Under the pieces are notes generated by a model that was given only the letters and a program-made list of their open reading frames with translations, made no database searches and was not told where the DNA came from. Of a stretch of DNA of 64,000 bases, positions 1-64,000 are shown piece by piece (positions within the stretch are counted from its first letter, which is position 1; each line of letters begins with the position of its first letter). Position numbers and translations under genes: made by a program. This DNA is from Synergistota bacterium (GTDB lineage: Bacteria; Synergistota; GBS-1): the NCBI GenBank assembly GCA_021159885.1, contig JAGHDO010000057.1, positions 1,418 through 65,417 of the forward strand, given 5' to 3'.

Positions 1-1407
1 TTTTAGAAGAAAGCGTTCATACTCGTCCTTTCTTATGAGTCCCGATTCGTAGCCGTATTGAAGCAGGCGAAAATCCGCGTTATCCTGCCTCAATAGGAGC
101 CTGTATTCTGCTCTTGATGTCAGTATTCTGTAGGGCTCTTCTGTGCCTTTTGTTACGAGGTCATCTATCAAGACGCCTATATAGGCTTCCGCTCTGCTTA
201 AGATAAGCGGTTTTTCTCCCCTTATCTTGCGAACCGCGTTTATTCCCGCTATTAGTCCTTGAGCTGCCGCTTCTTCATAACCTGATGTTCCGTTTATCTG
301 TCCCGCTAAAAACAGCCCTTCTATCTCTTTGGTTTCAAGGGAGGGCTTAAGCTGAGTAGGATAGGCGAAATCATACTCTATGGCGTATCCGGGTCTCATG
401 ATTTCCGCTTTTTCAAGACCTGGCAGGCTTCGAACCATTTTTATCTGGGTATCTATGGGGAGACTCGTTGAGAAGTTTTGGAGATAAAACTCGCAGGTTC
501 TTCTTCCCTCGGGTTCTAAGAAAACCGTGTGAGAGCTTCTATCTGGGAATCTAACGACCCTGTCTTCTATTGAGGGGCAGTATCTCGGTCCTCTTCCCTC
601 TATTACGCCCGTGAAGAGTGGAGACCTGTTAAGCGAGTTTCTTATTATCTCATGCGTTTTCTCGTTGGTCCTCGTCATCCAGCAGAAGTATCCTCTGCAG
701 ATCCTCTTTTGAGATCTGAAGGAAAAAGAAAGCGGTTCATCGGCTGATGGTTGCGGAGTGAGACTTGAGAAATCTATGGTTTTTCCATCTACGCGCGCGC
801 ATGTTCCGGTCTTCAGCCTTCCAAGCTTTATACCTATTTTCTTCAATGACTCCGAGAGTTTCCAAGCTGCTGTTTCTCCAAGGGGACCGCTTTCGAAGTG
901 AACTAAGCCGATGTGGACCAGTCCTCTCAGGTAAACCCCCGTTGCGATTATTACGCACTTTCCCTTAAAGAACCATCCGTTTCTTAATCCCACGCCGACG
1001 ACTTTTCCATCCTTAACGACGATTTCTTCTACCATTCCCTGCTTTAGATCCAGGTTTTTCTGTCTTTCAAGCACTTGCTTCATCCTGAGGTGATATTCTC
1101 TTTTGTCAGCCTGGGCTCTATAAGCCTGAACCGCAGGTCCTTTGCTTTCGTTTAATATCCTTATGTGGATCATCGTTTCATCGATGTTTCTACTCATCTC
1201 TCCTCCAAGGGCATCTATCTCTCTGGCCAAATGTCCTTTTCCAGGACCGCCTATAGATGGATTACACGCCATCAAGGCTATGCTGTCTAAATAAAGGGTC
1301 AGAAGCAGAGTTTGACATCCCATCCTCGCGGATGCCAGTGCAGCCTCACACCCTGCGTGTCCTCCTCCTACAACTATGACATCGTATTCCTTGGGATACT
1401 CAACCAT
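1..1407 (-). CDS. mnmG: tRNA uridine 5-carboxymethylaminomethyl modification enzyme MnmG (GidA), 3'-truncated by window edge
   Basis: Reverse-strand translation from ATG at 1407 gives [37 protein letters not shown]...CNPSIGG. This is the FAD-binding N-terminus and the conserved core typical of MnmG. The ORF runs off the window start. Confidence 0.85.
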
Positions 1408-1450
1408 TTTAGATCACCTTCTTAATTATACTCCGTATCTTGTTATAGTT

Positions 1451-1495
1451 AAAGTCCGGAGGCTTAAGCCTCCGGACTTTCTGCTTTTTTCTCCC
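1451..1495 (+). terminator. Perfect 11-bp-stem hairpin (AGTCCGGAGGC-TTAA-GCCTCCGGACT) followed by a T-rich run on the plus strand
   Basis: Inverted repeat read directly from the sequence, followed by ttctgcttttttctc. It lies between two minus-strand genes, so its role as a plus-oriented terminator is uncertain. Confidence 0.35.
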
Positions 1496-1537
1496 ATTCT
1501 CTTCCATGCCTGAACCCTTTATAGAGGACGGGGATAA

Positions 1538-1924
1538 TTATAAATGGTTGGCTAAGTACCCTACCGTTCCATATCCTTTAGCTATTAGAGGAATTAAGCC
1601 AGCTAATGCTATCGCCCAGGTTACTATAACGTATATACCTGTTACAATGATATATTTTGATCTTTCTTTGGTATCTATTCCTTTACCAGCGCCTATTTTC
1701 TCCACCCAGAAGTCAACGACCCTTTTTGCCCCGCCGTAGACTAAGGTAACGCCCGTTGAGATAACCGCGAGCAATATGAGGAAGGCTACTATATATGTTG
1801 GAAGATTTCCAGGTAGCCCGGATATACAATGGCGTTCCATAGCCCCCTCCAAAAACCTCCTGGCGGGTGAGCTGTCTGGATTACCCTTGAAAGTTGGGGA
1901 AGTTCTTATAAATTGCGGATCCAT
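1538..1924 (-). CDS. Hypothetical small membrane protein with two predicted transmembrane helices
   Basis: The 128-aa ORF has two long hydrophobic segments (TYIVAFLILLAVISTGVTLVYGG and YIIVTGIYVIVTWAIALAGLIPLIAKGY). There is no obvious RBS and no recognisable family. Confidence 0.3.
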   Translation of the reverse strand: MDPQFIRTSPTFKGNPDSSPARRFLEGAMERHCISGLPGNLPTYIVAFLILLAVISTGVTLVYGGAKRVVDFWVEKIGAGKGIDTKERSKYIIVTGIYVIVTWAIALAGLIPLIAKGYGTVGYLANHL

Positions 1925-2079
1925 ATATGGCGAGCATTCCTATTATAAACTTGTAAACTATTACAGATGCGAGAGATGAAGAAGCCCTTACCGTATCTGC
2001 TCCGAAAATAACGATGAGGAATATAACTATAGCTACAAGAATCGTTGAGGGGACATATGGTATCCCCCAGACCTTCCAA

Positions 2080-3495
2080 TTATATTATCTTGCCCGGGTT
2101 GAGGACCATGTTGGGATCGAAAAGCTTCTTTATTCCCCTCATAAGGTCTATCTCTTTTGGGGTTCTTGTATTGAGGTGCGCATTTTTCTTAAGAAAGCCA
2201 ACGCCATGCTCTCCGCTTCCAACCCCTCCCAGTTTTACCGCTTCCGCTATGATCTCTTCAAATATCTTTTCGGACAGCTCAGCCCACTCTTCGAGAGAAA
2301 CGCCTTCTGGCTTAAACAGTGCTGGATGAAGGTTCCCATCGGCTATATGTGCGGCGGTTGCTACTTCCACGTTGTATTTTTTAGCTATCTCATTTAGCTT
2401 TTTCATCATCTTGGGAATCTCAGATGACGGAACCACCATATCTCCGCTAAGTGAGACATATGGGTCTTTCGCTCTTAAGGCTTCGGTATATTCTCTTCTT
2501 ATCCTCCATATACTTTCAGATGTTATTGGGTTATCCGCAACGAAGACTTCAAGCGCGCCGCTCTCCAAACATGCGTCTCCTGCTCTTTCATAGATATCTT
2601 CAAGCTCTCTCTGAGAGCTTGCCTCAAGCTGAACTATAAGATAGGCTCCAGCTTTTTCCTGTAAAGGAAGAGATGTATTGAGATACCAGGTAGTTATATC
2701 CACAGAAATCTTATCCATTAGCTCTACCGCTACGGGAAGCGTTTTTGCAGCAACCACTATGTTGGCAACTGCATCAATAGCTCTCTCTACGCTGTCAAAG
2801 GGTACCAGGAGATCCGCTACCTTTCCAGGGGATGGCATTAGATTTAGGATTATCTTTGTAAAGATTCCCAGGGTTCCCTCGGAGCCTATAAGAAGATCTA
2901 AGAGATCATAGCCCCATGTTTCTTTTCTTCTCTTTCCTCCGAGCTGGATTATCTCTCCCGTTGGAAGAACGACCTCGACTCCAAGTACGTGCTTTCGCGT
3001 GCTTCCATATTTTACAACTTTACTTCCTCCAGCGTTTGTAGCAACGTTTCCTCCAATAAAGCTCGTTGCTACGCTCATAGGATATCCTGCATAGTAAAGC
3101 CCCTCTTCTGCTACCTTTTTGCAAAGGTCGTTGGTTACGACTCCTGGTTCAACCACTGCCACGCGGTTTACCTTGTCAATTTCAAGTATTCTGTTCATCT
3201 TCTCCATTGACATCAATATGCCTCCATGTAGAGGTATAGCCGCTCCTGCGACTCCGCTCCCTGCGCCTCGAGGGGTGACGGGTATGAGGTATTCATTCGC
3301 CAGCTTCATTATTTTTGAAACTTCTTCTGCACTTTCCGGCTTAACAACGACATCTGGCATCCTGCAGAAAGGCTTTCCAGATTCATCGCAAGCGTAGCTT
3401 TCGAGCCTTTCCTTGTCTTCATAAATTACATCGTTTTCTCCACATATCTCTCTCAGCTTCTCGACGATTTCCTTAGTTATCTTTCCATATTTCAA
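2080..3495 (-). CDS. FAD-binding oxidoreductase of the GlcD / D-lactate dehydrogenase family; likely the dehydrogenase subunit of an EtfAB-coupled lactate dehydrogenase
   Basis: The 471-aa ORF has an FAD_binding_4-type N-terminus (RGAGSGVAGAAIP) and an FAD-oxidase C-domain. It lies immediately downstream of etfB and etfA and overlaps etfA by 4 nt. Confidence 0.8.
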   Translation of the reverse strand: MKYGKITKEIVEKLREICGENDVIYEDKERLESYACDESGKPFCRMPDVVVKPESAEEVSKIMKLANEYLIPVTPRGAGSGVAGAAIPLHGGILMSMEKMNRILEIDKVNRVAVVEPGVVTNDLCKKVAEEGLYYAGYPMSVATSFIGGNVATNAGGSKVVKYGSTRKHVLGVEVVLPTGEIIQLGGKRRKETWGYDLLDLLIGSEGTLGIFTKIILNLMPSPGKVADLLVPFDSVERAIDAVANIVVAAKTLPVAVELMDKISVDITTWYLNTSLPLQEKAGAYLIVQLEASSQRELEDIYERAGDACLESGALEVFVADNPITSESIWRIRREYTEALRAKDPYVSLSGDMVVPSSEIPKMMKKLNEIAKKYNVEVATAAHIADGNLHPALFKPEGVSLEEWAELSEKIFEEIIAEAVKLGGVGSGEHGVGFLKKNAHLNTRTPKEIDLMRGIKKLFDPNMVLNPGKII

Positions 3496-4496
3496 GATCT
3501 TCCACCCCTTTCCTTTTCGAGCTTTTCGATGAGAAGGGGGACTATATCAAACAGATCTCCAACGATTCCGAAATCTGCAACCTTGAATATGTTTGCTTCG
3601 GGATCGGTATTTATGGCGACGATGGTTTCAGAGGATGACATTCCGGCAAGATGCTGAACTGCTCCTGAGATTCCCAAAGCCATGTAGAGCCTGGGGCTTA
3701 CTGTTTTCCCACTTAAACCTACTTGGTGTGAGTAGGGTATCCATCCATTGTCGACCGCGGTTCTTGAAGCTCCTACCGCTCCGTTTAGAAGCTCTGCGAG
3801 CTTGAACAGAAGCGAGAAATTCTTTTCATCTTTTAAGCCCTTCCCGCCTGATATAACTATATCAGCGTCTTGGATGGGAATCTCCGCACTCTCGTCCGGT
3901 ATAAATGATATTCTTCTTACCCTCGAGGCAAAGTAGCTATCGGGGAAGCTTCTTTCTGTTAGCTTGCCCTTCCTGCTTTCATCTCTTGGGAGGGGTCTTT
4001 TAGATTTGGGTCTGACGGTTGCCATCTGCGGTTTGTGATCAGGAGTCTTTATGGTTGCCATTACATTTCCACCTATGGCTGGTCTGGTCTGTAGGAGAAG
4101 CCCAGTTTCCTCTTCTATATCAAGACCAGTGCAGTCAGCAGTTAAGCCAGTTGAGAGCGTTGCGGCTAAAACTGGCATTACTGTTCTTCCTATTGTGGTA
4201 GCTGAGGCTATAAAGATCTCGGGTTCATATTCTCTAACGAGCGAGCTGAGTATCTTCACAAAGGGGTCGACTTCAAGATGCTCAAGGCGTGGGTCATCAA
4301 CGAGGATCACATGATCTGCACCTCTGTATATTAGCTCTTTAATCTGATCCTTGAGATTTTTACCCAATATTACGCAGGTGAGCTCCCCATTTAGCTTATC
4401 GGCTAAGGATCTTCCCCATGCGAGGAGCTCATACGATACCGTGTGAATCTTACCATCTCTATACTCTCCGAGAGTCCATACGCTTTTCTCTTTCAT
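3492..4496 (-). CDS. etfA: Electron transfer flavoprotein alpha subunit
   Basis: The 334-aa ORF has the conserved EtfA C-terminal FAD-binding region (SGAVQHLAGM, AINTDPEANIFKVADFGIVGD). Confidence 0.9.
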   Translation of the reverse strand: MKEKSVWTLGEYRDGKIHTVSYELLAWGRSLADKLNGELTCVILGKNLKDQIKELIYRGADHVILVDDPRLEHLEVDPFVKILSSLVREYEPEIFIASATTIGRTVMPVLAATLSTGLTADCTGLDIEEETGLLLQTRPAIGGNVMATIKTPDHKPQMATVRPKSKRPLPRDESRKGKLTERSFPDSYFASRVRRISFIPDESAEIPIQDADIVISGGKGLKDEKNFSLLFKLAELLNGAVGASRTAVDNGWIPYSHQVGLSGKTVSPRLYMALGISGAVQHLAGMSSSETIVAINTDPEANIFKVADFGIVGDLFDIVPLLIEKLEKERGGRS

Positions 4497-4510
4497 TGAG
4501 GAATCCCTCC

Positions 4511-5335
4511 CTAAATGATATCTCTTTTTCTGAGAAAGTCTAAAAGCCGTTCTACAGCCTTTTCTGGGTCGTCTGCGTAGATGATTTCTCCCTCTCGTGC
4601 TATCTTGGGATAGAATATCTTAACGACCCTTGTAGGAGAACCATTTAAACCTATTTTGCTCTCGTCAACTTCGATGTCATCCGCTTTAAGTACGGGTATT
4701 TCCAGTCTTCGAGCCCTTTTCTTTCCGCTCAGGGTGGGGAGCCTCGGCTCATTTATTTCTTTCACAACGCTTAGAACTACCGGTAGGGGGGATTCCACTA
4801 TTTCGTGTCCTCCCTCTATTGCTCTGTGAGCTATCAGTTTCCCATCTTCTATCTTTTCTATCTTGCTTACATAGGTTATTATGGGAAGGTCAAGTTGAGC
4901 TGCAACGCTGGGCCCAACTTGCCCGGTTTCCCCATCCGTTGCGCGTTCCCCGCAGAAGATGAGGTTAAAACCACCAAGCTTTCTAATTGCTGAGGAGAGA
5001 GCGTAAGCCGTAGCTAAGGTGTCAGCTCCAGCGAATTTAACGTCGGAGAGGAGGTATCCCTTGTCGCATCCCATAGATATCGCTTCTTTAACGGTTTCGA
5101 TAGCCATCATAGGTCCCATGGATAAAACCGTTATCTCGGCGTTGGGGAAGAATCTCTCTTTCGTTCTTAAAGCTTCCTCAACTGCGTATAGATCGAGGGG
5201 GTTGATTACCCCTTCCGTTTCTGTTCTCAGCATCGTTCCCGTTTTTTCGTCGATTTTAACCTTATCGGTAGCGGGAACCTGCTTTATCAATACGCCTATT
5301 CGCAATATTTGTTTCCCTCCCTTCCTCTTTATCAT
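4511..5335 (-). CDS. etfB: Electron transfer flavoprotein beta subunit
   Basis: The 274-aa ORF has an EtfB-like N-terminus (KQVPATDKVKID...NPLDLYAVEEALR) and sits adjacent to etfA. Confidence 0.9.
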   Translation of the reverse strand: MIKRKGGKQILRIGVLIKQVPATDKVKIDEKTGTMLRTETEGVINPLDLYAVEEALRTKERFFPNAEITVLSMGPMMAIETVKEAISMGCDKGYLLSDVKFAGADTLATAYALSSAIRKLGGFNLIFCGERATDGETGQVGPSVAAQLDLPIITYVSKIEKIEDGKLIAHRAIEGGHEIVESPLPVVLSVVKEINEPRLPTLSGKKRARRLEIPVLKADDIEVDESKIGLNGSPTRVVKIFYPKIAREGEIIYADDPEKAVERLLDFLRKRDII

Positions 5336-5401
5336 GATATTAGCTTAATTAGCTTAAAGTGTAATTGATATTGAAGAATTAGTCAACATCTTTAAAAAAA
5401 A

Positions 5402-5435
5402 CTCCCGGGGGTAGCTCCGGAGCTACCCCCGGGAG
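5402..5435 (-). terminator. Rho-independent terminator downstream of the SSS transporter gene
   Basis: A perfect GC-rich palindrome (ctcccgggggtagctcc/ggagctacccccgggag) is preceded on the plus strand by aaaaaaaa. This reads as a U-tract after the hairpin on the minus strand. Confidence 0.7.
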
Positions 5436-5455
5436 GAAGCTTCTCTATTAGATGA

Positions 5456-6919
5456 TTAAACCTTAACCGATTCAAGTCCCTCCTTAAAGGGTTTGAAGTT
5501 TTCGTCTTCTTTCATTACGGAAGCTACTGCGAAAGTTACCACGAGATTTACCGCCAGTCCCCATAGACCAAAGTGTATACCATAAAGATTTCCAGGACCG
5601 AAGAACTTTAGATATGTAATGGTTATAAGTCCTGCTATTATTCCCGCTCCGACCGCAACTTTATTGAATTTCTTGAAGAAGAGTCCGAGGAACGCTCCTG
5701 GGAACATTTGGGTTATACCCGAGTAGGCAAGAAGTAGAAGCGCAACGAGCCTTCCTCCCGCGTAAAGGGCGAGGAACATTGCCGTGAGTCCAAAAATAAG
5801 CACCGATATTCTGCTTGCCATGACGAGCTCCTTATCAGAGGCGTTTTCCTTAAGCATTCCGTATAGATTTTTGGATAAAAGCCCTGCCAGAGTCAGTATT
5901 ATAGCGCTTGCGGTTGAGGCCGCTGCTGCAAAGCCCGCTGCTCCAACTATCCCAAGGACCCAGTCTGGATATGCGAGCTTTACCGCTTCAAGAACCGCAG
6001 CGTCGGCTCTTGAAAGCTTTATTCCCGCGGTGACGACGGATATACCGGCAAGGAAGACCGGTATCATGAAGAGAGAGAATAAGGGTAGGAAAATATAGGT
6101 TCTCTTTAACGCTCTTATATCCTTTGAGCTATAGATGGAGGGCCACATCTGCGGATACATGAAGAAGCCCAGACCACAAAGCACCATGGTGGAAACATAC
6201 CAGTTGATTCCCATCTTACCCGATAGGATGAGGTGAGAGGGCTTCACCTCGGCGAGCTTTTTCATCATCTCTCCAACTCCACCGAACTTTATGAAGGGTA
6301 TCGAGAATAAAATTACCCACGCTATTACGAACATCATAATCGACTGCATAAGGTTCGTCCAAGCTATTCCTCTCAATCCGCTCGTGTAGACGTAGACGAG
6401 CATTATAAGCATTCCGACGACTATTCCGGTATTAACCGATATTGAGCCAAGCGATGTCACATTGAGTATATAGCCGAGCCCCTGAAGCTGAAGCTGAAGG
6501 TACGGTACATTAAAAACTATACCTATGAGAGCTACCAGTACCGCAAGAAACTTACTGTCATATCTCTTTCTGAATAGATCTGCTTGTGTGACGAAGCCGA
6601 ATTTCTTCCCAGCTCTCCATACATATTCGGCGAAGAAGTAACCGAAGGCGTAAGCCATGGTTCCATAGCCAAGTGCATACATTATGGGCATTCCGAAGGA
6701 GTATCCCCATCCTCCGACGCCTAAGAAAGCATAAGCGCTGTATATCTCTCCTGCTAATAAGACGTATAGAAATATGAAGCTTAAGGATCTTCCGGAAACG
6801 AGGTATCCATCGAGCGTAAACTTTCTCTTAACACCCGCTAATACTCCTACGACGAGCGTTAGGATTATCCACGAGAATATGATGATTAAGGATATAGTTG
6901 CGTGGGACATCATGACCAC
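5456..6919 (-). CDS. Sodium:solute symporter (SSS family) permease
   Basis: The 487-aa polytopic membrane protein is SSS-like. It is paired with an upstream DUF3311-type small membrane protein, a classical SSS partner arrangement. Confidence 0.8.
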   Translation of the reverse strand: MVMMSHATISLIIIFSWIILTLVVGVLAGVKRKFTLDGYLVSGRSLSFIFLYVLLAGEIYSAYAFLGVGGWGYSFGMPIMYALGYGTMAYAFGYFFAEYVWRAGKKFGFVTQADLFRKRYDSKFLAVLVALIGIVFNVPYLQLQLQGLGYILNVTSLGSISVNTGIVVGMLIMLVYVYTSGLRGIAWTNLMQSIMMFVIAWVILFSIPFIKFGGVGEMMKKLAEVKPSHLILSGKMGINWYVSTMVLCGLGFFMYPQMWPSIYSSKDIRALKRTYIFLPLFSLFMIPVFLAGISVVTAGIKLSRADAAVLEAVKLAYPDWVLGIVGAAGFAAAASTASAIILTLAGLLSKNLYGMLKENASDKELVMASRISVLIFGLTAMFLALYAGGRLVALLLLAYSGITQMFPGAFLGLFFKKFNKVAVGAGIIAGLITITYLKFFGPGNLYGIHFGLWGLAVNLVVTFAVASVMKEDENFKPFKEGLESVKV

Positions 6920-7122
6920 CCCTTCTTCTCGATGTTATAGGCTATAAGCAGACAGATCGGCGTTAAGATTATCCATAGAGTGTCCCAAAACATCAGTGGT
7001 GGCATTCCTAATATAAGAGGACTTTTGGTTTTAACATCGAAGAAGTTGAAGAAGGGGGATATAACTGCGTAGGCTACCCAAGGTATTACAAATCCAAAGA
7101 AGACCGCTATTCCTTTTCCCAT
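6910..7122 (-). CDS. DUF3311-type small membrane protein (SSS transporter accessory subunit)
   Basis: The 70-aa protein has two transmembrane helices and overlaps the SSS gene start by 13 nt. This matches the conserved pairing seen with ActP/YjcH-type systems. Confidence 0.6.
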   Translation of the reverse strand: MGKGIAVFFGFVIPWVAYAVISPFFNFFDVKTKSPLILGMPPLMFWDTLWIILTPICLLIAYNIEKKGWS

Positions 7123-7215
7123 ACCACGTTCCCCCCTTACCTATGATATATTGAACCTGATATATAGAACCGTAAATTAAGTTTACACCAATTCTCCTAC
7201 TCAAGTCAAGGATGA

Positions 7216-10887
<3,672 letters not shown>

Positions 10888-10890
10888 AAA

Positions 10891-10930
10891 AGCGAGGGGG
10901 ATCCTTCACTGATCCCCCTCGCTTTTTATC
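10891..10930. terminator. Bidirectional terminator between the convergent buk and gcvPB genes
   Basis: A hairpin aagcgagggggatc-cttcact-gatccccctcgctt is flanked by A-runs upstream and T-runs downstream. It overlaps the last codons of gcvPB. Confidence 0.65.
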
Positions 10931-12366
10931 CATCTTAAAACGGGATTCCGCGCTGCCTTTACCTCATCGAGTCTCCTTACGGGCGTTTTGTGTGGGGCTT
11001 CCTTGAGAAGAGATGGGTTTTCCTCAGCCTCCTTTGCTATTTGGAGCATTGCGCTTATAAACTCATCAAGGGTTTCCTTGGTTTCGGTTTCAGTGGGCTC
11101 GATCATTATGGCTTCTTCTACTATAAGTGGGAAGTATACAGTAGGTGGATGAAAGCCGTAATCAAGAAGTCTCTTTGCTATATCTATAGTTTTAACCCCG
11201 AATTTTTTGAATCTCTTTCCAGATAAGACCCCCTCGTGCATTGGCTGTTTATCATAGGGGAGCTCAAAAGCTCCTTTTAATCTGCTTATAACGTAGTTGG
11301 CGTTAAGTACTGCCTTTTCGGATGCTTCTTTGAGCCCTTTGCTCCCCATCATTCTTATATAAACATAAGCTTTCAACATAACGGAGAAATTTCCATAGAA
11401 TGCCTTGATTTTCCCTATGGATAGAGGTCTGTCATAGTCAAGACGATAGCGACCATTTTCTTCTACTATAACTGGAATGGGTAAGAAGGGCTCTAGCTCC
11501 TTTTTTACCGCCACTGGACCAGAACCAGGACCGCCCCCTCCATGTGGAGTACTGAAGGTTTTATGGAGATTAAAATGTAGAACGTCGAATCCCATATCCC
11601 CGGGTCGGGATATCCCCATGAGCGCGTTAAGGTTCGCTCCGTCCCCGTAAAGTAGAGCTCCGACGGAGTGGGTTAACTCTGCTATCTGAGCAATCTTCTC
11701 CTCAAATATCCCGAGCGTGTTGGGATTTGTGATCATGACTGCCGCTGTGCTTTCATCAAGGTGCTTTTTTAAGGTTTCTATGTCTATGCAGCCATCTTCC
11801 CCTGACTTTATCTCTATAGCCTTGAATCCTGCTAAGGTGCATGAGGCGGGATTCGTTCCATGTGCTGAATCTGGTATTATCACCTTGGTTCGCTTTTCAC
11901 CTCTGTGTCTGTGGTACGCTCCTATCATAAGAAGGCCGGTTAATTCTCCGTGAGCTCCAGCGGAGGGCTGAAGTGTAATGGCATCGAATCCTCCTATTTC
12001 GCACAGATACTTGCCGAGCTCGTACATGATTTTTAAAGCTCCTTGAACAAGCTCTTCTGGTTCGTATGGATGTAGGTTTTTAAAACCATCTAAGGAAGCG
12101 AGCTTTTCGCATATTCTCGGATTGTATTTCATCGTACAAGAACCCAGTGGATAGAAGTTCGTATCAACACAGAAGTTAAGCTGGGAGAGCTTAGTATAGT
12201 GTCTTATGATCTCGATTTCGCTAACCTCGGGTAGCTTAGGATCGTTCTCTCTTAGGAGGTCTTCTTCTAAAAGCTCTTTGAGACTGATTTTCTCGAGCTC
12301 ATCCCTTGGAATGGATGAGCCAGTCCTTCCCCTTTTTCCAAGCTCAAATATAAGTTTCTCAACCAT
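10906..12366 (-). CDS. gcvPB: Glycine dehydrogenase (decarboxylating) subunit 2
   Basis: The 486-aa ORF has a PLP-dependent GcvP C-terminal-half signature ([16 protein letters not shown]). Confidence 0.92.
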
Positions 12367-13702
12367 CTTTCATTCCCTCCAGAAAGCTCGCAAAGCGAGA
12401 CAGATCGTTAAGTGAGTGCATCTCCGTAACGGTTATGAGAAGAGCATCTTTAAGCTCTGCGTAGAACTTTCCAAGTGACAAGCCCGCTATAAATCCCTCA
12501 TTGAGTCCTCTTTCAATAACCTTTTCTGGGTTTTTAATCCTAATAGCAAACTCGTTGAAGAAAGGAGAGGGGAATAGGAGCTCGAAGCCTCTTTTTGCGA
12601 TTTCCTTCGCAAGAAAGTGAGTCTTTTTCAGATTTATTTCTGATACTTTTTTGAAGCCCCTTTTACCAAGGGAGGCTAAATATATGGTAGCGGCTATGGC
12701 ACACATATTGTGATTTGTACAGATATTTGATGTAGCTTTCGCTCTTCTTATGTGCTGCTCACGCGTTGCGAGAGTGAGCACGAATCCTCTCTTACCCTCT
12801 CTGTCTATCGTTTCGCCTACTATTCTACCTGGCATGTTCCTCAGATACTTCATTCTGCTCGTGAATATGCCAAGATAGGGACCGCCGAAGCTTAGGTGCA
12901 TTCCGAGTGAGCCTCCCTCCCCAACCGCTATATCGGCTCCATAGCTTCCTGGTGGTGCTATTACTCCGAGCGAAAGGGGTTCAGCTACGCAGGCTATAAG
13001 TAGAGCTCCGTCCTTTTTCAGGTTTTTAAAGGCATTTATATCCTCTATGACTCCGAAAAAGTTGGGGGTTTGGATCGCAATTGCTCCAAATTCACTAAGG
13101 TTTTTGCTTTCAAGCTCGTTTAAGTTTGTTCTCCCCTTTTGATCAAAGCTTAGTTCTTCTACTCCAAATCCGGCGCTTTCCATATATGCGCGGACGACCT
13201 TTCTGTACTCAGGATGTATGGCGGATGATAAAAGCACCTTGTCCCTTTTCGTTATTCTAAGAGCCATAAGACATGCTTCGGCTAATGCTGTTGCTCCATC
13301 GTATACGGATGCGTTGGATACCTCCATCTGGAAGAGCTCACACATCATTGTTTGGTATTCGAATAACATGGTTAAGGTTCCCTGACTCGCTTCTGGTTGA
13401 TAAGGGGTATATGGGGAGAATATCTCTCCTCGTGATAGCAGGGCCTCAACGGTGGCAGGTATCCAGTGGTCGTAGCTTCCACCGCCGAGAAAGGATACGT
13501 AGTCCCGAACGGTGCGGTTTAGCGAAGCTATCTTAATAAGCTCTTTTTCTATCTCCAGTTCCGATAGAGGAGGGGGGAGAAGCAAGTCTCTCCTGAGTTT
13601 AATCTCATCTGGGATATGCGAGAAAAGCTCCTCTTTTCTCTTGATTCCCAGGTGCTTGAGAATCTCCCTTTCATCTTCGGAAGTATGAGGGATAAAAGGC
13701 AT
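12359..13702 (-). CDS. gcvPA: Glycine dehydrogenase (decarboxylating) subunit 1
   Basis: The 447-aa ORF is a GcvP N-terminal-half homolog and overlaps gcvPB by 8 nt. Confidence 0.9.
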
Positions 13703-13707
13703 GGTTG

Positions 13708-14088
13708 CTATTCCTCCTTGGTGAGCTTCTCATACTCTTCCGCGGAGAGAAGCTCATCGAGCTCTCTCGGATCCCGGAGCTCTATCCTGAATATCCACCC
13801 CTTTCCGTATGGATCTTCGTTTATCAGGCTTGGAGAGTCGTTAAGCTCCTCGTTTACCTCGGTTATCCTCCCGCTAACGGGAGTGTATATATCGGAGGCT
13901 GCCTTAACGGATTCAACAACAGCGACGGCTTCCATCTTGTTGACCTCTTTGCCCGTCTCGGGTAGTTCGACGAAGACTATATCGCCGAGCTGTTCCTGCG
14001 CGTACGAGGTTATTCCAACGGTTCCTATGTTCCCTTCCACCCTTATCCACTCGTGTTCGCTTGAGTATTTAAGCTCTTTTGGAATCAT
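13708..14088 (-). CDS. gcvH: Glycine cleavage system H protein
   Basis: The 126-aa ORF carries the lipoyl-lysine motif region ([16 protein letters not shown]). Confidence 0.92.
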
Positions 14089-15155
14089 TACACTCGCCTC
14101 CTTTTATAAAATGGAAGATTCACAACCGTGGCTTTCTTCCTTTTTCCCCTAATTTCTACTTCCAGATTCCTCTCCTTTATATTAGGCTTTATATAAGCCA
14201 TTCCTATATATTCCCTTAAGGAAGGAGAATATCCTCCACTTGTTATATATCCGATTTCTTCACCTTCGCAAAACACCTTTTGACCTGGGCGAGGAACCCC
14301 TTTTTCAAGAAGCTTGACACCGATTAGCCTCTTTTCAGGCTTTCTTGTTATTAGTCCGTTTCTTCCAATGAAATCTCTGCCTAAGTCGATGAACTTTTCC
14401 AGACTTGCCTCAATCGGTGTGGTCTCTTCGTTAAGCTCGTGTCCATAAAGAGGCATGCCCGCTTCCATCCTTAGGCTATCTCTCGCTCCCAGCCCGCAGG
14501 GTTTCGCTCCAAGCTCGATCACTTCATCCCAGATCCTTAGGATATGGTTGTTATCCGTATAAACTTCAAAGCCGATCTCTCCGGTATATCCCGTTCTCGA
14601 GACGAGTATAGTGCTCGCTCCGCTTTTTGTCTCTAATCCTTCACGAAAGGAGTAATATTTAAGCTCGCTTAAGGCAAATCCAAAGAGCTTTTCAAATATC
14701 CTGCCAGATTTCGGACCCTGAATCGATATGGCAGATATTTCTTCCGATCGGTTCATAACCTCTGCTTCATTTGTGATGAGCTCCTTTATCCAGTTAAAAT
14801 CCTTTTCTATGTTGCCTGCATTTACCACGAGTAGAAATCTTTCTTCATGAAGTGAATATATTATCAGGTCATCGACTATCCCTCCATTCTCGTTGAGAAG
14901 AAAGGAGTAGGAAGCTCGGCATGGAGTGAGCTTATTTGCGTGAACGGGAGTGATTTTGAGAATGGCATCTTTCGCTCTTTTTCCAGTTATCTCTATCTCA
15001 CCCATATGACTTATGTCGAAGACTCCGACCCCATTTCTAACCTCTAAGTGTTCAGATATTATGCCCTCGTATTGAACGGGCATTTCCCAACCACTGAACT
15101 CTATCATCTTTCCCCCGAGATTAAGATGTCTCTCATAAAGGGGGGTTCTTTTCAT
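14088..15155 (-). CDS. gcvT: Glycine cleavage system aminomethyltransferase T
   Basis: The 355-aa ORF belongs to the GcvT family and lies in the gcv operon. Confidence 0.9.
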
Positions 15156-15585
15156 CTTTCATCATCTCCTTAAGGAGATTTAGTATAGGTAAAGCAGGCT
15201 TAATATCTATTATTGGCGAACCATTGAGGGCATCCAAACCGATAACATCGAGTTCTTTCTCTCGCGTTTCGATTACTCTGACCACCGATACGCCTATGGG
15301 ATTAGGTCTATAAGGGCTACATGTTAAAAAAACACCTCTTTCGGGATTTCTCGGATCTCCCTTAGGATGGACCTTGAGACGATATCCTTTAGCTTTGTGA
15401 AAGACAAAGAGGATCAAAAGCACGTCCCCCTTTTTTAATCCGCTCAATCCCTTGAGAAATTGAGGAAATATAAATATGGTAGAGGGATGCCTCGCTATCT
15501 CTTCAGGCAGGGTGGGGGAATCAAAAGCGTTTTTAACCATGCCTATGGGTTTTAGCTCAAGCGATTTCGACTCTATTTCTCCCAC
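15133..15585 (-). CDS. TsaA/YaeB (TrmO)-family SAM-dependent tRNA methyltransferase
   Basis: The 150-aa ORF has the RPNPIG motif and IIDIKP near the C-terminus, typical of the TrmO/YaeB fold. Confidence 0.75.
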   Translation of the reverse strand: MGEIESKSLELKPIGMVKNAFDSPTLPEEIARHPSTIFIFPQFLKGLSGLKKGDVLLILFVFHKAKGYRLKVHPKGDPRNPERGVFLTCSPYRPNPIGVSVVRVIETREKELDVIGLDALNGSPIIDIKPALPILNLLKEMMKDEKNPPL

Positions 15586-17431
15586 CTTCCTTTGCCCTGT
15601 AGAGGGCTTTGTCAGCTCTTTTTAGAAGCTCCTCCGGCGTAGCTCCATCTTCTGGGAAAGTGGCAACGCCAAAGCTACAGGTTATATTTATTCTGAGAGG
15701 TGGTTCTTCCTTTCTGTATGTAAAGGGGAAGCTCTCTATTTCTTTTCTTAAGCGCTCTGCCACTTTTATAGCATTCTTCTTACTGGCACCTGGAAGTATT
15801 ATGACGAATTCCTCTCCACCATATCTGTAGATGGTATCTTCGGATCTTAGCTTGGAATGAATCAACCTTACTAAGCTTTTAAGAATATAATCTCCAACCT
15901 GATGACCATAGGTATCGTTTATCCTCTTGAAGTGGTCGATATCGAGCATTATTATTGAAATATGCTCCTCTCTTACCCTTGCTTCCTCGAGCTTTTCTGC
16001 GAGATCCGTGTCAAGAGTTCTTCTGTTAAAAGCTCCGGTTAGATGGTCCCTTGAGGATAGCTTTTGCAAAACTTCATTTGCTCTTTCAAGCTGCATCTGA
16101 AGCTCTATTATCTCGCTTATATCTATAAATGAGTGAAGAAAGACCCTCTTTTCGCTGCACATCGATGACTTCAAAATTACGTGTATATTTTCGCCCGTTT
16201 CCTTTCTGAACCTAATTTGGCAGTCTTCTTGGGTTCCCCTTCTAACGTTAGCGATATATTTCGAGAAGATAGGTCTATCCTCTGGGTGTATAAGATCGCT
16301 TATGGATCTCCCGATGAGTTCCTCTTCTTTCTTTCCTGTAAGCTCTGAGAAGGAGCGATTTACGCTCGTTATAGTGTGTCCATCGCCAGAGCATATCGCT
16401 ATTCCCACCTGAGCGGTTTCCCATGTTAAAAGAAGAAAACTCACTTCCCTTCTTAAGCGGTGTGTTAAGAGAGCAGCGAGTAATAAGCTGAGCAGAGCTC
16501 CCGCTCCGACGATCGTTCCCACGACGGTATTCATTCTTCTGATTTTTTCCCTGACATCTTCCTCATACACTGTGGCTAATACATACCATTTCAAAGGCCT
16601 GTAATATCTCACAAAGCCAAGTTTCCTTACGATGCTTTTCCCATCGGGGGAATACCAGAGATAACTGAAAACGTGCTTCTTTTTCTTTGCTGCTTCCTTA
16701 ATAAGATTCAACATGGATCTCCCTCTTTCAGGTTCTGGTGGAATCTTTTTACCCTCGAGCTTTGGATTTGGATGAAGGAGTATCTTGCCGTCTTCAGAGA
16801 GGATTGCGATATATCCGGTTTTCTCAAGTTTTATGCCCTTTAGGGCATTTCTCAAGTTGAAAATAGATTGATAGTATCTTACCTTGAAATCTTCCTCGAG
16901 CCTCTCCAAGGAGTAGGTAGACATTGCTATCCATCCCATTTTGGGGTAGTGCTTGAAATAGAGAAGATATGGATGCCCCTCGCTCCTAAACTGCATAAAG
17001 GTTTCTCCAGAGATCTTGGCGCTTTTGATACCCTTCTTTATAAGCTCGGGGGGAAAGATGCTTTTCCCCCCGAGAATCTTTTTTCCAGTTTCATCATATA
17101 TAAAGAGCTTTATATTCCTAAGGTTTTGAATGGCTCTTTCCTTGTTTATTTTCCCTCTCACCTTCTTTATGAGCGCTACGGCTGATAGAGTAAAGCTTTT
17201 CAGATCCTTGTGTATTTCCATTAGCCTTGATTGTTTTTCCTGGTATAGGTTTTCAAACTGCAGATCTATGAGTCTTATGGTACTGTTTAAGATGGCGTTT
17301 ATAAGTCTCTCTTCCGCGGAATATACCGTGTCTCTTATCGATGACAGAACTGGTATCAGTATTATGGGAATGGTTATTAAGACTATAATACCTCCGATTA
17401 CAACTATGCTTAAGGATAGCGCTTTCCTCAC
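15557..17431 (-). CDS. Membrane sensor diguanylate cyclase (N-terminal TM, periplasmic Cache-like domain, PAS, GGDEF)
   Basis: The 624-aa ORF has an N-terminal transmembrane helix, a ~250-aa extracytoplasmic region, a second transmembrane helix, a PAS-like segment and a C-terminal GGDEF domain with the RYGGEEF motif. Confidence 0.8.
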   Translation of the reverse strand: MRKALSLSIVVIGGIIVLITIPIILIPVLSSIRDTVYSAEERLINAILNSTIRLIDLQFENLYQEKQSRLMEIHKDLKSFTLSAVALIKKVRGKINKERAIQNLRNIKLFIYDETGKKILGGKSIFPPELIKKGIKSAKISGETFMQFRSEGHPYLLYFKHYPKMGWIAMSTYSLERLEEDFKVRYYQSIFNLRNALKGIKLEKTGYIAILSEDGKILLHPNPKLEGKKIPPEPERGRSMLNLIKEAAKKKKHVFSYLWYSPDGKSIVRKLGFVRYYRPLKWYVLATVYEEDVREKIRRMNTVVGTIVGAGALLSLLLAALLTHRLRREVSFLLLTWETAQVGIAICSGDGHTITSVNRSFSELTGKKEEELIGRSISDLIHPEDRPIFSKYIANVRRGTQEDCQIRFRKETGENIHVILKSSMCSEKRVFLHSFIDISEIIELQMQLERANEVLQKLSSRDHLTGAFNRRTLDTDLAEKLEEARVREEHISIIMLDIDHFKRINDTYGHQVGDYILKSLVRLIHSKLRSEDTIYRYGGEEFVIILPGASKKNAIKVAERLRKEIESFPFTYRKEEPPLRINITCSFGVATFPEDGATPEELLKRADKALYRAKEGGRNRVEIA

Positions 17432-17946
17432 TTACTTTCACACCCTCTTAGGAAGCTTTTTAAAGCTTTCCTATAAAACTTCTTTAGCTCTTCTTTGGAA
17501 TGTTTTTTGTTTCTTCTACACTCTATCCATGATAGGTCACATAAGAAGCATTTTCTTTCCTCTAAGCCGAGGTCTCTACGCGAGATTTTGCTTCCATCCG
17601 CTTTCAACACATCAATGTCAAGGAGTCTTCCTATGGGGTGTTTTTCCTCCAGCTCTATGGTTATTTTCTTGACCCGCGTTGGATCACCTCGCACGCCAGC
17701 TACAAAATATGGATACGCTCCTTCATTTTTAAAGAGAATTTCATTGAAAGCTATTCCTGCTCGCTCGAGAGCGAGCAGGACATCGCTTACAATTAGTGCC
17801 AGTGCCTTAAAAGTTTCAGGGTCCCTTTTAGTTTCACCAGGCGAGTTAAGGGTAACGCTTATTGCGCTTCCTTTACTTCGTAGTGCTATCTTAAGGGCGT
17901 TTTTCCACTTTTCCTCTCTTGTTTTTAAAACCTCCTCAAGATTCAT
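17428..17946 (-). CDS. citX: Apo-citrate lyase phosphoribosyl-dephospho-CoA transferase (holo-ACP synthase)
   Basis: The 172-aa ORF has the GRLLDIDV motif typical of CitX and lies at the 3' end of the cit cluster. Confidence 0.75.
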   Translation of the reverse strand: MNLEEVLKTREEKWKNALKIALRSKGSAISVTLNSPGETKRDPETFKALALIVSDVLLALERAGIAFNEILFKNEGAYPYFVAGVRGDPTRVKKITIELEEKHPIGRLLDIDVLKADGSKISRRDLGLEERKCFLCDLSWIECRRNKKHSKEELKKFYRKALKSFLRGCESK

Positions 17947-19483
17947 CTTCTATTCCGTAAACTACATCTATGACCGTTCCGTCTCTGTACTCTATAACTC
18001 CTATGATCTGATCTTTGAGTCTTAAAGGCTCGGGCTTTCCGACGAGCTTTATTGCCTTATCGAGTAGTTCCTCTATCGACACTATAGGAAGTTTTGCCTC
18101 CTTTGCTCTATTTAAAAGGTCTTGTCTTTTAGGATTTATGGCAACTCCATATTCACACACGAAGGCATCTATGGTCTCGCCGGGAGTGGTGACTGTCAGG
18201 ACCTTTTCGACCACCGTGGGAATCCTTCCCCTTATGAGCGGGCTTACTATGATGGTTAGCTTTGAACCGGCTGCGGTGTCGGAGTGCCCGCCCGTGCCGT
18301 GCGTCAAGGCGCCGTCTACTTCGGTATTGACATTGACGTTAAAGCTTGGGTCTATTTCAGTCGCGCCGAGTATAACGCAATCGAGCTTATTCACCAGGCA
18401 TCCAGCGTTATGCGGATTCGCATAAAAGCTTGCTGAGATTTCAACATGTTCATTATTTCTGAGAAGGGATCTAACCGCCTCGAGGTCAAAGCACTGGACG
18501 TCAAATAAGGTCTTGAAAACACCATCTTCGAGCATCTTTACAAAGTAGCTCGTTATTCCTCCCAGACCAAAACTTCCTTTTATCTTTTTCTCGATCATTT
18601 TTTCTCTTACAAAGCGTGCTACCGCCAAGGATATGCCTCCTGCTCCCGTTTGGAAGGAAAAGCCATCCTTGAGCAGCCCTGACGCTTCTATAAGGTCGGC
18701 GGCGTTCTTTGCTATCTTCAATCTCATGGGATCTCGCGTTATTCGCGTCGTTCCCGATACTATCCCCTTGGGGTCACCAAGATGCTCAACCTCAACGACA
18801 TAGTCGACATATATCTGGGGTATAGAGATTGGGGTGAGGGGAAAGTCCACGAGATTATCCGTTATTGCTACTACTTGGTCAGCAAACATTGCGTCCGTGA
18901 ACGCGTACCCGAGAGATCCGCAGCTCGAGGGACCCATAACGCCGTTTAAGTTCCCGTAATGGTCGGCTGCGGGAGCCGCTATAAAGGCGACATCTATGTG
19001 AAGATCTCCGTCTTCTATGGCTCTCGCTCTTCCTCCATGACTTCTGAATACTACAGGGTATTCCATTACCCCTTTTGAGATGGCTCTTCCGAGGGGACCA
19101 TTTATATTACCGTAGATCCTTGAAATTGTTCCCTTCCTGATATACTTTTCGAGCTCTCTATGTGTGGGGAAGAGAGCGGTGGGGACGAGGGTTATATCCT
19201 TTATGCCAAGCTTATCTATTGCTTCAACGACTTGGAGAACGACTCTATCTCCGTTCCTCAGATGGTGATGGAAGGATATACTCATCCCGTCCTTGAGCTC
19301 AACGGCTTTGATTACATCCTCCAGGGATTTTACCACCTTTGATGTCCGGGTTGGATAGGTGGCTTTCTTTGGGGGAGATGCCTTTCTTCCAGATGGTATA
19401 TGCTTTCCAACTCCCTTAAAGGGAATAGTCTTACCATATCCTTTTATTTCCTCTGGGATTTCTCTTCCTACGGCGTTTCTCAA
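17936..19483 (-). CDS. citF: Citrate lyase alpha subunit (citrate CoA-transferase)
   Basis: The 515-aa ORF has the size and motifs of CitF and sits in citCDEF order. Confidence 0.88.
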   Translation of the reverse strand: MRNAVGREIPEEIKGYGKTIPFKGVGKHIPSGRKASPPKKATYPTRTSKVVKSLEDVIKAVELKDGMSISFHHHLRNGDRVVLQVVEAIDKLGIKDITLVPTALFPTHRELEKYIRKGTISRIYGNINGPLGRAISKGVMEYPVVFRSHGGRARAIEDGDLHIDVAFIAAPAADHYGNLNGVMGPSSCGSLGYAFTDAMFADQVVAITDNLVDFPLTPISIPQIYVDYVVEVEHLGDPKGIVSGTTRITRDPMRLKIAKNAADLIEASGLLKDGFSFQTGAGGISLAVARFVREKMIEKKIKGSFGLGGITSYFVKMLEDGVFKTLFDVQCFDLEAVRSLLRNNEHVEISASFYANPHNAGCLVNKLDCVILGATEIDPSFNVNVNTEVDGALTHGTGGHSDTAAGSKLTIIVSPLIRGRIPTVVEKVLTVTTPGETIDAFVCEYGVAINPKRQDLLNRAKEAKLPIVSIEELLDKAIKLVGKPEPLRLKDQIIGVIEYRDGTVIDVVYGIEDES

Positions 19484-19487
19484 GGCT

Positions 19488-20363
19488 CTACACCTCCTCG
19501 GTTAGTTCTCCGGCTAAAAAGAGTGTTCTCTTTGCTCTTGCGACGACGGGAGCGTCTATCATTCTTCCATCGAGAGCTACAACGCCACTCTTTCTTTCCA
19601 TTGCTTCCTTATAAGCTTTTATTATCCTGCGAGCTTTTTCTACTTCTTCCTTAGCTGGTGTGAATACTTGGTGTATTGGCTCTATTTGGTTCGGATGTAT
19701 GACCGATTTACCATCGAAACCAAGTTGCTTTATAAGCTTAGTTTCCTCAATTAGTCCTTCAGTATCGTTTATATCGGGGAATACGGTATCGAGAGCGTCG
19801 ACTCCAGCCACTCTCGCGGCTAATACTATCTGAGAGCGGGCATAAAATAGCTCCTCTCCACTTTTGGTTCTATTTGTTCTCATAGATGCGGTGTAGTCCT
19901 CTGCTCCGAAAACTAAAGCGGTTATCCTCTTCGATGCGGTTGCTATCTCGTAAGCGTTAAATACACCCTTTGCCGTCTCGAGTATTGCGAAGAGTTTAAC
20001 GCTTCCAACTTCTATCCCATTTTTCTCCTCTATTTCGCTGATTAACTCATCTATTCTTTTTATTTCCTCTGCTGATTCACACTTTGGCATTCTTATACCA
20101 TCCGGCTTACATGGGACTATTTCTCGCAAGTCATCCAATCCGTACGGGGTATCGATATGGTTGACTCTTACCGTGACCTCGCATTTGCCGAAGTCATGCG
20201 ATAATAAAAAGTGCTTAACAAGGTTCCTTGCTGCATCTTTTTCGTTTATCGATACCGAGTCCTCAAGGTCGAGTATTATTCCATCTGCTCCAAATATTCC
20301 TGCGGAGCCCATGAGTCCGGGATTATTGCCTGGAACATACATCATCGTTCTTCTGAGTCTCAT
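19488..20363 (-). CDS. citE: Citrate lyase beta subunit (citryl-CoA lyase)
   Basis: The 291-aa ORF belongs to the HpcH/CitE family. Confidence 0.88.
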   Translation of the reverse strand: MRLRRTMMYVPGNNPGLMGSAGIFGADGIILDLEDSVSINEKDAARNLVKHFLLSHDFGKCEVTVRVNHIDTPYGLDDLREIVPCKPDGIRMPKCESAEEIKRIDELISEIEEKNGIEVGSVKLFAILETAKGVFNAYEIATASKRITALVFGAEDYTASMRTNRTKSGEELFYARSQIVLAARVAGVDALDTVFPDINDTEGLIEETKLIKQLGFDGKSVIHPNQIEPIHQVFTPAKEEVEKARRIIKAYKEAMERKSGVVALDGRMIDAPVVARAKRTLFLAGELTEEV

Positions 20364-20632
20364 TTTCCCTCTCCCCTCCTGAGCCTCAAAATCGCAGTTT
20401 CCAGGCGTGCCCTTAGAGTTGGATCCAGAGCTCCGTTGTCTTGAACCTGAACTTCGATATCCTTTTCCCCGAGGGAAGAAAGCGCTTCCTCGATTAGCTT
20501 CCTTATGTGTTCGCCAAATCTATACTTGCTCGTCCCTTCAATGCTAATCTTTACTCCGCTTCCCTCAGGTTGCTCCCGGACGGTGATTAACGCATCGCAC
20601 GACTCCAGGCTTCCGGCTTGAGCCACCCTCAT
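20360..20632 (-). CDS. citD: Citrate lyase acyl carrier protein (gamma subunit)
   Basis: The 90-aa ORF has the prosthetic-group serine in SLES near the N-terminus. Confidence 0.85.
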   Translation of the reverse strand: MRVAQAGSLESCDALITVREQPEGSGVKISIEGTSKYRFGEHIRKLIEEALSSLGEKDIEVQVQDNGALDPTLRARLETAILRLRRGEGK

Positions 20633-20652
20633 TTTTCTCCATCCCTCCCTCT

Positions 20653-21705
20653 TTAGTGCCTACTTTTGCTTTTCTTGATTCTCTCTATGATCGGCTTTGC
20701 CTCTTCCGAGATGAGAAACTCATAAGTGGTCATTGGAACAAATCTTTTTATATCTTCCCATGCGTCTTTTCTTATTAGGTCTCTGACTGTGGATGCGCTT
20801 ATAATTTCTCCTTTTTCGGTTCTCCTCCTCGGAATCTCAATGAGCTCTATTCCATGTTTGGGGAGAATTTCCTTCATGGCTTTATTAAACTGCGCGGTGA
20901 CTGGGCAGTATGGTTCCTCGGCAACGAATCTCTTCCTTATTCCTAACGCTGGGGCTATGTATTTTGCGAATATGGAAACATCGAGTCTTGCTTGTGAAAG
21001 GGCTATTTCCAGCGATTCTCTACCTCTCAAAAAATAAGAGGGAAAGGTAGCGGATGATACTGCATAATCTCCACCTTTAAGCACTTTGACGTTTTTAAGA
21101 TGTTTAGTTCCTTCTCTTACCAGCTTATATCTAACTTTAAAGGGAAAAAGCGATCGTTCCTCTTCTACCACTATTATGTAAACAAACTCGCTTCTGGAAG
21201 CTGCGGTTTCTATGAGATGTTGATGTCCTAAGGTGAAGGGATTGCAGTTAACTACGCATCCAGAGGCATCTTTAACGTTCTCTACTCTATTTTCTCTGAG
21301 GTAGCTTATATAGTCATCTATTCCACCTATACCGCCCTCAAGCAGCACGAAGAGGGGCTCTCCTTTTGCTAATTCTCTGAATCCGAGCTCTTTGAATCTC
21401 TCTGCTCCCTCCGGCGAGGTAAAGATGAAGTAGTGGAATCTTCCCCTATTCCTTAACTCTTCTATAAGGGTGCTGACTATCTTTCCCGCCAGTCCGGCTT
21501 CCTGATAGTCAGGATCCACCCCTATGCATTTTAGGACCTTGCCTTCAAATGAACCTGTTCCAACGATTTCTCCTCTTGAATTTTTTAAAGCTAATGTATA
21601 TTCTACTCCCTCCTCAAGCTGTAAGCCGAGTTTTTCAAGAAAGCGCTTTATTTCTTTTCTCTCTTCAGGATTGTGCAGATCTACTTCCTTAATGGTGAAT
21701 TCCAT
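20653..21705 (-). CDS. citC: [Citrate (pro-3S)-lyase] ligase
   Basis: The 350-aa ORF has an N-terminal acetyltransferase-like domain and a nucleotidyltransferase-like domain (CNPFTLGHQHL). Confidence 0.88.
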   Translation of the reverse strand: MEFTIKEVDLHNPEERKEIKRFLEKLGLQLEEGVEYTLALKNSRGEIVGTGSFEGKVLKCIGVDPDYQEAGLAGKIVSTLIEELRNRGRFHYFIFTSPEGAERFKELGFRELAKGEPLFVLLEGGIGGIDDYISYLRENRVENVKDASGCVVNCNPFTLGHQHLIETAASRSEFVYIIVVEEERSLFPFKVRYKLVREGTKHLKNVKVLKGGDYAVSSATFPSYFLRGRESLEIALSQARLDVSIFAKYIAPALGIRKRFVAEEPYCPVTAQFNKAMKEILPKHGIELIEIPRRRTEKGEIISASTVRDLIRKDAWEDIKRFVPMTTYEFLISEEAKPIIERIKKSKSRH

Positions 21706-21816
21706 GGGCTATCACCTCAAAACATATTATAAATTAGCTTGAGTGAGCTTTCAATTGGTATTTTACAGAGAGCTATATCTATGTTAAAATTTCTTTGAAA
21801 AAGGAGGTGTTCAAGG

Positions 21817-22785
21817 ATAGGGGAAAGCAGGATTGCCGTTATAACCACGGGTGGTACGATATCTATGGAAGATACTGAGGGAGAAGGGCTAATGCCGGTC
21901 CTAAGGGGGAGTGATCTTCTCGCTGATTTACCTCTTCCCGCTGGCGTTTCTGAGATTGAGGTGAAGGATTGGAAAACCGTCCCTTCGAGTCATCTTCGAG
22001 TTAAGGATGTCATTGATCTCGCTAAGCTGATTAGAGAGCTATCTCAGAGCTTTGATGGAATAGTCGTGGTTCAGGGGACAGATACGCTTGAGGAGATATC
22101 CTATATGATTGACTTGCTTTATGGCGGATCCGCACCAGTTGTCTTTACGGGTGCTATGTATCCTCCTCGCTTCATAGGAAGCGATGCTAAGAGAAACCTA
22201 TTTAACGCAATTAGAGTAGCTTCTTGTTTCGATGCTATAGGTCAAGGAGCGCTTGTGGTTATGAACGATGAGGTACATTCAGCTGTTGAGGTTATTAAGC
22301 TTAAATCTTTTGGAGTAGATGCTTTTTCCTCCTTGCCTTTTGGCCCCATAGGGGTTATAACGCCTAAAGGAGTAGAGTTTAGGAGGAAGCTCCTTAAAAG
22401 GGAGTTCTATGAAACCGAAGATCTTGAGGAGAAAGTTGCTTTAGTAAAGACCTGCTTTTCCATGAATCCAGATACGCTTGATCTTTTCATCTCTTCTGGT
22501 TATAAGGGTATAGTTCTGGAAGCGATGGGATGTGGAAATGTTCCTCCCGTTCTCGTTCCTTCAATAAGAGAGGCGATTCGCAATGGTATCCCGGTGGTTT
22601 TATCCAGCAGATGCTCAGGCTCTGACATCGTTCCGATATATGGGTATGAGGGGGGGAGTCTTTATCTTGTAAGGGAAGGGGTCATATCAGCAGGCAGGCT
22701 TAACGGCTTGAAGGCCAGGATAAAGCTTATGGTCCTTCTGGGTATAACCAGGGACCTCGAGGAGTTAAAGGAGAGGTTTTCTTAG
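21817..22785 (+). CDS. ansA: L-asparaginase (type I family); start codon uncertain
   Basis: The open frame from 21799 encodes the asparaginase hallmark IAVITTGGTI, which lies upstream of the first ATG (21865). No ATG/GTG/TTG follows the in-frame stop at 21796-98. An ATA at 21817 sits 10 nt downstream of an AAGGAGG RBS. Confidence 0.7.
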   Translation: MGESRIAVITTGGTISMEDTEGEGLMPVLRGSDLLADLPLPAGVSEIEVKDWKTVPSSHLRVKDVIDLAKLIRELSQSFDGIVVVQGTDTLEEISYMIDLLYGGSAPVVFTGAMYPPRFIGSDAKRNLFNAIRVASCFDAIGQGALVVMNDEVHSAVEVIKLKSFGVDAFSSLPFGPIGVITPKGVEFRRKLLKREFYETEDLEEKVALVKTCFSMNPDTLDLFISSGYKGIVLEAMGCGNVPPVLVPSIREAIRNGIPVVLSSRCSGSDIVPIYGYEGGSLYLVREGVISAGRLNGLKARIKLMVLLGITRDLEELKERFS

Positions 22786-22804
22786 AAAGAGAGGTGTTTT
22801 CTAA

Positions 22805-23737
22805 GTGAAGGATAAGTTCGTAGGGGCTATATTGGGGCTTGCGATAGGGGATGCTCTGGGCATGCCTTTTGAGGGATGGACATCGAGAGACATAAGGAAG
22901 AAATGGGACAGGAAAAGCTTTCTCTCAAGAGCTGGCCTAAAACCTGGACAGTTTACGGATGATACTATGCTTGCTATCCTTCATGCGGAGAGCCTTATAG
23001 ATAAGGGAGATGTTGATCCAGGGGATATCGCGAGGAAATTCGTAGACTGGTACAAGAAAGGCGATACCCGCGGTATGGGAAAGATCACAACCGAGGCTGT
23101 AGAAAAGCTTCTTAAGGGAATCTCATGGAAAGAAAGTGGAATAGGAGGAGAGATGGCTGCGAGCAATGGAGGTGCCATGAGGATAGCTCCGGTTGCTCTT
23201 TTCTTCCATGATGACCTTAATTTACTTAAGGAGAAAGTTAAACTCGCGGTTGAAATTACGCATAAAAACCCTGAGGCGGTTAAGGGAGCGCAGGCAGTTG
23301 CTTATGCTGTTGCCCTTGCATGCAGAGGGGATGTTAATCCGAATATTCTTCTGAGGGAAACCGCTAAGTATATTGGTGAGTCTGAACTTGCTAAGAAGCT
23401 TGAGAAAGCACAGGGGTATCTCGGAGAGGGTTTTCCTCCGATGGATGCCTTACCGCTTCTCGGGATAAGCGCTTACGTGGTTGAAAGCGTTCCAAGTGCC
23501 CTTTACTGCTTTGCTTTTTCTCCTGATAGCTATCTTGGAAGCGTCGTTAATGCGGTTATGGCAGGTGGAGATACGGATACCATAGCGGCTATAGCGGGAG
23601 CGATAAGCGGTGCTTTTAACGGTGTAGGCGGTATACCGGAGAAATGGTTAAATGGCATTGAGAGAAAAGACTACCTTGTTTCCCTTGGGGAAAAGCTTTA
23701 TGAGGCTTGGAATGAAAAGAGGGGAGGAAGAGCTTAA
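22805..23737 (+). CDS. ADP-ribosylglycohydrolase family protein
   Basis: The 310-aa ORF has a GTG start. It carries DraG/ARH-like motifs (GAILGLAIGDALGMPFEG, DTDTIAAIAGAISGA). Confidence 0.85.
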   Translation: MKDKFVGAILGLAIGDALGMPFEGWTSRDIRKKWDRKSFLSRAGLKPGQFTDDTMLAILHAESLIDKGDVDPGDIARKFVDWYKKGDTRGMGKITTEAVEKLLKGISWKESGIGGEMAASNGGAMRIAPVALFFHDDLNLLKEKVKLAVEITHKNPEAVKGAQAVAYAVALACRGDVNPNILLRETAKYIGESELAKKLEKAQGYLGEGFPPMDALPLLGISAYVVESVPSALYCFAFSPDSYLGSVVNAVMAGGDTDTIAAIAGAISGAFNGVGGIPEKWLNGIERKDYLVSLGEKLYEAWNEKRGGRA

Positions 23738-23740
23738 AGC

Positions 23741-24820
23741 TTGATGGTTTCTCTTAAGGATGAGAAAGCCGAGATTAATGAGAAGGAAATCGAAAGAGTC
23801 AGTGAAGTAGCAAGGTATGCACTCCTTTTTGCCACTGATAAGAGATACTATATTCCTCTCACTCCTGAGAATTATGATAGATGCTATAGGATAGTTGAAA
23901 AGCTCTATGAAAGGGGAGAGCCCCTTACTTGGGAGAACTTTATAAGAGAGTGGGGAGGAGAGCTTCCCTCAAGCGATAAGGAGACCGTTTTAGCTAAGGC
24001 TTCTGCTAAGCTATACGCTGTTGCGGAAGAGCTCGCAAATCATGCTGAGTTGATGCACGGTGTTGGCAAGGATTTCGATACCACTATGGAAACATTTGCC
24101 GATGGTGTTAAAGGAGCGAGAGAAAGAAAGGACATTGCAATTGTGATAAGAGGTCTCCTTGAAGAAGTAGCTAAGGCGAGAAAAAGGGTAGATGAGTTAA
24201 CCAGGGAGCTTGAGGAATCTAAACGGCAGATAAGAGAGTTGAAGCAAGAACTGAAAAGGGTTCAGATGGAAGCTCTAACCGATAGGCTGACGGGGGCTTT
24301 AAATAGAGGAAGTCTTGAAACGATGGTTTCTTTGAATCTGAAAAGAAGGAGAAAAAATGGTGTACCGTTTTGCGTTGCCATATTTGATATAGATGACTTC
24401 AAGGAGATCAACGATACTCATGGTCATCTTTTTGGAGATGAGGTGCTTAAAAAAATCACCGAGGTTGTGAAGGGGAGTCTCTCTAACGGGGATCTTCTAT
24501 ACAGATATGGTGGGGACGAGTTCTGTATTCTTTTCCCTGGAAAAAATCTTGATGAATCCCTCGCTCTTATGGAGAGGGCAGCCTCAAACGTAAGGAAGAT
24601 ACCTTTTATAGGCCTCATGGGAAAACCCCTTAAGGTGAGCTTAAGCGTTGGCATAGCAGAGGCGAAGAGAGATGATACTCCTAAGGATCTCCTTCTTCGG
24701 GCTGATGAAGCCCTTTATTTTGCCAAAGAATCTGGTAAAAACACCATAAAAACCGACAAGGATGTTAGATCTAAGTCTTCGTGGAGGATAGACATAAGTT
24801 CACTCACCACAGTCGATTAG
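23741..24820 (+). CDS. Diguanylate cyclase (coiled-coil N-terminal region + GGDEF)
   Basis: The 359-aa ORF has a GGDEF domain with the RYGGDEF motif. Confidence 0.85.
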   Translation: MMVSLKDEKAEINEKEIERVSEVARYALLFATDKRYYIPLTPENYDRCYRIVEKLYERGEPLTWENFIREWGGELPSSDKETVLAKASAKLYAVAEELANHAELMHGVGKDFDTTMETFADGVKGARERKDIAIVIRGLLEEVAKARKRVDELTRELEESKRQIRELKQELKRVQMEALTDRLTGALNRGSLETMVSLNLKRRRKNGVPFCVAIFDIDDFKEINDTHGHLFGDEVLKKITEVVKGSLSNGDLLYRYGGDEFCILFPGKNLDESLALMERAASNVRKIPFIGLMGKPLKVSLSVGIAEAKRDDTPKDLLLRADEALYFAKESGKNTIKTDKDVRSKSSWRIDISSLTTVD

Positions 24821-24923
24821 CTTTGTGCCTTTTACATAAAAATAGGGTTGTAGGACATTATGATTCCTTATGTTCTTACTTCGGCTGCCCTCCTATCGTG
24901 CCATACAAGCGCGGTGAAAGATA

Positions 24924-26477
24924 GTGGCTTTTGATGGAAGCGTTCTTAGGGGGATTCTGGGGGAGTTAGAGGAGAGTTTCTTGGGGAAGAGGATTAGATC
25001 TGTAAAATTGGATAAGAGGGGGGTTTTTCTGGAATTCAGCGGGGGAGTGGGGATATCAATTGCTCTCTCCCGCTCGTTTTCCTCCATTTTTGCTTCGGAT
25101 TCCCCTGTGGGCATAACCGATCAACCAGATCCTCCGTTTGTGCTTCTTCTAAGGAAACATCTCGTTGGAAGCGAGCTTATCCGCGTTTATCAGCATGAGT
25201 TTGATAGAGTGGCTTTTCTCCAGTTCGAAACGAGATATGCATCTCGCCTGGTTGAAAGAAGAAAACTGGCTTTAGAGCTTTTTCCTGGTAGGGCTAATGC
25301 TATTCTTTTGGAGGATGAGCGTATAGTTGTCTCCGCTTGGAAAGAAAAGGGGATGAAAAGCAGGTACTATCTACCACCAATTTCGCGCAGGGTGAACCCG
25401 CTTCTCTTCAGGAATATAGGAGAGCTTTCCATCGATAGGATTTCAGCGGTATTTCAGGGAACGAGTGAAAATCTGTTGGATTATCTTTCTTCGGGAAGTG
25501 TTTCGGAAAAATGGGAAAGCTGGATAAACGCTCTGGAAAAGAGAGCTTTTCTACCCGTTCTTTTCATTGCGGAGGAGGGCTTCCCTCTCGACTATTGGAT
25601 TCTGGATTATGACTTTCCAAGGGCAGCTGCTAAAGAGTCATTTGCTACTCTTTCGGAGCTTGTGAGGAGCTTTATGATCAGAAGGATGGAGTTTGAGGAG
25701 GAAGTCGAGTGGAGGAAAAGAAGGGAAAAAGAAAGAAGAGATAGGCTTAAATATCTTTTAAAAAAGAGGGATAAGCTTCTTGATGTTATTGAGCGTGAGG
25801 AGGAAGCAAGAAGACTTAAGCTTCTTGGGGAGATCATACTCGCCAACATAAGCTTTATTAAGAAGGGGGAGAGAGAAGCAAGTCTTCTTAATCCATACAC
25901 GGGTGAGCTTGAGACGATAAGGCTTGATCCCTCACTTTCACCTGCCATGAATGCTCAAAAGCTTTTTAAGGAAGCATCAAAGCTTAAGAGAGGGGTGAAA
26001 AAGGCGAGGGAGGAGCTTGCGAGGGTCGAGATGGAAATCGCAAAGCTCGACGCTATAGATGGCATTGAAAAAGTAACGAAGGAAAAGAGGGAGAAGAAAG
26101 AGCAAAAATCTTCTCTTCCCTTTAGGGAGTTCGATTACAAAGGTTGGAAGATCCTCGTTGGTAAGGGAGCGAAATCTAATGAGTTATTAACATTTAAGAA
26201 AGCATCACCGGAGGATATCTGGCTTCATGTTCGAGGATCTCCGGGAAGCCATGTGGTAGTGAGAAACCCGTGGGGATCCGAGCTTCCAGGAGATGTCTTA
26301 GAGTTCGCTGCTTCCTTGGCTGCTTATTATAGTAAGGCAAGGATGAATGCTAAAGTTCCTGTGGATTATACCCTGGTTAAGTATGTTAAAAGGCATCCCT
26401 CGGGAAAGAGAGGAGCGGTTCTTGTAAGAAACCAAAATACTATCTGGGTGAGACCAAGGAGCGGAGAAATCTCCTAA
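24924..26477 (+). CDS. rqcH: Ribosome quality control factor RqcH (NFACT/FbpA-N family, NEMF/Tae2 homolog)
   Basis: The 517-aa ORF has an NFACT-N domain, a long coiled-coil middle region, and a C-terminal NFACT-R/DUF814 (WLHVRGSPGSHVVV). Confidence 0.8.
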   Translation: MAFDGSVLRGILGELEESFLGKRIRSVKLDKRGVFLEFSGGVGISIALSRSFSSIFASDSPVGITDQPDPPFVLLLRKHLVGSELIRVYQHEFDRVAFLQFETRYASRLVERRKLALELFPGRANAILLEDERIVVSAWKEKGMKSRYYLPPISRRVNPLLFRNIGELSIDRISAVFQGTSENLLDYLSSGSVSEKWESWINALEKRAFLPVLFIAEEGFPLDYWILDYDFPRAAAKESFATLSELVRSFMIRRMEFEEEVEWRKRREKERRDRLKYLLKKRDKLLDVIEREEEARRLKLLGEIILANISFIKKGEREASLLNPYTGELETIRLDPSLSPAMNAQKLFKEASKLKRGVKKAREELARVEMEIAKLDAIDGIEKVTKEKREKKEQKSSLPFREFDYKGWKILVGKGAKSNELLTFKKASPEDIWLHVRGSPGSHVVVRNPWGSELPGDVLEFAASLAAYYSKARMNAKVPVDYTLVKYVKRHPSGKRGAVLVRNQNTIWVRPRSGEIS

Positions 26478-27339
26478 GATCTTGAGGTAAGGGGGAGGTG
26501 AAAGATAGCTTCTTTTCCGTGCATGGGTGGGAAAAAGCTAACTTGTAAGCGTGCAGAAACTGCCTTTTAAGCGAGGGGAGCTTACCTTCCCCGTAGACTT
26601 CGTCTCCAGCAATGGGATACCCTTGATAGGAAAAATGAACTCTTATCTGATGCGTTCTTCCAGTTTTTATCTGAACCTCTACCAGGGTGAATCCCTCATA
26701 TCTTTTAAGGACTCTGAAGAAAGTAATGGCTTCTTTTCCGCCGAGCGTTACTTTCATTTTCTTTCTATTAAAGGGATCTCTACCAATGGGGAGCTCTATT
26801 TTCCCCTCATCGAGAGGTAGATTCCCCAATAACAAAGCAAGATATCTTTTCTCAACCGTTCTTTCGGAAAACTGCTTAGAGAGGCTTTTATAGGCTAAAG
26901 GTGTCTTCGCTATAATGATTAGACCTGATGTATCCTTGTCAAGGCGATGAATGATACCAGGCCTTTCTGGTGAAGCCCCGGGCAGATTTCTATATCTCTT
27001 AAGCAGTAGGTTAACTATGGTATTTTCCTCACACCCTGGGGAGGGGTGAACCGCTATACCTGCTGGTTTATCAAGAACGAGAATGTCATCGTCCTCAAAA
27101 ACCACTGAAATGGGAATATCTTGAGGTTTTATAACTTTGTGCTTTGGCGGAAGCTCTGATATCTCTATTTCGTTTCCTTCTTTAACCTTGTAGCTCGGCT
27201 CCGCTTTGCATCCATTAACGATAATTTTGCCGCTTTCTATTAATTTTTTGGCTAAGGATCTCGATATCTCTTTTAGTTTTTCTGAGATCAGCTTGTCGAG
27301 TCTTTTTCCAGAATCTTCAGGGGTTACTCGTATCTTCAT
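26440..27339 (-). CDS. rluD: RluA-family 23S rRNA pseudouridine synthase (RluD-like)
   Basis: The 299-aa ORF has an S4 domain and the HRLDKDTSGL catalytic motif. Confidence 0.88.
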   Translation of the reverse strand: MKIRVTPEDSGKRLDKLISEKLKEISRSLAKKLIESGKIIVNGCKAEPSYKVKEGNEIEISELPPKHKVIKPQDIPISVVFEDDDILVLDKPAGIAVHPSPGCEENTIVNLLLKRYRNLPGASPERPGIIHRLDKDTSGLIIIAKTPLAYKSLSKQFSERTVEKRYLALLLGNLPLDEGKIELPIGRDPFNRKKMKVTLGGKEAITFFRVLKRYEGFTLVEVQIKTGRTHQIRVHFSYQGYPIAGDEVYGEGKLPSLKRQFLHAYKLAFSHPCTEKKLSFTSPLPQDLRRFLRSLVSPR

Positions 27340-27781
27340 CTCTCCATCCTTTGAAAAAGCTGATCAGAGCGAGTACGATTCCTATTGTTATCAAAGCATC
27401 AGCTACATTGAAGGTAGGCCAATAGGGGAGGTTTATGAAATCTACAACTCTTCCATATATAATCCTGTCTAATAGGTTTCCTATTGCGCCACTTACCAAA
27501 AATGCTCTTGAGGTTCTTGAAAGACGGTCTTTCGCTGGCAGAGAGTAAAGCAGAATTATAAATAGAGATGTGATGATTATCCATATCTTATTGCCCTTAA
27601 AGATTTTTATGCCAAAGGCCGATCCTTCGTTGAAGAGAAGCTTGAGCTTAATTAAACCGGAGAGGAGAGATATCTCTCCTCTCCGAAGCTCTTTTAAGGC
27701 AAGTAGCTTGGTTATTCTATCTATACCTATGCCTGAAGCGAGTATCCAAGCTTCCTTAATATGGATGCGCATCTCGGGCAT
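27317..27781 (-). CDS. lspA: Lipoprotein signal peptidase (signal peptidase II)
   Basis: The 154-aa ORF has the FNVAD motif and four transmembrane segments. Confidence 0.85.
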   Translation of the reverse strand: MPEMRIHIKEAWILASGIGIDRITKLLALKELRRGEISLLSGLIKLKLLFNEGSAFGIKIFKGNKIWIIITSLFIILLYSLPAKDRLSRTSRAFLVSGAIGNLLDRIIYGRVVDFINLPYWPTFNVADALITIGIVLALISFFKGWRDEDTSNP

Positions 27782-30537
27782 GTGTCAGGAAATTCTTTAT
27801 CCTTGCCGGTATCTGGATGATACTGCCAGCAACGCTCACACTTTTTCCCCTCCGCCTTGAGAATTTTTACTTCGGTTCCGGTTTCTTCCTCATCTTTAAA
27901 GTCGAAATCATTTAATGGAGTTTTAGAAACTTCGACCTGTGAGACGATGAAGATATCAGCGAGTTCTTTCTCTGTAAAGCGCTTTTTGACTTTCTCATCG
28001 GGTATAAAGATTCTAATTTTCGCTTCGAGGGATGATCCTATGAGACCGTTTTGACGAGCCATTTCGAGTGCTTTATTTACTGCCTTTCTTACCTTTATTA
28101 GTCTTTCCCATCTTTCTTCAAGCTCCTCATCCATATACTTTTCCTCTACCTTGGGCCAGTTGCTCAAGTGAACGCTTTCCTCCCTTGTTTCAGGATCTGG
28201 CAAATGCTGCCATATTTCCTCCGCTGTGAAGCTAAGAAGAGGGGCAATCAGCTTGGATAGGGTAAGGACTATCTTGAATAGAACAGTTTGAGCGCTTCTT
28301 CTTTCTTTGGAGTCCGGAGGTAAGACATAAAGCCTATCTTTCAGTATATCGAGATAGAACGAGCTCATGTCGAGGACACAAAAATCGTGGATATAGTGAT
28401 ACGGAAGATGGAACTCATAGTGATCATATCCCCAAGTGACCCTCTTTATAAGATGTTGTAGGCGAAGTAGCGCCCATTTATCTATCTCAAGAAGCTCTTC
28501 ATAGGGGAGCGAATTCTTTGATGGAGAAAAGTCGTATAAGTTTCCGAGTATGAACCTTGCGGTATTTCTTATTCTCCTATAGGCTTCAACAAGCTGGTTG
28601 AGTATGCTTTCAGAGATCCTTACATCTACCCTATAGTCCGAGGAAGCAGCCCAAAGTCTTAGCAAATCTGCTCCGTATTTCTCTATGACCTCCTGGGGAT
28701 ATATCACGTTCCCCAGAGATTTTGACATCTTTCTTCCTTCACCATCGACTATGAAACCGTGCGTTAAAACGGATCTATACGGTGCTCTTCCCGTCACGGC
28801 TACAGAGGTTAAAAGCGATGTCTGAAACCAGCCTCTGTGCTGATCTGTCCCTTCAAGATACATATCTGCAGGCCATTTCAGATCCGGATCATCTTCTAAG
28901 ACTGCGAAGTGACTGGTTCCTGAGTCAAACCATACGTCCATGATGTCGGTTTCTTTTTCGAATCCTTCGGAGCTTCCGCAATGAGGGCATTTGAAGCCTT
29001 CACCCAATATTTCCTCTGGCGATTTTGAGAACCATGAGCTTGAACCCTCTCTCTCGAAGAGCCTTTTCGTTTTTTCTATAGTATCCTCAGTGATGATTTC
29101 TTTACCGCACTTCTTGCAATAAAAGGCAGGTATTGGGACTCCCCAGACTCTCTGTCTTGAGAGACACCAATCGGATCTGTCTCTAACCATGTTATAGATT
29201 CTGTTCTTTCCCCAGTCTGGGATCCATTCAACTTCATTTATCGCCTTTAAAGCTTCCTCCCTAAAGGCGCTAACGTTGATGAACCACTGAGGTGTGGCTC
29301 TGAATATAACTGGTTTTTTGCACCTCCAGCAGTGAGGATAGGAGTGGGTAATCTCATCCAAGTGAAGAAGAGTTCCATTTTCCCTCATGATATCTATTAT
29401 TTTCTTGTTAGCCTCGTCGTATCTAAGTCCCTCAAGAATAGGAATTTCCGATGTGAATCTTCCTTTGTCATCCAGTGGTGAGAATGGTTCAAGATTATAC
29501 CTTACTCCCATCTCATAATCCTCAGGTCCATGTCCGGGAGCAGAGTGAACACATCCCGTTCCTTCATCTAAGGTTACGAAATCGGCTAAAAGAAGAGGAA
29601 CTACTCTATCTAAAAAGGGATGGTGAACTTTAATATTCTCGAGCTCGCTTCCCTTAACCGTTCTTATCAGCTTGAGCTCCCTTCCTATTATTTTTTCCAA
29701 TCTCTCTTTCGTTTTAAGAGCTATAAGAAAAGCTTCCTTTTCATCTTCAAGGAGGGCATACTCATAGTTGGGGTGAAGTGCTATGGCTAAGTTAGCGGGA
29801 AGCGTCCATGGTGTGGTTGTCCATATGAGAATGCTTATAGGTTTATCCGTTGCTCCCTTGAAAAAGCTGGCAAGCTCGCCAGTATCTCTAAACTTAACAT
29901 ATATGGATGGGGATGTTTCATCCCAGTATTCAACCTCAGCTGCAGCCAAAGCTGTTTCACAGCTTGAGCACCAGAAAACAGGTTTTTTCCCCCTATAGAC
30001 ATATCCTTTAAGCGCGGTCTTCCCAAATATCTCAATTTGCTTAGCCTCATATTTGGGGTCCAATGTTATATATGGTCTTTCCCAGTGTCCCCTAACTCCC
30101 AGCCTTATGAATTCTTCCCTTTGCTTATTCACGAATTTAAGAGCATATTCTCTGCACATTTCTCTAAGCTTCACCGGCTCTATATCTTCCTTCCTTATCT
30201 TATTCGCTTTCAAAACCTGGTATTCAATGGGAAGACCGTGAGTATCCCAACCGGGCACGTAGGGTACATCGTATCCCCGCATAAATTTATACCTGTTTAT
30301 GAAGTCTTTGAGTATCTTATTGAAAGCGGTCCCTATGTGTATTGGACCATTAGCATAGGGAGGGCCATCGTGTAAAACGAACTTCTCGGCGCCTTTTCTC
30401 TTTTCTCTTGCCTTATCGTTGATTTTCCTTTCCTCCCAGAACTTTAAAATTTCCGGTTCCTTTTTCGGGAGGTTTGCTTTCATTGGGAATTTGGTCTTGG
30501 GAAGATTTAGGGTATCTTTATAATCCATTTCGTTCAC
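27727..30537 (-). CDS. ileS: Isoleucine--tRNA ligase
   Basis: The 936-aa ORF has HIGH-type (PYANGPIHIGTA) and KMSKS motifs and a C-terminal Zn finger (CERC...CPRC). Confidence 0.95.
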   Translation of the reverse strand: MNEMDYKDTLNLPKTKFPMKANLPKKEPEILKFWEERKINDKAREKRKGAEKFVLHDGPPYANGPIHIGTAFNKILKDFINRYKFMRGYDVPYVPGWDTHGLPIEYQVLKANKIRKEDIEPVKLREMCREYALKFVNKQREEFIRLGVRGHWERPYITLDPKYEAKQIEIFGKTALKGYVYRGKKPVFWCSSCETALAAAEVEYWDETSPSIYVKFRDTGELASFFKGATDKPISILIWTTTPWTLPANLAIALHPNYEYALLEDEKEAFLIALKTKERLEKIIGRELKLIRTVKGSELENIKVHHPFLDRVVPLLLADFVTLDEGTGCVHSAPGHGPEDYEMGVRYNLEPFSPLDDKGRFTSEIPILEGLRYDEANKKIIDIMRENGTLLHLDEITHSYPHCWRCKKPVIFRATPQWFINVSAFREEALKAINEVEWIPDWGKNRIYNMVRDRSDWCLSRQRVWGVPIPAFYCKKCGKEIITEDTIEKTKRLFEREGSSSWFSKSPEEILGEGFKCPHCGSSEGFEKETDIMDVWFDSGTSHFAVLEDDPDLKWPADMYLEGTDQHRGWFQTSLLTSVAVTGRAPYRSVLTHGFIVDGEGRKMSKSLGNVIYPQEVIEKYGADLLRLWAASSDYRVDVRISESILNQLVEAYRRIRNTARFILGNLYDFSPSKNSLPYEELLEIDKWALLRLQHLIKRVTWGYDHYEFHLPYHYIHDFCVLDMSSFYLDILKDRLYVLPPDSKERRSAQTVLFKIVLTLSKLIAPLLSFTAEEIWQHLPDPETREESVHLSNWPKVEEKYMDEELEERWERLIKVRKAVNKALEMARQNGLIGSSLEAKIRIFIPDEKVKKRFTEKELADIFIVSQVEVSKTPLNDFDFKDEEETGTEVKILKAEGKKCERCWQYHPDTGKDKEFPDTCPRCASILRKLGYSLQA

Positions 30538-30604
30538 CCCTCGCTTTAGTGGAAAATTGTAAGAAGCCTGAGCAAAATTATATCAAAAGGAATTACATAT
30601 AAAA

Positions 30605-30640
30605 AGAGGGGAAGAGTCTTTACTCTTCCCCTCGTTCGTT
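30605..30640 (-). terminator. Rho-independent terminator after the ABC substrate-binding protein gene, upstream of ileS
   Basis: A perfect hairpin gaggggaagagt-cttt-actcttcccctc carries a T-run on the minus strand (plus-strand ataaaaa upstream). Confidence 0.65.
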
Positions 30641-30668
30641 TCGGGTTTTTAAAGCTGGGGAGGTTTCC

Positions 30669-32237
30669 TTAGTCCTCTATCCAAGCGTTTTTCACTATGA
30701 GAATTTCTATAGGCAATTCGACAACTCCGTGAACCTTCTTGCGATACCCTATAACATCTTTCTGAACGTGGAGGAAGATCCATGGGGCATCGTGGATGAT
30801 GATCTTCTGAGCCTTACGATATACCTCAGCTCTCTTCTTTGGATCTACCGTCTTCATACCTTCCTCGATTAACTTATCTACTTCCTTGTTGGAGTAGAAG
30901 GCTCTATTTCCGCCTATGGGAGCCCACATGTTAGTAGCGAAGAGCGGTCTTAATACCCAGTCTGCATCTCCAGTGGATGGAGCCCATCCCAGAAGGGCAA
31001 GCTCATGTGTGGCTTTATCTACAGGCTTGCGGAGTCTCGCTAAGTAAGTTGCCCAGTCTGCTGTCCACAACTTTGCTTTAATGCCTATGTTGCTTAAATA
31101 GCCTTGAACGGCTTCTGCAACCTTATAGTCCATGAGGTATCTTCCATGTGGGGTAGCAAGCTGGACTATAAACTTTTTCCCATCCTTTTCGAGGATACCG
31201 TCTCCATCGACGTCTTTCCATCCAGCTTCAGCGAGAAGCTTTTTCGCCTTCTCTGGGTCATAGGTATATTTCTTGATATCTGCATATCCCCAGGTTAGGG
31301 GAGCAAGAGGTCCATTTGCAGGCTCAGCTAATCCCTTCAGAATATTCTTGCATATTGCCTCTCTGTCTACCGCATAGTTAAGCGCTTGCCTTACACGAAC
31401 ATCCTTGAATATCTCCTTCTGAGTATTCATAAGTATATAGATTACCCTTAGGGATGGGGTTATGCTTACGACTATGTCTTTGTTTTTCTTAAGTCTGGGA
31501 ATATCAAATGGGGAAACCCTCTCGGCTATATCGAGCTCTCCAGTTTCGAGCATCATGGTTCTGCTCGTATCCTCAGGTATCGTCTTGAAAATAATCTTAT
31601 CTATCTTTGGCTTACCTTTCCAGTAATTTTTATTTGCAACGAGTGTTATGTGGTCTCCTGGAATCCACTCCTTGAAGATAAAGGGTCCTGTTCCCGATGG
31701 ATGATGCTTTATATCAGCGTTTTTATCTATGTATGTGGGGTCTAGTATAAGACCAGCACCGTGGGCTAAGTGATGCAGAAACGCACCGAAGGGTATTTTA
31801 AGTATAAACTGCACGGTGTACTTGTCTACCACCTTTATCTCCTTTATGAGTGGTTTATAAAGAGCTGTTCTCCTCAATCTCTTAGTTATTATGCGATCGA
31901 AGTTTTTCTTAACTGCGTAAGCGTCAAACTCAGCTCCACTGTGGAATTTAATTCCTTTTCTAAGATAGAACGTCCATACTAAGCCATCTTTTGAAACGGT
32001 CCACTTGTAAGCTAAGGCTGGCTTGATATTAAGATGCTCATCGAATTCTACCAAGCCGTCATAAATATGGCGGTTTACCTCTTCTGAGGGATTATCCGTT
32101 GCGTTTTGTGGATCTAAGGTAACGGGCTCTGCCCCCTGCCCCACAATTAACACTTTTTCTTTGGCGAGAGCAGGGAGTGCGATCAAGCCTGCCGCTATGA
32201 CCAAACCTAACACGACTATCCACGCTTTCCTCCTCAA
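30669..32237 (-). CDS. ABC transporter substrate-binding protein, family 5 (dipeptide/oligopeptide, DppA/OppA-like)
   Basis: The 522-aa ORF has an N-terminal signal peptide (MRRKAWIVVLGLVIAAGLIALPALA) and the SBP_bac_5 architecture. Confidence 0.85.
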   Translation of the reverse strand: MRRKAWIVVLGLVIAAGLIALPALAKEKVLIVGQGAEPVTLDPQNATDNPSEEVNRHIYDGLVEFDEHLNIKPALAYKWTVSKDGLVWTFYLRKGIKFHSGAEFDAYAVKKNFDRIITKRLRRTALYKPLIKEIKVVDKYTVQFILKIPFGAFLHHLAHGAGLILDPTYIDKNADIKHHPSGTGPFIFKEWIPGDHITLVANKNYWKGKPKIDKIIFKTIPEDTSRTMMLETGELDIAERVSPFDIPRLKKNKDIVVSITPSLRVIYILMNTQKEIFKDVRVRQALNYAVDREAICKNILKGLAEPANGPLAPLTWGYADIKKYTYDPEKAKKLLAEAGWKDVDGDGILEKDGKKFIVQLATPHGRYLMDYKVAEAVQGYLSNIGIKAKLWTADWATYLARLRKPVDKATHELALLGWAPSTGDADWVLRPLFATNMWAPIGGNRAFYSNKEVDKLIEEGMKTVDPKKRAEVYRKAQKIIIHDAPWIFLHVQKDVIGYRKKVHGVVELPIEILIVKNAWIED

Positions 32238-32312
32238 GGAAGCTCACCTCCCATGTCTTTTTTGCTTCTGTCCTTCCCTCCCGCTTATTAACATTAGCTC
32301 GCTTAAACCTCT

Positions 32313-33425
32313 TTAGAAGACATCACCTCCTTTAAGTATTTTACCCTTGGAAATAACGCCCTTAAGATTAAATTCGTTGTCAAATACTAAAAGATCGGCA
32401 TCGGCTCCTTCCTCTATTCTACCTTTCATTTTCAAGCCTATTCTTTCAGCAGGGTTGGTTGAAAGAATTTTTAAGGCTTTTTCAAGGCCTATTAGCTCTT
32501 TCAATTTTAAAAATTCCTCAAATAGGGCTTTTGGAGAGGCTACAGCCATTTCAATTAGGTTGCCATTAGCGTCAAATCTTGGAAGGCTTCCACCAGAGTC
32601 CGAGCTTATTGTTATTTGGTCGAGTGAGGCTCCATTGTCAAGTAGGTATTTAACGCCATCCGCTGCTGAAAAATCCTTCGTGACTGCCGTTAGGTCAACG
32701 TATCCTCCTTCGAGACAGTATTTCAGTGCTTCTTTAAGGATTTCTTCGTCTCGATTCATATGGGTAGGGAGAAAGTGATACTTGGGTATATTGGTTCTCT
32801 TGAAAACCTCGCGTAGTATTCCCAGGGGATTGGGGAACTTGCCGGTATGAAGGTGAAGTATAGCTTTTTTCCCGCTGAGCATTCCAGCTACTCTTATCTC
32901 TGATGCTAACCTGATTAGCTCATCAACGGTTGGCCATGAAGAGCGATGATCTGAGATAGCCACTTCTCCTACTCCTATCACCTTTTCTATAGCTATTATA
33001 TCCATTGCCACGCTTCCGGTTATAGTCGGTGGAGGTATTTGATAAGAACCGCTGTATATGTATGTAGAAAGTCCCTGTAGCTCGAGGGCGTATGCCTTTT
33101 GAAGCAGCCCGAGCATGCTTCGCGTGTAACCGTCAGTTCCAAGTAAACCAATTGCTGTTGTTATGCCAGCGCTTATGATCTCGTCTATGGTAAGCTCCCT
33201 CGTTCTATTAATGGGGCTTCCCTCTCCGCCAGCTCCCGCGAAATGAACATGTAGGTCAACAAACCCCGGCGTTATGATGCTCTCGCCCAGATCAATGACT
33301 TTTATTTTAGGAATATTTACATCGATTTTTTCATCAATCCAATAGACTTTATCGAAGCTTATAAGAATATCCTTATTGCCCAGATCCTCGGGTGAGAATA
33401 CGCGCGCATTCTTGAGGAGTATCAA
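32313..33425 (-). CDS. iadA: Isoaspartyl dipeptidase (beta-aspartyl peptidase), amidohydrolase superfamily
   Basis: The 370-aa ORF has the metal-binding HVH signature (PGFVDLHVHF) and IadA-like length and motifs. Confidence 0.75.
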   Translation of the reverse strand: MILLKNARVFSPEDLGNKDILISFDKVYWIDEKIDVNIPKIKVIDLGESIITPGFVDLHVHFAGAGGEGSPINRTRELTIDEIISAGITTAIGLLGTDGYTRSMLGLLQKAYALELQGLSTYIYSGSYQIPPPTITGSVAMDIIAIEKVIGVGEVAISDHRSSWPTVDELIRLASEIRVAGMLSGKKAILHLHTGKFPNPLGILREVFKRTNIPKYHFLPTHMNRDEEILKEALKYCLEGGYVDLTAVTKDFSAADGVKYLLDNGASLDQITISSDSGGSLPRFDANGNLIEMAVASPKALFEEFLKLKELIGLEKALKILSTNPAERIGLKMKGRIEEGADADLLVFDNEFNLKGVISKGKILKGGDVF

Positions 33426-33442
33426 GTCTTATCCCTCCTTTT

Positions 33443-34423
33443 TCAAATCATGTGGCAAGCTACGAGATGACCATCGCTTACTCTTTTAAGGCTGGGTTCC
33501 TTTCTCCCACATATTTCCTTTGCTAAAGGACATCTCGTGTGGAATCTGCAACCGGGTGGGGGATTCATAGGACTTGGGACATCTCCTCTGATAATCTTTT
33601 CCTCTACGCTTTCCCTCGTAATAGCGGGTTTGGGTATGCTTTTTAAAAGAGCCTGTGTGTAAGGATGAAGGGGATTTTCAAAAAGGGTCTTCTTGGGAGC
33701 ATATTCAACTATTTTCCCAAGATACATTACTGCTATTTTATGACTCATGTGTCTGATAACGCTCAGGTCATGGGAGATAAATAAATAGGATAGCTTTCTA
33801 TCTATTTGAAGCTTCTTAAGAAGGTTCAGTATTTGAGCTTGAACGGAAACATCAAGAGCAGATGTCGGTTCGTCTAACACAATAAATTCAGGGTTACAGA
33901 TAAGAGCTCTTGCTATTGCTATTCTTTGACGCTGTCCTCCCGAAAACTCATGAGGGTATCGGGAAAGGTGCTCTTCCTTTAAGCCTACTTCCTCAAGAAG
34001 CTCTAATACTTTCTTCTCCATATCTCTGTCATTCTTTGCCAAACCGTGAACCTTAAGTGGCCTTCCAACTATATCCTTAACTATCATTCGTGGGTTGAGC
34101 GAGGAGAACGGGTCCTGAAATACTATTTGAGCCTTCTGTCGGAAAATCTTCAGCTCTTCGCCCGTTAGCTTTGATAATTCCTTTCCTTTGAATTCGATGC
34201 TTCCGCTTGTTGGGTTAAGGAGGCCTATTACGAGAAGGCCAGTGGTGGATTTTCCACTTCCTGATTCGCCAACGAGCCCCAGCGTTTCTCCCTGTTCTAT
34301 GGAAAAGGAGATGCCGTCTACCGCTCTCACATAGCCAACTATTTTGCTAAAAATTATCCCTTTATCTATTGGGAAGTGCTTCACCAAATTATCTACCCTT
34401 AATATCGTATTCATGGCAGGCAA
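33443..34423 (-). CDS. Peptide ABC transporter ATP-binding protein (DppF/OppF-like)
   Basis: The 326-aa ORF has a Walker A motif (GESGSGKST), the ABC signature LSGGQRQR and an Opp C-terminal extension. Confidence 0.9.
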   Translation of the reverse strand: MPAMNTILRVDNLVKHFPIDKGIIFSKIVGYVRAVDGISFSIEQGETLGLVGESGSGKSTTGLLVIGLLNPTSGSIEFKGKELSKLTGEELKIFRQKAQIVFQDPFSSLNPRMIVKDIVGRPLKVHGLAKNDRDMEKKVLELLEEVGLKEEHLSRYPHEFSGGQRQRIAIARALICNPEFIVLDEPTSALDVSVQAQILNLLKKLQIDRKLSYLFISHDLSVIRHMSHKIAVMYLGKIVEYAPKKTLFENPLHPYTQALLKSIPKPAITRESVEEKIIRGDVPSPMNPPPGCRFHTRCPLAKEICGRKEPSLKRVSDGHLVACHMI

Positions 34424-35369
34424 CTGTGTGTCCCCTTTCTACCTCAATAGGTTTTGGTTTTACCTTTTTGCATATATCCTTTGCAAGGGAACATCTGGGG
34501 TGAAACCTACATCCTGGCGGGGGATAGATCAGGTTGGGAACCGAGCCCGGAATGACTTCTAACCACTCCCTATCTTCATCCAAGCGGGGGATAGCGCCTA
34601 AGAGACCCTTGGTATAAGGGTGGAGGGGATTGTTGAATATGTCTTCTATGCTTCCGTACTCTACGATACTTCCAGCGTACATAACGCCCACTTTCTGGGC
34701 CATCGTAGCTATAACCCCAAGGTCATGGGATATTAGAAGAACGCTCGTTGAAAACTCTCTTTGAAGTCCCTTTATAAGTGAAAGTATTTGGGCTTGTATG
34801 GATACATCAAGAGCTGTAGTTGGCTCATCCGCTATAAGAAGCTTAGGACTCATTGAAAGCGCCATTGCTGTCATTACTCTTTGTCTCATGCCTCCGGAGA
34901 ACTGATGAGGATATCGTTCTATAGCTTGATCCACGTCTGGAATATTTACTTTTCTGAACATTTCTTTAACCCGGGCGATTCCCTCCTGAATTGAGATCTT
35001 AGCATGGGTTAAGATGGCTTCCAACACTTGGAAGCCCACTCTCAGGACGGGGTTAAGGCTGCTCATCGGATCCTGAAAGATCATGGCTATCTCTTTCCCT
35101 CTGAGCTTTCTCATTTCCTCCTCTGAAAGCTTGAGCAGGTCTTTACCTTCAAATAATATTCTTCCACCTATTATCTTTCCTGGAGGTGAGGGAATTAATC
35201 TTATTATGGATCTTGCGGTGACGGATTTGCCACACCCCGTCTCACCGACGAGTCCCATGATCTCTCCTCGGTTTATGGAGAAGCTAACGCCTTCAAGCGC
35301 TTTCACGACACCTTCTTCAGTATAAAAATATGTGGTGAGATTTTCCACTCTCAAGACTTCATCGCTCAT
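34389..35369 (-). CDS. Peptide ABC transporter ATP-binding protein (DppD/OppD-like)
   Basis: The 326-aa ORF has Walker A GETGCGKS and the signature FSGGMRQR. Confidence 0.9.
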   Translation of the reverse strand: MSDEVLRVENLTTYFYTEEGVVKALEGVSFSINRGEIMGLVGETGCGKSVTARSIIRLIPSPPGKIIGGRILFEGKDLLKLSEEEMRKLRGKEIAMIFQDPMSSLNPVLRVGFQVLEAILTHAKISIQEGIARVKEMFRKVNIPDVDQAIERYPHQFSGGMRQRVMTAMALSMSPKLLIADEPTTALDVSIQAQILSLIKGLQREFSTSVLLISHDLGVIATMAQKVGVMYAGSIVEYGSIEDIFNNPLHPYTKGLLGAIPRLDEDREWLEVIPGSVPNLIYPPPGCRFHPRCSLAKDICKKVKPKPIEVERGHTVACHEYDIKGR

Positions 35370-35376
35370 TTTTATA

Positions 35377-36228
35377 TCATTCCTTTAATCTCGGATTGAG
35401 GGCATCTTGGAGCCCATCTCCGAGAAGGTTAAATCCCAAAACGACAAACATTATTGCAAGTCCTGGGAGGACCGCTACTCTCGGAGCTATTCTAAGGTAC
35501 ATTCGTGCGTTGCTTAACATGGCACCCCATTCAGGCGTGGGGGGTTGGACTCCTAAACCGAGGAATCCCAATCCAGCTGCTGTTAAGAGAATGGTTGCCA
35601 TCCTGAGCGTTGTTTGAACTATTATAGGAGAGAGGGCATTGGGGAGAACATATAATCCTATTATAGAAAGATCGCTTTCTCCTATTGCCTTAGCTGCTTT
35701 TATATATTCGTTTTCCTTTATAGCTATAACTGCTCCTCTTGTAATCCTTGCAAATTGAGGGACAGAGTAGATTCCTATCGCTATTATTAGGTTTTTTAAG
35801 CTTGGGCCAAGAATACTTATTATCGCAAGTGCGAGAAGCATTCCGGGGAAAGCCAAAAGAATATCCATAAATCTCATTATGACTTCATCAAGCTTACCAC
35901 CATAGTATCCACCGATAGCTCCTAAGGCTACTCCTATTATCAGAGCTATAACTATTGAGCCAAGCTGGATGATAAGTGATATACGAGATCCATAAATTAT
36001 TCTGCTTAGGAGGTCTCTTCCAAACTCGTCGCAGCCGAAAGGATGCTCCCATGAAATTGGAGCAAAGCTCTTGCTTAGATCCTGCTTATAGGGGTCATAT
36101 GGCGCTATGTAGGGGCCTAATAGAGCCGTAAGGAGATAAAGCAATACTATAAAAAATCCCACGATCGCTATTTTATTTCTCTTGAATCTACGCCATACTA
36201 TCAAAAGATGCGTTCTGCGCTTATTCAT
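35377..36228 (-). CDS. Peptide ABC transporter permease (DppC-like)
   Basis: The 283-aa ORF is a BPD_transp_1 permease. Confidence 0.88.
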   Translation of the reverse strand: MNKRRTHLLIVWRRFKRNKIAIVGFFIVLLYLLTALLGPYIAPYDPYKQDLSKSFAPISWEHPFGCDEFGRDLLSRIIYGSRISLIIQLGSIVIALIIGVALGAIGGYYGGKLDEVIMRFMDILLAFPGMLLALAIISILGPSLKNLIIAIGIYSVPQFARITRGAVIAIKENEYIKAAKAIGESDLSIIGLYVLPNALSPIIVQTTLRMATILLTAAGLGFLGLGVQPPTPEWGAMLSNARMYLRIAPRVAVLPGLAIMFVVLGFNLLGDGLQDALNPRLKE

Positions 36229-37138
36229 ATCTTATCCTCGGATCAAGGAATGCATAAAGTATATCAACGGCTAAATTTACCAGAACGAAAATCATGGCTA
36301 TTATAAGTAAAGAGGCTTGAACCACTGGGAAGTCCCTTGCCAATATAGAATCTACCAGAAGCCTTCCTACGCCGGGCCAGGAGAAAACTGTTTCAGTTAG
36401 AACCGCTCCTGCAAGCATATATCCAAATTGCAGTCCAACTACCGTTACCGTCGGTATCAGAGCGTTTCTTAAAGCGTGTCGATATATAACTATCCTCTCT
36501 GGAAGTCCCTTTGCCCTTGCAGTGGTTATATAGTCTTGTCTCAAGACATCTAACATGCTTGATCGTGTCATGCGAGCTATTATGGCTGTGGACGCCGTTC
36601 CCAGAACGACGGCAGGTAGTATTATATGTCTGATACCGCCTATTCCTCCAGAGGGAAGTACTCCCAGCGTTACGGCAAAAAGGAGTATGAGTATAAGTCC
36701 CCACCAGAAAACTGGCATGGAAACGCCCATAAGGGCAGCTACCATACTTATATAATCTATCCAGGAATATCTATGGGTAGCGGAGAGAACCCCCGCTGGT
36801 ATACCTATTAGCACCGCTATTAGAATGCTTGCTAAGGAGAGCTTTATAGTATTTATAATTCTGGGCCACATTACTTGCATGACCGGCATCTCGAATTTAA
36901 GTGAGATGAGCTCTCCAGTGAAGATTCCCTTGATGAATCTAAAGTATTGAACGTAAAGAGGTTTATCCAACCCAAATTGCTGCCTTATGTGCATTATGTC
37001 CTCCTGTGTGGCTTCCTCTCCCGCGAGAAGCTCAGCAGGATCCCCGGGAGCCAGATGGAGTATGAGAAAGGCTATTATGGAAACGCCTATTAGAACGGGT
37101 ATTAGCAGGAAGAGCCTTCTTAATATGAATCTTCCCAT
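36221..37138 (-). CDS. Peptide ABC transporter permease (DppB-like)
   Basis: The 305-aa ORF is a permease with the conserved EAA-like loop. Confidence 0.88.
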   Translation of the reverse strand: MGRFILRRLFLLIPVLIGVSIIAFLILHLAPGDPAELLAGEEATQEDIMHIRQQFGLDKPLYVQYFRFIKGIFTGELISLKFEMPVMQVMWPRIINTIKLSLASILIAVLIGIPAGVLSATHRYSWIDYISMVAALMGVSMPVFWWGLILILLFAVTLGVLPSGGIGGIRHIILPAVVLGTASTAIIARMTRSSMLDVLRQDYITTARAKGLPERIVIYRHALRNALIPTVTVVGLQFGYMLAGAVLTETVFSWPGVGRLLVDSILARDFPVVQASLLIIAMIFVLVNLAVDILYAFLDPRIRYE

Positions 37139-37151
37139 AAGATCACTCCTC

Positions 37152-38315
37152 CTATGGCAGTAGCAAAGCTATAGTTGCATTTATTCCCATACCTATTTTA
37201 AGAGCTTCCTCATTTGGAGCGAATTTTGAGTTATGGAGTGGATAGCTTGGTCCTACTCCTATTCTATAGAAGGATCCTTTAGTTTTCCTGAGATAGTAGG
37301 CGAAGTCCTCTCCTCCCATCGAGGGATGCTCTATCTCTATAACATTTTCGTCTCCTAAGAAAATTTTTCCGGCTTGGGTAACCTTATCTGTTATCTCTGG
37401 ATCATTTATTACGGAGGGATAACCAAGCTCTATCTCAACCTGCGCTTTTGCTCTAAAGGTAGATGCTATTCCCTCGGCTACGCTTTTTAAGCGGTTTAAA
37501 GCCTTTTCTCTGTTTCTCTCCCCAAGCGTTCTAATGGTGCCTTCCATTATAGCTTCGCTTGGGATTACGTTCCCTGCTTTGCCTGCTCTGATGGATCCCA
37601 CGGTTATAACCGTGGGATCCATGGGGGATATTTCTCTTGCGAGAAGGGTATAAAGGCCAAGCGTTATATGAGAGGAAACAGCTACGGGATCGATTGTTTC
37701 CTCGGGCCTTGCACCGTGTCCTCCCGCTCCTTGAATGATTATTCTGAATGAGTCGGCGTTTGCCGTCATTACTCCTTTCCTATAACCGATTTTTCCGAAG
37801 GGGATGTTGGGGAAGAGATGCTGTCCGATGATGTATTCTATTCCAAACTTCTCTATTAAGCCGGCTTCAGTGAGTATTTTTCCTCCAAAGCCTCCTTCTT
37901 CTCCTGGTTGAAATACCAGAACGACTTTTCCCTTAAGGCTCTCCTTAAGCTCGCTTAGTATATACGCAAGTCCTATCAAAATCGCGGTGTGAAAATCATG
38001 TCCGCAGGCATGCATTACTCCATCTATCTTCGAACTATAGGGGAGCCCTGTTTCTTCCTTTATAGGTAGTGCGTCCATGTCTGCTCTGAATGCTCTTGTT
38101 GGACCATCTTTCTTTCCCTCAAGAATGCCTATTACAGCGGTAGTATCAGCGAAGCTGGATAGAGTTTGCCAACCGACTTTTTGAAGCTCTGAGGCTACAA
38201 TCTTTGAGGTTTCATACTCCTGAAGCCGTAGCTCTGGGTGTTCATGTATCTTTCTTCTCACTTCTACCACGTGGGGATAGATTTCATCGATCTTTTCTTT
38301 TATCCTTTCCATCAT
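37152..38315 (-). CDS. M20D-family amidohydrolase (N-acyl-amino-acid amidohydrolase/hippuricase-like)
   Basis: The 387-aa ORF has the HACGHD metal-binding motif. Confidence 0.85.
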   Translation of the reverse strand: MMERIKEKIDEIYPHVVEVRRKIHEHPELRLQEYETSKIVASELQKVGWQTLSSFADTTAVIGILEGKKDGPTRAFRADMDALPIKEETGLPYSSKIDGVMHACGHDFHTAILIGLAYILSELKESLKGKVVLVFQPGEEGGFGGKILTEAGLIEKFGIEYIIGQHLFPNIPFGKIGYRKGVMTANADSFRIIIQGAGGHGARPEETIDPVAVSSHITLGLYTLLAREISPMDPTVITVGSIRAGKAGNVIPSEAIMEGTIRTLGERNREKALNRLKSVAEGIASTFRAKAQVEIELGYPSVINDPEITDKVTQAGKIFLGDENVIEIEHPSMGGEDFAYYLRKTKGSFYRIGVGPSYPLHNSKFAPNEEALKIGMGINATIALLLP

Positions 38316-38386
38316 AACATATGATATTATATAGCCTTGATAAAAATATTGTCAACCGCCTAAAGGTAGATCGGAATTAGAGGGGA

Positions 38387-38884
38387 TTAGCTACTTTTTA
38401 CGAATCTGCCGTCGTCCTTGACTTCTGGGAGCTTGTGAACGTTTTCTTCTAACCAACCTGCTCTTTCGACTGCTCTGATATCAAACTCTGGTACGTATGG
38501 TTTTATATCAAGTAGAGGAGTTCCATCAACGATGTCAACGTCTTCAACCTGGAGCACGTTTCCGTTAAAATCAACGAGCTTTACTATTGAGAGACCAATG
38601 GGGTTTGGCCTACTGGGAGCACGGGTGGCGAAGACACCGTGCTCTTTATCGTCCATATATGGTTTGACGAGGAGCTTTCCGCGCTTTGCAAGATGGAAAT
38701 GGTAGATTAAGATGATATGTGAAAATCCCTCAAGATCCTTCAATCCAGCTGCATATTCGGGAAAGACCTCAACGGTTCCCCTGATTCCCTTTGCTGCAGA
38801 AGGTTGTATTGGAACGCCTTTGGGTTTCCTAAAGGGGCTATGTATTATGCCGATCGGCTTATAGTAAATCTCCATACATATCAC
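38387..38884 (-). CDS. TsaA/YaeB (TrmO)-family methyltransferase, second paralog
   Basis: The 165-aa ORF has RPNPIG and LDIKPY motifs. Confidence 0.75.
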   Translation of the reverse strand: MICMEIYYKPIGIIHSPFRKPKGVPIQPSAAKGIRGTVEVFPEYAAGLKDLEGFSHIILIYHFHLAKRGKLLVKPYMDDKEHGVFATRAPSRPNPIGLSIVKLVDFNGNVLQVEDVDIVDGTPLLDIKPYVPEFDIRAVERAGWLEENVHKLPEVKDDGRFVKSS

Positions 38885-38970
38885 CAGCCTTCCTTAGTAA
38901 GCTGTTCTGGATCCCCCTTTGGAAAGGTTAGCTTTTTTCTCATAATTTGTCAAATTGATTTAGTTTGCGA

Positions 38971-39012
38971 CATAAAAAAATAGGGAAGGCTTTAAAACCT
39001 TCCCTATTTTTT
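38971..39012 (-). terminator. Rho-independent terminator downstream of the tRNA-Gln/tRNA-Glu pair
   Basis: A hairpin atagggaagg-ctttaaaa-ccttccctat is flanked by aaaaaaa (U-tract on the minus strand) and ttttt. Confidence 0.65.
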
Positions 39013-39021
39013 ATCTTTTTA

Positions 39022-39097
39022 TGGCAGCCCCTGCGGGATTTGAACCCGCGTCGTCGGACTGAGAACCCGACATCCTAGGCCGCTAGACGAAGGGGCC
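39022..39097 (-). tRNA. tRNA-Glu (anticodon CUC)
   Basis: Reverse complement GGCCCCTTCGTCTAGCGGCCTAGGAT-GTCGGGTTCTCAGTCCGAC...GGGTTCAAATCCCGCAGGGGCTGCCA folds as a cloverleaf. The anticodon loop TTCTCAG gives CTC, and CCA is encoded. Confidence 0.85.
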
Positions 39098-39117
39098 ACC
39101 TCATTAGCTTTATTATA

Positions 39118-39192
39118 TGGCTGGGGAAGGAGGACTCGAACCTCCACGCCGGGATCCAGAGTCCCGTGTCCTGCCACTTAGACGATTCCCCA
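39118..39192 (-). tRNA. tRNA-Gln (anticodon CUG)
   Basis: Reverse complement TGGGGAATCGTCTAAGTGGCAGGACACGGGACTCTGGATCCCGGCGTGGAGGTTCGAGTCCTCCTTCCCCAGCCA. It has a U1-A72 pair, a G73 discriminator and anticodon loop CTCTGGA. Its acceptor arm and 3' end resemble E. coli tRNA-Gln. Confidence 0.85.
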
Positions 39193-40461
39193 GCGCCTTA
39201 TTCTTTCAATCGTTCTTTTCTTACCAAGAACTTCCATTACCTCAAATAGGGGAGGTGTTACCTTCTTTCCGCTAATTGCTACTCTTATAGCTTGGGCGAT
39301 ATACTTTAGCTTAATGCCCTTCTTCTCGGCGAAAGCTCGTAAACAAACCTCTATATTTTTAGCTTCAAAAGATTTTATACTTTCTAATTCCTCTGCTACC
39401 TCCCTCAGGAGATCTTCCTTACCTCTGATCTCCTGCTCCACGAGCATTTTATCATAAGTCGGTTCCTTTTTCAAGAAGTAATCGCTAAAATCAGCAAGCT
39501 CTACTAAGGTTTTGCATCTTTCTTTTATCAAATCTATTATCTTCATAAGATAACCCTTATCGAGCTCTTCATCTTTGCTGATCCATCCTCTTTCTTCCCA
39601 GAATGGCAGAACAAGATCGTAAAGCTTATCAGCTGGGGTTTTCCTTATATATTGTGCGTTCATCCATTCGAGCTTTTTCATATCGAATACAGCTCCTCTT
39701 TTTATGACCCTTTCTAAGGAGAATAACTCTATAAGTTCTTCTCGCGAGAAAATTTCTCTATCTAATCCCGGATTCCATCCAAGCAAGGCAAGGTAATTAA
39801 AGAAAGCGTCCGATAGGAAACCAAGCTTTCTATATTCTGCCACAGAGGTAGCGCCATGTCTCTTGCTTAGCTTTGATTTATCAGGTCCAAGAATCATGGG
39901 AAGATGAGCAAATTGTGGGAGCTCCCATCCGAGAGCTTGGTATAAAAGGATCTGCTTGGGAGTATTGGCTATGTGATCTTCTCCTCTTATGACATGTGTT
40001 ACTCCCATTTCATGGTCATCTACTACGACAGCGAAGTTGTAAGTTGGAGTTCCATCGGATTTTATCATTACGATGTCCTTAAGTGTTTCGTTCTTGATGG
40101 TGATCTTTCCCCAGACTATATCATCCAGTGTGGTTTTGCCTTCTGGAATTTTGAATATTAGTGCGCCATTTTCCTCGTAGCCCTTTCCCTCAGAGACGAG
40201 TTTTTCCGCATATTTTCTGTATATATCCAGCCTTTCACTTTGCCTATGAGGGCCCTCATCCCAGGTAAGCCCAAGCCAGGTCAAGCCCTCCAAAATGGTT
40301 TCTTCCGCTTCTTTTGTTGATCTTAGTCTATCACTATCCTCTATACGCAAAATAAAAATGCCCTTTTTATTTCGGGCGAATAGCCAATTAAAGAGAGCCG
40401 TTCTCGCTCCTCCGACATGAAGGGCCCCCGTGGGGCTGGGAGCGAACCTGACTCTGACCAC
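39178..40461 (-). CDS. gltX: Glutamate--tRNA ligase
   Basis: The 427-aa ORF has HIGH-type (SPTGALHVGGARTA) and KMSKS-type (KLSKRHG) motifs. Its stop lies ~15 nt inside the predicted tRNA-Gln 5' end. Confidence 0.9.
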   Translation of the reverse strand: MVRVRFAPSPTGALHVGGARTALFNWLFARNKKGIFILRIEDSDRLRSTKEAEETILEGLTWLGLTWDEGPHRQSERLDIYRKYAEKLVSEGKGYEENGALIFKIPEGKTTLDDIVWGKITIKNETLKDIVMIKSDGTPTYNFAVVVDDHEMGVTHVIRGEDHIANTPKQILLYQALGWELPQFAHLPMILGPDKSKLSKRHGATSVAEYRKLGFLSDAFFNYLALLGWNPGLDREIFSREELIELFSLERVIKRGAVFDMKKLEWMNAQYIRKTPADKLYDLVLPFWEERGWISKDEELDKGYLMKIIDLIKERCKTLVELADFSDYFLKKEPTYDKMLVEQEIRGKEDLLREVAEELESIKSFEAKNIEVCLRAFAEKKGIKLKYIAQAIRVAISGKKVTPPLFEVMEVLGKKRTIERIRRWGIV

Positions 40462-40463
40462 CT

Positions 40464-40805
40464 TTATTTCCTCCCCGCTTTGCTCAGCTTTTTCTCACAC
40501 TCTATACATCTTTCAGCAAATGGAACAACTTCTAATCTCTCCTCGCTTATCTCTCTTCCACAATCAACGCATAAGCCATAGGTTCCCTTTTCAAACCTTT
40601 TTAAGGCTCTTTCAACTCTCTTTAACGTTTTTTCCGCTTCTTCCTTCTCTCTGAAGAGCGAATCCATCTCATTCATGTAGTTTGCTACATCTACTTCTTC
40701 TGAACCTATGTCTCGAGGTCCTTCCTTTTCTATTGCCTTAATTCTCTTAGTGAGCGTTTCTTTCATCTCCTCAAGACGTTTCTTAAAGCGAGATAGATCC
40801 CTCAT
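40464..40805 (-). CDS. DksA/TraR-family C4 zinc-finger protein
   Basis: The 113-aa ORF has a coiled-coil N-terminus and a C-terminal CxxC...CxxC (CVDCGREI...CIECEKK). Confidence 0.8.
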   Translation of the reverse strand: MRDLSRFKKRLEEMKETLTKRIKAIEKEGPRDIGSEEVDVANYMNEMDSLFREKEEAEKTLKRVERALKRFEKGTYGLCVDCGREISEERLEVVPFAERCIECEKKLSKAGRK

Positions 40806-40904
40806 TTTTTCACCCCTTATCTTTTAAAGACTTTTAAAGATTATAAAACCATCTTTATGATAAAATCAAGTCTGTGGAACGAAAATTTTAAGGAGGTTTT
40901 GTCT

Positions 40905-42188
40905 ATGTCCCTTAAGGGTATGGTTGAGAATATAGTGGGCACGGATAATGTGAGGGAGCTGGAAGGTGGAGGAGTGCTTGTTGAACCTGAAACGATAGAT
41001 GAGATCAGAAATATCATCAAAGTTGCAGCTGAGAAGGGTTATAAAATCTTTCCTCGCGGATCGGGAACGGATGTGGAAGGTAAGATTAATAGTGATATAG
41101 TACTTTCCACTTTAAAGTTACGAAAGATCCTCAGAGTGGATGAGACAAACATGCTTATTGAGGTTGAGGCAGGTACGATAGTAAGCGATCTTATCTCTGC
41201 TCTTGTTAAAGCGGATCTATTTCTTCCGTGTAGTCCAACGAGTGCTGGATTCTCTACGATAGGAGGAAGTATCGCTACTAACGCTGTTGGTTTAAGAGCC
41301 TTAAAACACAGGTTTATGGGAGGATATGTTGTTGGAATAGAGGTTGTGCTTCCAGATGGAGAAACGGCAGCCCTCGGGTATCGTGATCTGGGGCGAATGG
41401 CCTGTGGGATAGAGAAGCTCTTTGTGGGGACAAGAGGTGCTTTTGGAATTATTTCAAAGGTTTGTCTTAAGGTTGTTCGTAAACCCTTATTTATTAGAAC
41501 GTTAGTCATAGCTTTTGAGGATATCTTAAGCGCTGGGCGGGTCGCTCTTAATATTGTGTCTACTGGCATAATGCCGTTTAGCTTGGAACTCCTTGATTCG
41601 AATAGTCTTGATATTGTTGGAGGGAGCTTCGATTTTCCCCGGGGAAGTGGAGCTATCTTAATTGTTGAAACGGAGGGATTTCCAGATGCGGCTATAATGG
41701 ACGCTAAGAGAATTATGAAAATGGGCGAAGATGGTGGGGCTCTTTATCTTAAAGTCTTGGAGAATTTGGAAGAGTGGCACCACATATGGAAGCTCAGAAG
41801 AGGAATTTTCAGATCTGTAGTGTATTCCCAAACTCCTTTTTTGTTTGAGAACGTGGTCGTGCCACGTTCCTCTTTAATAAGCCTATGTGAGGGAATTATA
41901 GGTATTCTTCGTAAAACCGGAGCTAAGAGCACTGTTTTTGGACATATTGGGGATGGAAACTTGCATATCTGCTTTTTAGAAGGGAGCGCTGAGCAAATTT
42001 CTCAAGCTTCTAAGGAGCTTCACGCCTTAGTAAAGCGTCTTAATGGGACAGTGTTGAGAAGAAGAGGAAGGTTGATTGGAAGGGCGACCCTTTTGCAAGA
42101 TGACGATCGAGCGCAAATAATGAGACGTCTTAAAGACGCTTTGGATCCTAAGGGCGTTATAAGCTCTGAGCCTGTATTTATGTTATAA
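40905..42188 (+). CDS. FAD-linked oxidase (GlcD-family paralog)
   Basis: An FAD_binding_4 domain is present. Start is placed at ATG 40905, 8 nt after the AAGGAGG RBS; the ORF track starts further upstream at 40857 in the same frame. Confidence 0.75.
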   Translation: MSLKGMVENIVGTDNVRELEGGGVLVEPETIDEIRNIIKVAAEKGYKIFPRGSGTDVEGKINSDIVLSTLKLRKILRVDETNMLIEVEAGTIVSDLISALVKADLFLPCSPTSAGFSTIGGSIATNAVGLRALKHRFMGGYVVGIEVVLPDGETAALGYRDLGRMACGIEKLFVGTRGAFGIISKVCLKVVRKPLFIRTLVIAFEDILSAGRVALNIVSTGIMPFSLELLDSNSLDIVGGSFDFPRGSGAILIVETEGFPDAAIMDAKRIMKMGEDGGALYLKVLENLEEWHHIWKLRRGIFRSVVYSQTPFLFENVVVPRSSLISLCEGIIGILRKTGAKSTVFGHIGDGNLHICFLEGSAEQISQASKELHALVKRLNGTVLRRRGRLIGRATLLQDDDRAQIMRRLKDALDPKGVISSEPVFML

Positions 42189-42209
42189 TCCTTCTTGAGG
42201 TGATGCCAA

Positions 42210-42830
42210 ATGAAAAGGATAATTTTAATAGTTGTGTGCGTTTTACTGGTTGTATTTGCTGCTTTGCCTGCTATTGGACAGCAGACGGGCAGCTCATCGG
42301 ACATCGAAAAGCTCGTTACAGAGCGTTATTTCGAGGGAGCGTATAACTACTATCAGGAGGGGCAATATGATATGGCCATCAAATACTACAATATTGTCTT
42401 AAGCAGAGATCCAAACCATGCAAAGGCTCTTTATTGGCTTGCAAGGCTTTATCAGGAACTTGGTTTATTTAAGCAGGCACTTGCAACTTGGCAGAGATTG
42501 CTTGTGGTGCAGCCCGATAATAAAATAGCTAAGTATTTTGCGAAGAAATGCAAGGGAATAATAAAGCATGGTGAGGAAGCCTATGATACTTATGAGCGCG
42601 CTTACGATGTTTACTTGAGGGGGAATAAGGAAAGAGCGTTAAGACTTTATGAAAAAGTTTGTGCATTAAGTCCGACTTTTGAGAAGGCCTTCCTGTGGGC
42701 CGGTAGAGTTTCCTTCGAGCTGGGTTATTACGATAAGGCGGAGTGGTATTTACAGAGAGCGTTGAATCTCGATCCGAAGGACAAGATAGCCAAATATCTG
42801 CTTAATCAGGTGAGAAAAGCTAAAAAATGA
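42210..42830 (+). CDS. Secreted TPR-repeat protein
   Basis: The 206-aa ORF has a signal peptide (MKRIILIVVCVLLVVFAALPAIGQ) followed by three or four TPR-like repeats. Its stop overlaps the next gene's start (ATGA). Confidence 0.75.
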   Translation: MKRIILIVVCVLLVVFAALPAIGQQTGSSSDIEKLVTERYFEGAYNYYQEGQYDMAIKYYNIVLSRDPNHAKALYWLARLYQELGLFKQALATWQRLLVVQPDNKIAKYFAKKCKGIIKHGEEAYDTYERAYDVYLRGNKERALRLYEKVCALSPTFEKAFLWAGRVSFELGYYDKAEWYLQRALNLDPKDKIAKYLLNQVRKAKK

Positions 42831-43582
42831 GGGGAGAACACCTGCTAAGACTTTTGTCGTTCTTAGCATTTGGGATAGTGATGGTTGCGGTTACTGCTTC
42901 TGCTTTTTCACTTCCTCTTCCCCCTTCGAATCTCGAGGCGGAAATAGTTTCTCCAACTCATATTAGACTTACTTGGTGGGATAATTCTACGGATGAAGAT
43001 GGATTCTTAATAGAGAGGAAAACATCTTCAAGTAGCTGGAAGCAAATGGGTTATACACCTCCTGATGTTAATGTTTATAACGATGAGGGCTTAACCCCTG
43101 GGGAAACATATTATTACAGGATAAGAGCTTATGAGGATACCTATTATACCGATTATTGTGAGCTCTCTCAGCCTGTGACTACCATAGGCTTTCCTGATCC
43201 GCCAACTGATCTCAGTGGTAAGGCACTTTCTTCCTCGGAAATAGAGCTTACTTGGGAAGATAGATCTGATAATGAGCTTGGTTTTATAGTCGAGAGAAAA
43301 TGGGGAAGAAACTGGATAGAGGTTGATGTACTTCCTCCCAATATGGAAAGTTTCATCGATACAGGACTCTCGGAATATACGAAATATACCTATAGGGTTT
43401 TGGCTTTCAATCAAGCGGGGAGAACTTCGTCAAATGAGGTGGAGGTCAGAACGCTTCCATCAGGAGGGGAGGTTATCTTAAGCGCTGGCTGTGCGCTTGG
43501 CGAGGGTAGTCTCGGGGTGGTACTTCTGTTTCCGATTATAGCTTTAGCTACTATTAGCTTGGGGAGATGGATCAAAAGATGA
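42827..43582 (+). CDS. Surface protein with two fibronectin type III domains and a Cys-containing C-terminal sorting-type tail
   Basis: The 251-aa ORF has a signal peptide and two FN3 repeats (LTWWDNSTDEDGFLIERK; ELTWEDRSDNELGFIVERK). The tail is SGGEVILSAGCALGEGSLGVVLLFPIIALATISLGRWIKR, a motif followed by a transmembrane helix and basic C-terminal residues. Confidence 0.75.
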   Translation: MRGEHLLRLLSFLAFGIVMVAVTASAFSLPLPPSNLEAEIVSPTHIRLTWWDNSTDEDGFLIERKTSSSSWKQMGYTPPDVNVYNDEGLTPGETYYYRIRAYEDTYYTDYCELSQPVTTIGFPDPPTDLSGKALSSSEIELTWEDRSDNELGFIVERKWGRNWIEVDVLPPNMESFIDTGLSEYTKYTYRVLAFNQAGRTSSNEVEVRTLPSGGEVILSAGCALGEGSLGVVLLFPIIALATISLGRWIKR

Positions 43583-45492
43583 GGTTGTTTTTAGCTATAC
43601 TCTTTTTGTTTATTATGACCAGTGCTGCGGTTGCAGATACATGGACCGTCATGATATATATGAATGCTGATAATAACTTGGAAGAGTATGCTATTTCCGA
43701 TTTTCTTGAGATGACCTCTGCTCCTCTTGGAGAGAATTCTAATCTTACGTTGGTCGTTCAATTTGATAGGGTTCCGGGATATGCGACCTCGGGTGATAAT
43801 TATGACGATTGGACGGGAACGTACAGGTTCGTTTTAACGCAAGGTATGACTCCTTTTTCTACTAATGCTGTTTCCTTTTTAGGGGAGGTAAACATGGGTT
43901 GTTCAGAAGCCCTTATAGACTTCGTTTCATGGGCTGAAGATAATTACCCTGCAGATCACTATGCTCTCGTACTTTGGAATCATGGAGATGGTTGGAGAGC
44001 AAGGAATCTTAGGGTTTCGTGGAAAAGCGCTGGGTACGATGAAACGAGCGACGATTATCTTTATATAGATGAGCTTCAAACCGCTCTCAGGATATTAAAA
44101 AATAGAGGTTATGAGATAGATCTTATTGGATTTGATGAGTGTCTAATGGCGATGGTTGAGGTTGCCTACGAGATTAGAAACTACGCTTCTTTTATGGTGG
44201 CCTCGGAGGAGGTGGAACCAGGAGAGGGATGGAAGTACGACGTTTTCTTAGCTGATCTCGCTAATGCGCTTGATAGTGGGGTAAGCGTTTCTCCCGAATA
44301 TCTGGGCAAGATGATAATAAATAGCTATATGGAGACGAGTGGAGCTACGCTTTCTCTTATAGATCTTGGAAGGATGGACGATATAGCTTCTCTCCTCAAG
44401 GAGCTTTCTTCTGCTCTGATAGAAAAGGTCCCGCTTGCAAGAGTTTCAAGGGCAAAGGCGACTTCCTTTTACCTCCCATCTGTGATAGATCTTTACTCTT
44501 TTTGTGCCTTTCTTGCTGGTTGGAGAACATCTGTTTCAGAACTTGCCTCTTCCTTATGCGATGCGATTAAAAGTGCCGTCCGAGAAAATTATTCAGCTTA
44601 TGGAAATGCTAATGGATTGAGCATATTTTTCCCAGATAGAGGAGAGGGGTCTTATGATAGATTTTATGATGATGGGAGACATGATTTTGCGAATTTCACG
44701 GGATGGGGAGACTTCTTGAAAGCCTATCTTAAAGAAACAAGAGATGTGGAAGAAATTAAGTGGGGGGACATGGAAATAGATGGAGTTTTGAGCGATTCTG
44801 ACATAGCAGGAGCTCTTGTTCTGCCTCCAGAGGACCTTTCAACTTCAGCCACGTCCTCGATTTCTGTTTATTTAAAGAACGATCAGGAATATCTTTATAT
44901 AGGTATCAGGAGCTATAATGACGAGAGCCTTGATATAGGAGATTCTCTGATAGTTTATCTTGATTCTAACGATGATGGTTCCTTTCCTTCAACGAGAGAC
45001 ACTGATGAAGGGGAGCTTAGGGTATTTTACGATGGGAGTCAATGGGTGGCTTACTTTTATCCGTTATGGTATGACTATTCTCAATATAGAGTTAGATCTC
45101 TCGATGCGGTTTTCTGTCCTGAGGTTGAAGCGGAAGGGGAATTAAGCGAGGATGGCTTCCTTGAGATGGAGGTAAAGATACCTCTGGGTACAGGAAGATT
45201 TCCTTTTAAGGCGGGATCTGAGATAGGATATTATCTCCAGGTCTATGACGGTGGAGAGGATGCGTTTGTTGGAGAATATCCCTTCCTTAACTTTTCTGAT
45301 ACTGCAAGCCTTGAGCCTTTAATGTATGGAGCTCTGAAGCTTGAGAAAAGCGGTGGTGGAGGAGGCGGCGGAGACGAGTTTATCGCATCGGCTGGTTGCT
45401 CGTCTGTTGAAGGAGGAAGCTTCCTTTACTTTGCTCCAATGCTTGTGGGATGGCTTCTGATACTGGAGGTGAGAAAAAAGTGGGAAGATTAA
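43567..45492 (+). CDS. Clostripain-family (MEROPS C11) cysteine peptidase with a C-terminal beta-rich domain, Gly7 linker and the same C-terminal tail
   Basis: The 641-aa ORF has a signal peptide and the C11 hallmark TWTVMIYMNADNNLE. A His/Cys dyad context is present (LWNHGDGW; IGFDECLMA). The tail is SGGGGGGGDEFIASAGCSSVEGGSFLYFAPMLVGWLLILEVRKKWED. Confidence 0.8.
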   Translation: MDQKMRLFLAILFLFIMTSAAVADTWTVMIYMNADNNLEEYAISDFLEMTSAPLGENSNLTLVVQFDRVPGYATSGDNYDDWTGTYRFVLTQGMTPFSTNAVSFLGEVNMGCSEALIDFVSWAEDNYPADHYALVLWNHGDGWRARNLRVSWKSAGYDETSDDYLYIDELQTALRILKNRGYEIDLIGFDECLMAMVEVAYEIRNYASFMVASEEVEPGEGWKYDVFLADLANALDSGVSVSPEYLGKMIINSYMETSGATLSLIDLGRMDDIASLLKELSSALIEKVPLARVSRAKATSFYLPSVIDLYSFCAFLAGWRTSVSELASSLCDAIKSAVRENYSAYGNANGLSIFFPDRGEGSYDRFYDDGRHDFANFTGWGDFLKAYLKETRDVEEIKWGDMEIDGVLSDSDIAGALVLPPEDLSTSATSSISVYLKNDQEYLYIGIRSYNDESLDIGDSLIVYLDSNDDGSFPSTRDTDEGELRVFYDGSQWVAYFYPLWYDYSQYRVRSLDAVFCPEVEAEGELSEDGFLEMEVKIPLGTGRFPFKAGSEIGYYLQVYDGGEDAFVGEYPFLNFSDTASLEPLMYGALKLEKSGGGGGGGDEFIASAGCSSVEGGSFLYFAPMLVGWLLILEVRKKWED

Positions 45493-46607
45493 GATCACTT
45501 ATCTTTATTTTCATCGCTCTTCTTTCTTTATCAACGCTATTATGCGGTTGTGGAGAGGGAGGAGGAAGTCCGTCAAGTCATATGCCTAAATGGACGATAA
45601 TGGTCTTCATGAACGATGCTACTTTAGCCTCTCGAGAATTAGCAGGTATAGATCTCTATGAGATGAGGCAAATAGGCTCAACGGATGATGTTAAAATACT
45701 TGTGCAACGCTGTTCTGAAACCGGCAGTGGAATGGTTCGCTATCTTGTCGAGAAGGGGAATATGGAACTTCTTGGGACTCTTTCGGATGCTTCACCTACC
45801 TCTTCAGATGCTCTTGCGTCTTTTGCTAATTGGTGCTTTGAAAACTATCCGGCTGAAAAATATCTCTTGATTCTTTGGAGTAGGGATGAGGATAACTCGT
45901 GGGATGGTTTAGTTAGCTGCCTTAATCTTTCTAAGGCTCTTTCTTCCTTTACGGAGAATGTAGATCTGCTCGTTTTAGACTCATCGGTTAAAGCAGAGCT
46001 TGAGCTTTTGGATGAGCTTAAGGGAAATGTGTCTGTAGTTGTGGCTCTTCAGGGTGCCATGCCCGATGATGGCTTTAACTATGAGAATATCTTTCAGAAA
46101 GTAGTTGCAAATCCTCATCATACCGCATTGGAAGTTTCGGGAAGTTTCGTTGAAGATTTTAAAAATCTCTATCAGGGGAGAAACGATGTGGCGATATCGG
46201 TTATCGATATAGCTAAGGTAGCGGATGTTGTAGGCTATCTTAATGACCTTGGTAGTGATCTTCTTAACTTTTCGGATACTTCTGCTCTCTGGGGGATTGT
46301 TCTTCAAACACAGTCTTATTTCATAACGCCTGGTGAGGAGGCTTCTTTCAGAGATCTTTATGATTTTTGCGAGAGGCTCGGAGCTTTGGATTTAAGCGAT
46401 TCTACCAAGGAGACGATAGAGAATCTAAAAAAATCGATAGAGGATATGGTCAAAAATGAATGGCATGTCTCAGATGGTATAGTTTCTGGATCTCGCGGCG
46501 TTTCACTCTATATATATACTCTTGGAAGTAGGGAAAGCGCCTATAGCGGTTTCACGATAGCTACGGATGCCTCAGATTGGTATGAGTTTGTTAAATCAAG
46601 ATTTTAA
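45480..46607 (+). CDS. Catalytically inactive C11-peptidase paralog with a lipoprotein-type signal
   Basis: Start is a GTG 8 nt after a GGAGGTGA RBS. The signal VGRLRSLIFIFIALLSLSTLLCGC is followed by KWTIMVFMND, which is homologous to the active paralog. The His position reads LWSRDED and the Cys position reads LDSS, so both catalytic residues are replaced. Confidence 0.7.
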   Translation: MGRLRSLIFIFIALLSLSTLLCGCGEGGGSPSSHMPKWTIMVFMNDATLASRELAGIDLYEMRQIGSTDDVKILVQRCSETGSGMVRYLVEKGNMELLGTLSDASPTSSDALASFANWCFENYPAEKYLLILWSRDEDNSWDGLVSCLNLSKALSSFTENVDLLVLDSSVKAELELLDELKGNVSVVVALQGAMPDDGFNYENIFQKVVANPHHTALEVSGSFVEDFKNLYQGRNDVAISVIDIAKVADVVGYLNDLGSDLLNFSDTSALWGIVLQTQSYFITPGEEASFRDLYDFCERLGALDLSDSTKETIENLKKSIEDMVKNEWHVSDGIVSGSRGVSLYIYTLGSRESAYSGFTIATDASDWYEFVKSRF

Positions 46608-46631
46608 AGAGCTGGCGGGGGTGATTTTCTC

Positions 46632-47663
46632 GTGGGAATTAACGTTGCTTTAATAGGCTGTGGGAACGTTGGTCAAGGTTTTTTAAGTCTATTGGTTGAG
46701 AAAAAGAGCGAGCTTGAGAAAGAGGGATTGAGGATCAATGTTGTAGCAGTTTGTGATAAGCTTAGGGGCTCTGTTTACGACCCTGAGGGACTAAATGTGG
46801 TTAAGGTTCTTGAACTTGCATCTAAGTCCGAAATATCATCTTATCCTGGGGGAATAAAAGATCTCGACCCTGTATCTACCATAACTAAAACCAATGCCAA
46901 TGTGGTTCTTGAGGCTACATGGACCGAGCTTAAAACGGGGGAGCCTGCTTTTACCCACATGAGGGAAGCTCTCGAGGCCCAAAAGCACGTTATAACCACC
47001 AATAAGGGGCCTATCCTTCTGCGCCTGGGAGAGCTTCTCAGACTTGCTGAGGCTAACGGTGTCGAGATAAGGTTTGAAGGGGTTGTCCTTTCAGGTACTC
47101 CAGTATTTAATCTGATTAGGGAGTGCTTGCCTGGTAGTGAGATAGTTTCCTTTAGAGGGATACTTAATGGGACTACCAATTACATCTTGACGAAAATGGA
47201 GGATGGGCTCAGTTTTGAGGAAGCTCTTAAAGAAGCTCAGAGACTTGGTTATGCTGAAGCGGATCCAACAATGGATGTTGAGGGATGGGATGCGGCAGCC
47301 AAAGCGCTTATAATGGCTAACGTCTTTATGGGAGCTAACCTGAAACTCGATGAGATAGAGTGTGAGGGTATAACATCGCTTAAGGTTGAGGATATCAAAG
47401 GAGCTCTAAGAGAGGGAGCGAGATATAAGCTTATAGCTAAAGGATATAGAGATGGCGGAAGCGTTCGGGTTAAGGTTTCTCCTGAGAAGGTTCCTTTAAC
47501 TGATCCTCTGGCTAACATTTTGGGAACGCTAAATGCGGTTACATTTTCAACCGATACTGTGGGAGAGATTACCATAGTGGGTAGGGGAGCTGGTGGCAGA
47601 GAAGCTGGATATGCCCTCTTTTCAGACCTTGTTTCCCTTGCGAGGAAACTCTCAAGAGGATGA
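46632..47663 (+). CDS. hom: Homoserine dehydrogenase (no ACT domain)
   Basis: The 343-aa ORF has a GTG start. It has an NAD-binding GCGNVGQG motif and Hom catalytic-domain motifs. Confidence 0.85.
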   Translation: MGINVALIGCGNVGQGFLSLLVEKKSELEKEGLRINVVAVCDKLRGSVYDPEGLNVVKVLELASKSEISSYPGGIKDLDPVSTITKTNANVVLEATWTELKTGEPAFTHMREALEAQKHVITTNKGPILLRLGELLRLAEANGVEIRFEGVVLSGTPVFNLIRECLPGSEIVSFRGILNGTTNYILTKMEDGLSFEEALKEAQRLGYAEADPTMDVEGWDAAAKALIMANVFMGANLKLDEIECEGITSLKVEDIKGALREGARYKLIAKGYRDGGSVRVKVSPEKVPLTDPLANILGTLNAVTFSTDTVGEITIVGRGAGGREAGYALFSDLVSLARKLSRG

Positions 47664-48184
47664 GAAAGCATCTTATATTAACTGGTCCTCCGGGCGTTGG
47701 TAAAACTACCCTTCTTAAGAAGCTTATGGAAGGGGTTTCAGATGCCCGTGGTTTTTTCACCGAAGAAATAAGGGAAGGGGGAAGAAGGCGGGGATTTAAG
47801 CTTATAACTCTCTCCGGAAGGGAATGTGTTCTCGCGCATGAATCGCTTTCTTCCCCTTATAGGGTTGGAAAATATGGTGTTAACCTAAGTGATTTTGAGA
47901 AAATTGGCGTTGGGGAGATAGAGAAAGGCCTCTCTGAGGGAGCTTCAATTATAGTCATAGATGAAATAGGTAAGATGGAGCTTTTCTCAAGGAGATTTGA
48001 GAAAGCTCTATTAAAAGCGCTTGATTCCTTGAGAGTCGTAGCCACGATGGGGAGGATAAACCATCCTGTAGTAAAAAGAATCAGAGCAAGGAAGGATGTC
48101 GAGATTATAGAGGTTAGGCTGGATAATAGAAGTATTTTAGCTCACCAGCTTAGGATTTTCCAAAGTTCGTCTCCCTCTGAATAA
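47660..48184 (+). CDS. Nucleoside-triphosphatase (THEP1/NTPase_1 family)
   Basis: The 174-aa ORF has a Walker A motif (GPPGVGKTT) and a Walker B-like IVIDEIGKME. Confidence 0.75.
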   Translation: MRKHLILTGPPGVGKTTLLKKLMEGVSDARGFFTEEIREGGRRRGFKLITLSGRECVLAHESLSSPYRVGKYGVNLSDFEKIGVGEIEKGLSEGASIIVIDEIGKMELFSRRFEKALLKALDSLRVVATMGRINHPVVKRIRARKDVEIIEVRLDNRSILAHQLRIFQSSSPSE

Positions 48185-49098
48185 GGTAGGTTCCCCTCTC
48201 CTTCTACGAAGGTTCCTACGATCTTAGCTTCTATACCGCGGGCGTTTAGGGAAGATATGGCTATTTCTACATCGGATTCCGGAATGACCGCTAAAAGGGC
48301 TCCCGATCCAATTAGCTTCAAAGGATCTATATTAAGTGCGTCGCACACCTTTTTTACTATTTCGGGAATGGGAATTTCATTAAGATGAGCTTCTATGCTT
48401 AACCCGCTTCTTATCTGGAGTTCGTTTAATCCTCCCAAGACTCCTCCTTCCGTTGGATCGTGCATAAATATAGCCCACTTTCTTAGGATTTTTGCCTCTT
48501 TTACTACGGATATCTCTTCCTTTAAGGAAATAGCTTTCTCAATCTCTTGTTGCGATAGCCTTTTTTCAAGAAAGCTTCTTTTCGCTCGTGCGAGTATAGA
48601 AGTTCCTTCTATTCCTGCTCCCTTGGTTAGTATTATCTTATCCCCTGGTTTTATATTCTTGGCGGATAGCACCCTATCTGCGAAGCCAAACATCGTTCCG
48701 GAGAGTATAAGATGTTTGAATTTCCTTGTTATTTCTGTGTGTCCTCCAACGAGACTGGCTCCTATTTTCCTGCACTCTCTGTCTATCTCCTTCATGAGAG
48801 TTTCAAGATCTTCCTCTTCCCAGCTTTCCGGAACTATTATAGTAGTGGTGAAAAAGGATGGATCTGCTCCCTTTGATGCAACGTCATTAGCGTTTATATG
48901 GACGAGGTAAAACCCTGGTTCCTCGTCGGCTCCAACTATAGGGTCCGATGATACTACGAGGTATTTTTTCCCTTCAACGTTGATAACAGCGGCGTCTTCT
49001 CCCACCGCTGGACCAAGCTCTACGCGGGGATTAGGTGCTCCAAGGTAGGGGAAAACGAGCTTTTCCATCATATGAGGGGGAAGCTTACCCAGTTCCAT
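48142..49098 (-). CDS. AIR synthase-related (PurM-like) protein; exact start uncertain
   Basis: It has a PurM N-domain (GEDAAVINV...VVSSDPIVG) and a C-domain. The ORF is open to 49197, but internal Met codons at 49098 or 49071 are more likely starts because they avoid the overlap with queH. Confidence 0.6.
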   Translation of the reverse strand: MELGKLPPHMMEKLVFPYLGAPNPRVELGPAVGEDAAVINVEGKKYLVVSSDPIVGADEEPGFYLVHINANDVASKGADPSFFTTTIIVPESWEEEDLETLMKEIDRECRKIGASLVGGHTEITRKFKHLILSGTMFGFADRVLSAKNIKPGDKIILTKGAGIEGTSILARAKRSFLEKRLSQQEIEKAISLKEEISVVKEAKILRKWAIFMHDPTEGGVLGGLNELQIRSGLSIEAHLNEIPIPEIVKKVCDALNIDPLKLIGSGALLAVIPESDVEIAISSLNARGIEAKIVGTFVEGEGNLPYSEGDELWKILSW

Positions 49099-49675
49099 TA
49101 CTTCCTTCCTCCTTTCTAATACTAAATATGCAACCGCAATAGTTTTGCCTGTATAGATTTGATTTTTTGCTGAGCTCAACACTCTTTTTAAAACCATTCT
49201 TTTTCCTGAAAATTCTTTCGATAAATTTTAAACCGGTTTTCTCGGCTATCTCTTTTCCCAATGAGTTTATCAGCACTACATCTTTATGGGGGCTTATCGT
49301 TAGTGTCGTTGTGAAGGCTTCTATTCCAAGCTCTTTGGCTTTTAAAGCGGTTCTCTCAAGCTGTAGACGAAAGCATTTTTCACATCTTTTACCACCTTCG
49401 GGTTCTTTCTCAAGGCCTTTCATTTCTTTGACCCAGCTTTCCGGGTCATACCTCTCAAATATCACTGTGAATTTCCACTCCCTGGAGAGCTTAACGAGTG
49501 CTTCTTTTCTCCTTTCATACTCCTCTATTGGATGAATATTGGATCCATAGAAGTATCCTATAATGGTTTCGAACTCCTTTGATAGCTCTAAGAATGGATA
49601 TGTAGCATCTGGGGCACAACATATATGAAGCAATACTTTAGATTTCCTTTTCATCTCGCTTAACAAGCGTAGCAA
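49085..49675 (-). CDS. queH: Epoxyqueuosine reductase QueH (DUF208)
   Basis: The 196-aa ORF has LLHICCAPDA and the C-terminal CxxC...CGC cluster. Confidence 0.8.
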   Translation of the reverse strand: MLRLLSEMKRKSKVLLHICCAPDATYPFLELSKEFETIIGYFYGSNIHPIEEYERRKEALVKLSREWKFTVIFERYDPESWVKEMKGLEKEPEGGKRCEKCFRLQLERTALKAKELGIEAFTTTLTISPHKDVVLINSLGKEIAEKTGLKFIERIFRKKNGFKKSVELSKKSNLYRQNYCGCIFSIRKEEGSNGTG

Positions 49676-50417
49676 AGATTAAAAAGCCGGTATGGGCTAT
49701 CATGTTGTCTTCTGGTCTTATTCTTCCAGGGAAGGGGCGAATATCACGCTTAAGCAGCTCTAAGGATCTTATCCAGGTGAATCCGTTATCTTTCAGAGCT
49801 TCCGTTAGCTTTTCCAGCTGATTATAAGTTGGGCAGATGGCTCCAAAGTGTCTTCCCGGAAGTAGAGCTTTTCTGACGTGCCTTAGATAGTCCCAAGGAT
49901 TCGGCAGATCAAGGAATATCGCATCTACTCCTTCCTCATCGAATCCCTCTTCTATGTCTCTGATCTTTATTTCCACCCTATCTATTACCCCCCATTTTCT
50001 AAGGTTTTCCTCGGCAAGGTTAGCGAATGACCTTCTTCTTTCATATGAGAAAACCTTTCCGTTTTCTCCAACGAAATGGGCTAATATCGTTGTCAGTGAA
50101 CCGCTACCAGATCCGCACTCTATAACTCTGGCTCCGGGGAATATGTCAAGGTACATAAGTATATATCCCGCTTCTTTTGGAAAGATTATCTGAGTTTGAC
50201 GTTTTATTCTTCTTGTGAACTCTCCGATGGGAGGTTTTATCAAAAAGAACTTTTCTCCCTTGTGTGTCTTGATAAAATCGCCATATTCCTTATTTAGAGC
50301 ATCACTTAAGTTTATTTCTCCAAGGTGGGTTGAGAACTTTCTCTTACTCAACCTCGTTAAAAAGGATGCTCCCGATTCCGAAAGTAATAGAACCAGATCC
50401 TTCTCCTTAAGTTTCAT
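49638..50417 (-). CDS. trmI: tRNA (adenine-N1)-methyltransferase (TrmI/Gcd14 family)
   Basis: The 259-aa ORF has a SAM-binding VIECGSGSGSLT motif and a TrmI-like N-terminal beta domain. Confidence 0.8.
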   Translation of the reverse strand: MKLKEKDLVLLLSESGASFLTRLSKRKFSTHLGEINLSDALNKEYGDFIKTHKGEKFFLIKPPIGEFTRRIKRQTQIIFPKEAGYILMYLDIFPGARVIECGSGSGSLTTILAHFVGENGKVFSYERRRSFANLAEENLRKWGVIDRVEIKIRDIEEGFDEEGVDAIFLDLPNPWDYLRHVRKALLPGRHFGAICPTYNQLEKLTEALKDNGFTWIRSLELLKRDIRPFPGRIRPEDNMIAHTGFLIFATLVKRDEKEI

Positions 50418-51367
50418 TTTTTACCTCCCTCTGTTGGTATGGATAAGAAAACTCCTCGGCTATAAAACGTCGTTTTATTCCTGCCTTTCTTCTTCGAAAT
50501 GTAGAGCGCTTCATCAGCTAATTTTATCATATCTTCTTTATCCCTTATGGTTTCCTCAGGATAAGAGCAAATTCCAAAGCTCATGGTTATAGTGATAACC
50601 TTTCCATTCCCTGGTACTAGAATCTGACTTTGGCTTATTTTACTGCGTAGCCTTTCCGCCGTGGTTATCGCCCCATCTAAGCTCGTATTTGGCAAGATGA
50701 TCATAAATTCCTCACCGCCATATCTTCCTGCGATGTCCGCTTCTCTAATGTTCTCTCTTATAAGGCTTGCAGCTTTTTTAAGAACCTCATCTCCTGCTAA
50801 ATGTCCATAAGCATCATTGATGCTTTTAAAGTGGTCGAGGTCCGAGATTATCACAGACATAGGGGTTTTATATCTTTTGCTTTTTTTAAACTCCATTTCT
50901 AAGCTCGTCATGGCGTGTCTCCTATTATATAGCTTCGTTAGTTCATCCGTTATGGACATTTCCAATAACTTTTGGTTCATTTCTCTCAATCTATCATATA
51001 GCTTTTTTGTTCTCAAAGCAGCCTTTACACGAGCAGTGAGCTCTACCTCATCGAAAGGTTTTCTTATATAGTCTATGGCTCCCTTCTCGAGGGCTTCCTT
51101 TAGATACCTCTTATCTGTTGCAGATGTGATTATTATTACCGGAAGCCATCCCCTCTCGAGCTTTATTATCTGCTTGATAATGTTTACACCTATGGTGTCT
51201 GGTAGAAACATGTCGAGTATAACCAAATCGTACTCAGCTTCAGCCGTCTTCTGCACAGCCTCGCTTCCGCTTGAGGCTTCCTCTATCTGAGATCTTAGCT
51301 CTCTTTCCAAGATATTTCTAAGCAGGGCTCGTATCAGCTTGCTGTCATCTACTACGAGGATTTTCAC
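50414..51367 (-). CDS. Response regulator diguanylate cyclase (REC + GGDEF)
   Basis: The 317-aa ORF has a REC domain with a phospho-acceptor Asp (LVILDMF) and a GGDEF domain (RYGGEEF). Confidence 0.85.
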   Translation of the reverse strand: MKILVVDDSKLIRALLRNILERELRSQIEEASSGSEAVQKTAEAEYDLVILDMFLPDTIGVNIIKQIIKLERGWLPVIIITSATDKRYLKEALEKGAIDYIRKPFDEVELTARVKAALRTKKLYDRLREMNQKLLEMSITDELTKLYNRRHAMTSLEMEFKKSKRYKTPMSVIISDLDHFKSINDAYGHLAGDEVLKKAASLIRENIREADIAGRYGGEEFMIILPNTSLDGAITTAERLRSKISQSQILVPGNGKVITITMSFGICSYPEETIRDKEDMIKLADEALYISKKKGRNKTTFYSRGVFLSIPTEGGKK

Positions 51368-51477
51368 TCCTACAGTATCACTCCTTCCAGGAAAAAAATC
51401 ACATTAAAAATTATCACACACATCTCTTGATTAGGCAACACCTTTGGCCTTAGGGTATAAAAGCGTGTGATAAAAGC

Positions 51478-52356
51478 TTGCCTCAGAGGGTTTTGGCGCT
51501 CATAGGATGGCCTTGGAGTGGCCTTGCTCTCGGGGCAGCACCAGTGGCTGAGGAGCTTAAGGTGCCGATGGTCTGCACGTGGGCAACCAATCCAAAGGTA
51601 ACTGAAGGGAGAAAATACGTTTCGAGAGTTGCTTTCATAGACACCTTCGGTGGAAAGATTATAGCGACCTTCCTGGTTAAGGATAAGGGTGTTAAAAAGA
51701 TAGCTATCCTCCAAGACACGAAACAGCCTTATTCCACAGGTCTTGCCGAGTTTGCTAAGAAGGAAATAGAGGCTCTGGGAGGGACCGCGAAGATTTACTC
51801 CACTGAGACGGGCGCCTCACCTCCTGACGTAGCTAAGGTTATAGATGAGATCGTTAAGAGCAAGCCTGAGGCCGTTGTGATGACCGTTTATTCGAGAGAA
51901 GCTGCAATGAGCTTGGCTCTTCTCAAGGAGAAGGGCTTTAAGGGTATCAGGATGATGGGAGATACTGGAGGATCTCCATCTCTCTGGGAGATGTCCGGTG
52001 GGGCTGTTGATGGAATGTATTTCTATGATCACTTCCATCCAGATGGCGCTAAGACGGGAATAGCGGAGAAGTTCGTTGAGCAGTTCAGAAGCAAATATAA
52101 TAAGGAACCTTATGCTGCAGCTGCGGTTGCCTATGATGCCTATCTGATAGTATATAACGCTATAAAGAACTGTCTTAAGGATGGGAAAGAGCTGACGAGG
52201 GATAACATTAACTATTATATAAGACATACGAAAGATCTCGAAGGTGTGACCGGTAAGATCACAATAGATCCTGAAGCTGGTAATCCGACAAAGCCCGCTT
52301 TCCTTATTCAGTGGAAGGGCAACAAGCCAGTATTCCTTAAGCTTATAACTCCTTGA
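51478..52356 (+). pseudogene. 5'-truncated LivK-type (periplasmic binding protein type I) ABC substrate-binding protein remnant
   Basis: The 292-aa frame corresponds to residues ~90 to the end of branched-chain amino-acid binding proteins. It lacks the signal peptide and N-terminal lobe, and an in-frame stop lies at 51451. No permease or ATPase partner is nearby. Confidence 0.55.
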
Positions 52357-52397
52357 CAATTAATAAATAGATTGCTAAAATCTTTACGAGAATAGGC

Positions 52398-52487
52398 GGT
52401 GAGGTGGCCGAGTAGGTCGAAGGCGCTCGCCTGCTAAGCGAGTAGAGGTAACTCCTCTCGAGGGTTCGAATCCCTCCCTCACCGCCA
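52398..52487 (+). tRNA. tRNA-Ser (anticodon GCU)
   Basis: GGTGAGGTGGCCGAG...CTGCTAA...long variable arm...GGGTTCGAATCCCTCCCTCACCGCCA. The 5' and 3' ends resemble E. coli tRNA-Ser(GCU). Confidence 0.9.
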
Positions 52488-52496
52488 TTAGGATGC

Positions 52497-52573
52497 GCGC
52501 CCGTAGCTCAACTGGATAGAGCGGTGGACTACGGATCCACTGGTTGGGGGTTCAAGTCCTCTCGGGCGCGCCA
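52497..52573 (+). tRNA. tRNA-Arg (anticodon ACG)
   Basis: GCGCCCGTAGCTCAACTGGATAGAGC-GGTGGACTACGGATCCAC...CGGGCGCGCCA. The anticodon loop CTACGGA gives ACG. Confidence 0.9.
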
Positions 52574-52587
52574 CTTAATTTAGGAAA

Positions 52588-53052
52588 ATGGATGTCTTAA
52601 ATATAGACGAGTACTTTATGAGAATTGCGCTTGAGGAAGCGAGAAAAGCGGCAGATGAGGATGAGGTTCCAGTAGGAGCGGTTGGAGTTATAGGAGATGA
52701 GATTGTAGCCAGAGCTCACAATAGGCGAGAGCAGTTGCAGGATCCCTTAGCGCATGCTGAGCTTTTTGTGATAAGGGAAGCTGCTTTAAGGCTAAGAAGC
52801 TGGCGTTTGGTTGACCTTGTTATTTATGTTACGCTTGAACCTTGTCCAATGTGTGCGGGTGCGATGGTTCAGGCGAGGATAAAGCGTCTGGTATATGGAT
52901 TGGCGGATCCTCGTTCTGGAGCTGCAGGAAGCGTTATGAATATACTTCAACATGAGAGCCTGAATCACTCCGTTGAGGTAAAAGGAGGGATTCTGGCGGA
53001 GGAAAGCAGGGAGCTTTTAAGGGCTTTTTTCTCCAGAAAAAGGAATAAGTAG
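52588..53052 (+). CDS. tadA: tRNA-specific adenosine deaminase
   Basis: The 154-aa ORF has the CDA-fold motifs HAELFVIREA and PCPMCAGA. Confidence 0.9.
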   Translation: MDVLNIDEYFMRIALEEARKAADEDEVPVGAVGVIGDEIVARAHNRREQLQDPLAHAELFVIREAALRLRSWRLVDLVIYVTLEPCPMCAGAMVQARIKRLVYGLADPRSGAAGSVMNILQHESLNHSVEVKGGILAEESRELLRAFFSRKRNK

Positions 53053-53054
53053 GC

Positions 53055-53146
53055 GGAGAGATGGCCGAGGGGTCGAAGGCGCTCGATTCGAAATCGAGCA
53101 GGCGGTTGATCCCGCCTCGCGAGTTCGAATCTCGCTCTCTCCGCCA
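53055..53146 (+). tRNA. tRNA-Ser (anticodon CGA)
   Basis: GGAGAGATGGCCGAG...CTCGATTCGAAATCGAG...GAGTTCGAATCTCGCTCTCTCCGCCA. It has a long variable arm and anticodon CGA. Confidence 0.88.
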
Positions 53147-53161
53147 TGTAGGAATAAGAGC

Positions 53162-53253
53162 GGAGAGGTGGCTGAGCGGTCGAAGGCGCTCGCCTGGAGA
53201 GCGAGTGGGCGGTTGATCCCGCCCCGGGGGTTCAAATCCCTCCCTCTCCGCCA
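53162..53253 (+). tRNA. tRNA-Ser (anticodon GGA)
   Basis: GGAGAGGTGGCTGAGCGG...CTCGCCTGGAGAGCGAG...GGGGGTTCAAATCCCTCCCTCTCCGCCA. Anticodon is GGA. Confidence 0.88.
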
Positions 53254-53268
53254 TTTAGTTTAGGAAAA

Positions 53269-53550
53269 AGCCGTGGTCGTGCTAGACGGGGAGGTAGCGG
53301 TGCCCTGAACCCGCAATCCGCTATAGCGGGGTTGAATTCCTATCAGAGGTTTCCTCTCATGGGAGCTGTCTCAGGTTGAAGGCGATGAAGGCTGGGTCCC
53401 GTGCGGCAGAGAGCCGTGAACCCCGCCAGGCCCGGAAGGGAGCAACGGTAAGCGGTATTCTCTGGGTGCCACGGGGGTGCTTGGCTGGAGCTGGAGGCCC
53501 GAGAAACGTCCTGGGGGAGGAAATCGACGATAGGTGCACGGCCACGGTTT
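53269..53550 (+). ncRNA. ffs: Signal recognition particle RNA, long (Bacillus-type, Alu-domain-containing) form
   Basis: A terminal helix pairs GCCGTGGTCGTGC (5') with GCACGGCCACGGT (3'). An internal domain-IV consensus CAGGCCCGGAAGGGAGCAAC resembles E. coli CAGGUCCGGAAGGAAGCAGC. A T-run follows the 3' end. Confidence 0.8.
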
Positions 53551-53577
53551 CTTTTTAGGCTAAGGAGGTAGATACCG

Positions 53578-53979
53578 TTGGAAATAGAGATAAGCTTGAG
53601 AGTTAGATATGGAGAGACCGACAAAATGGGTGTTGTTTACTATGCGAGATATCTGGATTGGTTTGAGGTCGGCAGAACCGAGCTGTGTAGGAGAGCGGGA
53701 CTTCCCTATGCTGAGCTTGAAAAAATGGGGTTTTTCATGCCTGCAGTTGAAAGCTGGTGCCGTTATAAATCCCCAGCTTTTTATGATGATCTTTTGACGC
53801 TCAGAGCAAAGCTTGAGGAAATAACGGATTATTCGGTTTCGTTCTCTTATAGGGTTGAAAGAGGTGGTAAGCTGATAGCCCTTGGGAAAACTAAACACTG
53901 CTTTGTGGATAGAAATGGTAGGATGATTAAAGTTCCGAAAAGTTTTATATCTCTCTTTGGAAAGGAGGTAAATAAGTAG
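53578..53979 (+). CDS. Acyl-CoA thioesterase (YbgC/4HBT hot-dog fold)
   Basis: The 133-aa ORF has the YGETDKMGVVYYARYLDWFE signature of 4HBT-family thioesterases. Confidence 0.85.
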   Translation: MEIEISLRVRYGETDKMGVVYYARYLDWFEVGRTELCRRAGLPYAELEKMGFFMPAVESWCRYKSPAFYDDLLTLRAKLEEITDYSVSFSYRVERGGKLIALGKTKHCFVDRNGRMIKVPKSFISLFGKEVNK

Positions 53980-55779
53980 GTGGAGAAGATACTTCTTGGA
54001 AATGAAGCGATAGCGAGGGGAATAGTCGAGAGCAGCGCTGAGGTTGTGACTTCCTATCCTGGTACGCCTTCATCTGAGATACTTCCAGCTGTGGCGAGAT
54101 TTTATAAGGAAGAAGGAATAGATGCTACCGTGGAATGGTGCGTTAATGAGAAAGTGGCATTCGAAATAGCTGCTACTGCGTCCTTTGCTGGTAAAAGATC
54201 TGCGGTAGCGATGAAGCAAGTGGGGCTTAATGTAGCGTTTGATCCGTTTATGAGTGTGGCTTATACGGAACCAGCCGCGGGCTTTATAATAGTTTCAGCT
54301 GATGATCCCGGCCCTCACAGTTCTCAGACGGAGCAGGATAGCAGGTTTGCTGCTATGATGGCTAAGGTTCCCGTTTTTGATCCATCTTCGCCCCGTGAGG
54401 CCAAGGAGATGGTCAAGTTTGCGTATGAATTTTCGGAGAGACATAGGATTATGGTAATGATTAGACCTGGATTAAGGGTATGCCACGCAAGGCAAAACGT
54501 TCCACTGGAAGAGCTTTCATTCGCTCCTAAGAAAGGAGAATTCGTTAAGGATGTAAAAAGATGGGTATGTTTACCTGCTATAAGAAGGGAGCATCATAAG
54601 AGGTTAAATGATAAGCTGAGACAGATAGGTGGGGAACGAGATCCTTTTACGGTTATAGAGAACTCGGGGGAAAGCTCCTTGGGTATAATAGCAAGTGGCG
54701 TTAGCTATGCAATAGTTAAAGATATACTTGAAGGGTACTCTATAAATGCTCCGCTTCTTAAGGTAGGTAGAGCGTTTCCTATCGATGAGAGAGCGTTGAA
54801 TGAGTTTTTATCACTTTGTGATAAAGTTTTGATATTTGAGGAAACCTATCCTGTTATAGAGCTTCAAGTAGAGGAGAGAAGAAGGGTCTTAGGAAAACTG
54901 AGTGGGTATGTTCCTGGAGCGGGAGAGCTGACACCTGAGGTTATAAGGGATGTTTTGTCTAAGCATTTCCCGCTCAGCTTTGAGGGAGAGCCCCAGGGAT
55001 ATAGTGAGGCTCTATCTGAACTTGGCGTAAAGGTGAGAAAGCCCGTTTTATGCCCGGGTTGTCCCCATAGAGCTTCTTTCTTTGCCCTAAGGAGAGCTTT
55101 TCCGAAGGGAATTTACCCCAGTGATATAGGATGCTATACCCTTGGTGTGAATCAAAAAGCGGTTGATAGCGTTATCTGCATGGGCGGTGCCGTGACCATG
55201 GGTTCGGGCTTTAATGTAGCGTTGGGGGATGATGTTCCTGTCATTTCCACGATAGGGGATTCCACTTTCTATCATATGGGGGTGCCAGGCCTTATAGATG
55301 CTGTTTATAATAAGCGCAGGTTTATACTATTTGTCTTGGATAATCATATTACAGCTATGACTGGTGGGCAACCTACCCCGGAGTTTGGCGTTAATCTCAT
55401 GAAAGAGGGAGAAAAAGTTGACATGGTTAAGCTCATTAAAGGATGTGGTGTGGACTTCGTTGAGGTGGTTGATCCCTATGATATCCCCCGAACCATATCT
55501 GTGCTTAAGGAGGCAGGGGAATATGTAAAGCGGGAGAAAAAGGTAGCGGTGGTTATAGCTAAGCACCCGTGTAAGCTCCTTGAGAGAAAGAAATATGATA
55601 AAAAGATCTACGTTGATGAATCTAAGTGTACGGGTTGTAGATATTGTATAGATGAGTTCGTTTGCCCAGGATTGATATTTGACGAGGATAAAAATAAGGC
55701 CATGATAGACCCCAGATTTTGCATAAATTGTGGGGTTTGTGTTCAGGTATGTCCGGTAAAGGCTATAAAGGAGGAATGA
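53980..55779 (+). CDS. iorA: Indolepyruvate:ferredoxin oxidoreductase alpha subunit
   Basis: The 599-aa ORF has a TPP-binding region and two C-terminal 4Fe-4S ferredoxin motifs (CTGCRYC; CINCGVCVQVCP). Confidence 0.88.
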   Translation: MEKILLGNEAIARGIVESSAEVVTSYPGTPSSEILPAVARFYKEEGIDATVEWCVNEKVAFEIAATASFAGKRSAVAMKQVGLNVAFDPFMSVAYTEPAAGFIIVSADDPGPHSSQTEQDSRFAAMMAKVPVFDPSSPREAKEMVKFAYEFSERHRIMVMIRPGLRVCHARQNVPLEELSFAPKKGEFVKDVKRWVCLPAIRREHHKRLNDKLRQIGGERDPFTVIENSGESSLGIIASGVSYAIVKDILEGYSINAPLLKVGRAFPIDERALNEFLSLCDKVLIFEETYPVIELQVEERRRVLGKLSGYVPGAGELTPEVIRDVLSKHFPLSFEGEPQGYSEALSELGVKVRKPVLCPGCPHRASFFALRRAFPKGIYPSDIGCYTLGVNQKAVDSVICMGGAVTMGSGFNVALGDDVPVISTIGDSTFYHMGVPGLIDAVYNKRRFILFVLDNHITAMTGGQPTPEFGVNLMKEGEKVDMVKLIKGCGVDFVEVVDPYDIPRTISVLKEAGEYVKREKKVAVVIAKHPCKLLERKKYDKKIYVDESKCTGCRYCIDEFVCPGLIFDEDKNKAMIDPRFCINCGVCVQVCPVKAIKEE

Positions 55780-55782
55780 GTC

Positions 55783-56346
55783 ATGCAGATAGTATTTTCC
55801 GGTATAGGTGGCCAGGGAATACTTTTAGCAACACGTGTTATAGCTGAATATGCCCTATCAAAGGGCTTTAACGTTATAGGTTCTGAGGTACATGGTATGG
55901 CACAGCGAGGGGGTAGTGTGGTTTCTCACCTCAAGGTGGGGGATTATAAAAGCCCCTTAGTCGCTCAAGGTGAAGCGGATCTTTTAATTTCATTCGATTG
56001 GCATGAGGGGTTGAGAAACCTCCCTTTTCTTGCTAAAAGAGGGATAGCTCTTTTAAATAGCGATATAGGCTCGCGAATAGAGCATCCCGTTTTAAAGGAT
56101 CTCATAGAAGGAAGAGAGCTTAGGATATATATAGTGGATGGGTATAAGATAGCTCTTGGAGAGCTTAACGCTCCTATGACTCTAAATGTAGTTATGCTGG
56201 GGAAGTTAACATCGCTTCTGAGAGATAAATTTCCTCCAGAGGAGATAAAGAACGTTGTGGGGAAGATGGTTCCCACAAAATACAAAGATTTAAATTTGAG
56301 AGCCTTTGATATGGGAAGAGGAGCGGAAGTAAGGGAGGTGAGATAA
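55783..56346 (+). CDS. iorB: Indolepyruvate:ferredoxin oxidoreductase beta subunit
   Basis: The 187-aa ORF has a GIGGQG motif and sits adjacent to iorA. Confidence 0.85.
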   Translation: MQIVFSGIGGQGILLATRVIAEYALSKGFNVIGSEVHGMAQRGGSVVSHLKVGDYKSPLVAQGEADLLISFDWHEGLRNLPFLAKRGIALLNSDIGSRIEHPVLKDLIEGRELRIYIVDGYKIALGELNAPMTLNVVMLGKLTSLLRDKFPPEEIKNVVGKMVPTKYKDLNLRAFDMGRGAEVREVR

Positions 56347-56349
56347 GCA

Positions 56350-57033
56350 ATGTTTTTCTTCTGGGATTGGACTTTCCTGCTATTAATTCCTGCACTTCTC
56401 TTGGCTGTTTACGCTCAAGCGAAGGTCCAATCCACCTATAGAAAATATGCTGCCGTTCCAGCTGCCGTAAGAAAACCAGCATGGATGGTAGCTCGTGAGA
56501 TCTTAGATAGAAACGGTTTGGGACATGTGGCTATAGAGATGATACCCGGAGAGCTTACGGATCACTATGATCCTCGGGCTAAGGTTTTAAGATTGTCGTC
56601 AGCGGTTTACAATAACCCATCAATAGCTGCTATAGGTATAGCTGCTCATGAAGCCGGTCATGCACTTCAACACGCTACAGGTTATCTTCCCCTTTCGATA
56701 AGAAACGCCATAGTTCCAGTGGCAAATATAGGGTCTCAACTTGCTATACCTTTCTTCTTCTTGGGATTTCTCTTTGGTATTCCAAGTCTTATGGATATAG
56801 GCATAGTTGCGTTTTCCGCTGCCGTTGTTTTCCAGCTTATAACTCTTCCGGTTGAATTCGATGCAAGCTCGAGGGCTATAAGGGTTCTTTACACGGGGGG
56901 ATTTGTTTCAAATAGAGAGAAAAAGGCAGTTGAGGAGGTTCTTGGAGCTGCTGCGTTAACCTATGTTGCTGCTACTGCTATGGCAGCGCTTCAGCTTATA
57001 AGGTTGCTTATTCTGAGGGGGGAGAGGGATTAA
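56350..57033 (+). CDS. YugP-family putative neutral zinc metallopeptidase (membrane)
   Basis: The 227-aa ORF has an HEAGHALQH (HExxH) motif and a typical YugP N-terminus (LLLIPALLLAVYAQAKV). Confidence 0.8.
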   Translation: MFFFWDWTFLLLIPALLLAVYAQAKVQSTYRKYAAVPAAVRKPAWMVAREILDRNGLGHVAIEMIPGELTDHYDPRAKVLRLSSAVYNNPSIAAIGIAAHEAGHALQHATGYLPLSIRNAIVPVANIGSQLAIPFFFLGFLFGIPSLMDIGIVAFSAAVVFQLITLPVEFDASSRAIRVLYTGGFVSNREKKAVEEVLGAAALTYVAATAMAALQLIRLLILRGERD

Positions 57034-57036
57034 AGG

Positions 57037-57726
57037 TTGCCTTTACTGATTTTATTCTTACTGTTTCTGTTTTTAGCACCTTGGATGCTTCTCCCCCTTC
57101 TTTTCTTTTTCGTCATACTCGTATTTCTTTTACCCTTTGGTTTTACGCTATACTCACTTTATACGATATTAACGGTACCTGTTGAAATATGGAGAATAGC
57201 AACGAATAAGAAACTTAGGAAAAATCACGCTCTCGAACATGCTACTATTAATGTTATAGAGGAGAAGTTTGGTCCCAGCAATCTCGCAGGACTTGCCAGG
57301 AAAGAAGGCTTTTATATAAAGGGCTTGGTAGACCCGGTTCTTCTTGAGGAAGCGGCACGTGTAGCTCTCTTTCGCCTGAGAAATGGAGAGAAAAGATTAG
57401 CGGTGCATAAGAGATGTGGTACCACCATAGCCATTATAAACTTTGTGGGGGCAGTTTCCTTTCTCGCACTTCTTTTCTTAACCGGGTACTTTACCATCTT
57501 GAACGTCATAATAGCGCTTCTCGTTTCCTATCTTATAGGCCCTCTCTTGAGCCCATGGGTTCAGCTTAGGTTTACGACACTACCAGAGGTAGACGACATG
57601 GAAATAGTTGGTGTGGAGTACAAAGGACCCGATTTGCGAACGTGGGGTCTGCCTTTCTTTTATATTCCTACAGACCTTTTCGTGAGGACCATTGAGAGAA
57701 AAGATTTGGGAAAGGTATTCACTTGA
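57037..57726 (+). CDS. Hypothetical membrane protein with an HxxEH (inverted-zincin-like) motif
   Basis: The 229-aa ORF has a TTG start. It has a very hydrophobic N-terminus, an NHALEHATINV motif, and a central transmembrane segment. Confidence 0.4.
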   Translation: MPLLILFLLFLFLAPWMLLPLLFFFVILVFLLPFGFTLYSLYTILTVPVEIWRIATNKKLRKNHALEHATINVIEEKFGPSNLAGLARKEGFYIKGLVDPVLLEEAARVALFRLRNGEKRLAVHKRCGTTIAIINFVGAVSFLALLFLTGYFTILNVIIALLVSYLIGPLLSPWVQLRFTTLPEVDDMEIVGVEYKGPDLRTWGLPFFYIPTDLFVRTIERKDLGKVFT

Positions 57727-58990
57727 TGTTTTAAGGAGAGTAGAAAAGGGGAGCTGGATAGAACCCCTTATAAGAACTTGGGTTGATGAAGGGAGAATTC
57801 CGCGAAAGGCTGTTGCTTTCGTTGCGGAGGTTTCTTATGGAGTAGTACGCTATTTCTATTTGCTTTCGTGGATAGCAGAAAGGATCATTGGGGAAAAAAG
57901 ATGGAAAAAGCTTCCCGGCGGAGTTAAATGGATAATACTATTGGGGCTCTATCAGCTTAGATTTCATTCGTCGGAGAAGGCGCCTTTCGTTTGTTATAGA
58001 CTTGTGGAGCTGACCAGGGAGCTTTTTCACTCTGGTTTGGCGAAGCTTGTAAATGCTGTTTTGAGATCTTATCTAAGGGATAGAATATCTCCTGAGGAGG
58101 GAGATATTGCTACTCTATATTCGTACCCGCGCTGGCTCGTTGAGGATCTGCTGGAATTCTTTCAAGATAAGAGATACGTCATCAGACTCCTTGAGAGGGG
58201 AAATAGAAGACCTAAGCTTTATATTAAGGTTAATCTAAGTAAAATTAGCGAGGAGAAGTTCGCTTATCTTCTTGCCGATAGTGGGGTAGAGTTTGAAAAG
58301 GTAGGTTTTCTTACAGGGGCTTTTCTGTTGAAGGAAGGCGTTTTTCCCGCTCGACTTCCTGGTTGGAAGGAGGGCTTTTTCTGGCTGGAGGGGTTATGCT
58401 CCATGCTTGCGGTAGATGCTCTTGAACCGGGAGAGGGTGATAAGGTTTTGGATCTATGTGCGGGAAGGGGAGTGAAATCGGCAGATATCGCTCAGCGTCT
58501 TGAGAAAAAGGGAGTTCTTATTTCCATTGACTATTATTGCTGGAAGCTTAAAGAGCTTAAAAGACTGCTTAGGAAACTTGGCTTTTCTCCTGATGCAGTT
58601 ATCGCCATGGATTTAACCCTCCCTAATCCGGGTTTTTCAAATTGGGCTTCTAAGATTATGCTCGATGTTCCATGCTCTAATCTTGCTGATCTTGGAGGAA
58701 AGCCAGAGATAAAACTTAGATTAAATCGTCAAAACCTTATGGAGCTTGTTTCTCTCCAGGAGCGATTGCTCAACGTCGCATCAGATTATCTAAGGCGAGG
58801 AGGGAGGCTTGTTTATTCTACATGTACTTTTCATCCTGCGGAGAACGAGAGAATCGTCAAGGATTTTCTAGCTGCTCATCCGGAATATGAATCTATGGCA
58901 ATTGATGGCATTGATAGGTTTTCAGATAGAATAACCGAGTATGGGTATTATATAGAGGATGGATTTTTTGCCCTCCTTAGAAGGAGGTGA
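57692..58990 (+). CDS. rsmB: 16S rRNA (cytosine967-C5)-methyltransferase RsmB (Sun family)
   Basis: The 432-aa ORF has a NusB-like N-domain and a SAM methyltransferase domain (DLCAGRGVKS; catalytic STCTF). Confidence 0.85.
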   Translation: MREKIWERYSLDVLRRVEKGSWIEPLIRTWVDEGRIPRKAVAFVAEVSYGVVRYFYLLSWIAERIIGEKRWKKLPGGVKWIILLGLYQLRFHSSEKAPFVCYRLVELTRELFHSGLAKLVNAVLRSYLRDRISPEEGDIATLYSYPRWLVEDLLEFFQDKRYVIRLLERGNRRPKLYIKVNLSKISEEKFAYLLADSGVEFEKVGFLTGAFLLKEGVFPARLPGWKEGFFWLEGLCSMLAVDALEPGEGDKVLDLCAGRGVKSADIAQRLEKKGVLISIDYYCWKLKELKRLLRKLGFSPDAVIAMDLTLPNPGFSNWASKIMLDVPCSNLADLGGKPEIKLRLNRQNLMELVSLQERLLNVASDYLRRGGRLVYSTCTFHPAENERIVKDFLAAHPEYESMAIDGIDRFSDRITEYGYYIEDGFFALLRRR

Positions 58991-58996
58991 GGTAAG

Positions 58997-60094
58997 TTGA
59001 AGAGGGTAGTGTTTCTACTTTTTCTGCTTATAGGTGGTCTTGCGGGGTTTCTTTATGTCTATCTTGGTATAGGAGCTCCGAAGGTTATAGTCCCTCCATT
59101 AGTTGGAAAGGAACTAACTTCTGCAACTAAGCTTTTGAATTCCATAGGGCTTCACCTTAAAGTTACTGGGGAAGAATCAAGCACAACTTTTCCTCCTAAT
59201 TATATAGTTTCTCAGAAGCCTTTACCCGGGCTAAGTGTTAAAAAGGGAAGCGTTATAGAAGTTGTCATAAGCGGAAAAGGAGATATGGTAGAAGTTCCCG
59301 ATCTCGTGGGACACAAGCTGAGCGAGGTTTTGGTCTTTATAAAAGAAGCGGGGCTCGTTCTCGGAGATGTTGTGAAGATAAATTACTTGCTTGCGGCTGA
59401 TAATGTGGTTTTAGGACAATCCGTATCCCCTCATAGGAGGGTTCGAAGGGGTAGTAAAATAGATTTGCTTGTGAGTCTTGGTCCTGTGACGAATAAGGTT
59501 TCCGCACCTGATCTTATAGGCATGAGCGTTAAACAGGCAAAAAGGGTTCTTCAAGATGCAGGGCTTAAGTTAGGTAAGGTTTTTGAAAGGGTGCAGAGCG
59601 GGACACCTGGTGTTATCATAGCTCAGTCTCCCAGGCCTTATACTGAGGTTCCGCTTGGAAGCGAGGTGGATATAACAGTGAGGAAGGCTTCACCGGCTGC
59701 TGCTTCTCAGCCCCCAGGTGAGGAATCTACTCAAGCAACGGCAGAAACGCAGTCCCAGCTTCCTCAGAGTGGAGCAACGTCTCTTGCTTCCATCCCGGGA
59801 ACTGAGATTCCCTCAGCAACCGCACCTCAGGAGAAGAAGGAAAAGATAGGAATGATTATACCAAAGGGAACTCGCTTAATAGATTTTACATTTAAGGTGC
59901 CTCCAGGTAAGAGGGAGAAACTCGTGGAGATAATACAGATAGATGTTAAGGGAGAGCATCTTGTTTTTAGGAGGAAGTGCAAGCCTGGTGAGATTATAAG
60001 CTTGAGATTACCGGCTTTTGGTGATAATGTAATAAGGGTTCTGGTTGATGGAAAATTTTATTCGGAGGATAGGTATCCATGGAAGAAAAGGTGA
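58997..60094 (+). CDS. PASTA-domain membrane protein (three PASTA repeats, no kinase or transpeptidase domain)
   Basis: The 365-aa ORF has an N-terminal transmembrane helix and three ~65-aa PASTA-like repeats (VPPLVGK..., VPDLVGH..., APDLIGM...). These are followed by a Ser/Thr/Gln-rich linker and an ~100-aa C-terminal domain. Confidence 0.7.
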   Translation: MKRVVFLLFLLIGGLAGFLYVYLGIGAPKVIVPPLVGKELTSATKLLNSIGLHLKVTGEESSTTFPPNYIVSQKPLPGLSVKKGSVIEVVISGKGDMVEVPDLVGHKLSEVLVFIKEAGLVLGDVVKINYLLAADNVVLGQSVSPHRRVRRGSKIDLLVSLGPVTNKVSAPDLIGMSVKQAKRVLQDAGLKLGKVFERVQSGTPGVIIAQSPRPYTEVPLGSEVDITVRKASPAAASQPPGEESTQATAETQSQLPQSGATSLASIPGTEIPSATAPQEKKEKIGMIIPKGTRLIDFTFKVPPGKREKLVEIIQIDVKGEHLVFRRKCKPGEIISLRLPAFGDNVIRVLVDGKFYSEDRYPWKKR

Positions 60095-60753
60095 GAATTG
60101 CTCCTTCAATTTTGGCGGCAGATCTTTTATCACTGGGTGAGGTGCTTTCTCAGATATCCAGCGAGGTCGATCTACTTCACTTGGATATCATGGATGGCCA
60201 TTTCGTTCCTAACTTATCGTTTGGGCCCAAGCTCGCTTCTGACATAAGAAAGCGCTTTCACTCTGAATTCCTTCTCGAGGTTCATCTTATGGTTGATCAG
60301 CCTTCCCACTGGGCGAGTATATTTGCTGAAAAAGGGGGGGACATAATAATCTTTCACTGGGAAGCGGAGAAGCACCCCTTGAGGCTAATAAGAAGCATAA
60401 AGGGCAAGGGGAAAAAAGCTGGAATAGCTTTTAATCCGGCTACCTTATGGGAGGAGGCGAAGCTCATACTTCCAGAATTAGACTATGTTCTTGTGATGAG
60501 CGTAGATCCCGGTTTTAGCGGTCAATCTTTTATACCATGGATAATATCTAAGATTGAAACTTTAAGAGAGTACAGAGATAAAGAGGGTCTAAGTTTTGAA
60601 ATCGTGGTTGATGGAGGGGTTAATGTAGAAAACGCTTCTCTACTGAGGAAAGCAGGAGCTACCGTTTTGGTAGGTGGGGCGTCGATATTTTATGCAGATG
60701 ATCCCGTTAGAGCGATAAGAGCGTTAAGGGGGGATCGCGTGGATGTCAGATAA
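60079..60753 (+). CDS. rpe: Ribulose-phosphate 3-epimerase
   Basis: The 224-aa ORF has the Rpe motifs HLDIMDGHFVPN and MSVDPGFSGQ. Confidence 0.92.
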   Translation: MEEKVRIAPSILAADLLSLGEVLSQISSEVDLLHLDIMDGHFVPNLSFGPKLASDIRKRFHSEFLLEVHLMVDQPSHWASIFAEKGGDIIIFHWEAEKHPLRLIRSIKGKGKKAGIAFNPATLWEEAKLILPELDYVLVMSVDPGFSGQSFIPWIISKIETLREYRDKEGLSFEIVVDGGVNVENASLLRKAGATVLVGGASIFYADDPVRAIRALRGDRVDVR

Positions 60754-61657
60754 CCCTGGGAAGAAGAATGAAATGAGAGTTGGTGAGATAATAAGGAGAG
60801 AGCGGGAGAAGAAGGGTATAAGCGTGGAGCAGCTTTCGGAAATGACTAAGATAAGTAAGGAGTTTATAAAGGCTATAGAGGAGGAAAACTTTGATGTTCT
60901 ACCTGGAGATGTGTATACGGGAGGTTTTATAAGAAATATATCGATGACCTTGGGGCTTGATCCAGAAGAGATGAGAAGGCTTTATAAATCCCAGCGGAGG
61001 CGAGAGTATGAGGAGGAAGTAATGAAAGAGGCGGTGGAAACTCTTCCTCACTATGATGCGGATGTGGATAAGGGTATCAAGCCCAAGAAACCATGGCTTC
61101 TGGTTTTATTACTCTTGCTTCTTGTTGCGGGAGGAGCTTTCTATCTATATACTTCACGTACGGGTAATTTGACCTTCCTAACCAAAAGTTTTGTGAAAGG
61201 TGAGCTTGGGACACCAGCGACTTCTTCAGCGTCTGTGGTTTCGTCAGAGGTGAAGGAGAAAATGGTGCCTGAAAAGCTCGCAACGGCAGAAACCTCCGCT
61301 CTATCACTCGTTTCCTCTGAAACGGAAGCTTCTTCTCTCGAGGAGAAAGGATTGGCTACATCTCCTGTTGCGCTTTCTACAAAGCCGGTTTTAACTTCTC
61401 CTGAAAGAGAGGAGCTAAGCTTGAGAGTTGTAGCTGTGGGAAGGTGTTGGATCAGGGTTATAGCAGATGGAAAAAAGGTTTATGAGGGGACACTTGTGAA
61501 GGGAGACGAGAAAAGCTGGAAAGCCCGGAATAGCATTAAGGTAAGGTTTGGGAATATTGCTGGAGTGAAGATATATTTTAATGGAAAGGAGATCACTCCT
61601 CCCTCTGGCAGGGGTGGAGTTGTAGATATGACTTTTCCTATAAAGGAAGAGAGGTAG
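60743..61657 (+). CDS. rodZ: RodZ-like cytoskeleton-associated protein (HTH + TM + DUF4115)
   Basis: The 304-aa ORF has an N-terminal XRE-type HTH, a transmembrane helix (PWLLVLLLLLLVAGGAFYLY), a Ser-rich linker and a C-terminal DUF4115-like beta domain. Confidence 0.7.
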   Translation: MSDNPGKKNEMRVGEIIRREREKKGISVEQLSEMTKISKEFIKAIEEENFDVLPGDVYTGGFIRNISMTLGLDPEEMRRLYKSQRRREYEEEVMKEAVETLPHYDADVDKGIKPKKPWLLVLLLLLLVAGGAFYLYTSRTGNLTFLTKSFVKGELGTPATSSASVVSSEVKEKMVPEKLATAETSALSLVSSETEASSLEEKGLATSPVALSTKPVLTSPEREELSLRVVAVGRCWIRVIADGKKVYEGTLVKGDEKSWKARNSIKVRFGNIAGVKIYFNGKEITPPSGRGGVVDMTFPIKEER

Positions 61658-61666
61658 TTTTATAGA

Positions 61667-62950
61667 TTGAAGGTAGCAGTAGTCAGCTTAGGTTGCCCAA
61701 AGAACGAAATCGATACGGAACTTATTCTTGGGAAATTAGTTGAGGAGGGGATGGAAATAACTTCTAAGCTTGAGGGAGCTGATCTTGCCCTCGTGAATAC
61801 ATGTGCTTTTATAGACTCTGCTATTGAAGAGTCGCTTTCTTGGATTTCAAAGTTGGTTTTCCTTAAGAGGAAAGGCGTTATAAAGCGCATAGCTGTGGTG
61901 GGTTGTCTCTTTCAGAGATACACGGGGAAACTATTTGAGTATTTTAAGGATGTGGATTATTTTGCGGGGACAGGATACCCTCACGAAGTAGGGATTTTCC
62001 TTGTAAATTGCTTAAAAAATGGTCTCGGAAGAAAGGTTTTCCTCAAAGAGCTTCCTACCTCGTGGGTTGAAAAGGGATTGCGCATACCTATAAAGAGAGC
62101 GTTTTATTCTTATCTGAAGATAGCAGAGGGGTGTAATAATAGATGTGCGTATTGCGTTATACCGAAGCTACGAGGGCCCTATAGAAGTAAGCCACTGGAT
62201 ATGATCCTTGAAGAAGCGGAGGGGATTTTAAAGACCGGTGTGAAGGAGCTAATCCTCGTCTCTCAGGATAGCACTCTTTATTCTCCTTCTCTCTCTTTGC
62301 TTTTAAAGAAGCTGAGCGAATTAAACGGAGATTTCTGGATCAGGGTTCTTTATCTTAATCCTGCGCGAATTACAGCGGAGCTGTTAGAGACGGTGCTTTC
62401 CCTCGAGAAGGTTTGTTCATATCTCGATATACCTATTCAGCATGTTGATGATCGTGTTCTCTCCTTGATGAAAAGGAGGTATACCTATCGCGATCTCTAC
62501 TTACTATTTGGTGGGATAAGAGCTATAAGCGATGAAATATGCCTTAGAACCACTGTGATGCTTGGCTTTCCAGGCGAAGGGAGAGAAGCTTTTGAGAAGC
62601 TTTTATCATTCATTTCGGATATCCGTTTTGATAAGTTAGGAAGCTTTATATATTCCCCGCAGGAAGGAACCGAGTCTTATAGGCTAAAGCCGGTGCCTTT
62701 AAGAGTTGCTAAAAGGAGAAGAGACATGCTGATGAAACTTCAACAGGCTATATCGCGTAGGCGAAACGAATCTCTGGTTGGAAAAACGCTACGAGTTCTG
62801 GTTGAATTCCCAGGAATGGGCAGAAGCTATAGGGATGCCCCTGAGATAGATGGTATAGTATATTTCAACGGGGGCGCTCAACCTGGTAGCTTTGCTAATG
62901 TGAAAATCCAGAGGGCGGGTGATTATGATCTATGGGGCACGATGGAATAG
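61667..62950 (+). CDS. rimO: Ribosomal protein S12 methylthiotransferase RimO (MiaB-like radical SAM)
   Basis: The 427-aa ORF has an MTTase N-domain (VSLGCPKN), a radical-SAM CNNRCAYC motif and a C-terminal TRAM domain. Confidence 0.8.
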   Translation: MKVAVVSLGCPKNEIDTELILGKLVEEGMEITSKLEGADLALVNTCAFIDSAIEESLSWISKLVFLKRKGVIKRIAVVGCLFQRYTGKLFEYFKDVDYFAGTGYPHEVGIFLVNCLKNGLGRKVFLKELPTSWVEKGLRIPIKRAFYSYLKIAEGCNNRCAYCVIPKLRGPYRSKPLDMILEEAEGILKTGVKELILVSQDSTLYSPSLSLLLKKLSELNGDFWIRVLYLNPARITAELLETVLSLEKVCSYLDIPIQHVDDRVLSLMKRRYTYRDLYLLFGGIRAISDEICLRTTVMLGFPGEGREAFEKLLSFISDIRFDKLGSFIYSPQEGTESYRLKPVPLRVAKRRRDMLMKLQQAISRRRNESLVGKTLRVLVEFPGMGRSYRDAPEIDGIVYFNGGAQPGSFANVKIQRAGDYDLWGTME

Positions 62951-63390
62951 GGAAGTTAGCTTACTACTTCGCAACCTTTGGTGGATTGGGAAAACTATTT
63001 GAGAATAGAATGCCTGGTACTATTGCCACGGCAGTTGCTCTTATAATAAGGTGGAAGATCGACCTTGGTTTCTTTCCTATAGTGGTGTTGTTTTTCATTG
63101 GCGTTTGGGCTTCACATGTCTATTCAAAGGCCTTAAGAGATGACGATCCTCCCTGTGTTGTTATAGATGAGGTTGTGGGGTACTTCGTGGCTATGTATGG
63201 TTTTAGCGATATAATGTTACTTCCGAGCTTTTTTTTCTTCAGAATTCTTGATATAGTCAAGCCCTTTCCTGTAAGAGCGTTCGAAAAGCTGCCGGGGGGA
63301 TGGGGTATAATGATGGATGATGTAATAGCTGGTATAGTTTCGAATGTTCTTATATCTCTCGGAGTCTGGTTCTGGGGGTTGCAAAGATGA
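62932..63390 (+). CDS. pgpA: Phosphatidylglycerophosphatase A
   Basis: The 152-aa ORF belongs to the PgpA family (FGGLGKL...PGT.A...VVIDEVVG). Confidence 0.85.
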   Translation: MGHDGIGKLAYYFATFGGLGKLFENRMPGTIATAVALIIRWKIDLGFFPIVVLFFIGVWASHVYSKALRDDDPPCVVIDEVVGYFVAMYGFSDIMLLPSFFFFRILDIVKPFPVRAFEKLPGGWGIMMDDVIAGIVSNVLISLGVWFWGLQR

Positions 63391-64000
63391 GAGCGGTTGT
63401 TTTATCCACAGGCGATGAGGTTTTGTTGGGGGAGATAAGTGAGAGCAATGGGGGTTTTATCTCTCGTGCTCTCGTAGAAGTAGGAATAGATGTGTTTGCC
63501 AGATTTATCGTTGAGGATGACAGGGAAAAGCTTATAGACATTATGAAGATAGCCCTTGATAACGCCGATATGTTAATAATAACTGGTGGGTTGGGTCCTA
63601 CGGATGATGATCTGACAAGAGAGGCAGTGGCTTCTTTATTGGGTGTGAAGCTTGAGCTTAGAGAGGAAGCGAGGAAGTGGATAGATGATTTCTTTAAGCG
63701 TCTTGGAAGAGATGTTCCTCCAGAGGCCGAAAAACAGCTTCTCTTTCCTGAGGGAGCCGAGATAATACCTAACGAGCTGGGAACCGCGTGTGGTTTTTTC
63801 ATAGAGCGGGGCGGTAAGGTTATAGCTGCTCTCTCAGGTGTACCCTGGGAGGCGGAGAGGATGTTTAACAGATATCTTTTACCCAGACTTTCGAGGGGTA
63901 GAGAGATATTTCTAAAGAGACTTCATATCATTGGATTAAGAGAGACCCAGGCTTTCAGGATTCTCAAAAGCCTTGATCTCGGTGATCGCGTTAAGGTGGG
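63387..64000 (+). CDS. cinA: CinA-family competence/damage-inducible protein (MoCF-binding N-domain), truncated by window end
   Basis: The N-terminus MRAVVLSTGDEVLLGEI...IITGGLGPTDDDLT is typical of CinA. The ORF runs off the window end. Confidence 0.85.
   Translation, partial: MRAVVLSTGDEVLLGEISESNGGFISRALVEVGIDVFARFIVEDDREKLIDIMKIALDNADMLIITGGLGPTDDDLTREAVASLLGVKLELREEARKWIDDFFKRLGRDVPPEAEKQLLFPEGAEIIPNELGTACGFFIERGGKVIAALSGVPWEAERMFNRYLLPRLSRGREIFLKRLHIIGLRETQAFRILKSLDLGDRVKV

Follow-up and report, generated by a model that had tools for sequence, protein, structure and literature searches.

A conserved four-gene operon of thermophilic Synergistota pairs a tail-bearing C11 peptidase with a predicted lipoprotein pseudopeptidase and suggests an envelope-tethered protease complex

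Introduction

Proteases of clan CD can be accompanied by catalytically inactive relatives: cFLIP is the pseudo-enzyme partner of caspase-8, and in Trypanosoma brucei MCA4 is a lipidated pseudopeptidase that is processed by MCA3. Also members of the clan are PorU, which serves type IX secretion, and GPI8, both of which act on C-terminal signals, with GPI8 itself being tethered by a C-terminal helix; the substrates of type IX secretion carry a folded β-sandwich CTD. The C11 family of the same clan (MEROPS) includes clostripain, PmC11, thetapain/iotapain, distapain, and fragipain, and the roles of its S1 Asp, which confers Arg/Lys specificity, and of its cleavage loop were described in the PmC11 paper (PMC4850288).

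Secreted proteases can be held at the surface by cleavable tripartite C-terminal signals, as in the VesB/GlyGly-CTERM system of Vibrio cholerae, which combines a serine protease, a GlyGly motif, processing by the rhomboid-family enzyme rhombosortase, and the type II secretion system (T2SS). In the MYXO-CTERM, JDVT-CTERM, and Synerg-CTERM systems, exported carriers end in a tail whose Gly/Ser-rich lead-in is followed by an invariant Cys, then by a hydrophobic helix, and finally by a basic C terminus. Cys-containing tripartite tails are cut by a myxosortase of the CPBP family and not by soluble peptidases; this has been demonstrated experimentally for MYXO-CTERM, in work that also asked whether the substrates of myxosortase are lipidated by Lgt (PMC11980579). 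Myxosortase-type cleavage is predicted for JDVT-CTERM and Synerg-CTERM, too, and for Synergistota (bioRxiv 10.1101/2023.06.07.544157), the phylum of the predicted Synerg-CTERM/MrtS system. [quoted passage not shown] Signals cut by intramembrane proteases lack a hydrophilic spacer between Cys and helix (Haft's preprint), such a spacer being a feature of signals whose cutting enzyme acts outside the membrane, and low-copy sorting signals tend toward genes that adjoin the gene of their enzyme. Here we analyze an operon of the phylum Synergistota against this background.

Results

An overlapping four-gene operon conserved in one lineage

Within the 64-kb stretch of DNA analyzed here (the window), four co-oriented genes encode a TPR protein, a protein with two FN3 domains, a C11 peptidase, and a pseudo-C11 (Table 1). 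The ORF and junction coordinates bear out the overlaps reported in a preliminary description, and Pfam profile matches together with alignment of the catalytic columns agree with the four identities that it proposed. The TPR/FN3 junction is an ATGA overlap. At the FN3/C11 junction the overlap is 16 nt if the start at 43567 is used, and a second ATGA if translation begins at 43579, the start used in public record P0001. The C11/pseudo-C11 overlap is 13 nt, gene 4 starting with the GTG at 45480, which GGAGGTGA precedes at ideal spacing. Such overlaps are commonplace here, being found, with longest-ORF starts, in ~47% of co-directional neighbor pairs. Upstream of the TPR gene, the box TGTTATAAT is the probable operon promoter; an alignment shows TG[TC]TATAAT ahead of this gene both in the window and in the four relatives L091, L001, L006, and L008, and the window copy shares bases with the stop codon of an inserted glcD-like gene.

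Table 1. Features of the operon by position in the window
Feature	Position	Strand	Remarks
Extended -10-like box TGTTATAAT	42181..42189	+	20 nt upstream of TPR start codon
Gene 1, TPR	42210..42830	+	206 aa; N-terminal signal peptide (by inspection)
Gene 2, two-FN3 protein	42827..43582	+	251 aa; signal peptide, linker, Cys-type C-terminal tail
Gene 2 tail motif LSAGC, Cys222	43490-43492	+	
Gene 2 tail TM helix	43511-43561	+	followed by basic end
Gene 3, C11 peptidase	43579..45492	+	637 aa; 641 aa if ATG at 43567; signal peptide
Gene 3 catalytic His135	43981-43983	+	alignment to clostripain 9cip
Gene 3 basic loop WRARNLRVSWK	43993-44025	+	at C11 autoprocessing position
Gene 3 S1 Asp186	44134-44136	+	alignment; role from PMC4850288
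Gene 3 catalytic Cys188	44140-44142	+	alignment to clostripain 9cip
Gene 3 CBM9-like (DOMON-superfamily) β-sandwich domain	44737..45375	+	
Gene 3 Gly-rich linker and Cys-type C-terminal tail	45376..45489	+	
Gene 3 tail motif SAGC, Cys607	45397-45399	+	followed by spacer SSVEGGS
Gene 3 tail TM helix	45421-45471	+	followed by basic end RKKWED
Gene 4, predicted lipoprotein pseudo-C11	45480..46607	+	375 aa
Gene 4 lipobox Cys24	45549-45551	+	
Gene 4 WSRDEDNSW replacing His loop	45876-45902	+	
Gene 4 S1 Asp167, retained	45978-45980	+	
Gene 4 Ser169 at Cys position	45984-45986	+	

Pfam TPR_2/TPR_19 and related models match the gene 1 product with E values as low as 3e-19. This protein attains the cutoff of no NCBIfam model, shows weak BamD, PilW, and PrsT-like matches, and is predicted to act as a soluble partner, either periplasmic or secreted; its orthologs are 63-85% identical. 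Gene 2 matches Pfam fn3 in two stretches (E=1e-15) and has a weak CbhB match.

The quartet was seen only in uncultivated thermophilic hot-spring Synergistota (the "GBS-1" group), where it occurs in all relatives recovered. Every one of these has the same gene order, overlapping junctions, and chromosomal site, with synteny with gltX/dksA/hom maintained and protein identities of 54-85%, and the view that the four genes form a conserved unit was thus upheld by the gene neighborhoods, at one locus throughout. For all four genes dN/dS is ~0.1 or lower, or synonymous sites are saturated. As judged from sample names, several relatives derive from 77 °C cellulolytic enrichment metagenomes. No described system matches all four genes, as the preliminary description had surmised; an exact look-up of the gene 3 peptidase found no identical record, and a literature search on the GBS-1 lineage, "lipo-invert," or Synergistetes clostripain found nothing relevant.

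The block had also been described as richer in AT than its surroundings, which is marginally so: its GC content of 0.427 lies 1.6 points below that of the window (0.443), at the 4th percentile of sliding windows. The impression of an island did not survive, because the codon-usage index of the block is within or above the background range, which makes the block essentially indistinguishable from its background, and because synteny is conserved. A horizontally acquired island, or a defense-type caspase-like system, is therefore a highly improbable reading. The lower GC content speaks for it, as does the fact that defense systems include pairs of TPR and caspase-like proteins, but the normal codon usage and the synteny with gltX/dksA/hom in all relatives effectively refute it and led us to reject a genomic-island origin; moreover, all four products carry export signals, and a PADLOC defense-system search gave no match except one trivial TPR match.

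A peptide ABC transporter, an M20 peptidase, and an amidohydrolase are encoded 4-11 kb upstream of the operon, in a peptide-transporter neighborhood common only to the window and its closest relative, and the window encodes LspA (Peptidase_A8 gene at 27317-27781). LspA and the upstream genes were both counted in favor of the protease complex proposed below. CPBP protease and T2SS genes are absent from the 64-kb window and from the ~20-kb flanks of the relatives.

An intact C11 peptidase carrying a CBM9-like domain

Gene 3 matches Pfam PF03415 (Peptidase_C11) with E=2e-54 and 185.9 bits against a gathering threshold of 25.8. Its His135, Asp186, and Cys188 line up with the NHG and DAC motifs of clostripain, so that the dyad is intact, and like the known C11 enzymes it has the fold signature, an S1 Asp that precedes the Cys by two residues, and a basic loop where those enzymes autoprocess. 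It scores 94.1 bits against the clostripain equivalog model TIGR02806, far under the cutoff of 550, and thus is not a clostripain ortholog. In contrast to the C11 family, it adds a further domain and a Cys-type membrane tail.

The extra C-terminal domain noted at the outset was confirmed and is CBM9-like by fold and profile similarity. A Pfam scan of this region returned no domain, and its identification took a structure prediction. In Thermotoga maritima Xyn10A, CBM9-2 resides on a glycoside hydrolase; here the CBM9-like domain resides on a protease. The CBM9 fold is also common to DOMON-type heme and ligand domains. In distant homologs the domain opens with a D-E-W motif whose Trp has been lost in this clade. 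These distant C11-CBM9 homologs bear other anchors, namely CFI-box-CTERM, choice-of-anchor domains, and other Cys tails, and the variety of anchor types indicates that the subfamily is anchored cargo. They occur without FN3 or pseudo-C11 neighbors, and two of them lie directly 3' of a pseudopilin-like gene.

The CBM9-like fold, the origin of relatives in 77 °C cellulolytic enrichments, and the frequency of FN3 modules in glycoside hydrolase systems (cf. the weak CbhB match) could point to a locus concerned mainly with adhesion, in which, within cellulolytic hot-spring consortia, the FN3 protein and the CBM9-like domain attach to polysaccharide of plant or microbial origin and the protease processes or releases the adhesin. 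We regard this as unlikely, given the loss of the D-E-W Trp in the clade and the absence of any glycoside hydrolase from the operon or its flanks.

A predicted lipoprotein pseudo-C11

Gene 4 matches Pfam Peptidase_C11 with E=1e-25 and 91.2 bits, and a Foldseek search with its AF2 model (pLDDT 84) ranks clostripain and other C11 structures highest (E=4e-17 and TM 0.70 to clostripain 9cip); against TIGR02806 it reaches 28.1 bits, below the cutoff of 550. Unlike C11 enzymes, it has Glu aligned with the His, Ser169 aligned with the Cys, and a deleted activation loop, and is, on its sequence, a predicted catalytically dead protein without the His/Cys dyad. Five of seven orthologs keep the His yet have Ser for the Cys; P0122 has Pro there. 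The signal peptide contains an L-x-G-C lipobox in which G23, C24, and G25 are invariant in 7 orthologs, and together with the LspA gene in the window this marks gene 4 as a predicted bacterial lipoprotein. A weak "invert_tail" NCBIfam match on gene 4 was dismissed as merely its lipoprotein signal peptide.

Relative to its closest relative, gene 4 has a dN/dS of ~0.08, which denotes purifying selection, and the rates of divergence of the pseudo-C11 and the active C11 are the same. In a set of 1.84 billion representative proteins, the pseudo-C11 makes up one cluster at 50% identity. Public records name the family as an active "clostripain-related cysteine peptidase." A 1:1 orthology of gene 4 with the Cys-to-Ser domains of tandem C11 proteins was considered and rejected.

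The arrangement resembles cFLIP and MCA4 in that a dead paralog is conserved beside an active clan CD protease, and MCA4 is lipid-anchored, as the gene 4 product is predicted to be. However, those proteins are eukaryotic and belong to other families (C14), and the partnership here is a predicted one.

A shared Cys-type C-terminal tail

The products of genes 2 and 3 both have S-[AS]-G-C near the C terminus, followed after a short spacer by a transmembrane helix and, last, by basic residues. All 11 tails examined, which come from the two protein families, keep the S, G, and C, with the adjacent linker and helix varying freely, and the tail of the FN3 protein is kept in 5 orthologs. The shared tail of the preliminary description is thus genuine, orthologs of both proteins having retained it, and the C11 proteins are not ordinary secreted clostripains. 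Genes 2 and 3 are the only tail-bearing ORFs in the 64-kb window; if there are only two tail-bearing proteins per genome, a dedicated enzyme would be expected nearby, which counts against the reading that we prefer. A metagenome scan with the tail pattern recovered only C11 orthologs, and a profile of the 11 tails, too short for a database of this size, found nothing at E<=10 among 5.8 billion proteins.

With an exported protein (N-terminal signal peptides judged by inspection), an invariant Cys motif, a transmembrane helix, and a basic C terminus, these are candidate generic Cys-type tripartite signals and share with the MYXO-, JDVT-, and Synerg-CTERM tails the Gly/Ser-rich lead-in as well. 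In contrast to those systems, the two tails in the window match no NCBIfam sorting-signal model, and the residues before the Cys are lipobox-like. Among orthologs, the FN3 tail of L006 reaches 27.1 bits against JDVT-CTERM (NF033191, cutoff 27 bits) and the C11 tail of L001 16.7 bits; the DP motif is absent, and no MrtJ/CPBP gene adjoins the tails in the window or flanks. The best score against MYXO-CTERM (TIGR03901, cutoff 20 bits) is 13.3 bits, below cutoff, for the FN3 tail of L001, and orthologous tails reach <=7.7 bits against Synerg-CTERM (TIGR04564, cutoff 22.5 bits). Synerg-CTERM has no spacer and an invariant helix Pro, whereas here 6-8 residues, often including a charged one, separate Cys and helix, and the Pro is missing from most C11 ortholog tails. 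In addition, the host lineage lies outside Synergistales, and no cognate enzyme was found in the window or flanks. The VesB system embodies the same concept of a secreted protease that is held at the surface, but VesB has no homology to gene 3.

It is conceivable, if rather unlikely, that the tails are plain unprocessed membrane anchors and that the FN3 protein and the peptidase remain in the cytoplasmic membrane, facing the periplasm, where they would work with the pseudo-C11 and the TPR protein in the maturation or turnover of specific envelope proteins. The failure of the window tails to match sorting-signal models and the lack of a nearby sorting enzyme are consistent with this, and TPR proteins are common as periplasmic assembly factors (cf. 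the BamD, PilW, and PrsT-like matches). However, an invariant S, G, and C amid a variable linker and helix would be unexpected in a mere anchor, one ortholog tail attains the JDVT-CTERM cutoff, and C11-CBM9 homologs carry recognized surface anchors.

The preliminary description drew a loose analogy to sortase and PorU systems, and one could accordingly imagine the C11/pseudo-C11 pair as a dedicated sorting enzyme: a clan CD endopeptidase or transpeptidase, tethered to the membrane, whose cleavage of the FN3 tail and of its own would take place outside the membrane. A hydrophilic spacer ahead of the helix suits an active site in that position, and GPI-attachment signals have a similar arrangement, with small residues, a spacer, and a hydrophobic tail. 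The clan CD membership of PorU and GPI8 and the tendency of low-copy signals to adjoin their enzyme genes count for it too, the two C11 paralogs being the only protease-fold genes in the operon. We nevertheless consider it very unlikely, and judge equally so a self-contained anchoring machine, akin to the GPI transamidase or to PorU, in which a membrane-tethered C11/pseudo-C11 heterodimer would cut the signal outside the membrane and attach itself as well as the FN3 protein to a lipid or cell-surface polymer. Compared with PorU and GPI8, the S1 pocket of gene 3 predicts Arg/Lys specificity, and there is no evidence of tail cleavage; the tail motif consists of small residues, with no conserved basic residue in or next to it. 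The peptidase bears the same motif as its supposed substrate, and C11-CBM9 homologs have unrelated anchors and stand without FN3 or pseudo-C11 neighbors. We know of no C11 enzyme that acts as a sortase, and Cys-containing tripartite tails are cut by CPBP myxosortases, as demonstrated for MYXO-CTERM; the analogy is not supported. Likewise, no T9SS model attains its cutoff, and the analogy to type IX secretion was rejected because the tails, each a single hydrophobic helix with a basic end, have no CTD fold.

Discussion

Collectively, these analyses suggest, with a probability of roughly 55%, that in this thermophilic, peptide-fermenting lineage of Synergistota the quartet encodes a protease complex tethered to the cell envelope. 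Most likely the operon builds a membrane-anchored protease complex and not a new protein-sorting machine, and the gene 3 peptidase looks like cargo rather than a sortase. An envelope or surface location, as originally proposed, agrees with the prediction that all four products are extracytoplasmic or envelope proteins.

We infer the following course of events. All four products would be exported via the Sec pathway, and the C-terminal helix would first hold the C11-CBM9 enzyme and the two-FN3 protein in the cytoplasmic membrane. Both tails would then be processed at S-[AS]-G-C by the general Cys-dependent C-terminal sorting route of the cell: by analogy to MYXO-CTERM, the Cys may be lipidated and a CPBP/myxosortase-type intramembrane protease encoded elsewhere may cleave, probably followed by export to the surface by the T2SS. 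A route of this kind is supported by the tripartite tail and by ortholog tails that score from below threshold to threshold for JDVT-CTERM and MYXO-CTERM. The absence of NCBIfam matches for the window tails, the spacer with its frequent charged residue, and the absence of CPBP and T2SS genes nearby were counted on the other side.

The C11-CBM9 enzyme would be an autoactivating endopeptidase that cuts after Arg or Lys, a mechanism supported by the match of its S1 Asp and basic activation loop to the published description (PMC4850288), and its CBM9-like domain may dock it on glycan. The pseudo-C11, anchored by an N-terminal lipid and retaining the S1 Asp while unable to hydrolyze, would act as a noncatalytic partner of the active enzyme, whether as regulator, scaffold, or binder of basic peptides, and the TPR protein may be a periplasmic assembly or chaperone factor. 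A nutritional role of the putative complex is suggested by circumstantial evidence.

The operon does not overturn current understanding, and its hosts are uncultivated organisms. It joins three poorly charted features, a Cys-type tail, a lipid-anchored pseudo-protease partner, and a protease-CBM9-like fusion in a thermophile. The tail would be a Cys-type sorting signal that current models miss, and its lipobox-like pre-Cys residues bear on whether Lgt lipidates myxosortase substrates. With two tail-bearing clients and a clear read-out, the operon could serve as a compact test system for Cys-dependent sorting, and the gene 3 enzyme is a possible source of a thermostable Arg/Lys-specific protease. 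If the C11 pair did prove to be a sorting enzyme, a C11 peptidase would for the first time be credited with a sortase-like role. Under the reading that we favor, a tethered protease complex, the operon would provide a bacterial example of a clan CD enzyme with a conserved, lipid-anchored pseudo-protease partner.

Organization of the quartet

The preliminary description of four co-oriented genes that overlap at every junction is borne out by the six-frame ORF list and the junction sequences. The genes for the TPR and FN3 proteins meet in an ATGA overlap. The gene for the C11 peptidase (ORF3) shares 16 nt with its predecessor, as had been described, when its start is placed at 43567; an alternative ATG at 43579, where the public record P0001 (637 aa) starts, gives a second ATGA overlap. 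The 13-nt overlap proposed for the last junction also holds, with GTG 45480 as the start of the dead C11 paralog (ORF4) and GGAGGTGA seven bases before it. With longest-ORF starts, about 47% of neighboring co-directional ORF pairs in the window overlap, so such junctions are nothing special in this genome. A search for terminator-like sites between the quartet genes found none, and a TG[TC]TATAAT box about 20 nt 5' of the TPR start is kept in all relatives aligned. The homoserine dehydrogenase gene (hom) starts only 24 nt past ORF4, and transcription through into hom and the adjoining NTPase gene is therefore possible. Pfam searches agree with the domains assigned earlier, recovering TPR repeats, two fn3 stretches, and Peptidase_C11 in both large proteins (E=2e-54 for ORF3, 1e-25 for ORF4).

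Coordinates of the quartet and other features
Feature	Position	Strand	Length	Remarks
Gene 1, TPR protein	42210-42830	+	206 aa	six-frame ORF list
Gene 2, FN3 protein	42827-43582	+	251 aa	six-frame ORF list
Gene 3, C11 peptidase (ORF3)	43567-45492	+	641 aa	six-frame ORF list
Gene 4, dead C11 (ORF4)	45450-46607 (longest ORF)	+		GTG start 45480; six-frame ORF list
Peptide-uptake cluster	30669-38315	-		family-5 solute-binding protein, amidohydrolase, two oligopeptide-type ABC ATPases, two permeases, M20 peptidase
tRNA-Gln(CTG), tRNA-Glu(CTC)	39022-39192	-		directly 3' of gltX
gltX	39178-40461	-		glutamyl-tRNA synthetase
glcD-like FAD-linked oxidase gene	40857-42188	+		inserted between dksA and TPR gene, this genome only
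tRNA genes Ser-GCT, Arg-ACG, Ser-CGA, Ser-GGA; SRP RNA	52398-53541	+
Large bacterial SRP RNA	53277-53541	+		188.7 bits
Membrane Zn_peptidase_2 gene, then four-helix DUF6391 membrane protein	56350-57726	+
Pseudopilin-like gene	L009 6511-6987; L094 320-796		158 aa	contigs of homologs; N_methyl, faint T2SSJ match

The block had also been called AT-richer, which is numerically true (42.7% GC versus 44.3% for the window) but trivial, its codon usage being ordinary. Its GC lies at the 4th percentile of equal-length sliding windows, yet within their range; GC3 dips somewhat in three genes of the quartet, and the codon-adaptation index, referenced to 54 other window genes, is average to slightly above for all four (z -0.04 to +1.7). 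Composition thus gives no sign of foreign origin. Across the whole window the sign of GC skew follows the coding strand (about +0.2 to +0.3 on the sense strand), so coding strands are strongly G over C throughout, and the GC peak at 53-54 kb is explained by the four tRNA genes and SRP RNA there.

Conservation and chromosomal site

The quartet is conserved as a unit, with the same order and overlapping or abutting junctions in every contig recovered, always flanked by a dksA-type zinc-finger gene plus gltX and, at the opposite end, by hom plus the NTPase gene. The oxidase gene particular to this genome splits the otherwise conserved dksA-TPR spacer, whose left half remains 5' of the insertion; the spacer's TGTTATAAT box survives, now overlapping the oxidase stop codon at 42181-42189. 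The gltX ORF runs 15 nt into the 5' end of tRNA-Gln, and the two tRNAs there may be substrates of the synthetase. In the relatives L001 and L002, too, the Zn_peptidase_2 gene lies downstream of POR genes.

A hypothetical protein in a Synergistetes/Synergistota MAG has the same sequence as ORF3. Orthologs of ORF3 are 81% and 57-60% identical, those of ORF4 81% and 53-59%, and both sets come only from related MAGs and hot-spring or thermophilic metagenomes. With one genome per GTDB species, a dead-paralog ortholog occurs in only two, 'bacterium GBS-1' and DJKA70_ANT-KO_bin.39, past which the next matches (<=30% identity, best segment) are generic C11 genes. Searched with the dead-C11 profile, a library of 1.84 billion representatives at 50% identity yielded a single cluster at 707 bits, with 247 for the next match. 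GBS-1, which we take to be a class of Synergistota in GTDB, is an unclassified bacterium in NCBI.

The two C11 proteins

Alignment to clostripain (PDB 9cip) places the ORF3 catalytic residues at His135 (NHGDGW) and Cys188 (FDECLM), with Asp186 at the S1 position that determines Arg/Lys specificity in PmC11 (PMC4850288). Past the His, at the autoprocessing site of PmC11 and clostripain, comes a basic loop, WRARNLRVSWK. Orthology to clostripain itself is ruled out (94 bits, cutoff 550). Pfam has no match for the 210 residues past the C11 domain; a profile of this extra domain also matches CBM9 xylanase modules (E ~3e-5).

ORF4 is 24% identical to the ORF3 C11 domain over 359 residues. As originally proposed, it has neither catalytic residue: aligned with the 150 nearest representatives, it has Glu for the His and Ser for the Cys, the entire His-to-activation-loop segment being deleted or replaced, with LDSS in place of FDEC. 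The His persists in five of seven orthologs (ERDHSDIW), the Cys column is Ser in all or, in the ortholog P0122, Pro, and the S1 Asp (Asp167) is invariant. The predicted structure (pLDDT 84) retrieves clostripain and Bacteroidales C11 structures. The gene is not in decay, since its dN/dS against the closest relative is about 0.08, close to the 0.06 of ORF3 (both approximate, synonymous sites being near saturation); at the protein level, ORF4 and ORF3 diverge in step in all comparisons. ORF4 bears the marks of a lipoprotein, as earlier surmised: an L-x-G-C lipobox whose Cys is invariant, and then a Gly-rich linker. The lspA gene is present in the window. Orthologs are annotated 'Peptidase C11 clostripain' or 'clostripain-related cysteine peptidase' (KUK14170.1, MCX8127881.1); such active-peptidase labels are misleading.

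A shared C-terminal tail

Among all window ORFs, only the FN3 protein and ORF3 carry at the C-terminus a Cys motif, then a hydrophobic helix and basic residues. This sorting-type tail is conserved in orthologs, the motif E-phi-phi-x-S-[AS]-G-C-[AST] having invariant S, G, and C in 11 tails of both families, with a variable preceding linker and helix. The window's own two tails matched no NCBIfam model; orthologous tails reach 27.1 (cutoff 27) and 16.7 bits against JDVT-CTERM and 13.3 bits against MYXO-CTERM. Four Cys-containing tripartite signals have been described, including Synerg-CTERM in Synergistales, and are predicted to be cut by CPBP/Rce1-like 'myxosortases' after Cys modification, their carriers reaching the surface by type II secretion (Haft, bioRxiv 10.1101/2023.06.07.544157). 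Such cleavage was experimentally demonstrated for MrtX, and Lgt was proposed as the lipidating enzyme, although MYXO-CTERM lacks a defined lipobox (Guo, Haft and Wall, PMC11980579). In contrast to the described signals, the tails here have a 6-8 residue spacer, often holding a charged residue, lack the DP motif and invariant Pro, and carry small lipobox-like residues before the Cys.

The quartet had been loosely likened to sortase/substrate or PorU/substrate pairs, an analogy that would make ORF3 the enzyme that cuts the tails. A spacer of this kind is indeed usual where cleavage takes place outside the membrane, and signals of low copy number tend to have their enzyme encoded next door, while no CPBP gene was found near the quartet. 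However, distant C11-CBM9 homologs (35-39% identity) bear other anchors, CFI-box-CTERM in one and choice-of-anchor U or D domains and then different Cys-containing tails in others, and the Arg/Lys-type S1 pocket of ORF3 faces a motif without a conserved basic residue. Together these argue against ORF3 as the tail-cutting enzyme, a role of low probability. Anchor swapping between lineages is typical of cargo, which the ORF3 ectodomain would be. No FN3, TPR, or dead-C11 neighbors of the distant homologs were found. A pseudopilin-like gene lies directly 5' of two of them, which may point to a connection with type II secretion; the two, C11-CBM9-Ig proteins P0011 and P0012, are on different contigs.

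Discussion

Our analyses slightly favor, at a probability of roughly 0.55, an envelope-tethered protease with a non-catalytic C11 partner, general tail sorting, and TPR and CBM9-like helpers. All four products would be exported, the C-terminal helix holding the peptidase and FN3 protein until a general sorting pathway encoded elsewhere processes both at the Cys motif, leaving them lipid-tethered on the envelope, probably at the surface. The basic loop would serve for autoactivation, and the peptidase would cut C-terminal to Arg or Lys. The lipoprotein pseudo-C11, retaining the basic-residue pocket without the nucleophile-base pair, would act as a non-catalytic partner, with the TPR protein aiding assembly and the CBM9-like module binding glycan.

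Each part is of a known kind: C11 peptidase, CBM9-like module, Cys-type sorting tail, lipoprotein, and clan CD pseudo-enzyme. Our searches turned up no earlier account of the four-gene set conserved here, of this form of the tail, or of the pseudo-C11 family. In other metagenomes, tandem C11 proteins (P0009, P0137, P0140, P0142) join a His/Cys domain to a His/Ser, His/Asp, or Asp/Pro domain, and His/Ser occurs in 11 of 180 C11 domains examined. These degenerate domains were rejected as ORF4 orthologs. Canonical-degenerate C11 pairs are not unique to the GBS-1 clade, and partners with a degenerate C11 domain may turn up repeatedly.

Synergistota are peptide fermenters. Genes for a peptide ABC transporter, an M20 peptidase, and an amidohydrolase lie 4-11 kb 5' of the quartet, in a cluster common to the closest relative (L091) and absent from more distant ones. 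A nutritional role for the quartet would fit both this lifestyle and these upstream peptide-uptake genes, on circumstantial grounds.

What the first reader, a model, noticed from the sequence alone, without database searches (positions are those of the whole stretch)
43459..43582. Shared Cys-containing tripartite C-terminal tail on two adjacent proteins (candidate sorting signal)
The FN3 protein ends ...SGGEVILSAGCALGEGSLGVVLLFPIIALATISLGRWIKR. The C11 peptidase ends ...SGGGGGGGDEFIASAGCSSVEGGSFLYFAPMLVGWLLILEVRKKWED (at 45343-45492). Both tails have [IF]-[LA]-SAGC-x2-x-EG-x-S, then an ~18-residue hydrophobic helix, then a basic cluster. This motif/TM/basic architecture is shared by the PEP-CTERM, LPXTG, MYXO-CTERM and GlyGly-CTERM sorting signals. 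The invariant Cys could be a lipidation or attachment site, as in MYXO-CTERM. Two unrelated domain families carrying near-identical tails side by side argues for a dedicated processing enzyme. That enzyme could be the neighbouring C11 peptidase itself or an intramembrane protease encoded elsewhere. From memory, a Cys-containing Synerg-CTERM class exists in TIGRFAMs, but I cannot confirm that this tail matches it.
Basis: seen in the sequence. Interest (0 to 1): 0.7.

Follow-up and report, generated by a model that had tools for sequence, protein, structure and literature searches.

The report
Cysteine-containing C-terminal sorting tail, new variant
Two neighbouring secreted proteins of an uncultured hot-spring bacterium end in the same cysteine motif, membrane helix and basic tail, most likely a lineage-specific, uncatalogued version of a known kind of cell-surface sorting signal.

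Summary
The FN3 protein (42827-43582) and the active C11 peptidase (43567-45492) both end in E-x-x-x-S-A-G-C, then a 6-7 residue polar spacer, a 17-18 residue hydrophobic helix and a basic end.

S-x-G-C is invariant in 16 orthologue tails, while the helix sequence drifts. The two copies use different codons. Each family's tail profile finds the other family's tail as its best non-self hit in the window (E about 0.002-0.003).

The window comes from a MAG labelled Synergistetes, in the GBS-1 hot-spring lineage. No NCBIfam sorting-signal model hits the window's two tails, although a positive control worked. Two orthologue tails just pass the JDVT-CTERM and MYXO-CTERM cut-offs.

It therefore belongs architecturally to the cysteine-containing tripartite signals described by Haft (2023). 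One of these (MYXO-CTERM/MrtX) was shown experimentally in 2025. These signals are cleaved by CPBP-type "myxosortases".

This tail differs from Synerg-CTERM by having a polar spacer, and from JDVT-CTERM by lacking the DP motif and an adjacent protease.

I could not find the partner enzyme or count tail-bearing proteins per genome, because no complete proteome was reachable. I rate it a new variant of a known kind, of moderate interest.

The parts
42210..42830 (+). First cassette gene: secreted TPR-repeat protein (206 aa) with an N-terminal signal peptide. Its stop overlaps the FN3 start.
   Evidence: Pfam TPR families. Signal-like N-terminus. Conserved as first gene of the cassette in all related loci.
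42827..43582 (+). Secreted protein with two FN3 domains (251 aa) carrying the tail.
   Evidence: PF00041. The AF2 model has two confident beta-sandwiches at residues 34-208, a disordered stretch at 215-231 and a terminal helix at 234-249. Orthologues of 60-76% identity all keep the tail.
43466..43492 (+). FN3 tail signature motif G214-C222 (GEVILSAGC). Cys222 is at 43490-43492.
   Evidence: G214, E215, L218, S219, A220, G221 and C222 are invariant in 9 orthologues.
43493..43510 (+). FN3 tail polar spacer ALGEGS.
   Evidence: Read from the sequence. Orthologues carry E/R/N/D here. pLDDT is below 50.
43511..43564 (+). FN3 tail hydrophobic helix LGVVLLFPIIALATISLG (18 aa, with an internal Pro).
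   Evidence: Hydropathy scan. AF2 helix at residues 234-249.
43565..43579 (+). FN3 tail basic end RWIKR. The stop codon is at 43580-43582.
43567..45492 (+). C11 (clostripain-family) cysteine peptidase, 641 aa (637 aa from the ATG at 43579 in the NCBI record). It has a signal peptide, an intact His/Cys dyad, an uncharacterised C-terminal domain and the tail.
   Evidence: PF03415, 186 bits. 100% identical to J7M13_05460 of a Synergistetes MAG. LWNHGDG and FDECLMA align with the matching motifs of clostripain 9cip; that these hold its catalytic His and Cys is from memory.
45352..45372 (+). Poly-Gly linker (7 Gly) in front of the C11 tail. Orthologues have poly-Asp here.
45373..45399 (+). C11 tail signature motif D603-C611 (DEFIASAGC). 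The Cys is at 45397-45399.
   Evidence: The pattern E-F-[VI]-x-S-[SA]-G-C is kept in 7 orthologues.
45400..45420 (+). C11 tail polar spacer SSVEGGS.
45421..45471 (+). C11 tail hydrophobic helix FLYFAPMLVGWLLILEV (17 aa).
45472..45489 (+). C11 tail charged end RKKWED. The stop codon is at 45490-45492.
45450..46607 (+). Fourth cassette gene: a C11-like protein without the catalytic His and Cys, with a lipoprotein-like N-terminus (…LSTLLCGCGEGG). It has no tail. The real start is probably the GTG at 45479, behind a GGAGGTGA ribosome-binding site.
   Evidence: PF03415, 91 bits. In the alignment with the active paralogue, LWNHGDGW aligns to LW-SRDEDNSW and FDECLMA to LDSSVKA. DNA.

Best explanation
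The tail is a lineage-specific C-terminal sorting and anchoring signal. [quoted passage not shown]

Shown: both proteins have N-terminal signal peptides. Each ends with a flexible linker, an invariant S-x-G-C motif, a short polar spacer, one hydrophobic helix and a basic end.

Inferred, by analogy with MYXO-CTERM/MrtX: after Sec export the helix holds the protein in the inner membrane with the basic end in the cytoplasm. The Cys side chain is then modified, probably with a lipid. A CPBP/Rce1-type glutamic intramembrane protease (a myxosortase-like enzyme, possibly an MrtS relative) encoded elsewhere in the genome removes the helix. The mature FN3 protein and the active C11 peptidase are then displayed on the cell envelope, perhaps after transfer by a type II secretion system.

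The four translationally coupled genes are a TPR protein, the FN3 protein, the active C11 peptidase and an inactive C11-like lipoprotein. They probably form one surface proteolytic complex. That would explain why the two tail-bearing clients are neighbours.
For: - **Anatomy:** searches show the signal peptides, the disordered linker plus motif (pLDDT below 50 at residues 215-231) and the terminal helix.
- **Constraint on the motif:** S-x-G-C is invariant in 16 tails from orthologues down to about 57% identity, while the helix sequence drifts. The two copies use different codons.
- **Cross-family significance:** the reciprocal tail profiles give E 0.002-0.003.
- **Similarity to known models:** 9 of 16 tails align end to end with JDVT-CTERM NF033191. 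One scores 27.6 bits against a cut-off of 27. One C11 orthologue tail passes TIGR03382 MYXO-CTERM (16.9 against 15.85).
- **Homologous peptidases elsewhere:** C11 homologues in other lineages carry other C-terminal sorting domains at the same position. P0083 passes TIGR03382 (17.5 bits). Several carry the T9SS domain PF18962.
- **A parallel case:** in locus L005 a C11 homologue and an adjacent tannase both end in GGC-spacer-helix-basic tails. They lie next to a prepilin-type gene.
- **Literature:** Haft 2023 (bioRxiv 10.1101/2023.06.07.544157) defines the class and predicts lineage-specific forms. Guo, Haft and Wall 2025 (PMC11980579) showed MrtX cleaves MYXO-CTERM in a Cys-dependent way.
Against: - No catalogued model hits the two window tails themselves, even at E up to 10.
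- One of ten region-wise shuffled tails also reached 17 bits on JDVT-CTERM. Sub-threshold hits are therefore partly compositional.
- No CPBP protease or T2SS gene was found in the window or in ten related loci.
- Only the two cassette proteins are known to carry this tail. A search of 1.84 billion representatives found no third family. That search could not have seen one, because cross-family scores are only about 13 bits.
- The charged spacer between the Cys and the helix is unlike Synerg-CTERM and the other signals cut by intramembrane enzymes.
- Cleavage and lipidation are untested.
Confidence: 0.6

Rival explanations
1. The tails are permanent C-terminal membrane anchors and are never cleaved. 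The conserved Cys motif next to the membrane, together with the helix, lets the FN3 protein and the C11 peptidase pair with each other. This could be through an intermolecular disulfide or metal bridge, or through helix packing at the outer face of the inner membrane.
For: So far only these two co-operonic proteins carry the tail. The cassette is strictly conserved and translationally coupled. No sorting enzyme lies nearby. Each tail family keeps its own helix features, for example G-W in the C11 tails and Pro in the FN3 tails, as expected for specific helix packing.
Against: The architecture follows the grammar of a sorting signal: a low-complexity linker, a small-residue motif ending in Cys, and a basic end. 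It overlaps catalogued Cys signals in HMM space. Homologous C11 peptidases elsewhere carry recognised sorting domains at the same place. The helix sequence drifts more than the motif does.
Confidence: 0.2
2. This is a dedicated, operon-encoded system. The active C11 peptidase belongs to clan CD, the clan of the GPI transamidase Gpi8 and the T9SS sortase PorU. Possibly helped by its inactive paralogue, it cleaves at the S-A-G-C small-residue site and transfers the protein to an envelope acceptor.
For: The tail reads like a GPI-type signal, with small omega-site residues, a 6-7 residue polar spacer and a hydrophobic end. A polar spacer is expected when the active site sits above the membrane, not inside it (reasoning in Haft 2023). 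When a signal has few clients per genome, its protease is often in the same operon (Haft 2023). Here the only protease in the operon is the C11 peptidase.
Against: There is no precedent for a C11 sortase. Clostripain-family enzymes cut after Arg or Lys (established knowledge), and no conserved Arg or Lys lies near the motif. Distant C11 homologues with Cys tails appear to be clients of a wider system, since an adjacent tannase has the same kind of tail. The number of clients per genome is unknown.
Confidence: 0.08
3. It is a sorting signal, but for another enzyme class such as rhombosortase, exosortase/archaeosortase or sortase.
For: There are weak hits to GlyGly-CTERM (about 11 bits). The partner enzyme has not been found.
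Against: There is no PEP, GG-helix or LPXTG motif. The invariant residue is Cys, the hallmark of myxosortase clients. All hits to GlyGly-CTERM are below its cut-off.
Confidence: 0.07
4. It is a chance resemblance, or the remnant of a local duplication of a terminal exon-like segment, with no shared function.
For: The two tails are only about 26% identical overall, and they lie in adjacent genes.
Against: The reciprocal profile hits are significant. The motif is invariant across orthologues of both families. Codons differ between the two genes.
Confidence: 0.03

Closest known systems
Synerg-CTERM (TIGR04564) with predicted sorting enzyme MrtS (NF040589) and a divergent T2SS, order Synergistales
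   Same: It is a C-terminal tripartite signal with a Ser/Gly-type motif ending in a single invariant Cys. A Pro sits inside the helix in most FN3 tails. The host MAGs are labelled Synergistetes.
   Different: The model does not hit the window tails. The best orthologue scores 14.7 bits against a cut-off of 22.5. A 6-7 residue spacer with charged residues follows the Cys, whereas Synerg-CTERM has none. There is an extra conserved upstream part (E-x-x-x-S). The lineage is GBS-1, not the listed Synergistales genera. MrtS and the T2SS are unverified.
JDVT-CTERM (NF033191) with MrtJ (NF033192), Pseudomonadota
   Same: It has a single Cys, similar length and conserved positions beyond the Cys. It is the best-matching model: 9 of 16 tails align end to end and one reaches 27.6 bits against a cut-off of 27. 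Few clients are known.
   Different: There is no DP motif nine residues after the Cys. An Asp at +6 to +9 occurs in 5 of 9 FN3 tails and is never followed by Pro. No adjacent CPBP protease is present. The phylum is different, and there are at least two clients side by side instead of about one per genome.
MYXO-CTERM (TIGR03901/TIGR03382) with myxosortase MrtX, Myxococcota
   Same: It has an invariant Cys in a Gly/Ser context, a helix and a basic end. One C11 orthologue tail passes TIGR03382. This is the member with an experimentally shown mechanism: Cys-dependent cleavage by a CPBP protease, with T2SS-dependent surface display.
   Different: The tail has a single Cys, not GCGC. Pro and charged residues occur in or next to the helix, which MYXO-CTERM lacks. 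The window tails give no hit.
GPI-anchor signal with Gpi8 (C13), and T9SS C-terminal domain with PorU: the clan CD transpeptidase systems
   Same: It has a small-residue cleavage-site-like motif, a polar spacer and a hydrophobic end. A clan CD peptidase is encoded in the same operon.
   Different: The peptidase family is different (C11). A basic end is present. There is no evidence for transpeptidation. This is an analogy only.

Membership tests
Cys-containing tripartite C-terminal sorting signals (myxosortase-client class, Haft 2023) | The signal lies at the extreme C-terminus of a protein that also has an N-terminal signal peptide. | tested here: met
Cys-containing tripartite C-terminal sorting signals (myxosortase-client class, Haft 2023) | A short signature motif contains an invariant Cys. 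| tested here: met
   S-x-G-C is invariant in 16 of 16 tails.
Cys-containing tripartite C-terminal sorting signals (myxosortase-client class, Haft 2023) | A hydrophobic transmembrane segment is followed by a basic cluster. | tested here: met
   A 17-18 residue hydrophobic stretch is followed by RWIKR or RKKWED. AF2 predicts a helix.
Cys-containing tripartite C-terminal sorting signals (myxosortase-client class, Haft 2023) | The signal is shared by proteins that are otherwise not homologous. | tested here: met
   The FN3 protein and the C11 peptidase carry it. Only two families are known, and no third was found.
Cys-containing tripartite C-terminal sorting signals (myxosortase-client class, Haft 2023) | A cognate CPBP/Rce1-type intramembrane protease is present in the same genome. 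| not testable with these tools
   None lies in the 64 kb window or in ten related 15-20 kb loci. Whole proteomes of the lineage could not be fetched.
Synerg-CTERM (TIGR04564) | The HMM score reaches the curated cut-off of 22.5 bits. | tested here: not met
   The window tails give no hit at E up to 10. The best orthologue scores 14.7 bits. Synthetic positive controls scored 49 and 37 bits.
Synerg-CTERM (TIGR04564) | [quoted passage not shown] | tested here: not met
   Six to seven polar residues, including E, R, K, D or N, follow the Cys.
Synerg-CTERM (TIGR04564) | An invariant Pro lies in a Leu-rich stretch of the helix. | tested here: inconclusive
   A Pro in the helix is present in 8 of 9 FN3 tails and 3 of 7 C11 tails, at variable positions.
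Synerg-CTERM (TIGR04564) | Co-occurrence with MrtS (NF040589) and the Synerg-type T2SS (NF041616-NF041619). | not testable with these tools
   No proteome access. None of these genes lies in the window.
JDVT-CTERM (NF033191) | The HMM score reaches the curated cut-off of 27 bits. | tested here: not met
   The window tails give no hit. Among orthologues, one of the ten tails scored individually reaches the cut-off (27.6 bits); the other listed hits score 8-19 bits. A shuffled control reached 17 bits.
JDVT-CTERM (NF033191) | A nearly invariant Asp-Pro lies nine residues after the Cys. | tested here: not met
   No DP occurs in any of the 16 tails.
JDVT-CTERM (NF033191) | The client gene is usually adjacent to its CPBP protease MrtJ. 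| tested here: not met
   No PF02517 gene lies within 10 kb in any related locus.
MYXO-CTERM (TIGR03901 / TIGR03382) | The HMM score reaches the cut-off (20 or 15.85 bits). | tested here: not met
   The window tails give no hit. One C11 orthologue scores 16.9 bits on TIGR03382. Hits on TIGR03901 are at most 14.6 bits.
MYXO-CTERM (TIGR03901 / TIGR03382) | The helix contains no charged or Pro residues, and a second Cys is frequent. | tested here: not met
   Pro is common in the helix. All but one of the 16 tails have a single Cys before the helix.

The most novel reading that the evidence does not exclude
The tail is not a client signal of a housekeeping myxosortase. Instead it is the recognition signal of a self-contained four-gene surface module. 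In this reading the operon's own clan CD (C11) peptidase, with its inactive paralogue, cleaves at the S-A-G-C site above the membrane and anchors both itself and the FN3 partner. That would be a bacterial counterpart of GPI-transamidase or PorU-type sorting, using a clostripain-family enzyme.
Probability: 0.08. Interest if true: 0.75.

Novelty: new variant of a known kind. Interest (0 to 1): 0.35.

Why it matters
Cysteine-containing C-terminal sorting signals and their CPBP "myxosortases" were only defined in 2023 and shown experimentally in 2025. Their catalogue is known to be incomplete.

This tail adds a form from a deep-branching thermophilic lineage that current annotation models miss; the only public name on record for this peptidase is "hypothetical protein". 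It has a charged spacer between the Cys and the helix, which bears on where the cleavage enzyme's active site sits.

It also marks a conserved four-gene surface protease module (TPR protein, FN3 protein, active C11 peptidase, inactive C11-like protein) as envelope-anchored. A lineage-specific model would improve the annotation of secreted proteins in these genomes.

The gain is incremental, not conceptual, unless the operon's own C11 peptidase proves to be the sorting enzyme.

Tried and rejected
- **Exact look-ups:** the window's FN3 protein and P0018 are not on record in the contig index. I could not get precomputed annotation for the window or walk along its genome.
- **Joint tail profile against 1.84 billion representatives:** this returned only the two known clusters and a junk repeat translation (P0138). 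It says nothing about a third family, because cross-family scores are only about 13 bits.
- **Third homologue search with the tail alignment:** two calls failed on parameter limits. The valid call found nothing at E up to 10, so the search was wasted.
- **Genome scan with the full FN3 alignment:** this found only two true orthologue loci (GBS-1 and DJKA70_ANT-KO_bin.39) and 68 unrelated FN3 proteins.
- **Degenerate DNA patterns for the motif:** I considered scanning collections with these. I rejected it because 21-27 bits of information would give thousands to hundreds of thousands of chance matches.
- **Partner enzyme:** I searched the window by transmembrane-segment count, the EExxxR motif and prepilin motifs. 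I also checked the Pfam-annotated neighbourhoods of ten related loci and four distant ones. No CPBP protease, rhomboid, exosortase or T2SS gene lies next to the GBS-1 cassette.
- **Canonical lipobox reading of L-S-A-G-C:** rejected. The motif precedes the hydrophobic segment instead of following it, and position -3 is Ser.
- **Recent duplication or gene conversion:** rejected because the codons differ.
- **Unused:** the metagenome scan, for lack of a query that could separate this lineage from the background.

Full report
**What is there**

The window carries four tightly packed, same-strand genes.
- A secreted TPR protein lies at 42210-42830.
- A protein with two FN3 domains lies at 42827-43582.
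- A clostripain-family (C11) peptidase lies at 43567-45492.
- A second C11-like protein lies at 45450 (or 45479) to 46607.

The FN3 protein ends ...GEVILSAGC-ALGEGS-LGVVLLFPIIALATISLG-RWIKR. The peptidase ends ...GGGGGGG-DEFIASAGC-SSVEGGS-FLYFAPMLVGWLLILEV-RKKWED. A six-frame scan finds no other ORF in the 64 kb with a small-residue/Cys motif followed by a helix and a basic end. All four proteins start with signal-peptide-like N-termini.

**Is it more than chance?**

I built a profile from the tails of nine FN3 orthologues only. Among 676 six-frame ORFs of the window it ranks the C11 tail as best non-self hit (12.8 bits, E 0.0033). A profile from seven C11 orthologue tails finds the FN3 tail in the same way (13.2 bits, E 0.002).

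In 16 tails from orthologues down to about 57% identity, S-x-G-C is invariant. A Glu four residues upstream of the Ser is at least 90% conserved, while the helix sequence drifts. The motif uses different codons in the two genes: agc gct ggc tgt against tcg gct ggt tgc. The similarity is therefore maintained at the peptide level and is not a recent duplication.

"Near-identical" overstates the case.

**Anatomy**

An AlphaFold2 model of the FN3 protein was built from a nine-sequence alignment (mean pLDDT 84.6).
- Two confident beta-sandwiches span residues 34-208.
- Residues 215-231, the motif plus spacer, have pLDDT below 50.
- A terminal helix spans residues 234-249.

In the peptidase the motif follows a run of seven Gly, which is poly-Asp in orthologues. 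The motif therefore sits in a flexible linker just outside a single C-terminal membrane helix.

**Organism and context**

The peptidase is 100% identical to J7M13_05460 of a MAG named "Synergistetes bacterium". FN3 orthologues come from MAGs with that name and from Great Boiling Spring samples. The species-representative genomes that carry the cassette are "bacterium GBS-1", which is unclassified in NCBI, and one further MAG.

In ten related loci the cassette TPR-FN3-C11-C11-like is always present. It always lies between dksA/gltX and the homoserine dehydrogenase gene. No CPBP protease, rhomboid, exosortase or T2SS gene lies within 10 kb. The window itself has no such gene either.

**Comparison with catalogued signals**

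The NCBIfam scan gives no sorting-domain hit for the two proteins or their isolated tails, even at E up to 10. The library does hold the relevant models and can detect short tails. Two synthetic Synerg-CTERM-like sequences that I wrote scored 49 and 37 bits on TIGR04564, whose cut-off is 22.5.

Among the 16 orthologue tails, nine align end to end with JDVT-CTERM (NF033191).
- One FN3 orthologue (P0008) reaches 27.6 bits against a cut-off of 27.
- One C11 orthologue (P0020) passes TIGR03382, a MYXO-CTERM model, at 16.9 bits against 15.85.
- The best score on Synerg-CTERM is 14.7 bits.

As a control I shuffled residues within each region of two tails. One of the ten shuffles still gave 17 bits on JDVT-CTERM, and none reached a cut-off. 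The sub-threshold hits are therefore partly compositional. The tails fall in the same architectural class but are not members of any catalogued family.

**What the literature says**

Haft (bioRxiv 10.1101/2023.06.07.544157) describes four tripartite C-terminal signals with an invariant Cys. He predicts a cognate CPBP/Rce1-type intramembrane protease for each and links them to type II secretion.
- Synerg-CTERM is a Ser/Gly cluster ending in Cys, with no spacer and a Pro in a Leu-rich helix. It is found in Synergistales.
- JDVT-CTERM has a DP motif nine residues after the Cys. It occurs about once per genome and usually next to its protease.

The paper also states that lineage-specific forms diverge and need custom models. 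Guo, Haft and Wall (mBio 2025, PMC11980579) showed that MrtX cleaves MYXO-CTERM in a Cys-dependent way, including in E. coli.

The present tail differs from Synerg-CTERM by a 6-7 residue spacer with charged residues and by a conserved upstream part. It differs from JDVT-CTERM by lacking the DP motif and an adjacent protease. It differs from MYXO-CTERM by having a single Cys and Pro in the helix.

**Supporting context from homologues**

C11 peptidases in other lineages carry other C-terminal sorting domains at the same position. Examples are the T9SS domain PF18962 and a tail that passes TIGR03382 in P0083.

The closest non-orthologous homologues (P0028, P0029) end in GGC-spacer-helix-RRR tails. 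They lie directly downstream of a gene with a prepilin-type N-terminal domain (TIGR02532, 21 bits against a cut-off of 16.3). In locus L005 the next gene is a subtype B tannase (583 bits) with the same kind of tail. Cys tails with a spacer, missed by current models, thus occur on several secreted enzymes, and C11 peptidases are typical carriers.

**Mechanism**

My best explanation has confidence 0.6. After Sec export the helix holds each protein in the inner membrane. The Cys is then modified, a myxosortase-like CPBP protease encoded elsewhere removes the helix, and the FN3 protein and active peptidase are displayed on the envelope. The anatomy and the conservation are shown. Modification, cleavage, the enzyme and the final location are inferred by analogy.

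The rivals are as follows.
- The tails may be uncleaved anchors whose Cys motif pairs the two cassette proteins (0.2).
- The operon's own clan CD peptidase may do the processing, in the manner of Gpi8 or PorU (0.08).
- Another class of sorting enzyme may be involved (0.07).
- The resemblance may be chance or a duplication remnant (0.03).

**Limits**

I could not reach a complete proteome of the lineage. The number of tail-bearing proteins per genome and the presence of a myxosortase are therefore open. The library-wide profile search found only the two known families. With cross-family scores near 13 bits, it could not have detected a third.

**Verdict**

The interpretation as a Cys-containing sorting signal is supported at the level of class and architecture. 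Membership in Synerg-CTERM, JDVT-CTERM or MYXO-CTERM was tested and not met for the window's copies. It is a new variant of a known kind, of moderate interest.

Noticed in passing
window 45450-46607 (+): The fourth cassette gene encodes a C11-like protein that has lost both catalytic residues. Aligned with its active neighbour, LWNHGDGW becomes LW-SRDEDNSW and FDECLMA becomes LDSSVKA. It has a lipoprotein-like N-terminus (…LSTLLCGCGEGG). It looks like a pseudo-peptidase partner and is conserved in all related loci.
   Followed up: partly
window 45466-45492: A GGAGGTGA Shine-Dalgarno sequence lies 5 nt upstream of the GTG at 45479. This suggests that the pseudo-peptidase gene really starts inside the last 14 nt of the tail-coding region of the upstream gene. 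The TPR/FN3 junction (42827-42830) and the FN3/C11 junction (43579-43582) are ATGA overlaps. The four genes therefore appear to be translationally coupled.
   Followed up: partly
L005 9179-13680 and L006 320-2992: In another lineage a prepilin-type (pseudopilin-like) gene, a C11 peptidase and a subtype B tannase lie side by side. The peptidase and the tannase both end in GGC-spacer-helix-basic tails, which score below cut-off on all catalogued Cys-signal models. This may be a second uncatalogued variant linked to type II secretion.
   Followed up: partly
window 43567-45492, residues about 390-590 of the peptidase: A C-terminal domain of about 200 residues follows the C11 domain and has no Pfam hit at E up to 0.01. 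It is shared with the distant homologues P0027-P0029, which add Ig-like or PKD domains. Its fold and function were not examined.
   Followed up: no
window 56350-57726 (+): Two adjacent genes encode small membrane proteins with four predicted helices each. By eye, one looks like a zinc metallopeptidase and the other is unknown, with NHALEHAT and HKRCGTT motifs. Neither looks like a CPBP protease. Neither was scanned against family libraries.
   Followed up: no
P0138: The only 'third' hit of the tail profile in the 1.84-billion-protein library is a 452-residue translation of a tandem DNA repeat. Its repeat unit contains ...GSSAGRALNYGSLSIML. It is an artefact of gene calling, not a tail-bearing protein.
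   Followed up: yes

Follow-up and report, generated by a model that had tools for sequence, protein, structure and literature searches.

Genes and predicted products at the locus

The window, a 64,000-nucleotide stretch of a contig (JAGHDO010000057.1) from a Synergistota bacterium, contains a forward-strand string of four genes whose order (TPR, FN3, dyad-intact C11 and dead C11) is the same in every member of the clade to which the dead C11 protein belongs. The genes and their associated features are as follows.

42210..42830, + strand: secreted TPR protein (Pfam TPR families), first of the conserved four-gene string, its position conserved in all related loci
42827..43582, + strand: envelope protein with a signal peptide and two FN3 domains (Pfam fn3, E 1e-15)
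43481-43579, + strand: S-A-G-C C-terminal tail of the FN3 protein, of the same type as that of the active C11 protein when the tails are compared
43567..45492, + strand: dyad-intact C11 peptidase, 641 aa (Pfam E 2e-54; phmmer to clostripain E 9e-23; AF2 model; Foldseek CBM9 matches)
45388..45489, + strand: C-terminus of the active C11 protein, with S-A-G-C, a hydrophobic segment and a basic tail (tail comparison)
45464..45471, + strand: Shine-Dalgarno-like GGAGGTGA, read from the sequence, within the 3' end of the upstream gene and 8 nt ahead of GTG 45480
45480..46607, + strand: gene for the predicted dead lipoprotein of family C11, with a 375-aa product, GTG start and TAA stop (ORF, Pfam, AF2 and Foldseek)

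The dead C11 reading frame is present in the ORF listing at 45450/45480-46607 (+), and GTG 45480 is its likely start. Its product of 375 aa has the same sequence as NCBI MCD6363431.1, which is labelled 'hypothetical protein'. It matches Pfam PF03415 (Peptidase_C11) with an E value of 1.3e-25 and 91.2 bits (the cut-off is 25.8 bits), spanning profile positions 9-355 of 359. Its AF2 model has a pLDDT of 88.9 and a pTM of 0.87, and when the model is compared with the PDB using Foldseek the top 14 matches are all C11 structures, the best being clostripain (E 2.3e-18, TM 0.72). By profile and predicted fold the product is a member of the C11 homologous family. All of the motifs quoted in the preliminary description (KWTIMVFMND, LWSRDED, LDSS and LLCGCGEGGGS) are found in the sequence.

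Sequence, profile and fold evidence agree with the earlier proposal that the gene directly follows one for a dyad-intact C11 protein. The latter has a signal peptide, a C11 domain (H139, D190, C192), a CBM9-like beta domain, a Gly linker and a C-terminal anchor, and its AF2 model has an Arg-rich, low-confidence loop just past the His (GWRARNL, residues 142-148, pLDDT <50), in which autoprocessing would be expected. The two C11 reading frames overlap by 13 nt in the window (45480-45492), and by 4-13 nt among clade members. A search of NCBIfam, including Synergist-CTERM, MYXO-CTERM and similar sorting models, with the S-A-G-C tails of the active C11 and FN3 proteins gave no match at E values up to 10, a search in which short models can drop out in the HMMER filters; a literature search on 'Synergist-CTERM' found nothing. 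Promoter and terminator scans of the 40.4-48.4 kb interval gave counts near shuffled expectation, with no terminator signal above the shuffled background.

The N-terminus of the dead C11 protein has two further features.

45480..45551, + strand: predicted lipoprotein signal peptide, residues 1-24, MGRLRSLIFIFIALLSLSTLLCG and then C (C24, the predicted lipidated Cys); pattern match in 8/8 orthologs
45552..45587, + strand: Gly/Ser-rich tether GEGGGSPSSHMP, spanning from the lipid anchor to the first strand; read from the sequence, with pLDDT <50 for residues 13-32

The lipobox was assessed with a regular expression of the PROSITE PS51257-type rule, which calls for a basic n-region, an uncharged h-region, [LVI..]-x-[AGS]-C and a Cys within residues 15-35. 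The rule is matched in all eight orthologs, in agreement with the lipoprotein-like signal noted previously, although the lipobox had been considered non-canonical and instead is canonical, with L-x-G-C invariant in 8/8. Two Cys residues are present at this position and the second (C24) is the invariant one, as are G23 and G25 on either side of it (G-C-G). The N-terminus is thus predicted to be a standard lipoprotein signal. Release of the protein by cleavage at a Lys ahead of strand 1 is not supported; this residue is Lys in five ortholog clusters and Glu in two.

Active-site residues lost and kept

We compared the dead C11 protein with active members of the family, including clostripain (9cip), PmC11 (3uws/4yec), thetapain/iotapain (6n9j, 6nag) and the PdC11 zymogen (6mzo). 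The segments corresponding to the active site are as follows.

45876..45902, + strand: former catalytic-His loop W133-W141 (WSRDEDNSW), with neither His nor Gly and two residues longer than in active enzymes
45903..45977, + strand: shortened stretch between the former catalytic sites, missing the active-C11 activation loop and modelled as a confident helix plus strand
45978..45986, + strand: D167-S168-S169, with the S1 Asp kept and Ser in place of the catalytic Cys (Pro in ortholog P0002)
46065..46073, + strand: D196-D197-G198, in which D197 aligns with PmC11 Asp207 and is invariant in the dead clade

At the catalytic His site the dead protein reads WSRDEDNSW where the active enzyme has LWNHGDGW, and at the Cys site LDSS where the active enzyme has FDEC. 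The His and Cys columns fall on these degenerate sites in four independent alignments (BLASTP to the neighbour, phmmer to clostripain 9cip, a profile to PmC11 3uws_B, and HMM columns of 190 C11 domains), none of which shows an intact dyad elsewhere; in the profile alignment to 3uws_B, PmC11 D177-A178-C179 lies against D167-S168-S169. Placement of the two-residue insertion in W133-W141 is ambiguous, with either R135 or E137 at the His column, and is immaterial because there is no His anywhere in this segment.

Several other residues associated with catalysis are also absent. A Gly directly follows the His in 156 of 158 dyad-intact domains and in none of the eight dead-clade sequences, and the D-N motif after strand 1 (present in 139-141 of the 158 active domains) and the L-M after the nucleophile are missing throughout the dead clade. 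The spacing between the His and Cys columns is 31 residues in the dead protein compared with 39-144 (median 50) in the 158 dyad-intact domains, and the helix at residues 140-156 is modelled with a pLDDT >90. Among the features of C11 activity – a His that ends strand beta5 and precedes a Gly, a Cys that ends strand beta6 (D-x-C), a flexible His-Cys loop with an Arg/Lys autoprocessing site, and the S1 specificity Asp – the dead protein has only the last, D167.

The S1 specificity Asp lies two residues ahead of the nucleophile and corresponds to PmC11 Asp177 and clostripain Asp229 (PMC4850288 for the PmC11 residue roles). D167 is invariant in the dead clade, and the same column is Asp in 156 of the 158 active domains. 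The PmC11 counterpart of D197, Asp207, belongs to the substrate-binding loop (PMC4850288). With the D-N motif lost, the S1 pocket appears to be only partly kept. R135, in the former His loop, is also invariant in the dead clade; it lies near D167 and D197 and could itself fill the S1 pocket from inside. The partial pocket and this possibility both count against a binding role.

Sequence, profile and fold evidence agree with the interpretation of the window protein as a C11 pseudo-peptidase lacking both dyad residues. It very probably cannot cleave peptide bonds, because the nucleophile, the general base and the Gly after it, the D-N motif and the activation loop are all lost. Like the active C11 proteins it keeps the Asp equivalents of PmC11 Asp177 and Asp207, but unlike them it has no His-Cys dyad, Gly after the His, D-N motif or cleavable activation loop, and it has a predicted lipid anchor. 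Judged by these residues, it cannot be filed as a peptidase.

Orthologs, selection and origin

Intact reading frames of 370-377 aa are present in all seven ortholog clusters (53-99% identity), and 117 alignment columns are invariant in the dead clade. The Cys position is replaced in all members, by Ser in seven of the eight sequences and by Pro in P0002, the closest ortholog of the window protein. Five of the seven clusters lack only the Cys and retain a His (WER[DGE]H), and in the window's branch the His is lost as well. Replacement of both residues, as originally described, is therefore specific to the window's sub-branch and does not extend to the five clusters that keep a His. As read from the alignment, the loss of the dyad is stepwise: the Cys was lost, then the His, and then the Ser was changed to Pro.

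For the dead C11 gene dN is 0.125 and dS about 1.6, giving a dN/dS of about 0.08 compared with 0.06 in the active neighbour; because dS is saturated (1.6-1.8 or undefined) these ratios are approximate, and only the comparison with neighbouring genes is relied upon. The gene is, by these estimates, under purifying selection at about the level of its active neighbour, and constraint is equal in orthologs with and without the His. Orthologs that have or lack the His, and that have Ser or Pro at the Cys site, are equally conserved in the same operon slot, which argues that catalysis is not what selection maintains. At 50% identity the dead clade falls into one cluster in a set of 1.84 billion representatives, and it is restricted to one small lineage.

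The protein had been described as a paralog of the upstream peptidase, which holds at the level of the family, but it did not arise by recent duplication of that gene. When 182 C11 domains are ordered by phmmer score to the dead protein, the neighbour comes 160th; the nearest relatives are other dyad-intact C11 proteins at about 125 bits. A rough NJ tree places the dead sequences in one monophyletic group with a long stem, and this placement and the ranking rule out recent tandem duplication of the neighbour. The NJ sister of the clade, P0023, is probably a consequence of long-branch attraction and is not relied on. There is a separate C11 subfamily with His and Ser, with members in Fimbriimonadales, that keeps HG and D-A-S-L-M, but descent from it is not supported, since the best-scoring relatives are dyad-intact and the His-Ser domain of P0018 scores only 72 bits.

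Four proteins (P0018, P0023, P0021 and P0017) have one live and one degenerate C11 domain in a single chain, and P0018 is a lipoprotein too. Pairing of live and degenerate C11 domains thus recurs independently in the family. In these tandem proteins the two domains are close relatives of each other. They resemble the gene pair described here in coupling a live and a degenerate member of the same family, but are fused in one chain and come from recent internal duplication, whereas the dead C11 protein is encoded by a separate gene and lies on a long branch.

Possible roles and related systems

The clan CD pseudo-protease cFLIP-L pairs with its active relative procaspase-8 and tunes its activation; unlike the dead C11 protein, it is cytosolic and metazoan and acts by caspase-type dimerisation. 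In Clostridioides difficile, the genes for CspA and CspC lie next to, or are fused with, that of the active protein. Two papers (PMC7200643, PMC6636752) describe these as pseudoproteases that sense or regulate rather than catalyse, with CspB being active. They have a dead protease fold and work with an active family member, as is proposed here. They differ in having a subtilisin-like serine protease fold, a role in spore germination and no membrane lipid anchor. Trypanosoma brucei MCA4 also has the clan CD fold, substitutions at the active site and lipid attachment to the membrane; it has no detectable activity, works with an active and likewise membrane-bound paralog, and is processed by the active MCA3 (PMC3220528). 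However, MCA4 is a eukaryotic family C14 protein modified by myristoyl/palmitoyl lipidation rather than at a bacterial lipobox. Bacterial pseudo-orthocaspases have Tyr-Ser or Tyr-Asn in place of His-Cys but conserve the fold and the acidic Asp residues of the specificity pocket (PMC6426788), and like the dead C11 protein are prokaryotic clan CD pseudo-enzymes that keep an acidic pocket. These have a C14 p20 domain and are from cyanobacteria and photosynthetic Alphaproteobacteria, and PMC6426788 describes neither a lipobox nor a paired active neighbour.

The genomic evidence leads us to lean towards the dead protein being a non-cutting partner of the adjacent active peptidase. The protein would be exported, lipid-modified at Cys24 and tethered in the cell envelope by its short Gly-rich linker, with its C11 fold complete and two acidic residues of the substrate pocket (D167, D197) retained. 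It would be translated off the message of the preceding gene, with which its reading frame overlaps, and the product of that gene, a dyad-intact C11 protein that has a CBM9-like module and a membrane anchor at its C-terminus, would be in the same compartment. Partnership, for which the preliminary description suggested a regulatory, scaffold or substrate-presenting role, is most likely to be through binding: the dead protein may attach to the active peptidase, to govern how it is activated or to shield the envelope from it, or what is left of the S1 pocket may hold or present Arg/Lys-containing polypeptides. The partner reading derives from the overlapping genes in 7/7 lineages, the shared predicted compartment, the recurring live-plus-degenerate fusions, and the clan CD precedents. 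Counting against it, housekeeping genes for homoserine dehydrogenase and an NTPase begin on the same strand 24 nt past the dead gene, and P0180, which of the outside relatives is closest to the active peptidase, has no dead partner and a different gene context. The whole 15-kb neighbourhood is syntenic across this narrow lineage, and adjacency and co-occurrence are therefore weak evidence for pairing.

A stronger form of the partner reading, which we regard as speculative and unlikely, is that the live and dead C11 proteins are an obligate two-subunit surface protease, with the lipid-anchored dead subunit gating activation of, or substrate access to, the C-terminally anchored live one. This would be a bacterial counterpart of caspase-8/cFLIP or MCA3/MCA4, with the same solution evolved repeatedly in C11 as fused live-plus-dead tandems. 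A bolder version still is that the pair may process the S-A-G-C C-terminal signals of the FN3 protein and of the protease itself. We know of no C11 enzyme reported to form caspase-like dimers. PmC11 remained an intact monomer on size-exclusion (PMC4850288). Both points count against the partner reading in general.

One alternative to partnership is that the dead C11 fold has been re-used in an independent lipoprotein that binds ligands or peptides, for example in nutrient capture or envelope structure, with its adjacency to the peptidase reflecting synteny only. The low rank of the neighbour (160/182) behind other dyad-intact C11 proteins at about 125 bits, the synteny of the entire region in all relatives, and the retained acidic pocket residues are consistent with this, as are the oligopeptide ABC transporter and M20 peptidase that lie nearby in the window. 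However, most relatives do not have the Opp cluster next to these genes, the frames overlap with the active gene in all seven lineages, both C11 proteins are predicted to be in the same compartment, and fused live-plus-degenerate C11 domains recur elsewhere; we consider an independent binder to be rather improbable. The dead protein could instead be a decoy or inhibitor that occupies or blocks its active neighbour and shields the cell's own envelope, as with protease inhibitors whose genes follow those of cysteine proteases and are co-transcribed with them. The genes for staphostatins and Spi are arranged in this way beside those of their target cysteine proteases, and the dead gene is downstream of and translationally coupled to the active one, with a predicted anchor on the membrane surface where newly exported protease first appears. 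Nonetheless, inhibitors known to be co-transcribed in this way are small proteins with no homology to the catalytic domain, neither an inhibitory loop nor a pseudosubstrate is evident, and the tether residue ahead of strand 1 is Lys in just 5/7 ortholog clusters, such that this role seems quite unlikely.

That the protein is still an enzyme, using Ser169 as nucleophile or a relocated His or Cys such as H329 or C119, seems very unlikely. In its favour, five ortholog clusters keep a His near the old site and have Ser where the Cys would be, the 'His + Ser' C11 subfamily (with HG and D-A-S-L-M kept) might be active, and all members of the dead clade share H329 and C119. Against it, no His is found in the loop of the window protein, and Pro occupies the nucleophile site in the ortholog nearest to it. 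Moreover, all members lack the Gly that follows the His and the L-M that follows the nucleophile, the activation loop is deleted, constraint is equal with and without the His, and peptidase activity is undetectable in T. brucei MCA4 with its active-site substitutions (PMC3220528). Decay to a functionless pseudogene, or a mis-called ORF, might be suggested by the lost catalytic residues and the 'hypothetical protein' label, but is refuted, and its probability is negligible: the reading frames are intact (370-377 aa) in seven clusters down to 53% identity rather than frameshifted, dN/dS is about 0.08, 117 columns are invariant and the fold is predicted confidently.

The dead C11 protein is a real, new and lineage-restricted pseudo-peptidase of a known, ordinary kind, and a literature search for a described pseudo-peptidase of the C11 (clostripain) family found no characterised example. 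Pseudo-proteases are increasingly seen as regulators, and the dead clade provides a clear natural progression (the Cys goes first, the His next, and Ser then gives way to Pro) with equal constraint and always beside a live enzyme, so that what a dead clan CD fold is kept for becomes a question easily posed experimentally. Two of the orthologs are named by NCBI as 'Peptidase C11 clostripain' or 'clostripain-related cysteine peptidase', and such names inflate the number of active enzymes in inventories of proteases from these uncultured thermophilic bacteria.

Loss of the catalytic apparatus from a C11 protein

The gene at 45480–46607 encodes a protein that has the C11 fold but has lost the catalytic apparatus. 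It evolves under purifying selection, its product bears a lipoprotein signal, and its reading frame overlaps that of a live C11 peptidase. The relevant features are as follows.

43481–43579, + strand: S-A-G-C tail of the FN3 protein (sequence)
43567–45492, + strand: active C11 neighbour, 641 aa (C11 match, E 2e-54)
44740–45366, + strand: beta domain of the active neighbour, residues ~392–600
45388–45489, + strand: S-A-G-C tail of the active C11 (sequence)
45480–46607, + strand: dead C11 gene (ORF, GTG start, Pfam PF03415 match)

The + strand from 45450 to 46607 reads as one long ORF in the window, and all of the motifs quoted in the preliminary description are found in it. The GTG at 45480, the start chosen there, follows the end of GGAGGTGA by 8 nt and lies 13 nt within the 3′ end of the upstream gene, whose TAA stop is at 45490–45492. 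The 375 aa product agrees at every residue with NCBI MCD6363431.1, titled "hypothetical protein J7M13_05465 [Synergistetes bacterium]". It matches nearly the entire profile of Pfam PF03415 (Peptidase_C11, clostripain family; E 1.3e-25, 91 bits, cut-off 25.8 bits), and AlphaFold2, given an alignment of 14 sequences, models it with confidence (pLDDT 88.9, pTM 0.87), with disorder limited to residues 1–32, the signal peptide and tether. Each of the best 14 Foldseek matches in the PDB is a C11 structure; clostripain 9cip leads (E 2.3e-18, TM 0.72), with thetapain, the PdC11 zymogen, iotapain, a B. fragilis enzyme and PmC11 ranked below it.

Both catalytic residues are replaced, as originally proposed. 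Four independent alignments agree that the family's His and Cys are missing: BLASTP against the active neighbour, phmmer against clostripain, a profile of seven orthologs against PmC11 chain B, and an HMM alignment of 190 C11 domains. The PmC11 dyad is His133/Cys179, each residue lying where its strand, beta5 or beta6, ends C-terminally (PMC4850288); in the model of the dead protein, a strand at 127–134 is followed by loop R135–N139, and one at 161–167 by S168–S169. The profile places D167-S168-S169 on PmC11 D177-A178-C179, and D197 on D207. Relative to active enzymes, the W133–W141 loop (WSRDEDNSW) has two extra residues, and the placement of this insertion decides whether R135 or E137 occupies the His column, an ambiguity that is immaterial because there is no His anywhere in the loop.

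The surroundings of both sites have also changed. Of 158 dyad-intact domains, 156 have a Gly directly behind the His, but none of the eight members of the dead clade (this protein and its orthologs) does; the D-N motif after strand 1 (139 and 141 of the 158) is missing from the dead protein, and the L-M after the nucleophile is V/A-K in the dead clade. The inter-site stretch is 31 residues, compared with a minimum of 39 and a median of 50 in the 158 active domains. This stretch bears the autoprocessing site, Lys147 in PmC11 and Arg181/Arg190 in clostripain (PMC4850288); the equivalent residues of the active neighbour (142–148, GWRARNL) are the sole low-confidence part of its modelled C11 domain, and the region is a confident helix in the dead protein. 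Two acidic residues are retained: D167, the S1 Asp (shared by 156 of the 158), and D197, which is invariant across the dead clade and is Asp in only 74 of the 158. We note that R135 (45882–45884), C119 (45834–45836) and H329 (46464–46466) are invariant in the dead clade and unconserved in active C11s; R135 is at or beside the former His position, and close in sequence to both retained acidic pocket residues.

Orthologs and constraint

Among 5.8 billion proteins there are seven close clusters (53–99% identity, 370–386 aa, all intact), beyond which are only C11 proteins of ≤35% identity. When 1.84 billion cluster representatives are searched with a profile, the dead clade forms a single 50% cluster at 707 bits, with the next match at 247 bits. 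Only two GTDB species representatives have it ("bacterium GBS-1" and a MAG from a hot environment), and the dead C11 is restricted to one lineage. Comparison with L004, the nearest of the other genomes, gives a dN of 0.125 and a dS near 1.6; their ratio, about 0.08, is rough because dS is saturated. For the active neighbour the ratio is 0.062, and for flanking genes with estimable dS it is 0.04–0.12. At the protein level the dead gene is clearly evolving no faster than the live one.

Within the clade the catalytic positions have decayed in steps. In HMM columns, five ortholog clusters read WER[D/G/E]H ... LDSS, with the His retained past the two-residue insertion and Cys changed to Ser; the window protein and its ortholog P0001 read WSRDE ... 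LDSS, and a further ortholog, P0002, reads WSRDE ... LDSP. All of these states share one operon position and a like degree of constraint, and the selected function therefore needs neither His nor Ser.

Operon and envelope signals

The N-terminus from the GTG start is MGRLRSLIFIFIALLSLSTLLCG followed by CGEGGGS. The lipobox had been described as non-canonical, but judged from its sequence the signal is ordinary: all eight orthologs match the PROSITE lipoprotein rule (applied as a regular expression), and G23-C24-G25 is invariant, with the first Cys of LLCGC being Gly or Tyr in the remaining orthologs.

In seven of seven lineages the gene order is a secreted TPR protein, a two-FN3 protein, the dyad-intact C11 and the dead C11; adjoining genes overlap or abut, with an overlap of 4–13 nt for the C11 pair. 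Around the operon, terminator-like sites do not exceed their frequency in shuffled sequence. The ~15 kb neighbourhood (gltX, dksA ... homoserine dehydrogenase, NTPase, and further) is syntenic throughout this narrow lineage, so co-occurrence alone tells little.

The upstream neighbour does have an intact dyad (LWNHGDGW and FDECLMA), and comprises a type I-like signal peptide, the C11 domain, the beta domain, a poly-Gly linker and a C-terminal tail. The beta domain has no Pfam match, and its predicted fold, over about residues 394–591, matches CBM9 structures 7nwn, 7nwo and 1i82 (E 4e-8 to 1e-7); a CBM9-like module on a surface protease is unusual. The tail opens with S-[AS]-G-C and a few small residues, continues through ~20 hydrophobic ones and has a basic end. 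Within the window it is found only on the FN3 and active C11 ORFs, and it is kept on both genes at homologous loci L001, L003, L004 and L005. NCBIfam sorting-domain models do not match either tail, which has the look of a Gly-Cys-type signal for C-terminal sorting or anchoring that is not yet catalogued, reminiscent of MYXO-CTERM or Synergist-CTERM. Both C11 proteins are predicted to be in the envelope, the live one held by its C-terminus and the dead one by an N-terminal lipid.

Several nearby features are also of note. A GlcD-like FAD-linked oxidase gene (40857–42188, +) between dksA and the TPR gene is present only in the window and is missing at the corresponding position in L001, L003, L004, L005, L090 and L091; it thus seems to have been inserted in this lineage alone, immediately ahead of the operon. 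The region 30669–38315 (−), which lies upstream of the operon by a few kb, encodes an oligopeptide/dipeptide ABC transporter (solute-binding protein, two ATPases, two permeases), an M20 peptidase and an amidohydrolase; the cluster is also in L004, and is non-adjacent in more distant relatives. Two tRNAs are just downstream of gltX (39025–39192, −), and four more precede the bacterial large SRP RNA (53277–53541, 189 bits) in 52398–53541 (+), the tRNA cluster and SRP RNA accounting for a local rise in GC.

Live and dead C11 pairs and possible roles

The dead protein did not arise by recent duplication of its neighbour, which ranks 160th of 182 by phmmer score; outside the clade the highest scores, about 125 bits, go to dyad-intact C11s, and a rough NJ tree shows the dead clade as monophyletic with a long stem. 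Several proteins among the best 150 representatives have tandem C11 domains, one with an intact and one with a degenerate dyad.

P0018 (locus L089): HC + HS; lipoprotein with its own lipobox
P0023: HC + Asp/Pro
P0021: His/Asp + HC
P0017: HC-HC-HS

The P0018 and P0023 motifs were confirmed by eye, and scores indicate that these two arose by internal duplication unconnected to the dead clade. Pairs of one live and one dead C11 thus arise and persist repeatedly.

We infer that the dead protein acts as a non-cutting partner of the live C11 in the envelope. It might bind the live enzyme, controlling its activation or protecting the envelope, or might bind basic polypeptides via the remnant acidic pocket. 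There are precedents: T. brucei MCA4 is a lipid-anchored clan CD pseudopeptidase with an active paralog, MCA3, which processes it and is also lipidated (PMC3220528); bacterial pseudo-orthocaspases are dead clan CD proteins that retain the acidic pocket (PMC6426788); and the C. difficile pseudoproteases CspA/CspC function with active CspB (PMC7200643, PMC6636752). The recurring live and dead pairs lend modest support to a functional pairing. Counting against a partner role, caspase-style dimerisation is not known to us for any C11 enzyme, the acidic pocket is only partly preserved, and the invariant R135 may simply fill it; PmC11 is also an intact monomer on size-exclusion (PMC4850288).

Among alternatives to a partner role, an independent binding protein is unlikely, and a decoy or inhibitor somewhat more so. 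A cryptic enzyme is very improbable, the catalytic positions varying under unchanged constraint. That the gene is a pseudogene, which frameshifts in relatives would have indicated, is scarcely credible given intact ORFs in all seven clusters and the dN/dS of about 0.08.

Pseudo-peptidases are a known kind, with non-peptidase homologues in many peptidase families, and a full-text literature search for a described C11 pseudo-peptidase found none. Two orthologs are named "Peptidase C11 clostripain" or "clostripain-related cysteine peptidase" by NCBI, and the window protein "hypothetical".

Other departures from the dyad are seen in the family. A sizeable Ser-for-Cys subfamily (P0058, P0060, P0085, P0103, P0110, P0112, P0121 and P0136) is in Fimbriimonadales loci L009, L011, L013, L015, L016, L018, L019, L027, L029, L031, L035 and L070, mostly as a lone gene. 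It retains the His, the following Gly, D-A-S-L-M around the nucleophile position and an activation loop of ordinary length; instead of being dead, these enzymes could have naturally exchanged a Cys nucleophile for Ser. C11 homologs at L058 (a Thermoplasmatota MAG) and L060 (Bradyrhizobium neotropicale) have Gly at the Cys column and retain the His and S1 Asp, and are a further, independent kind of degenerate C11.
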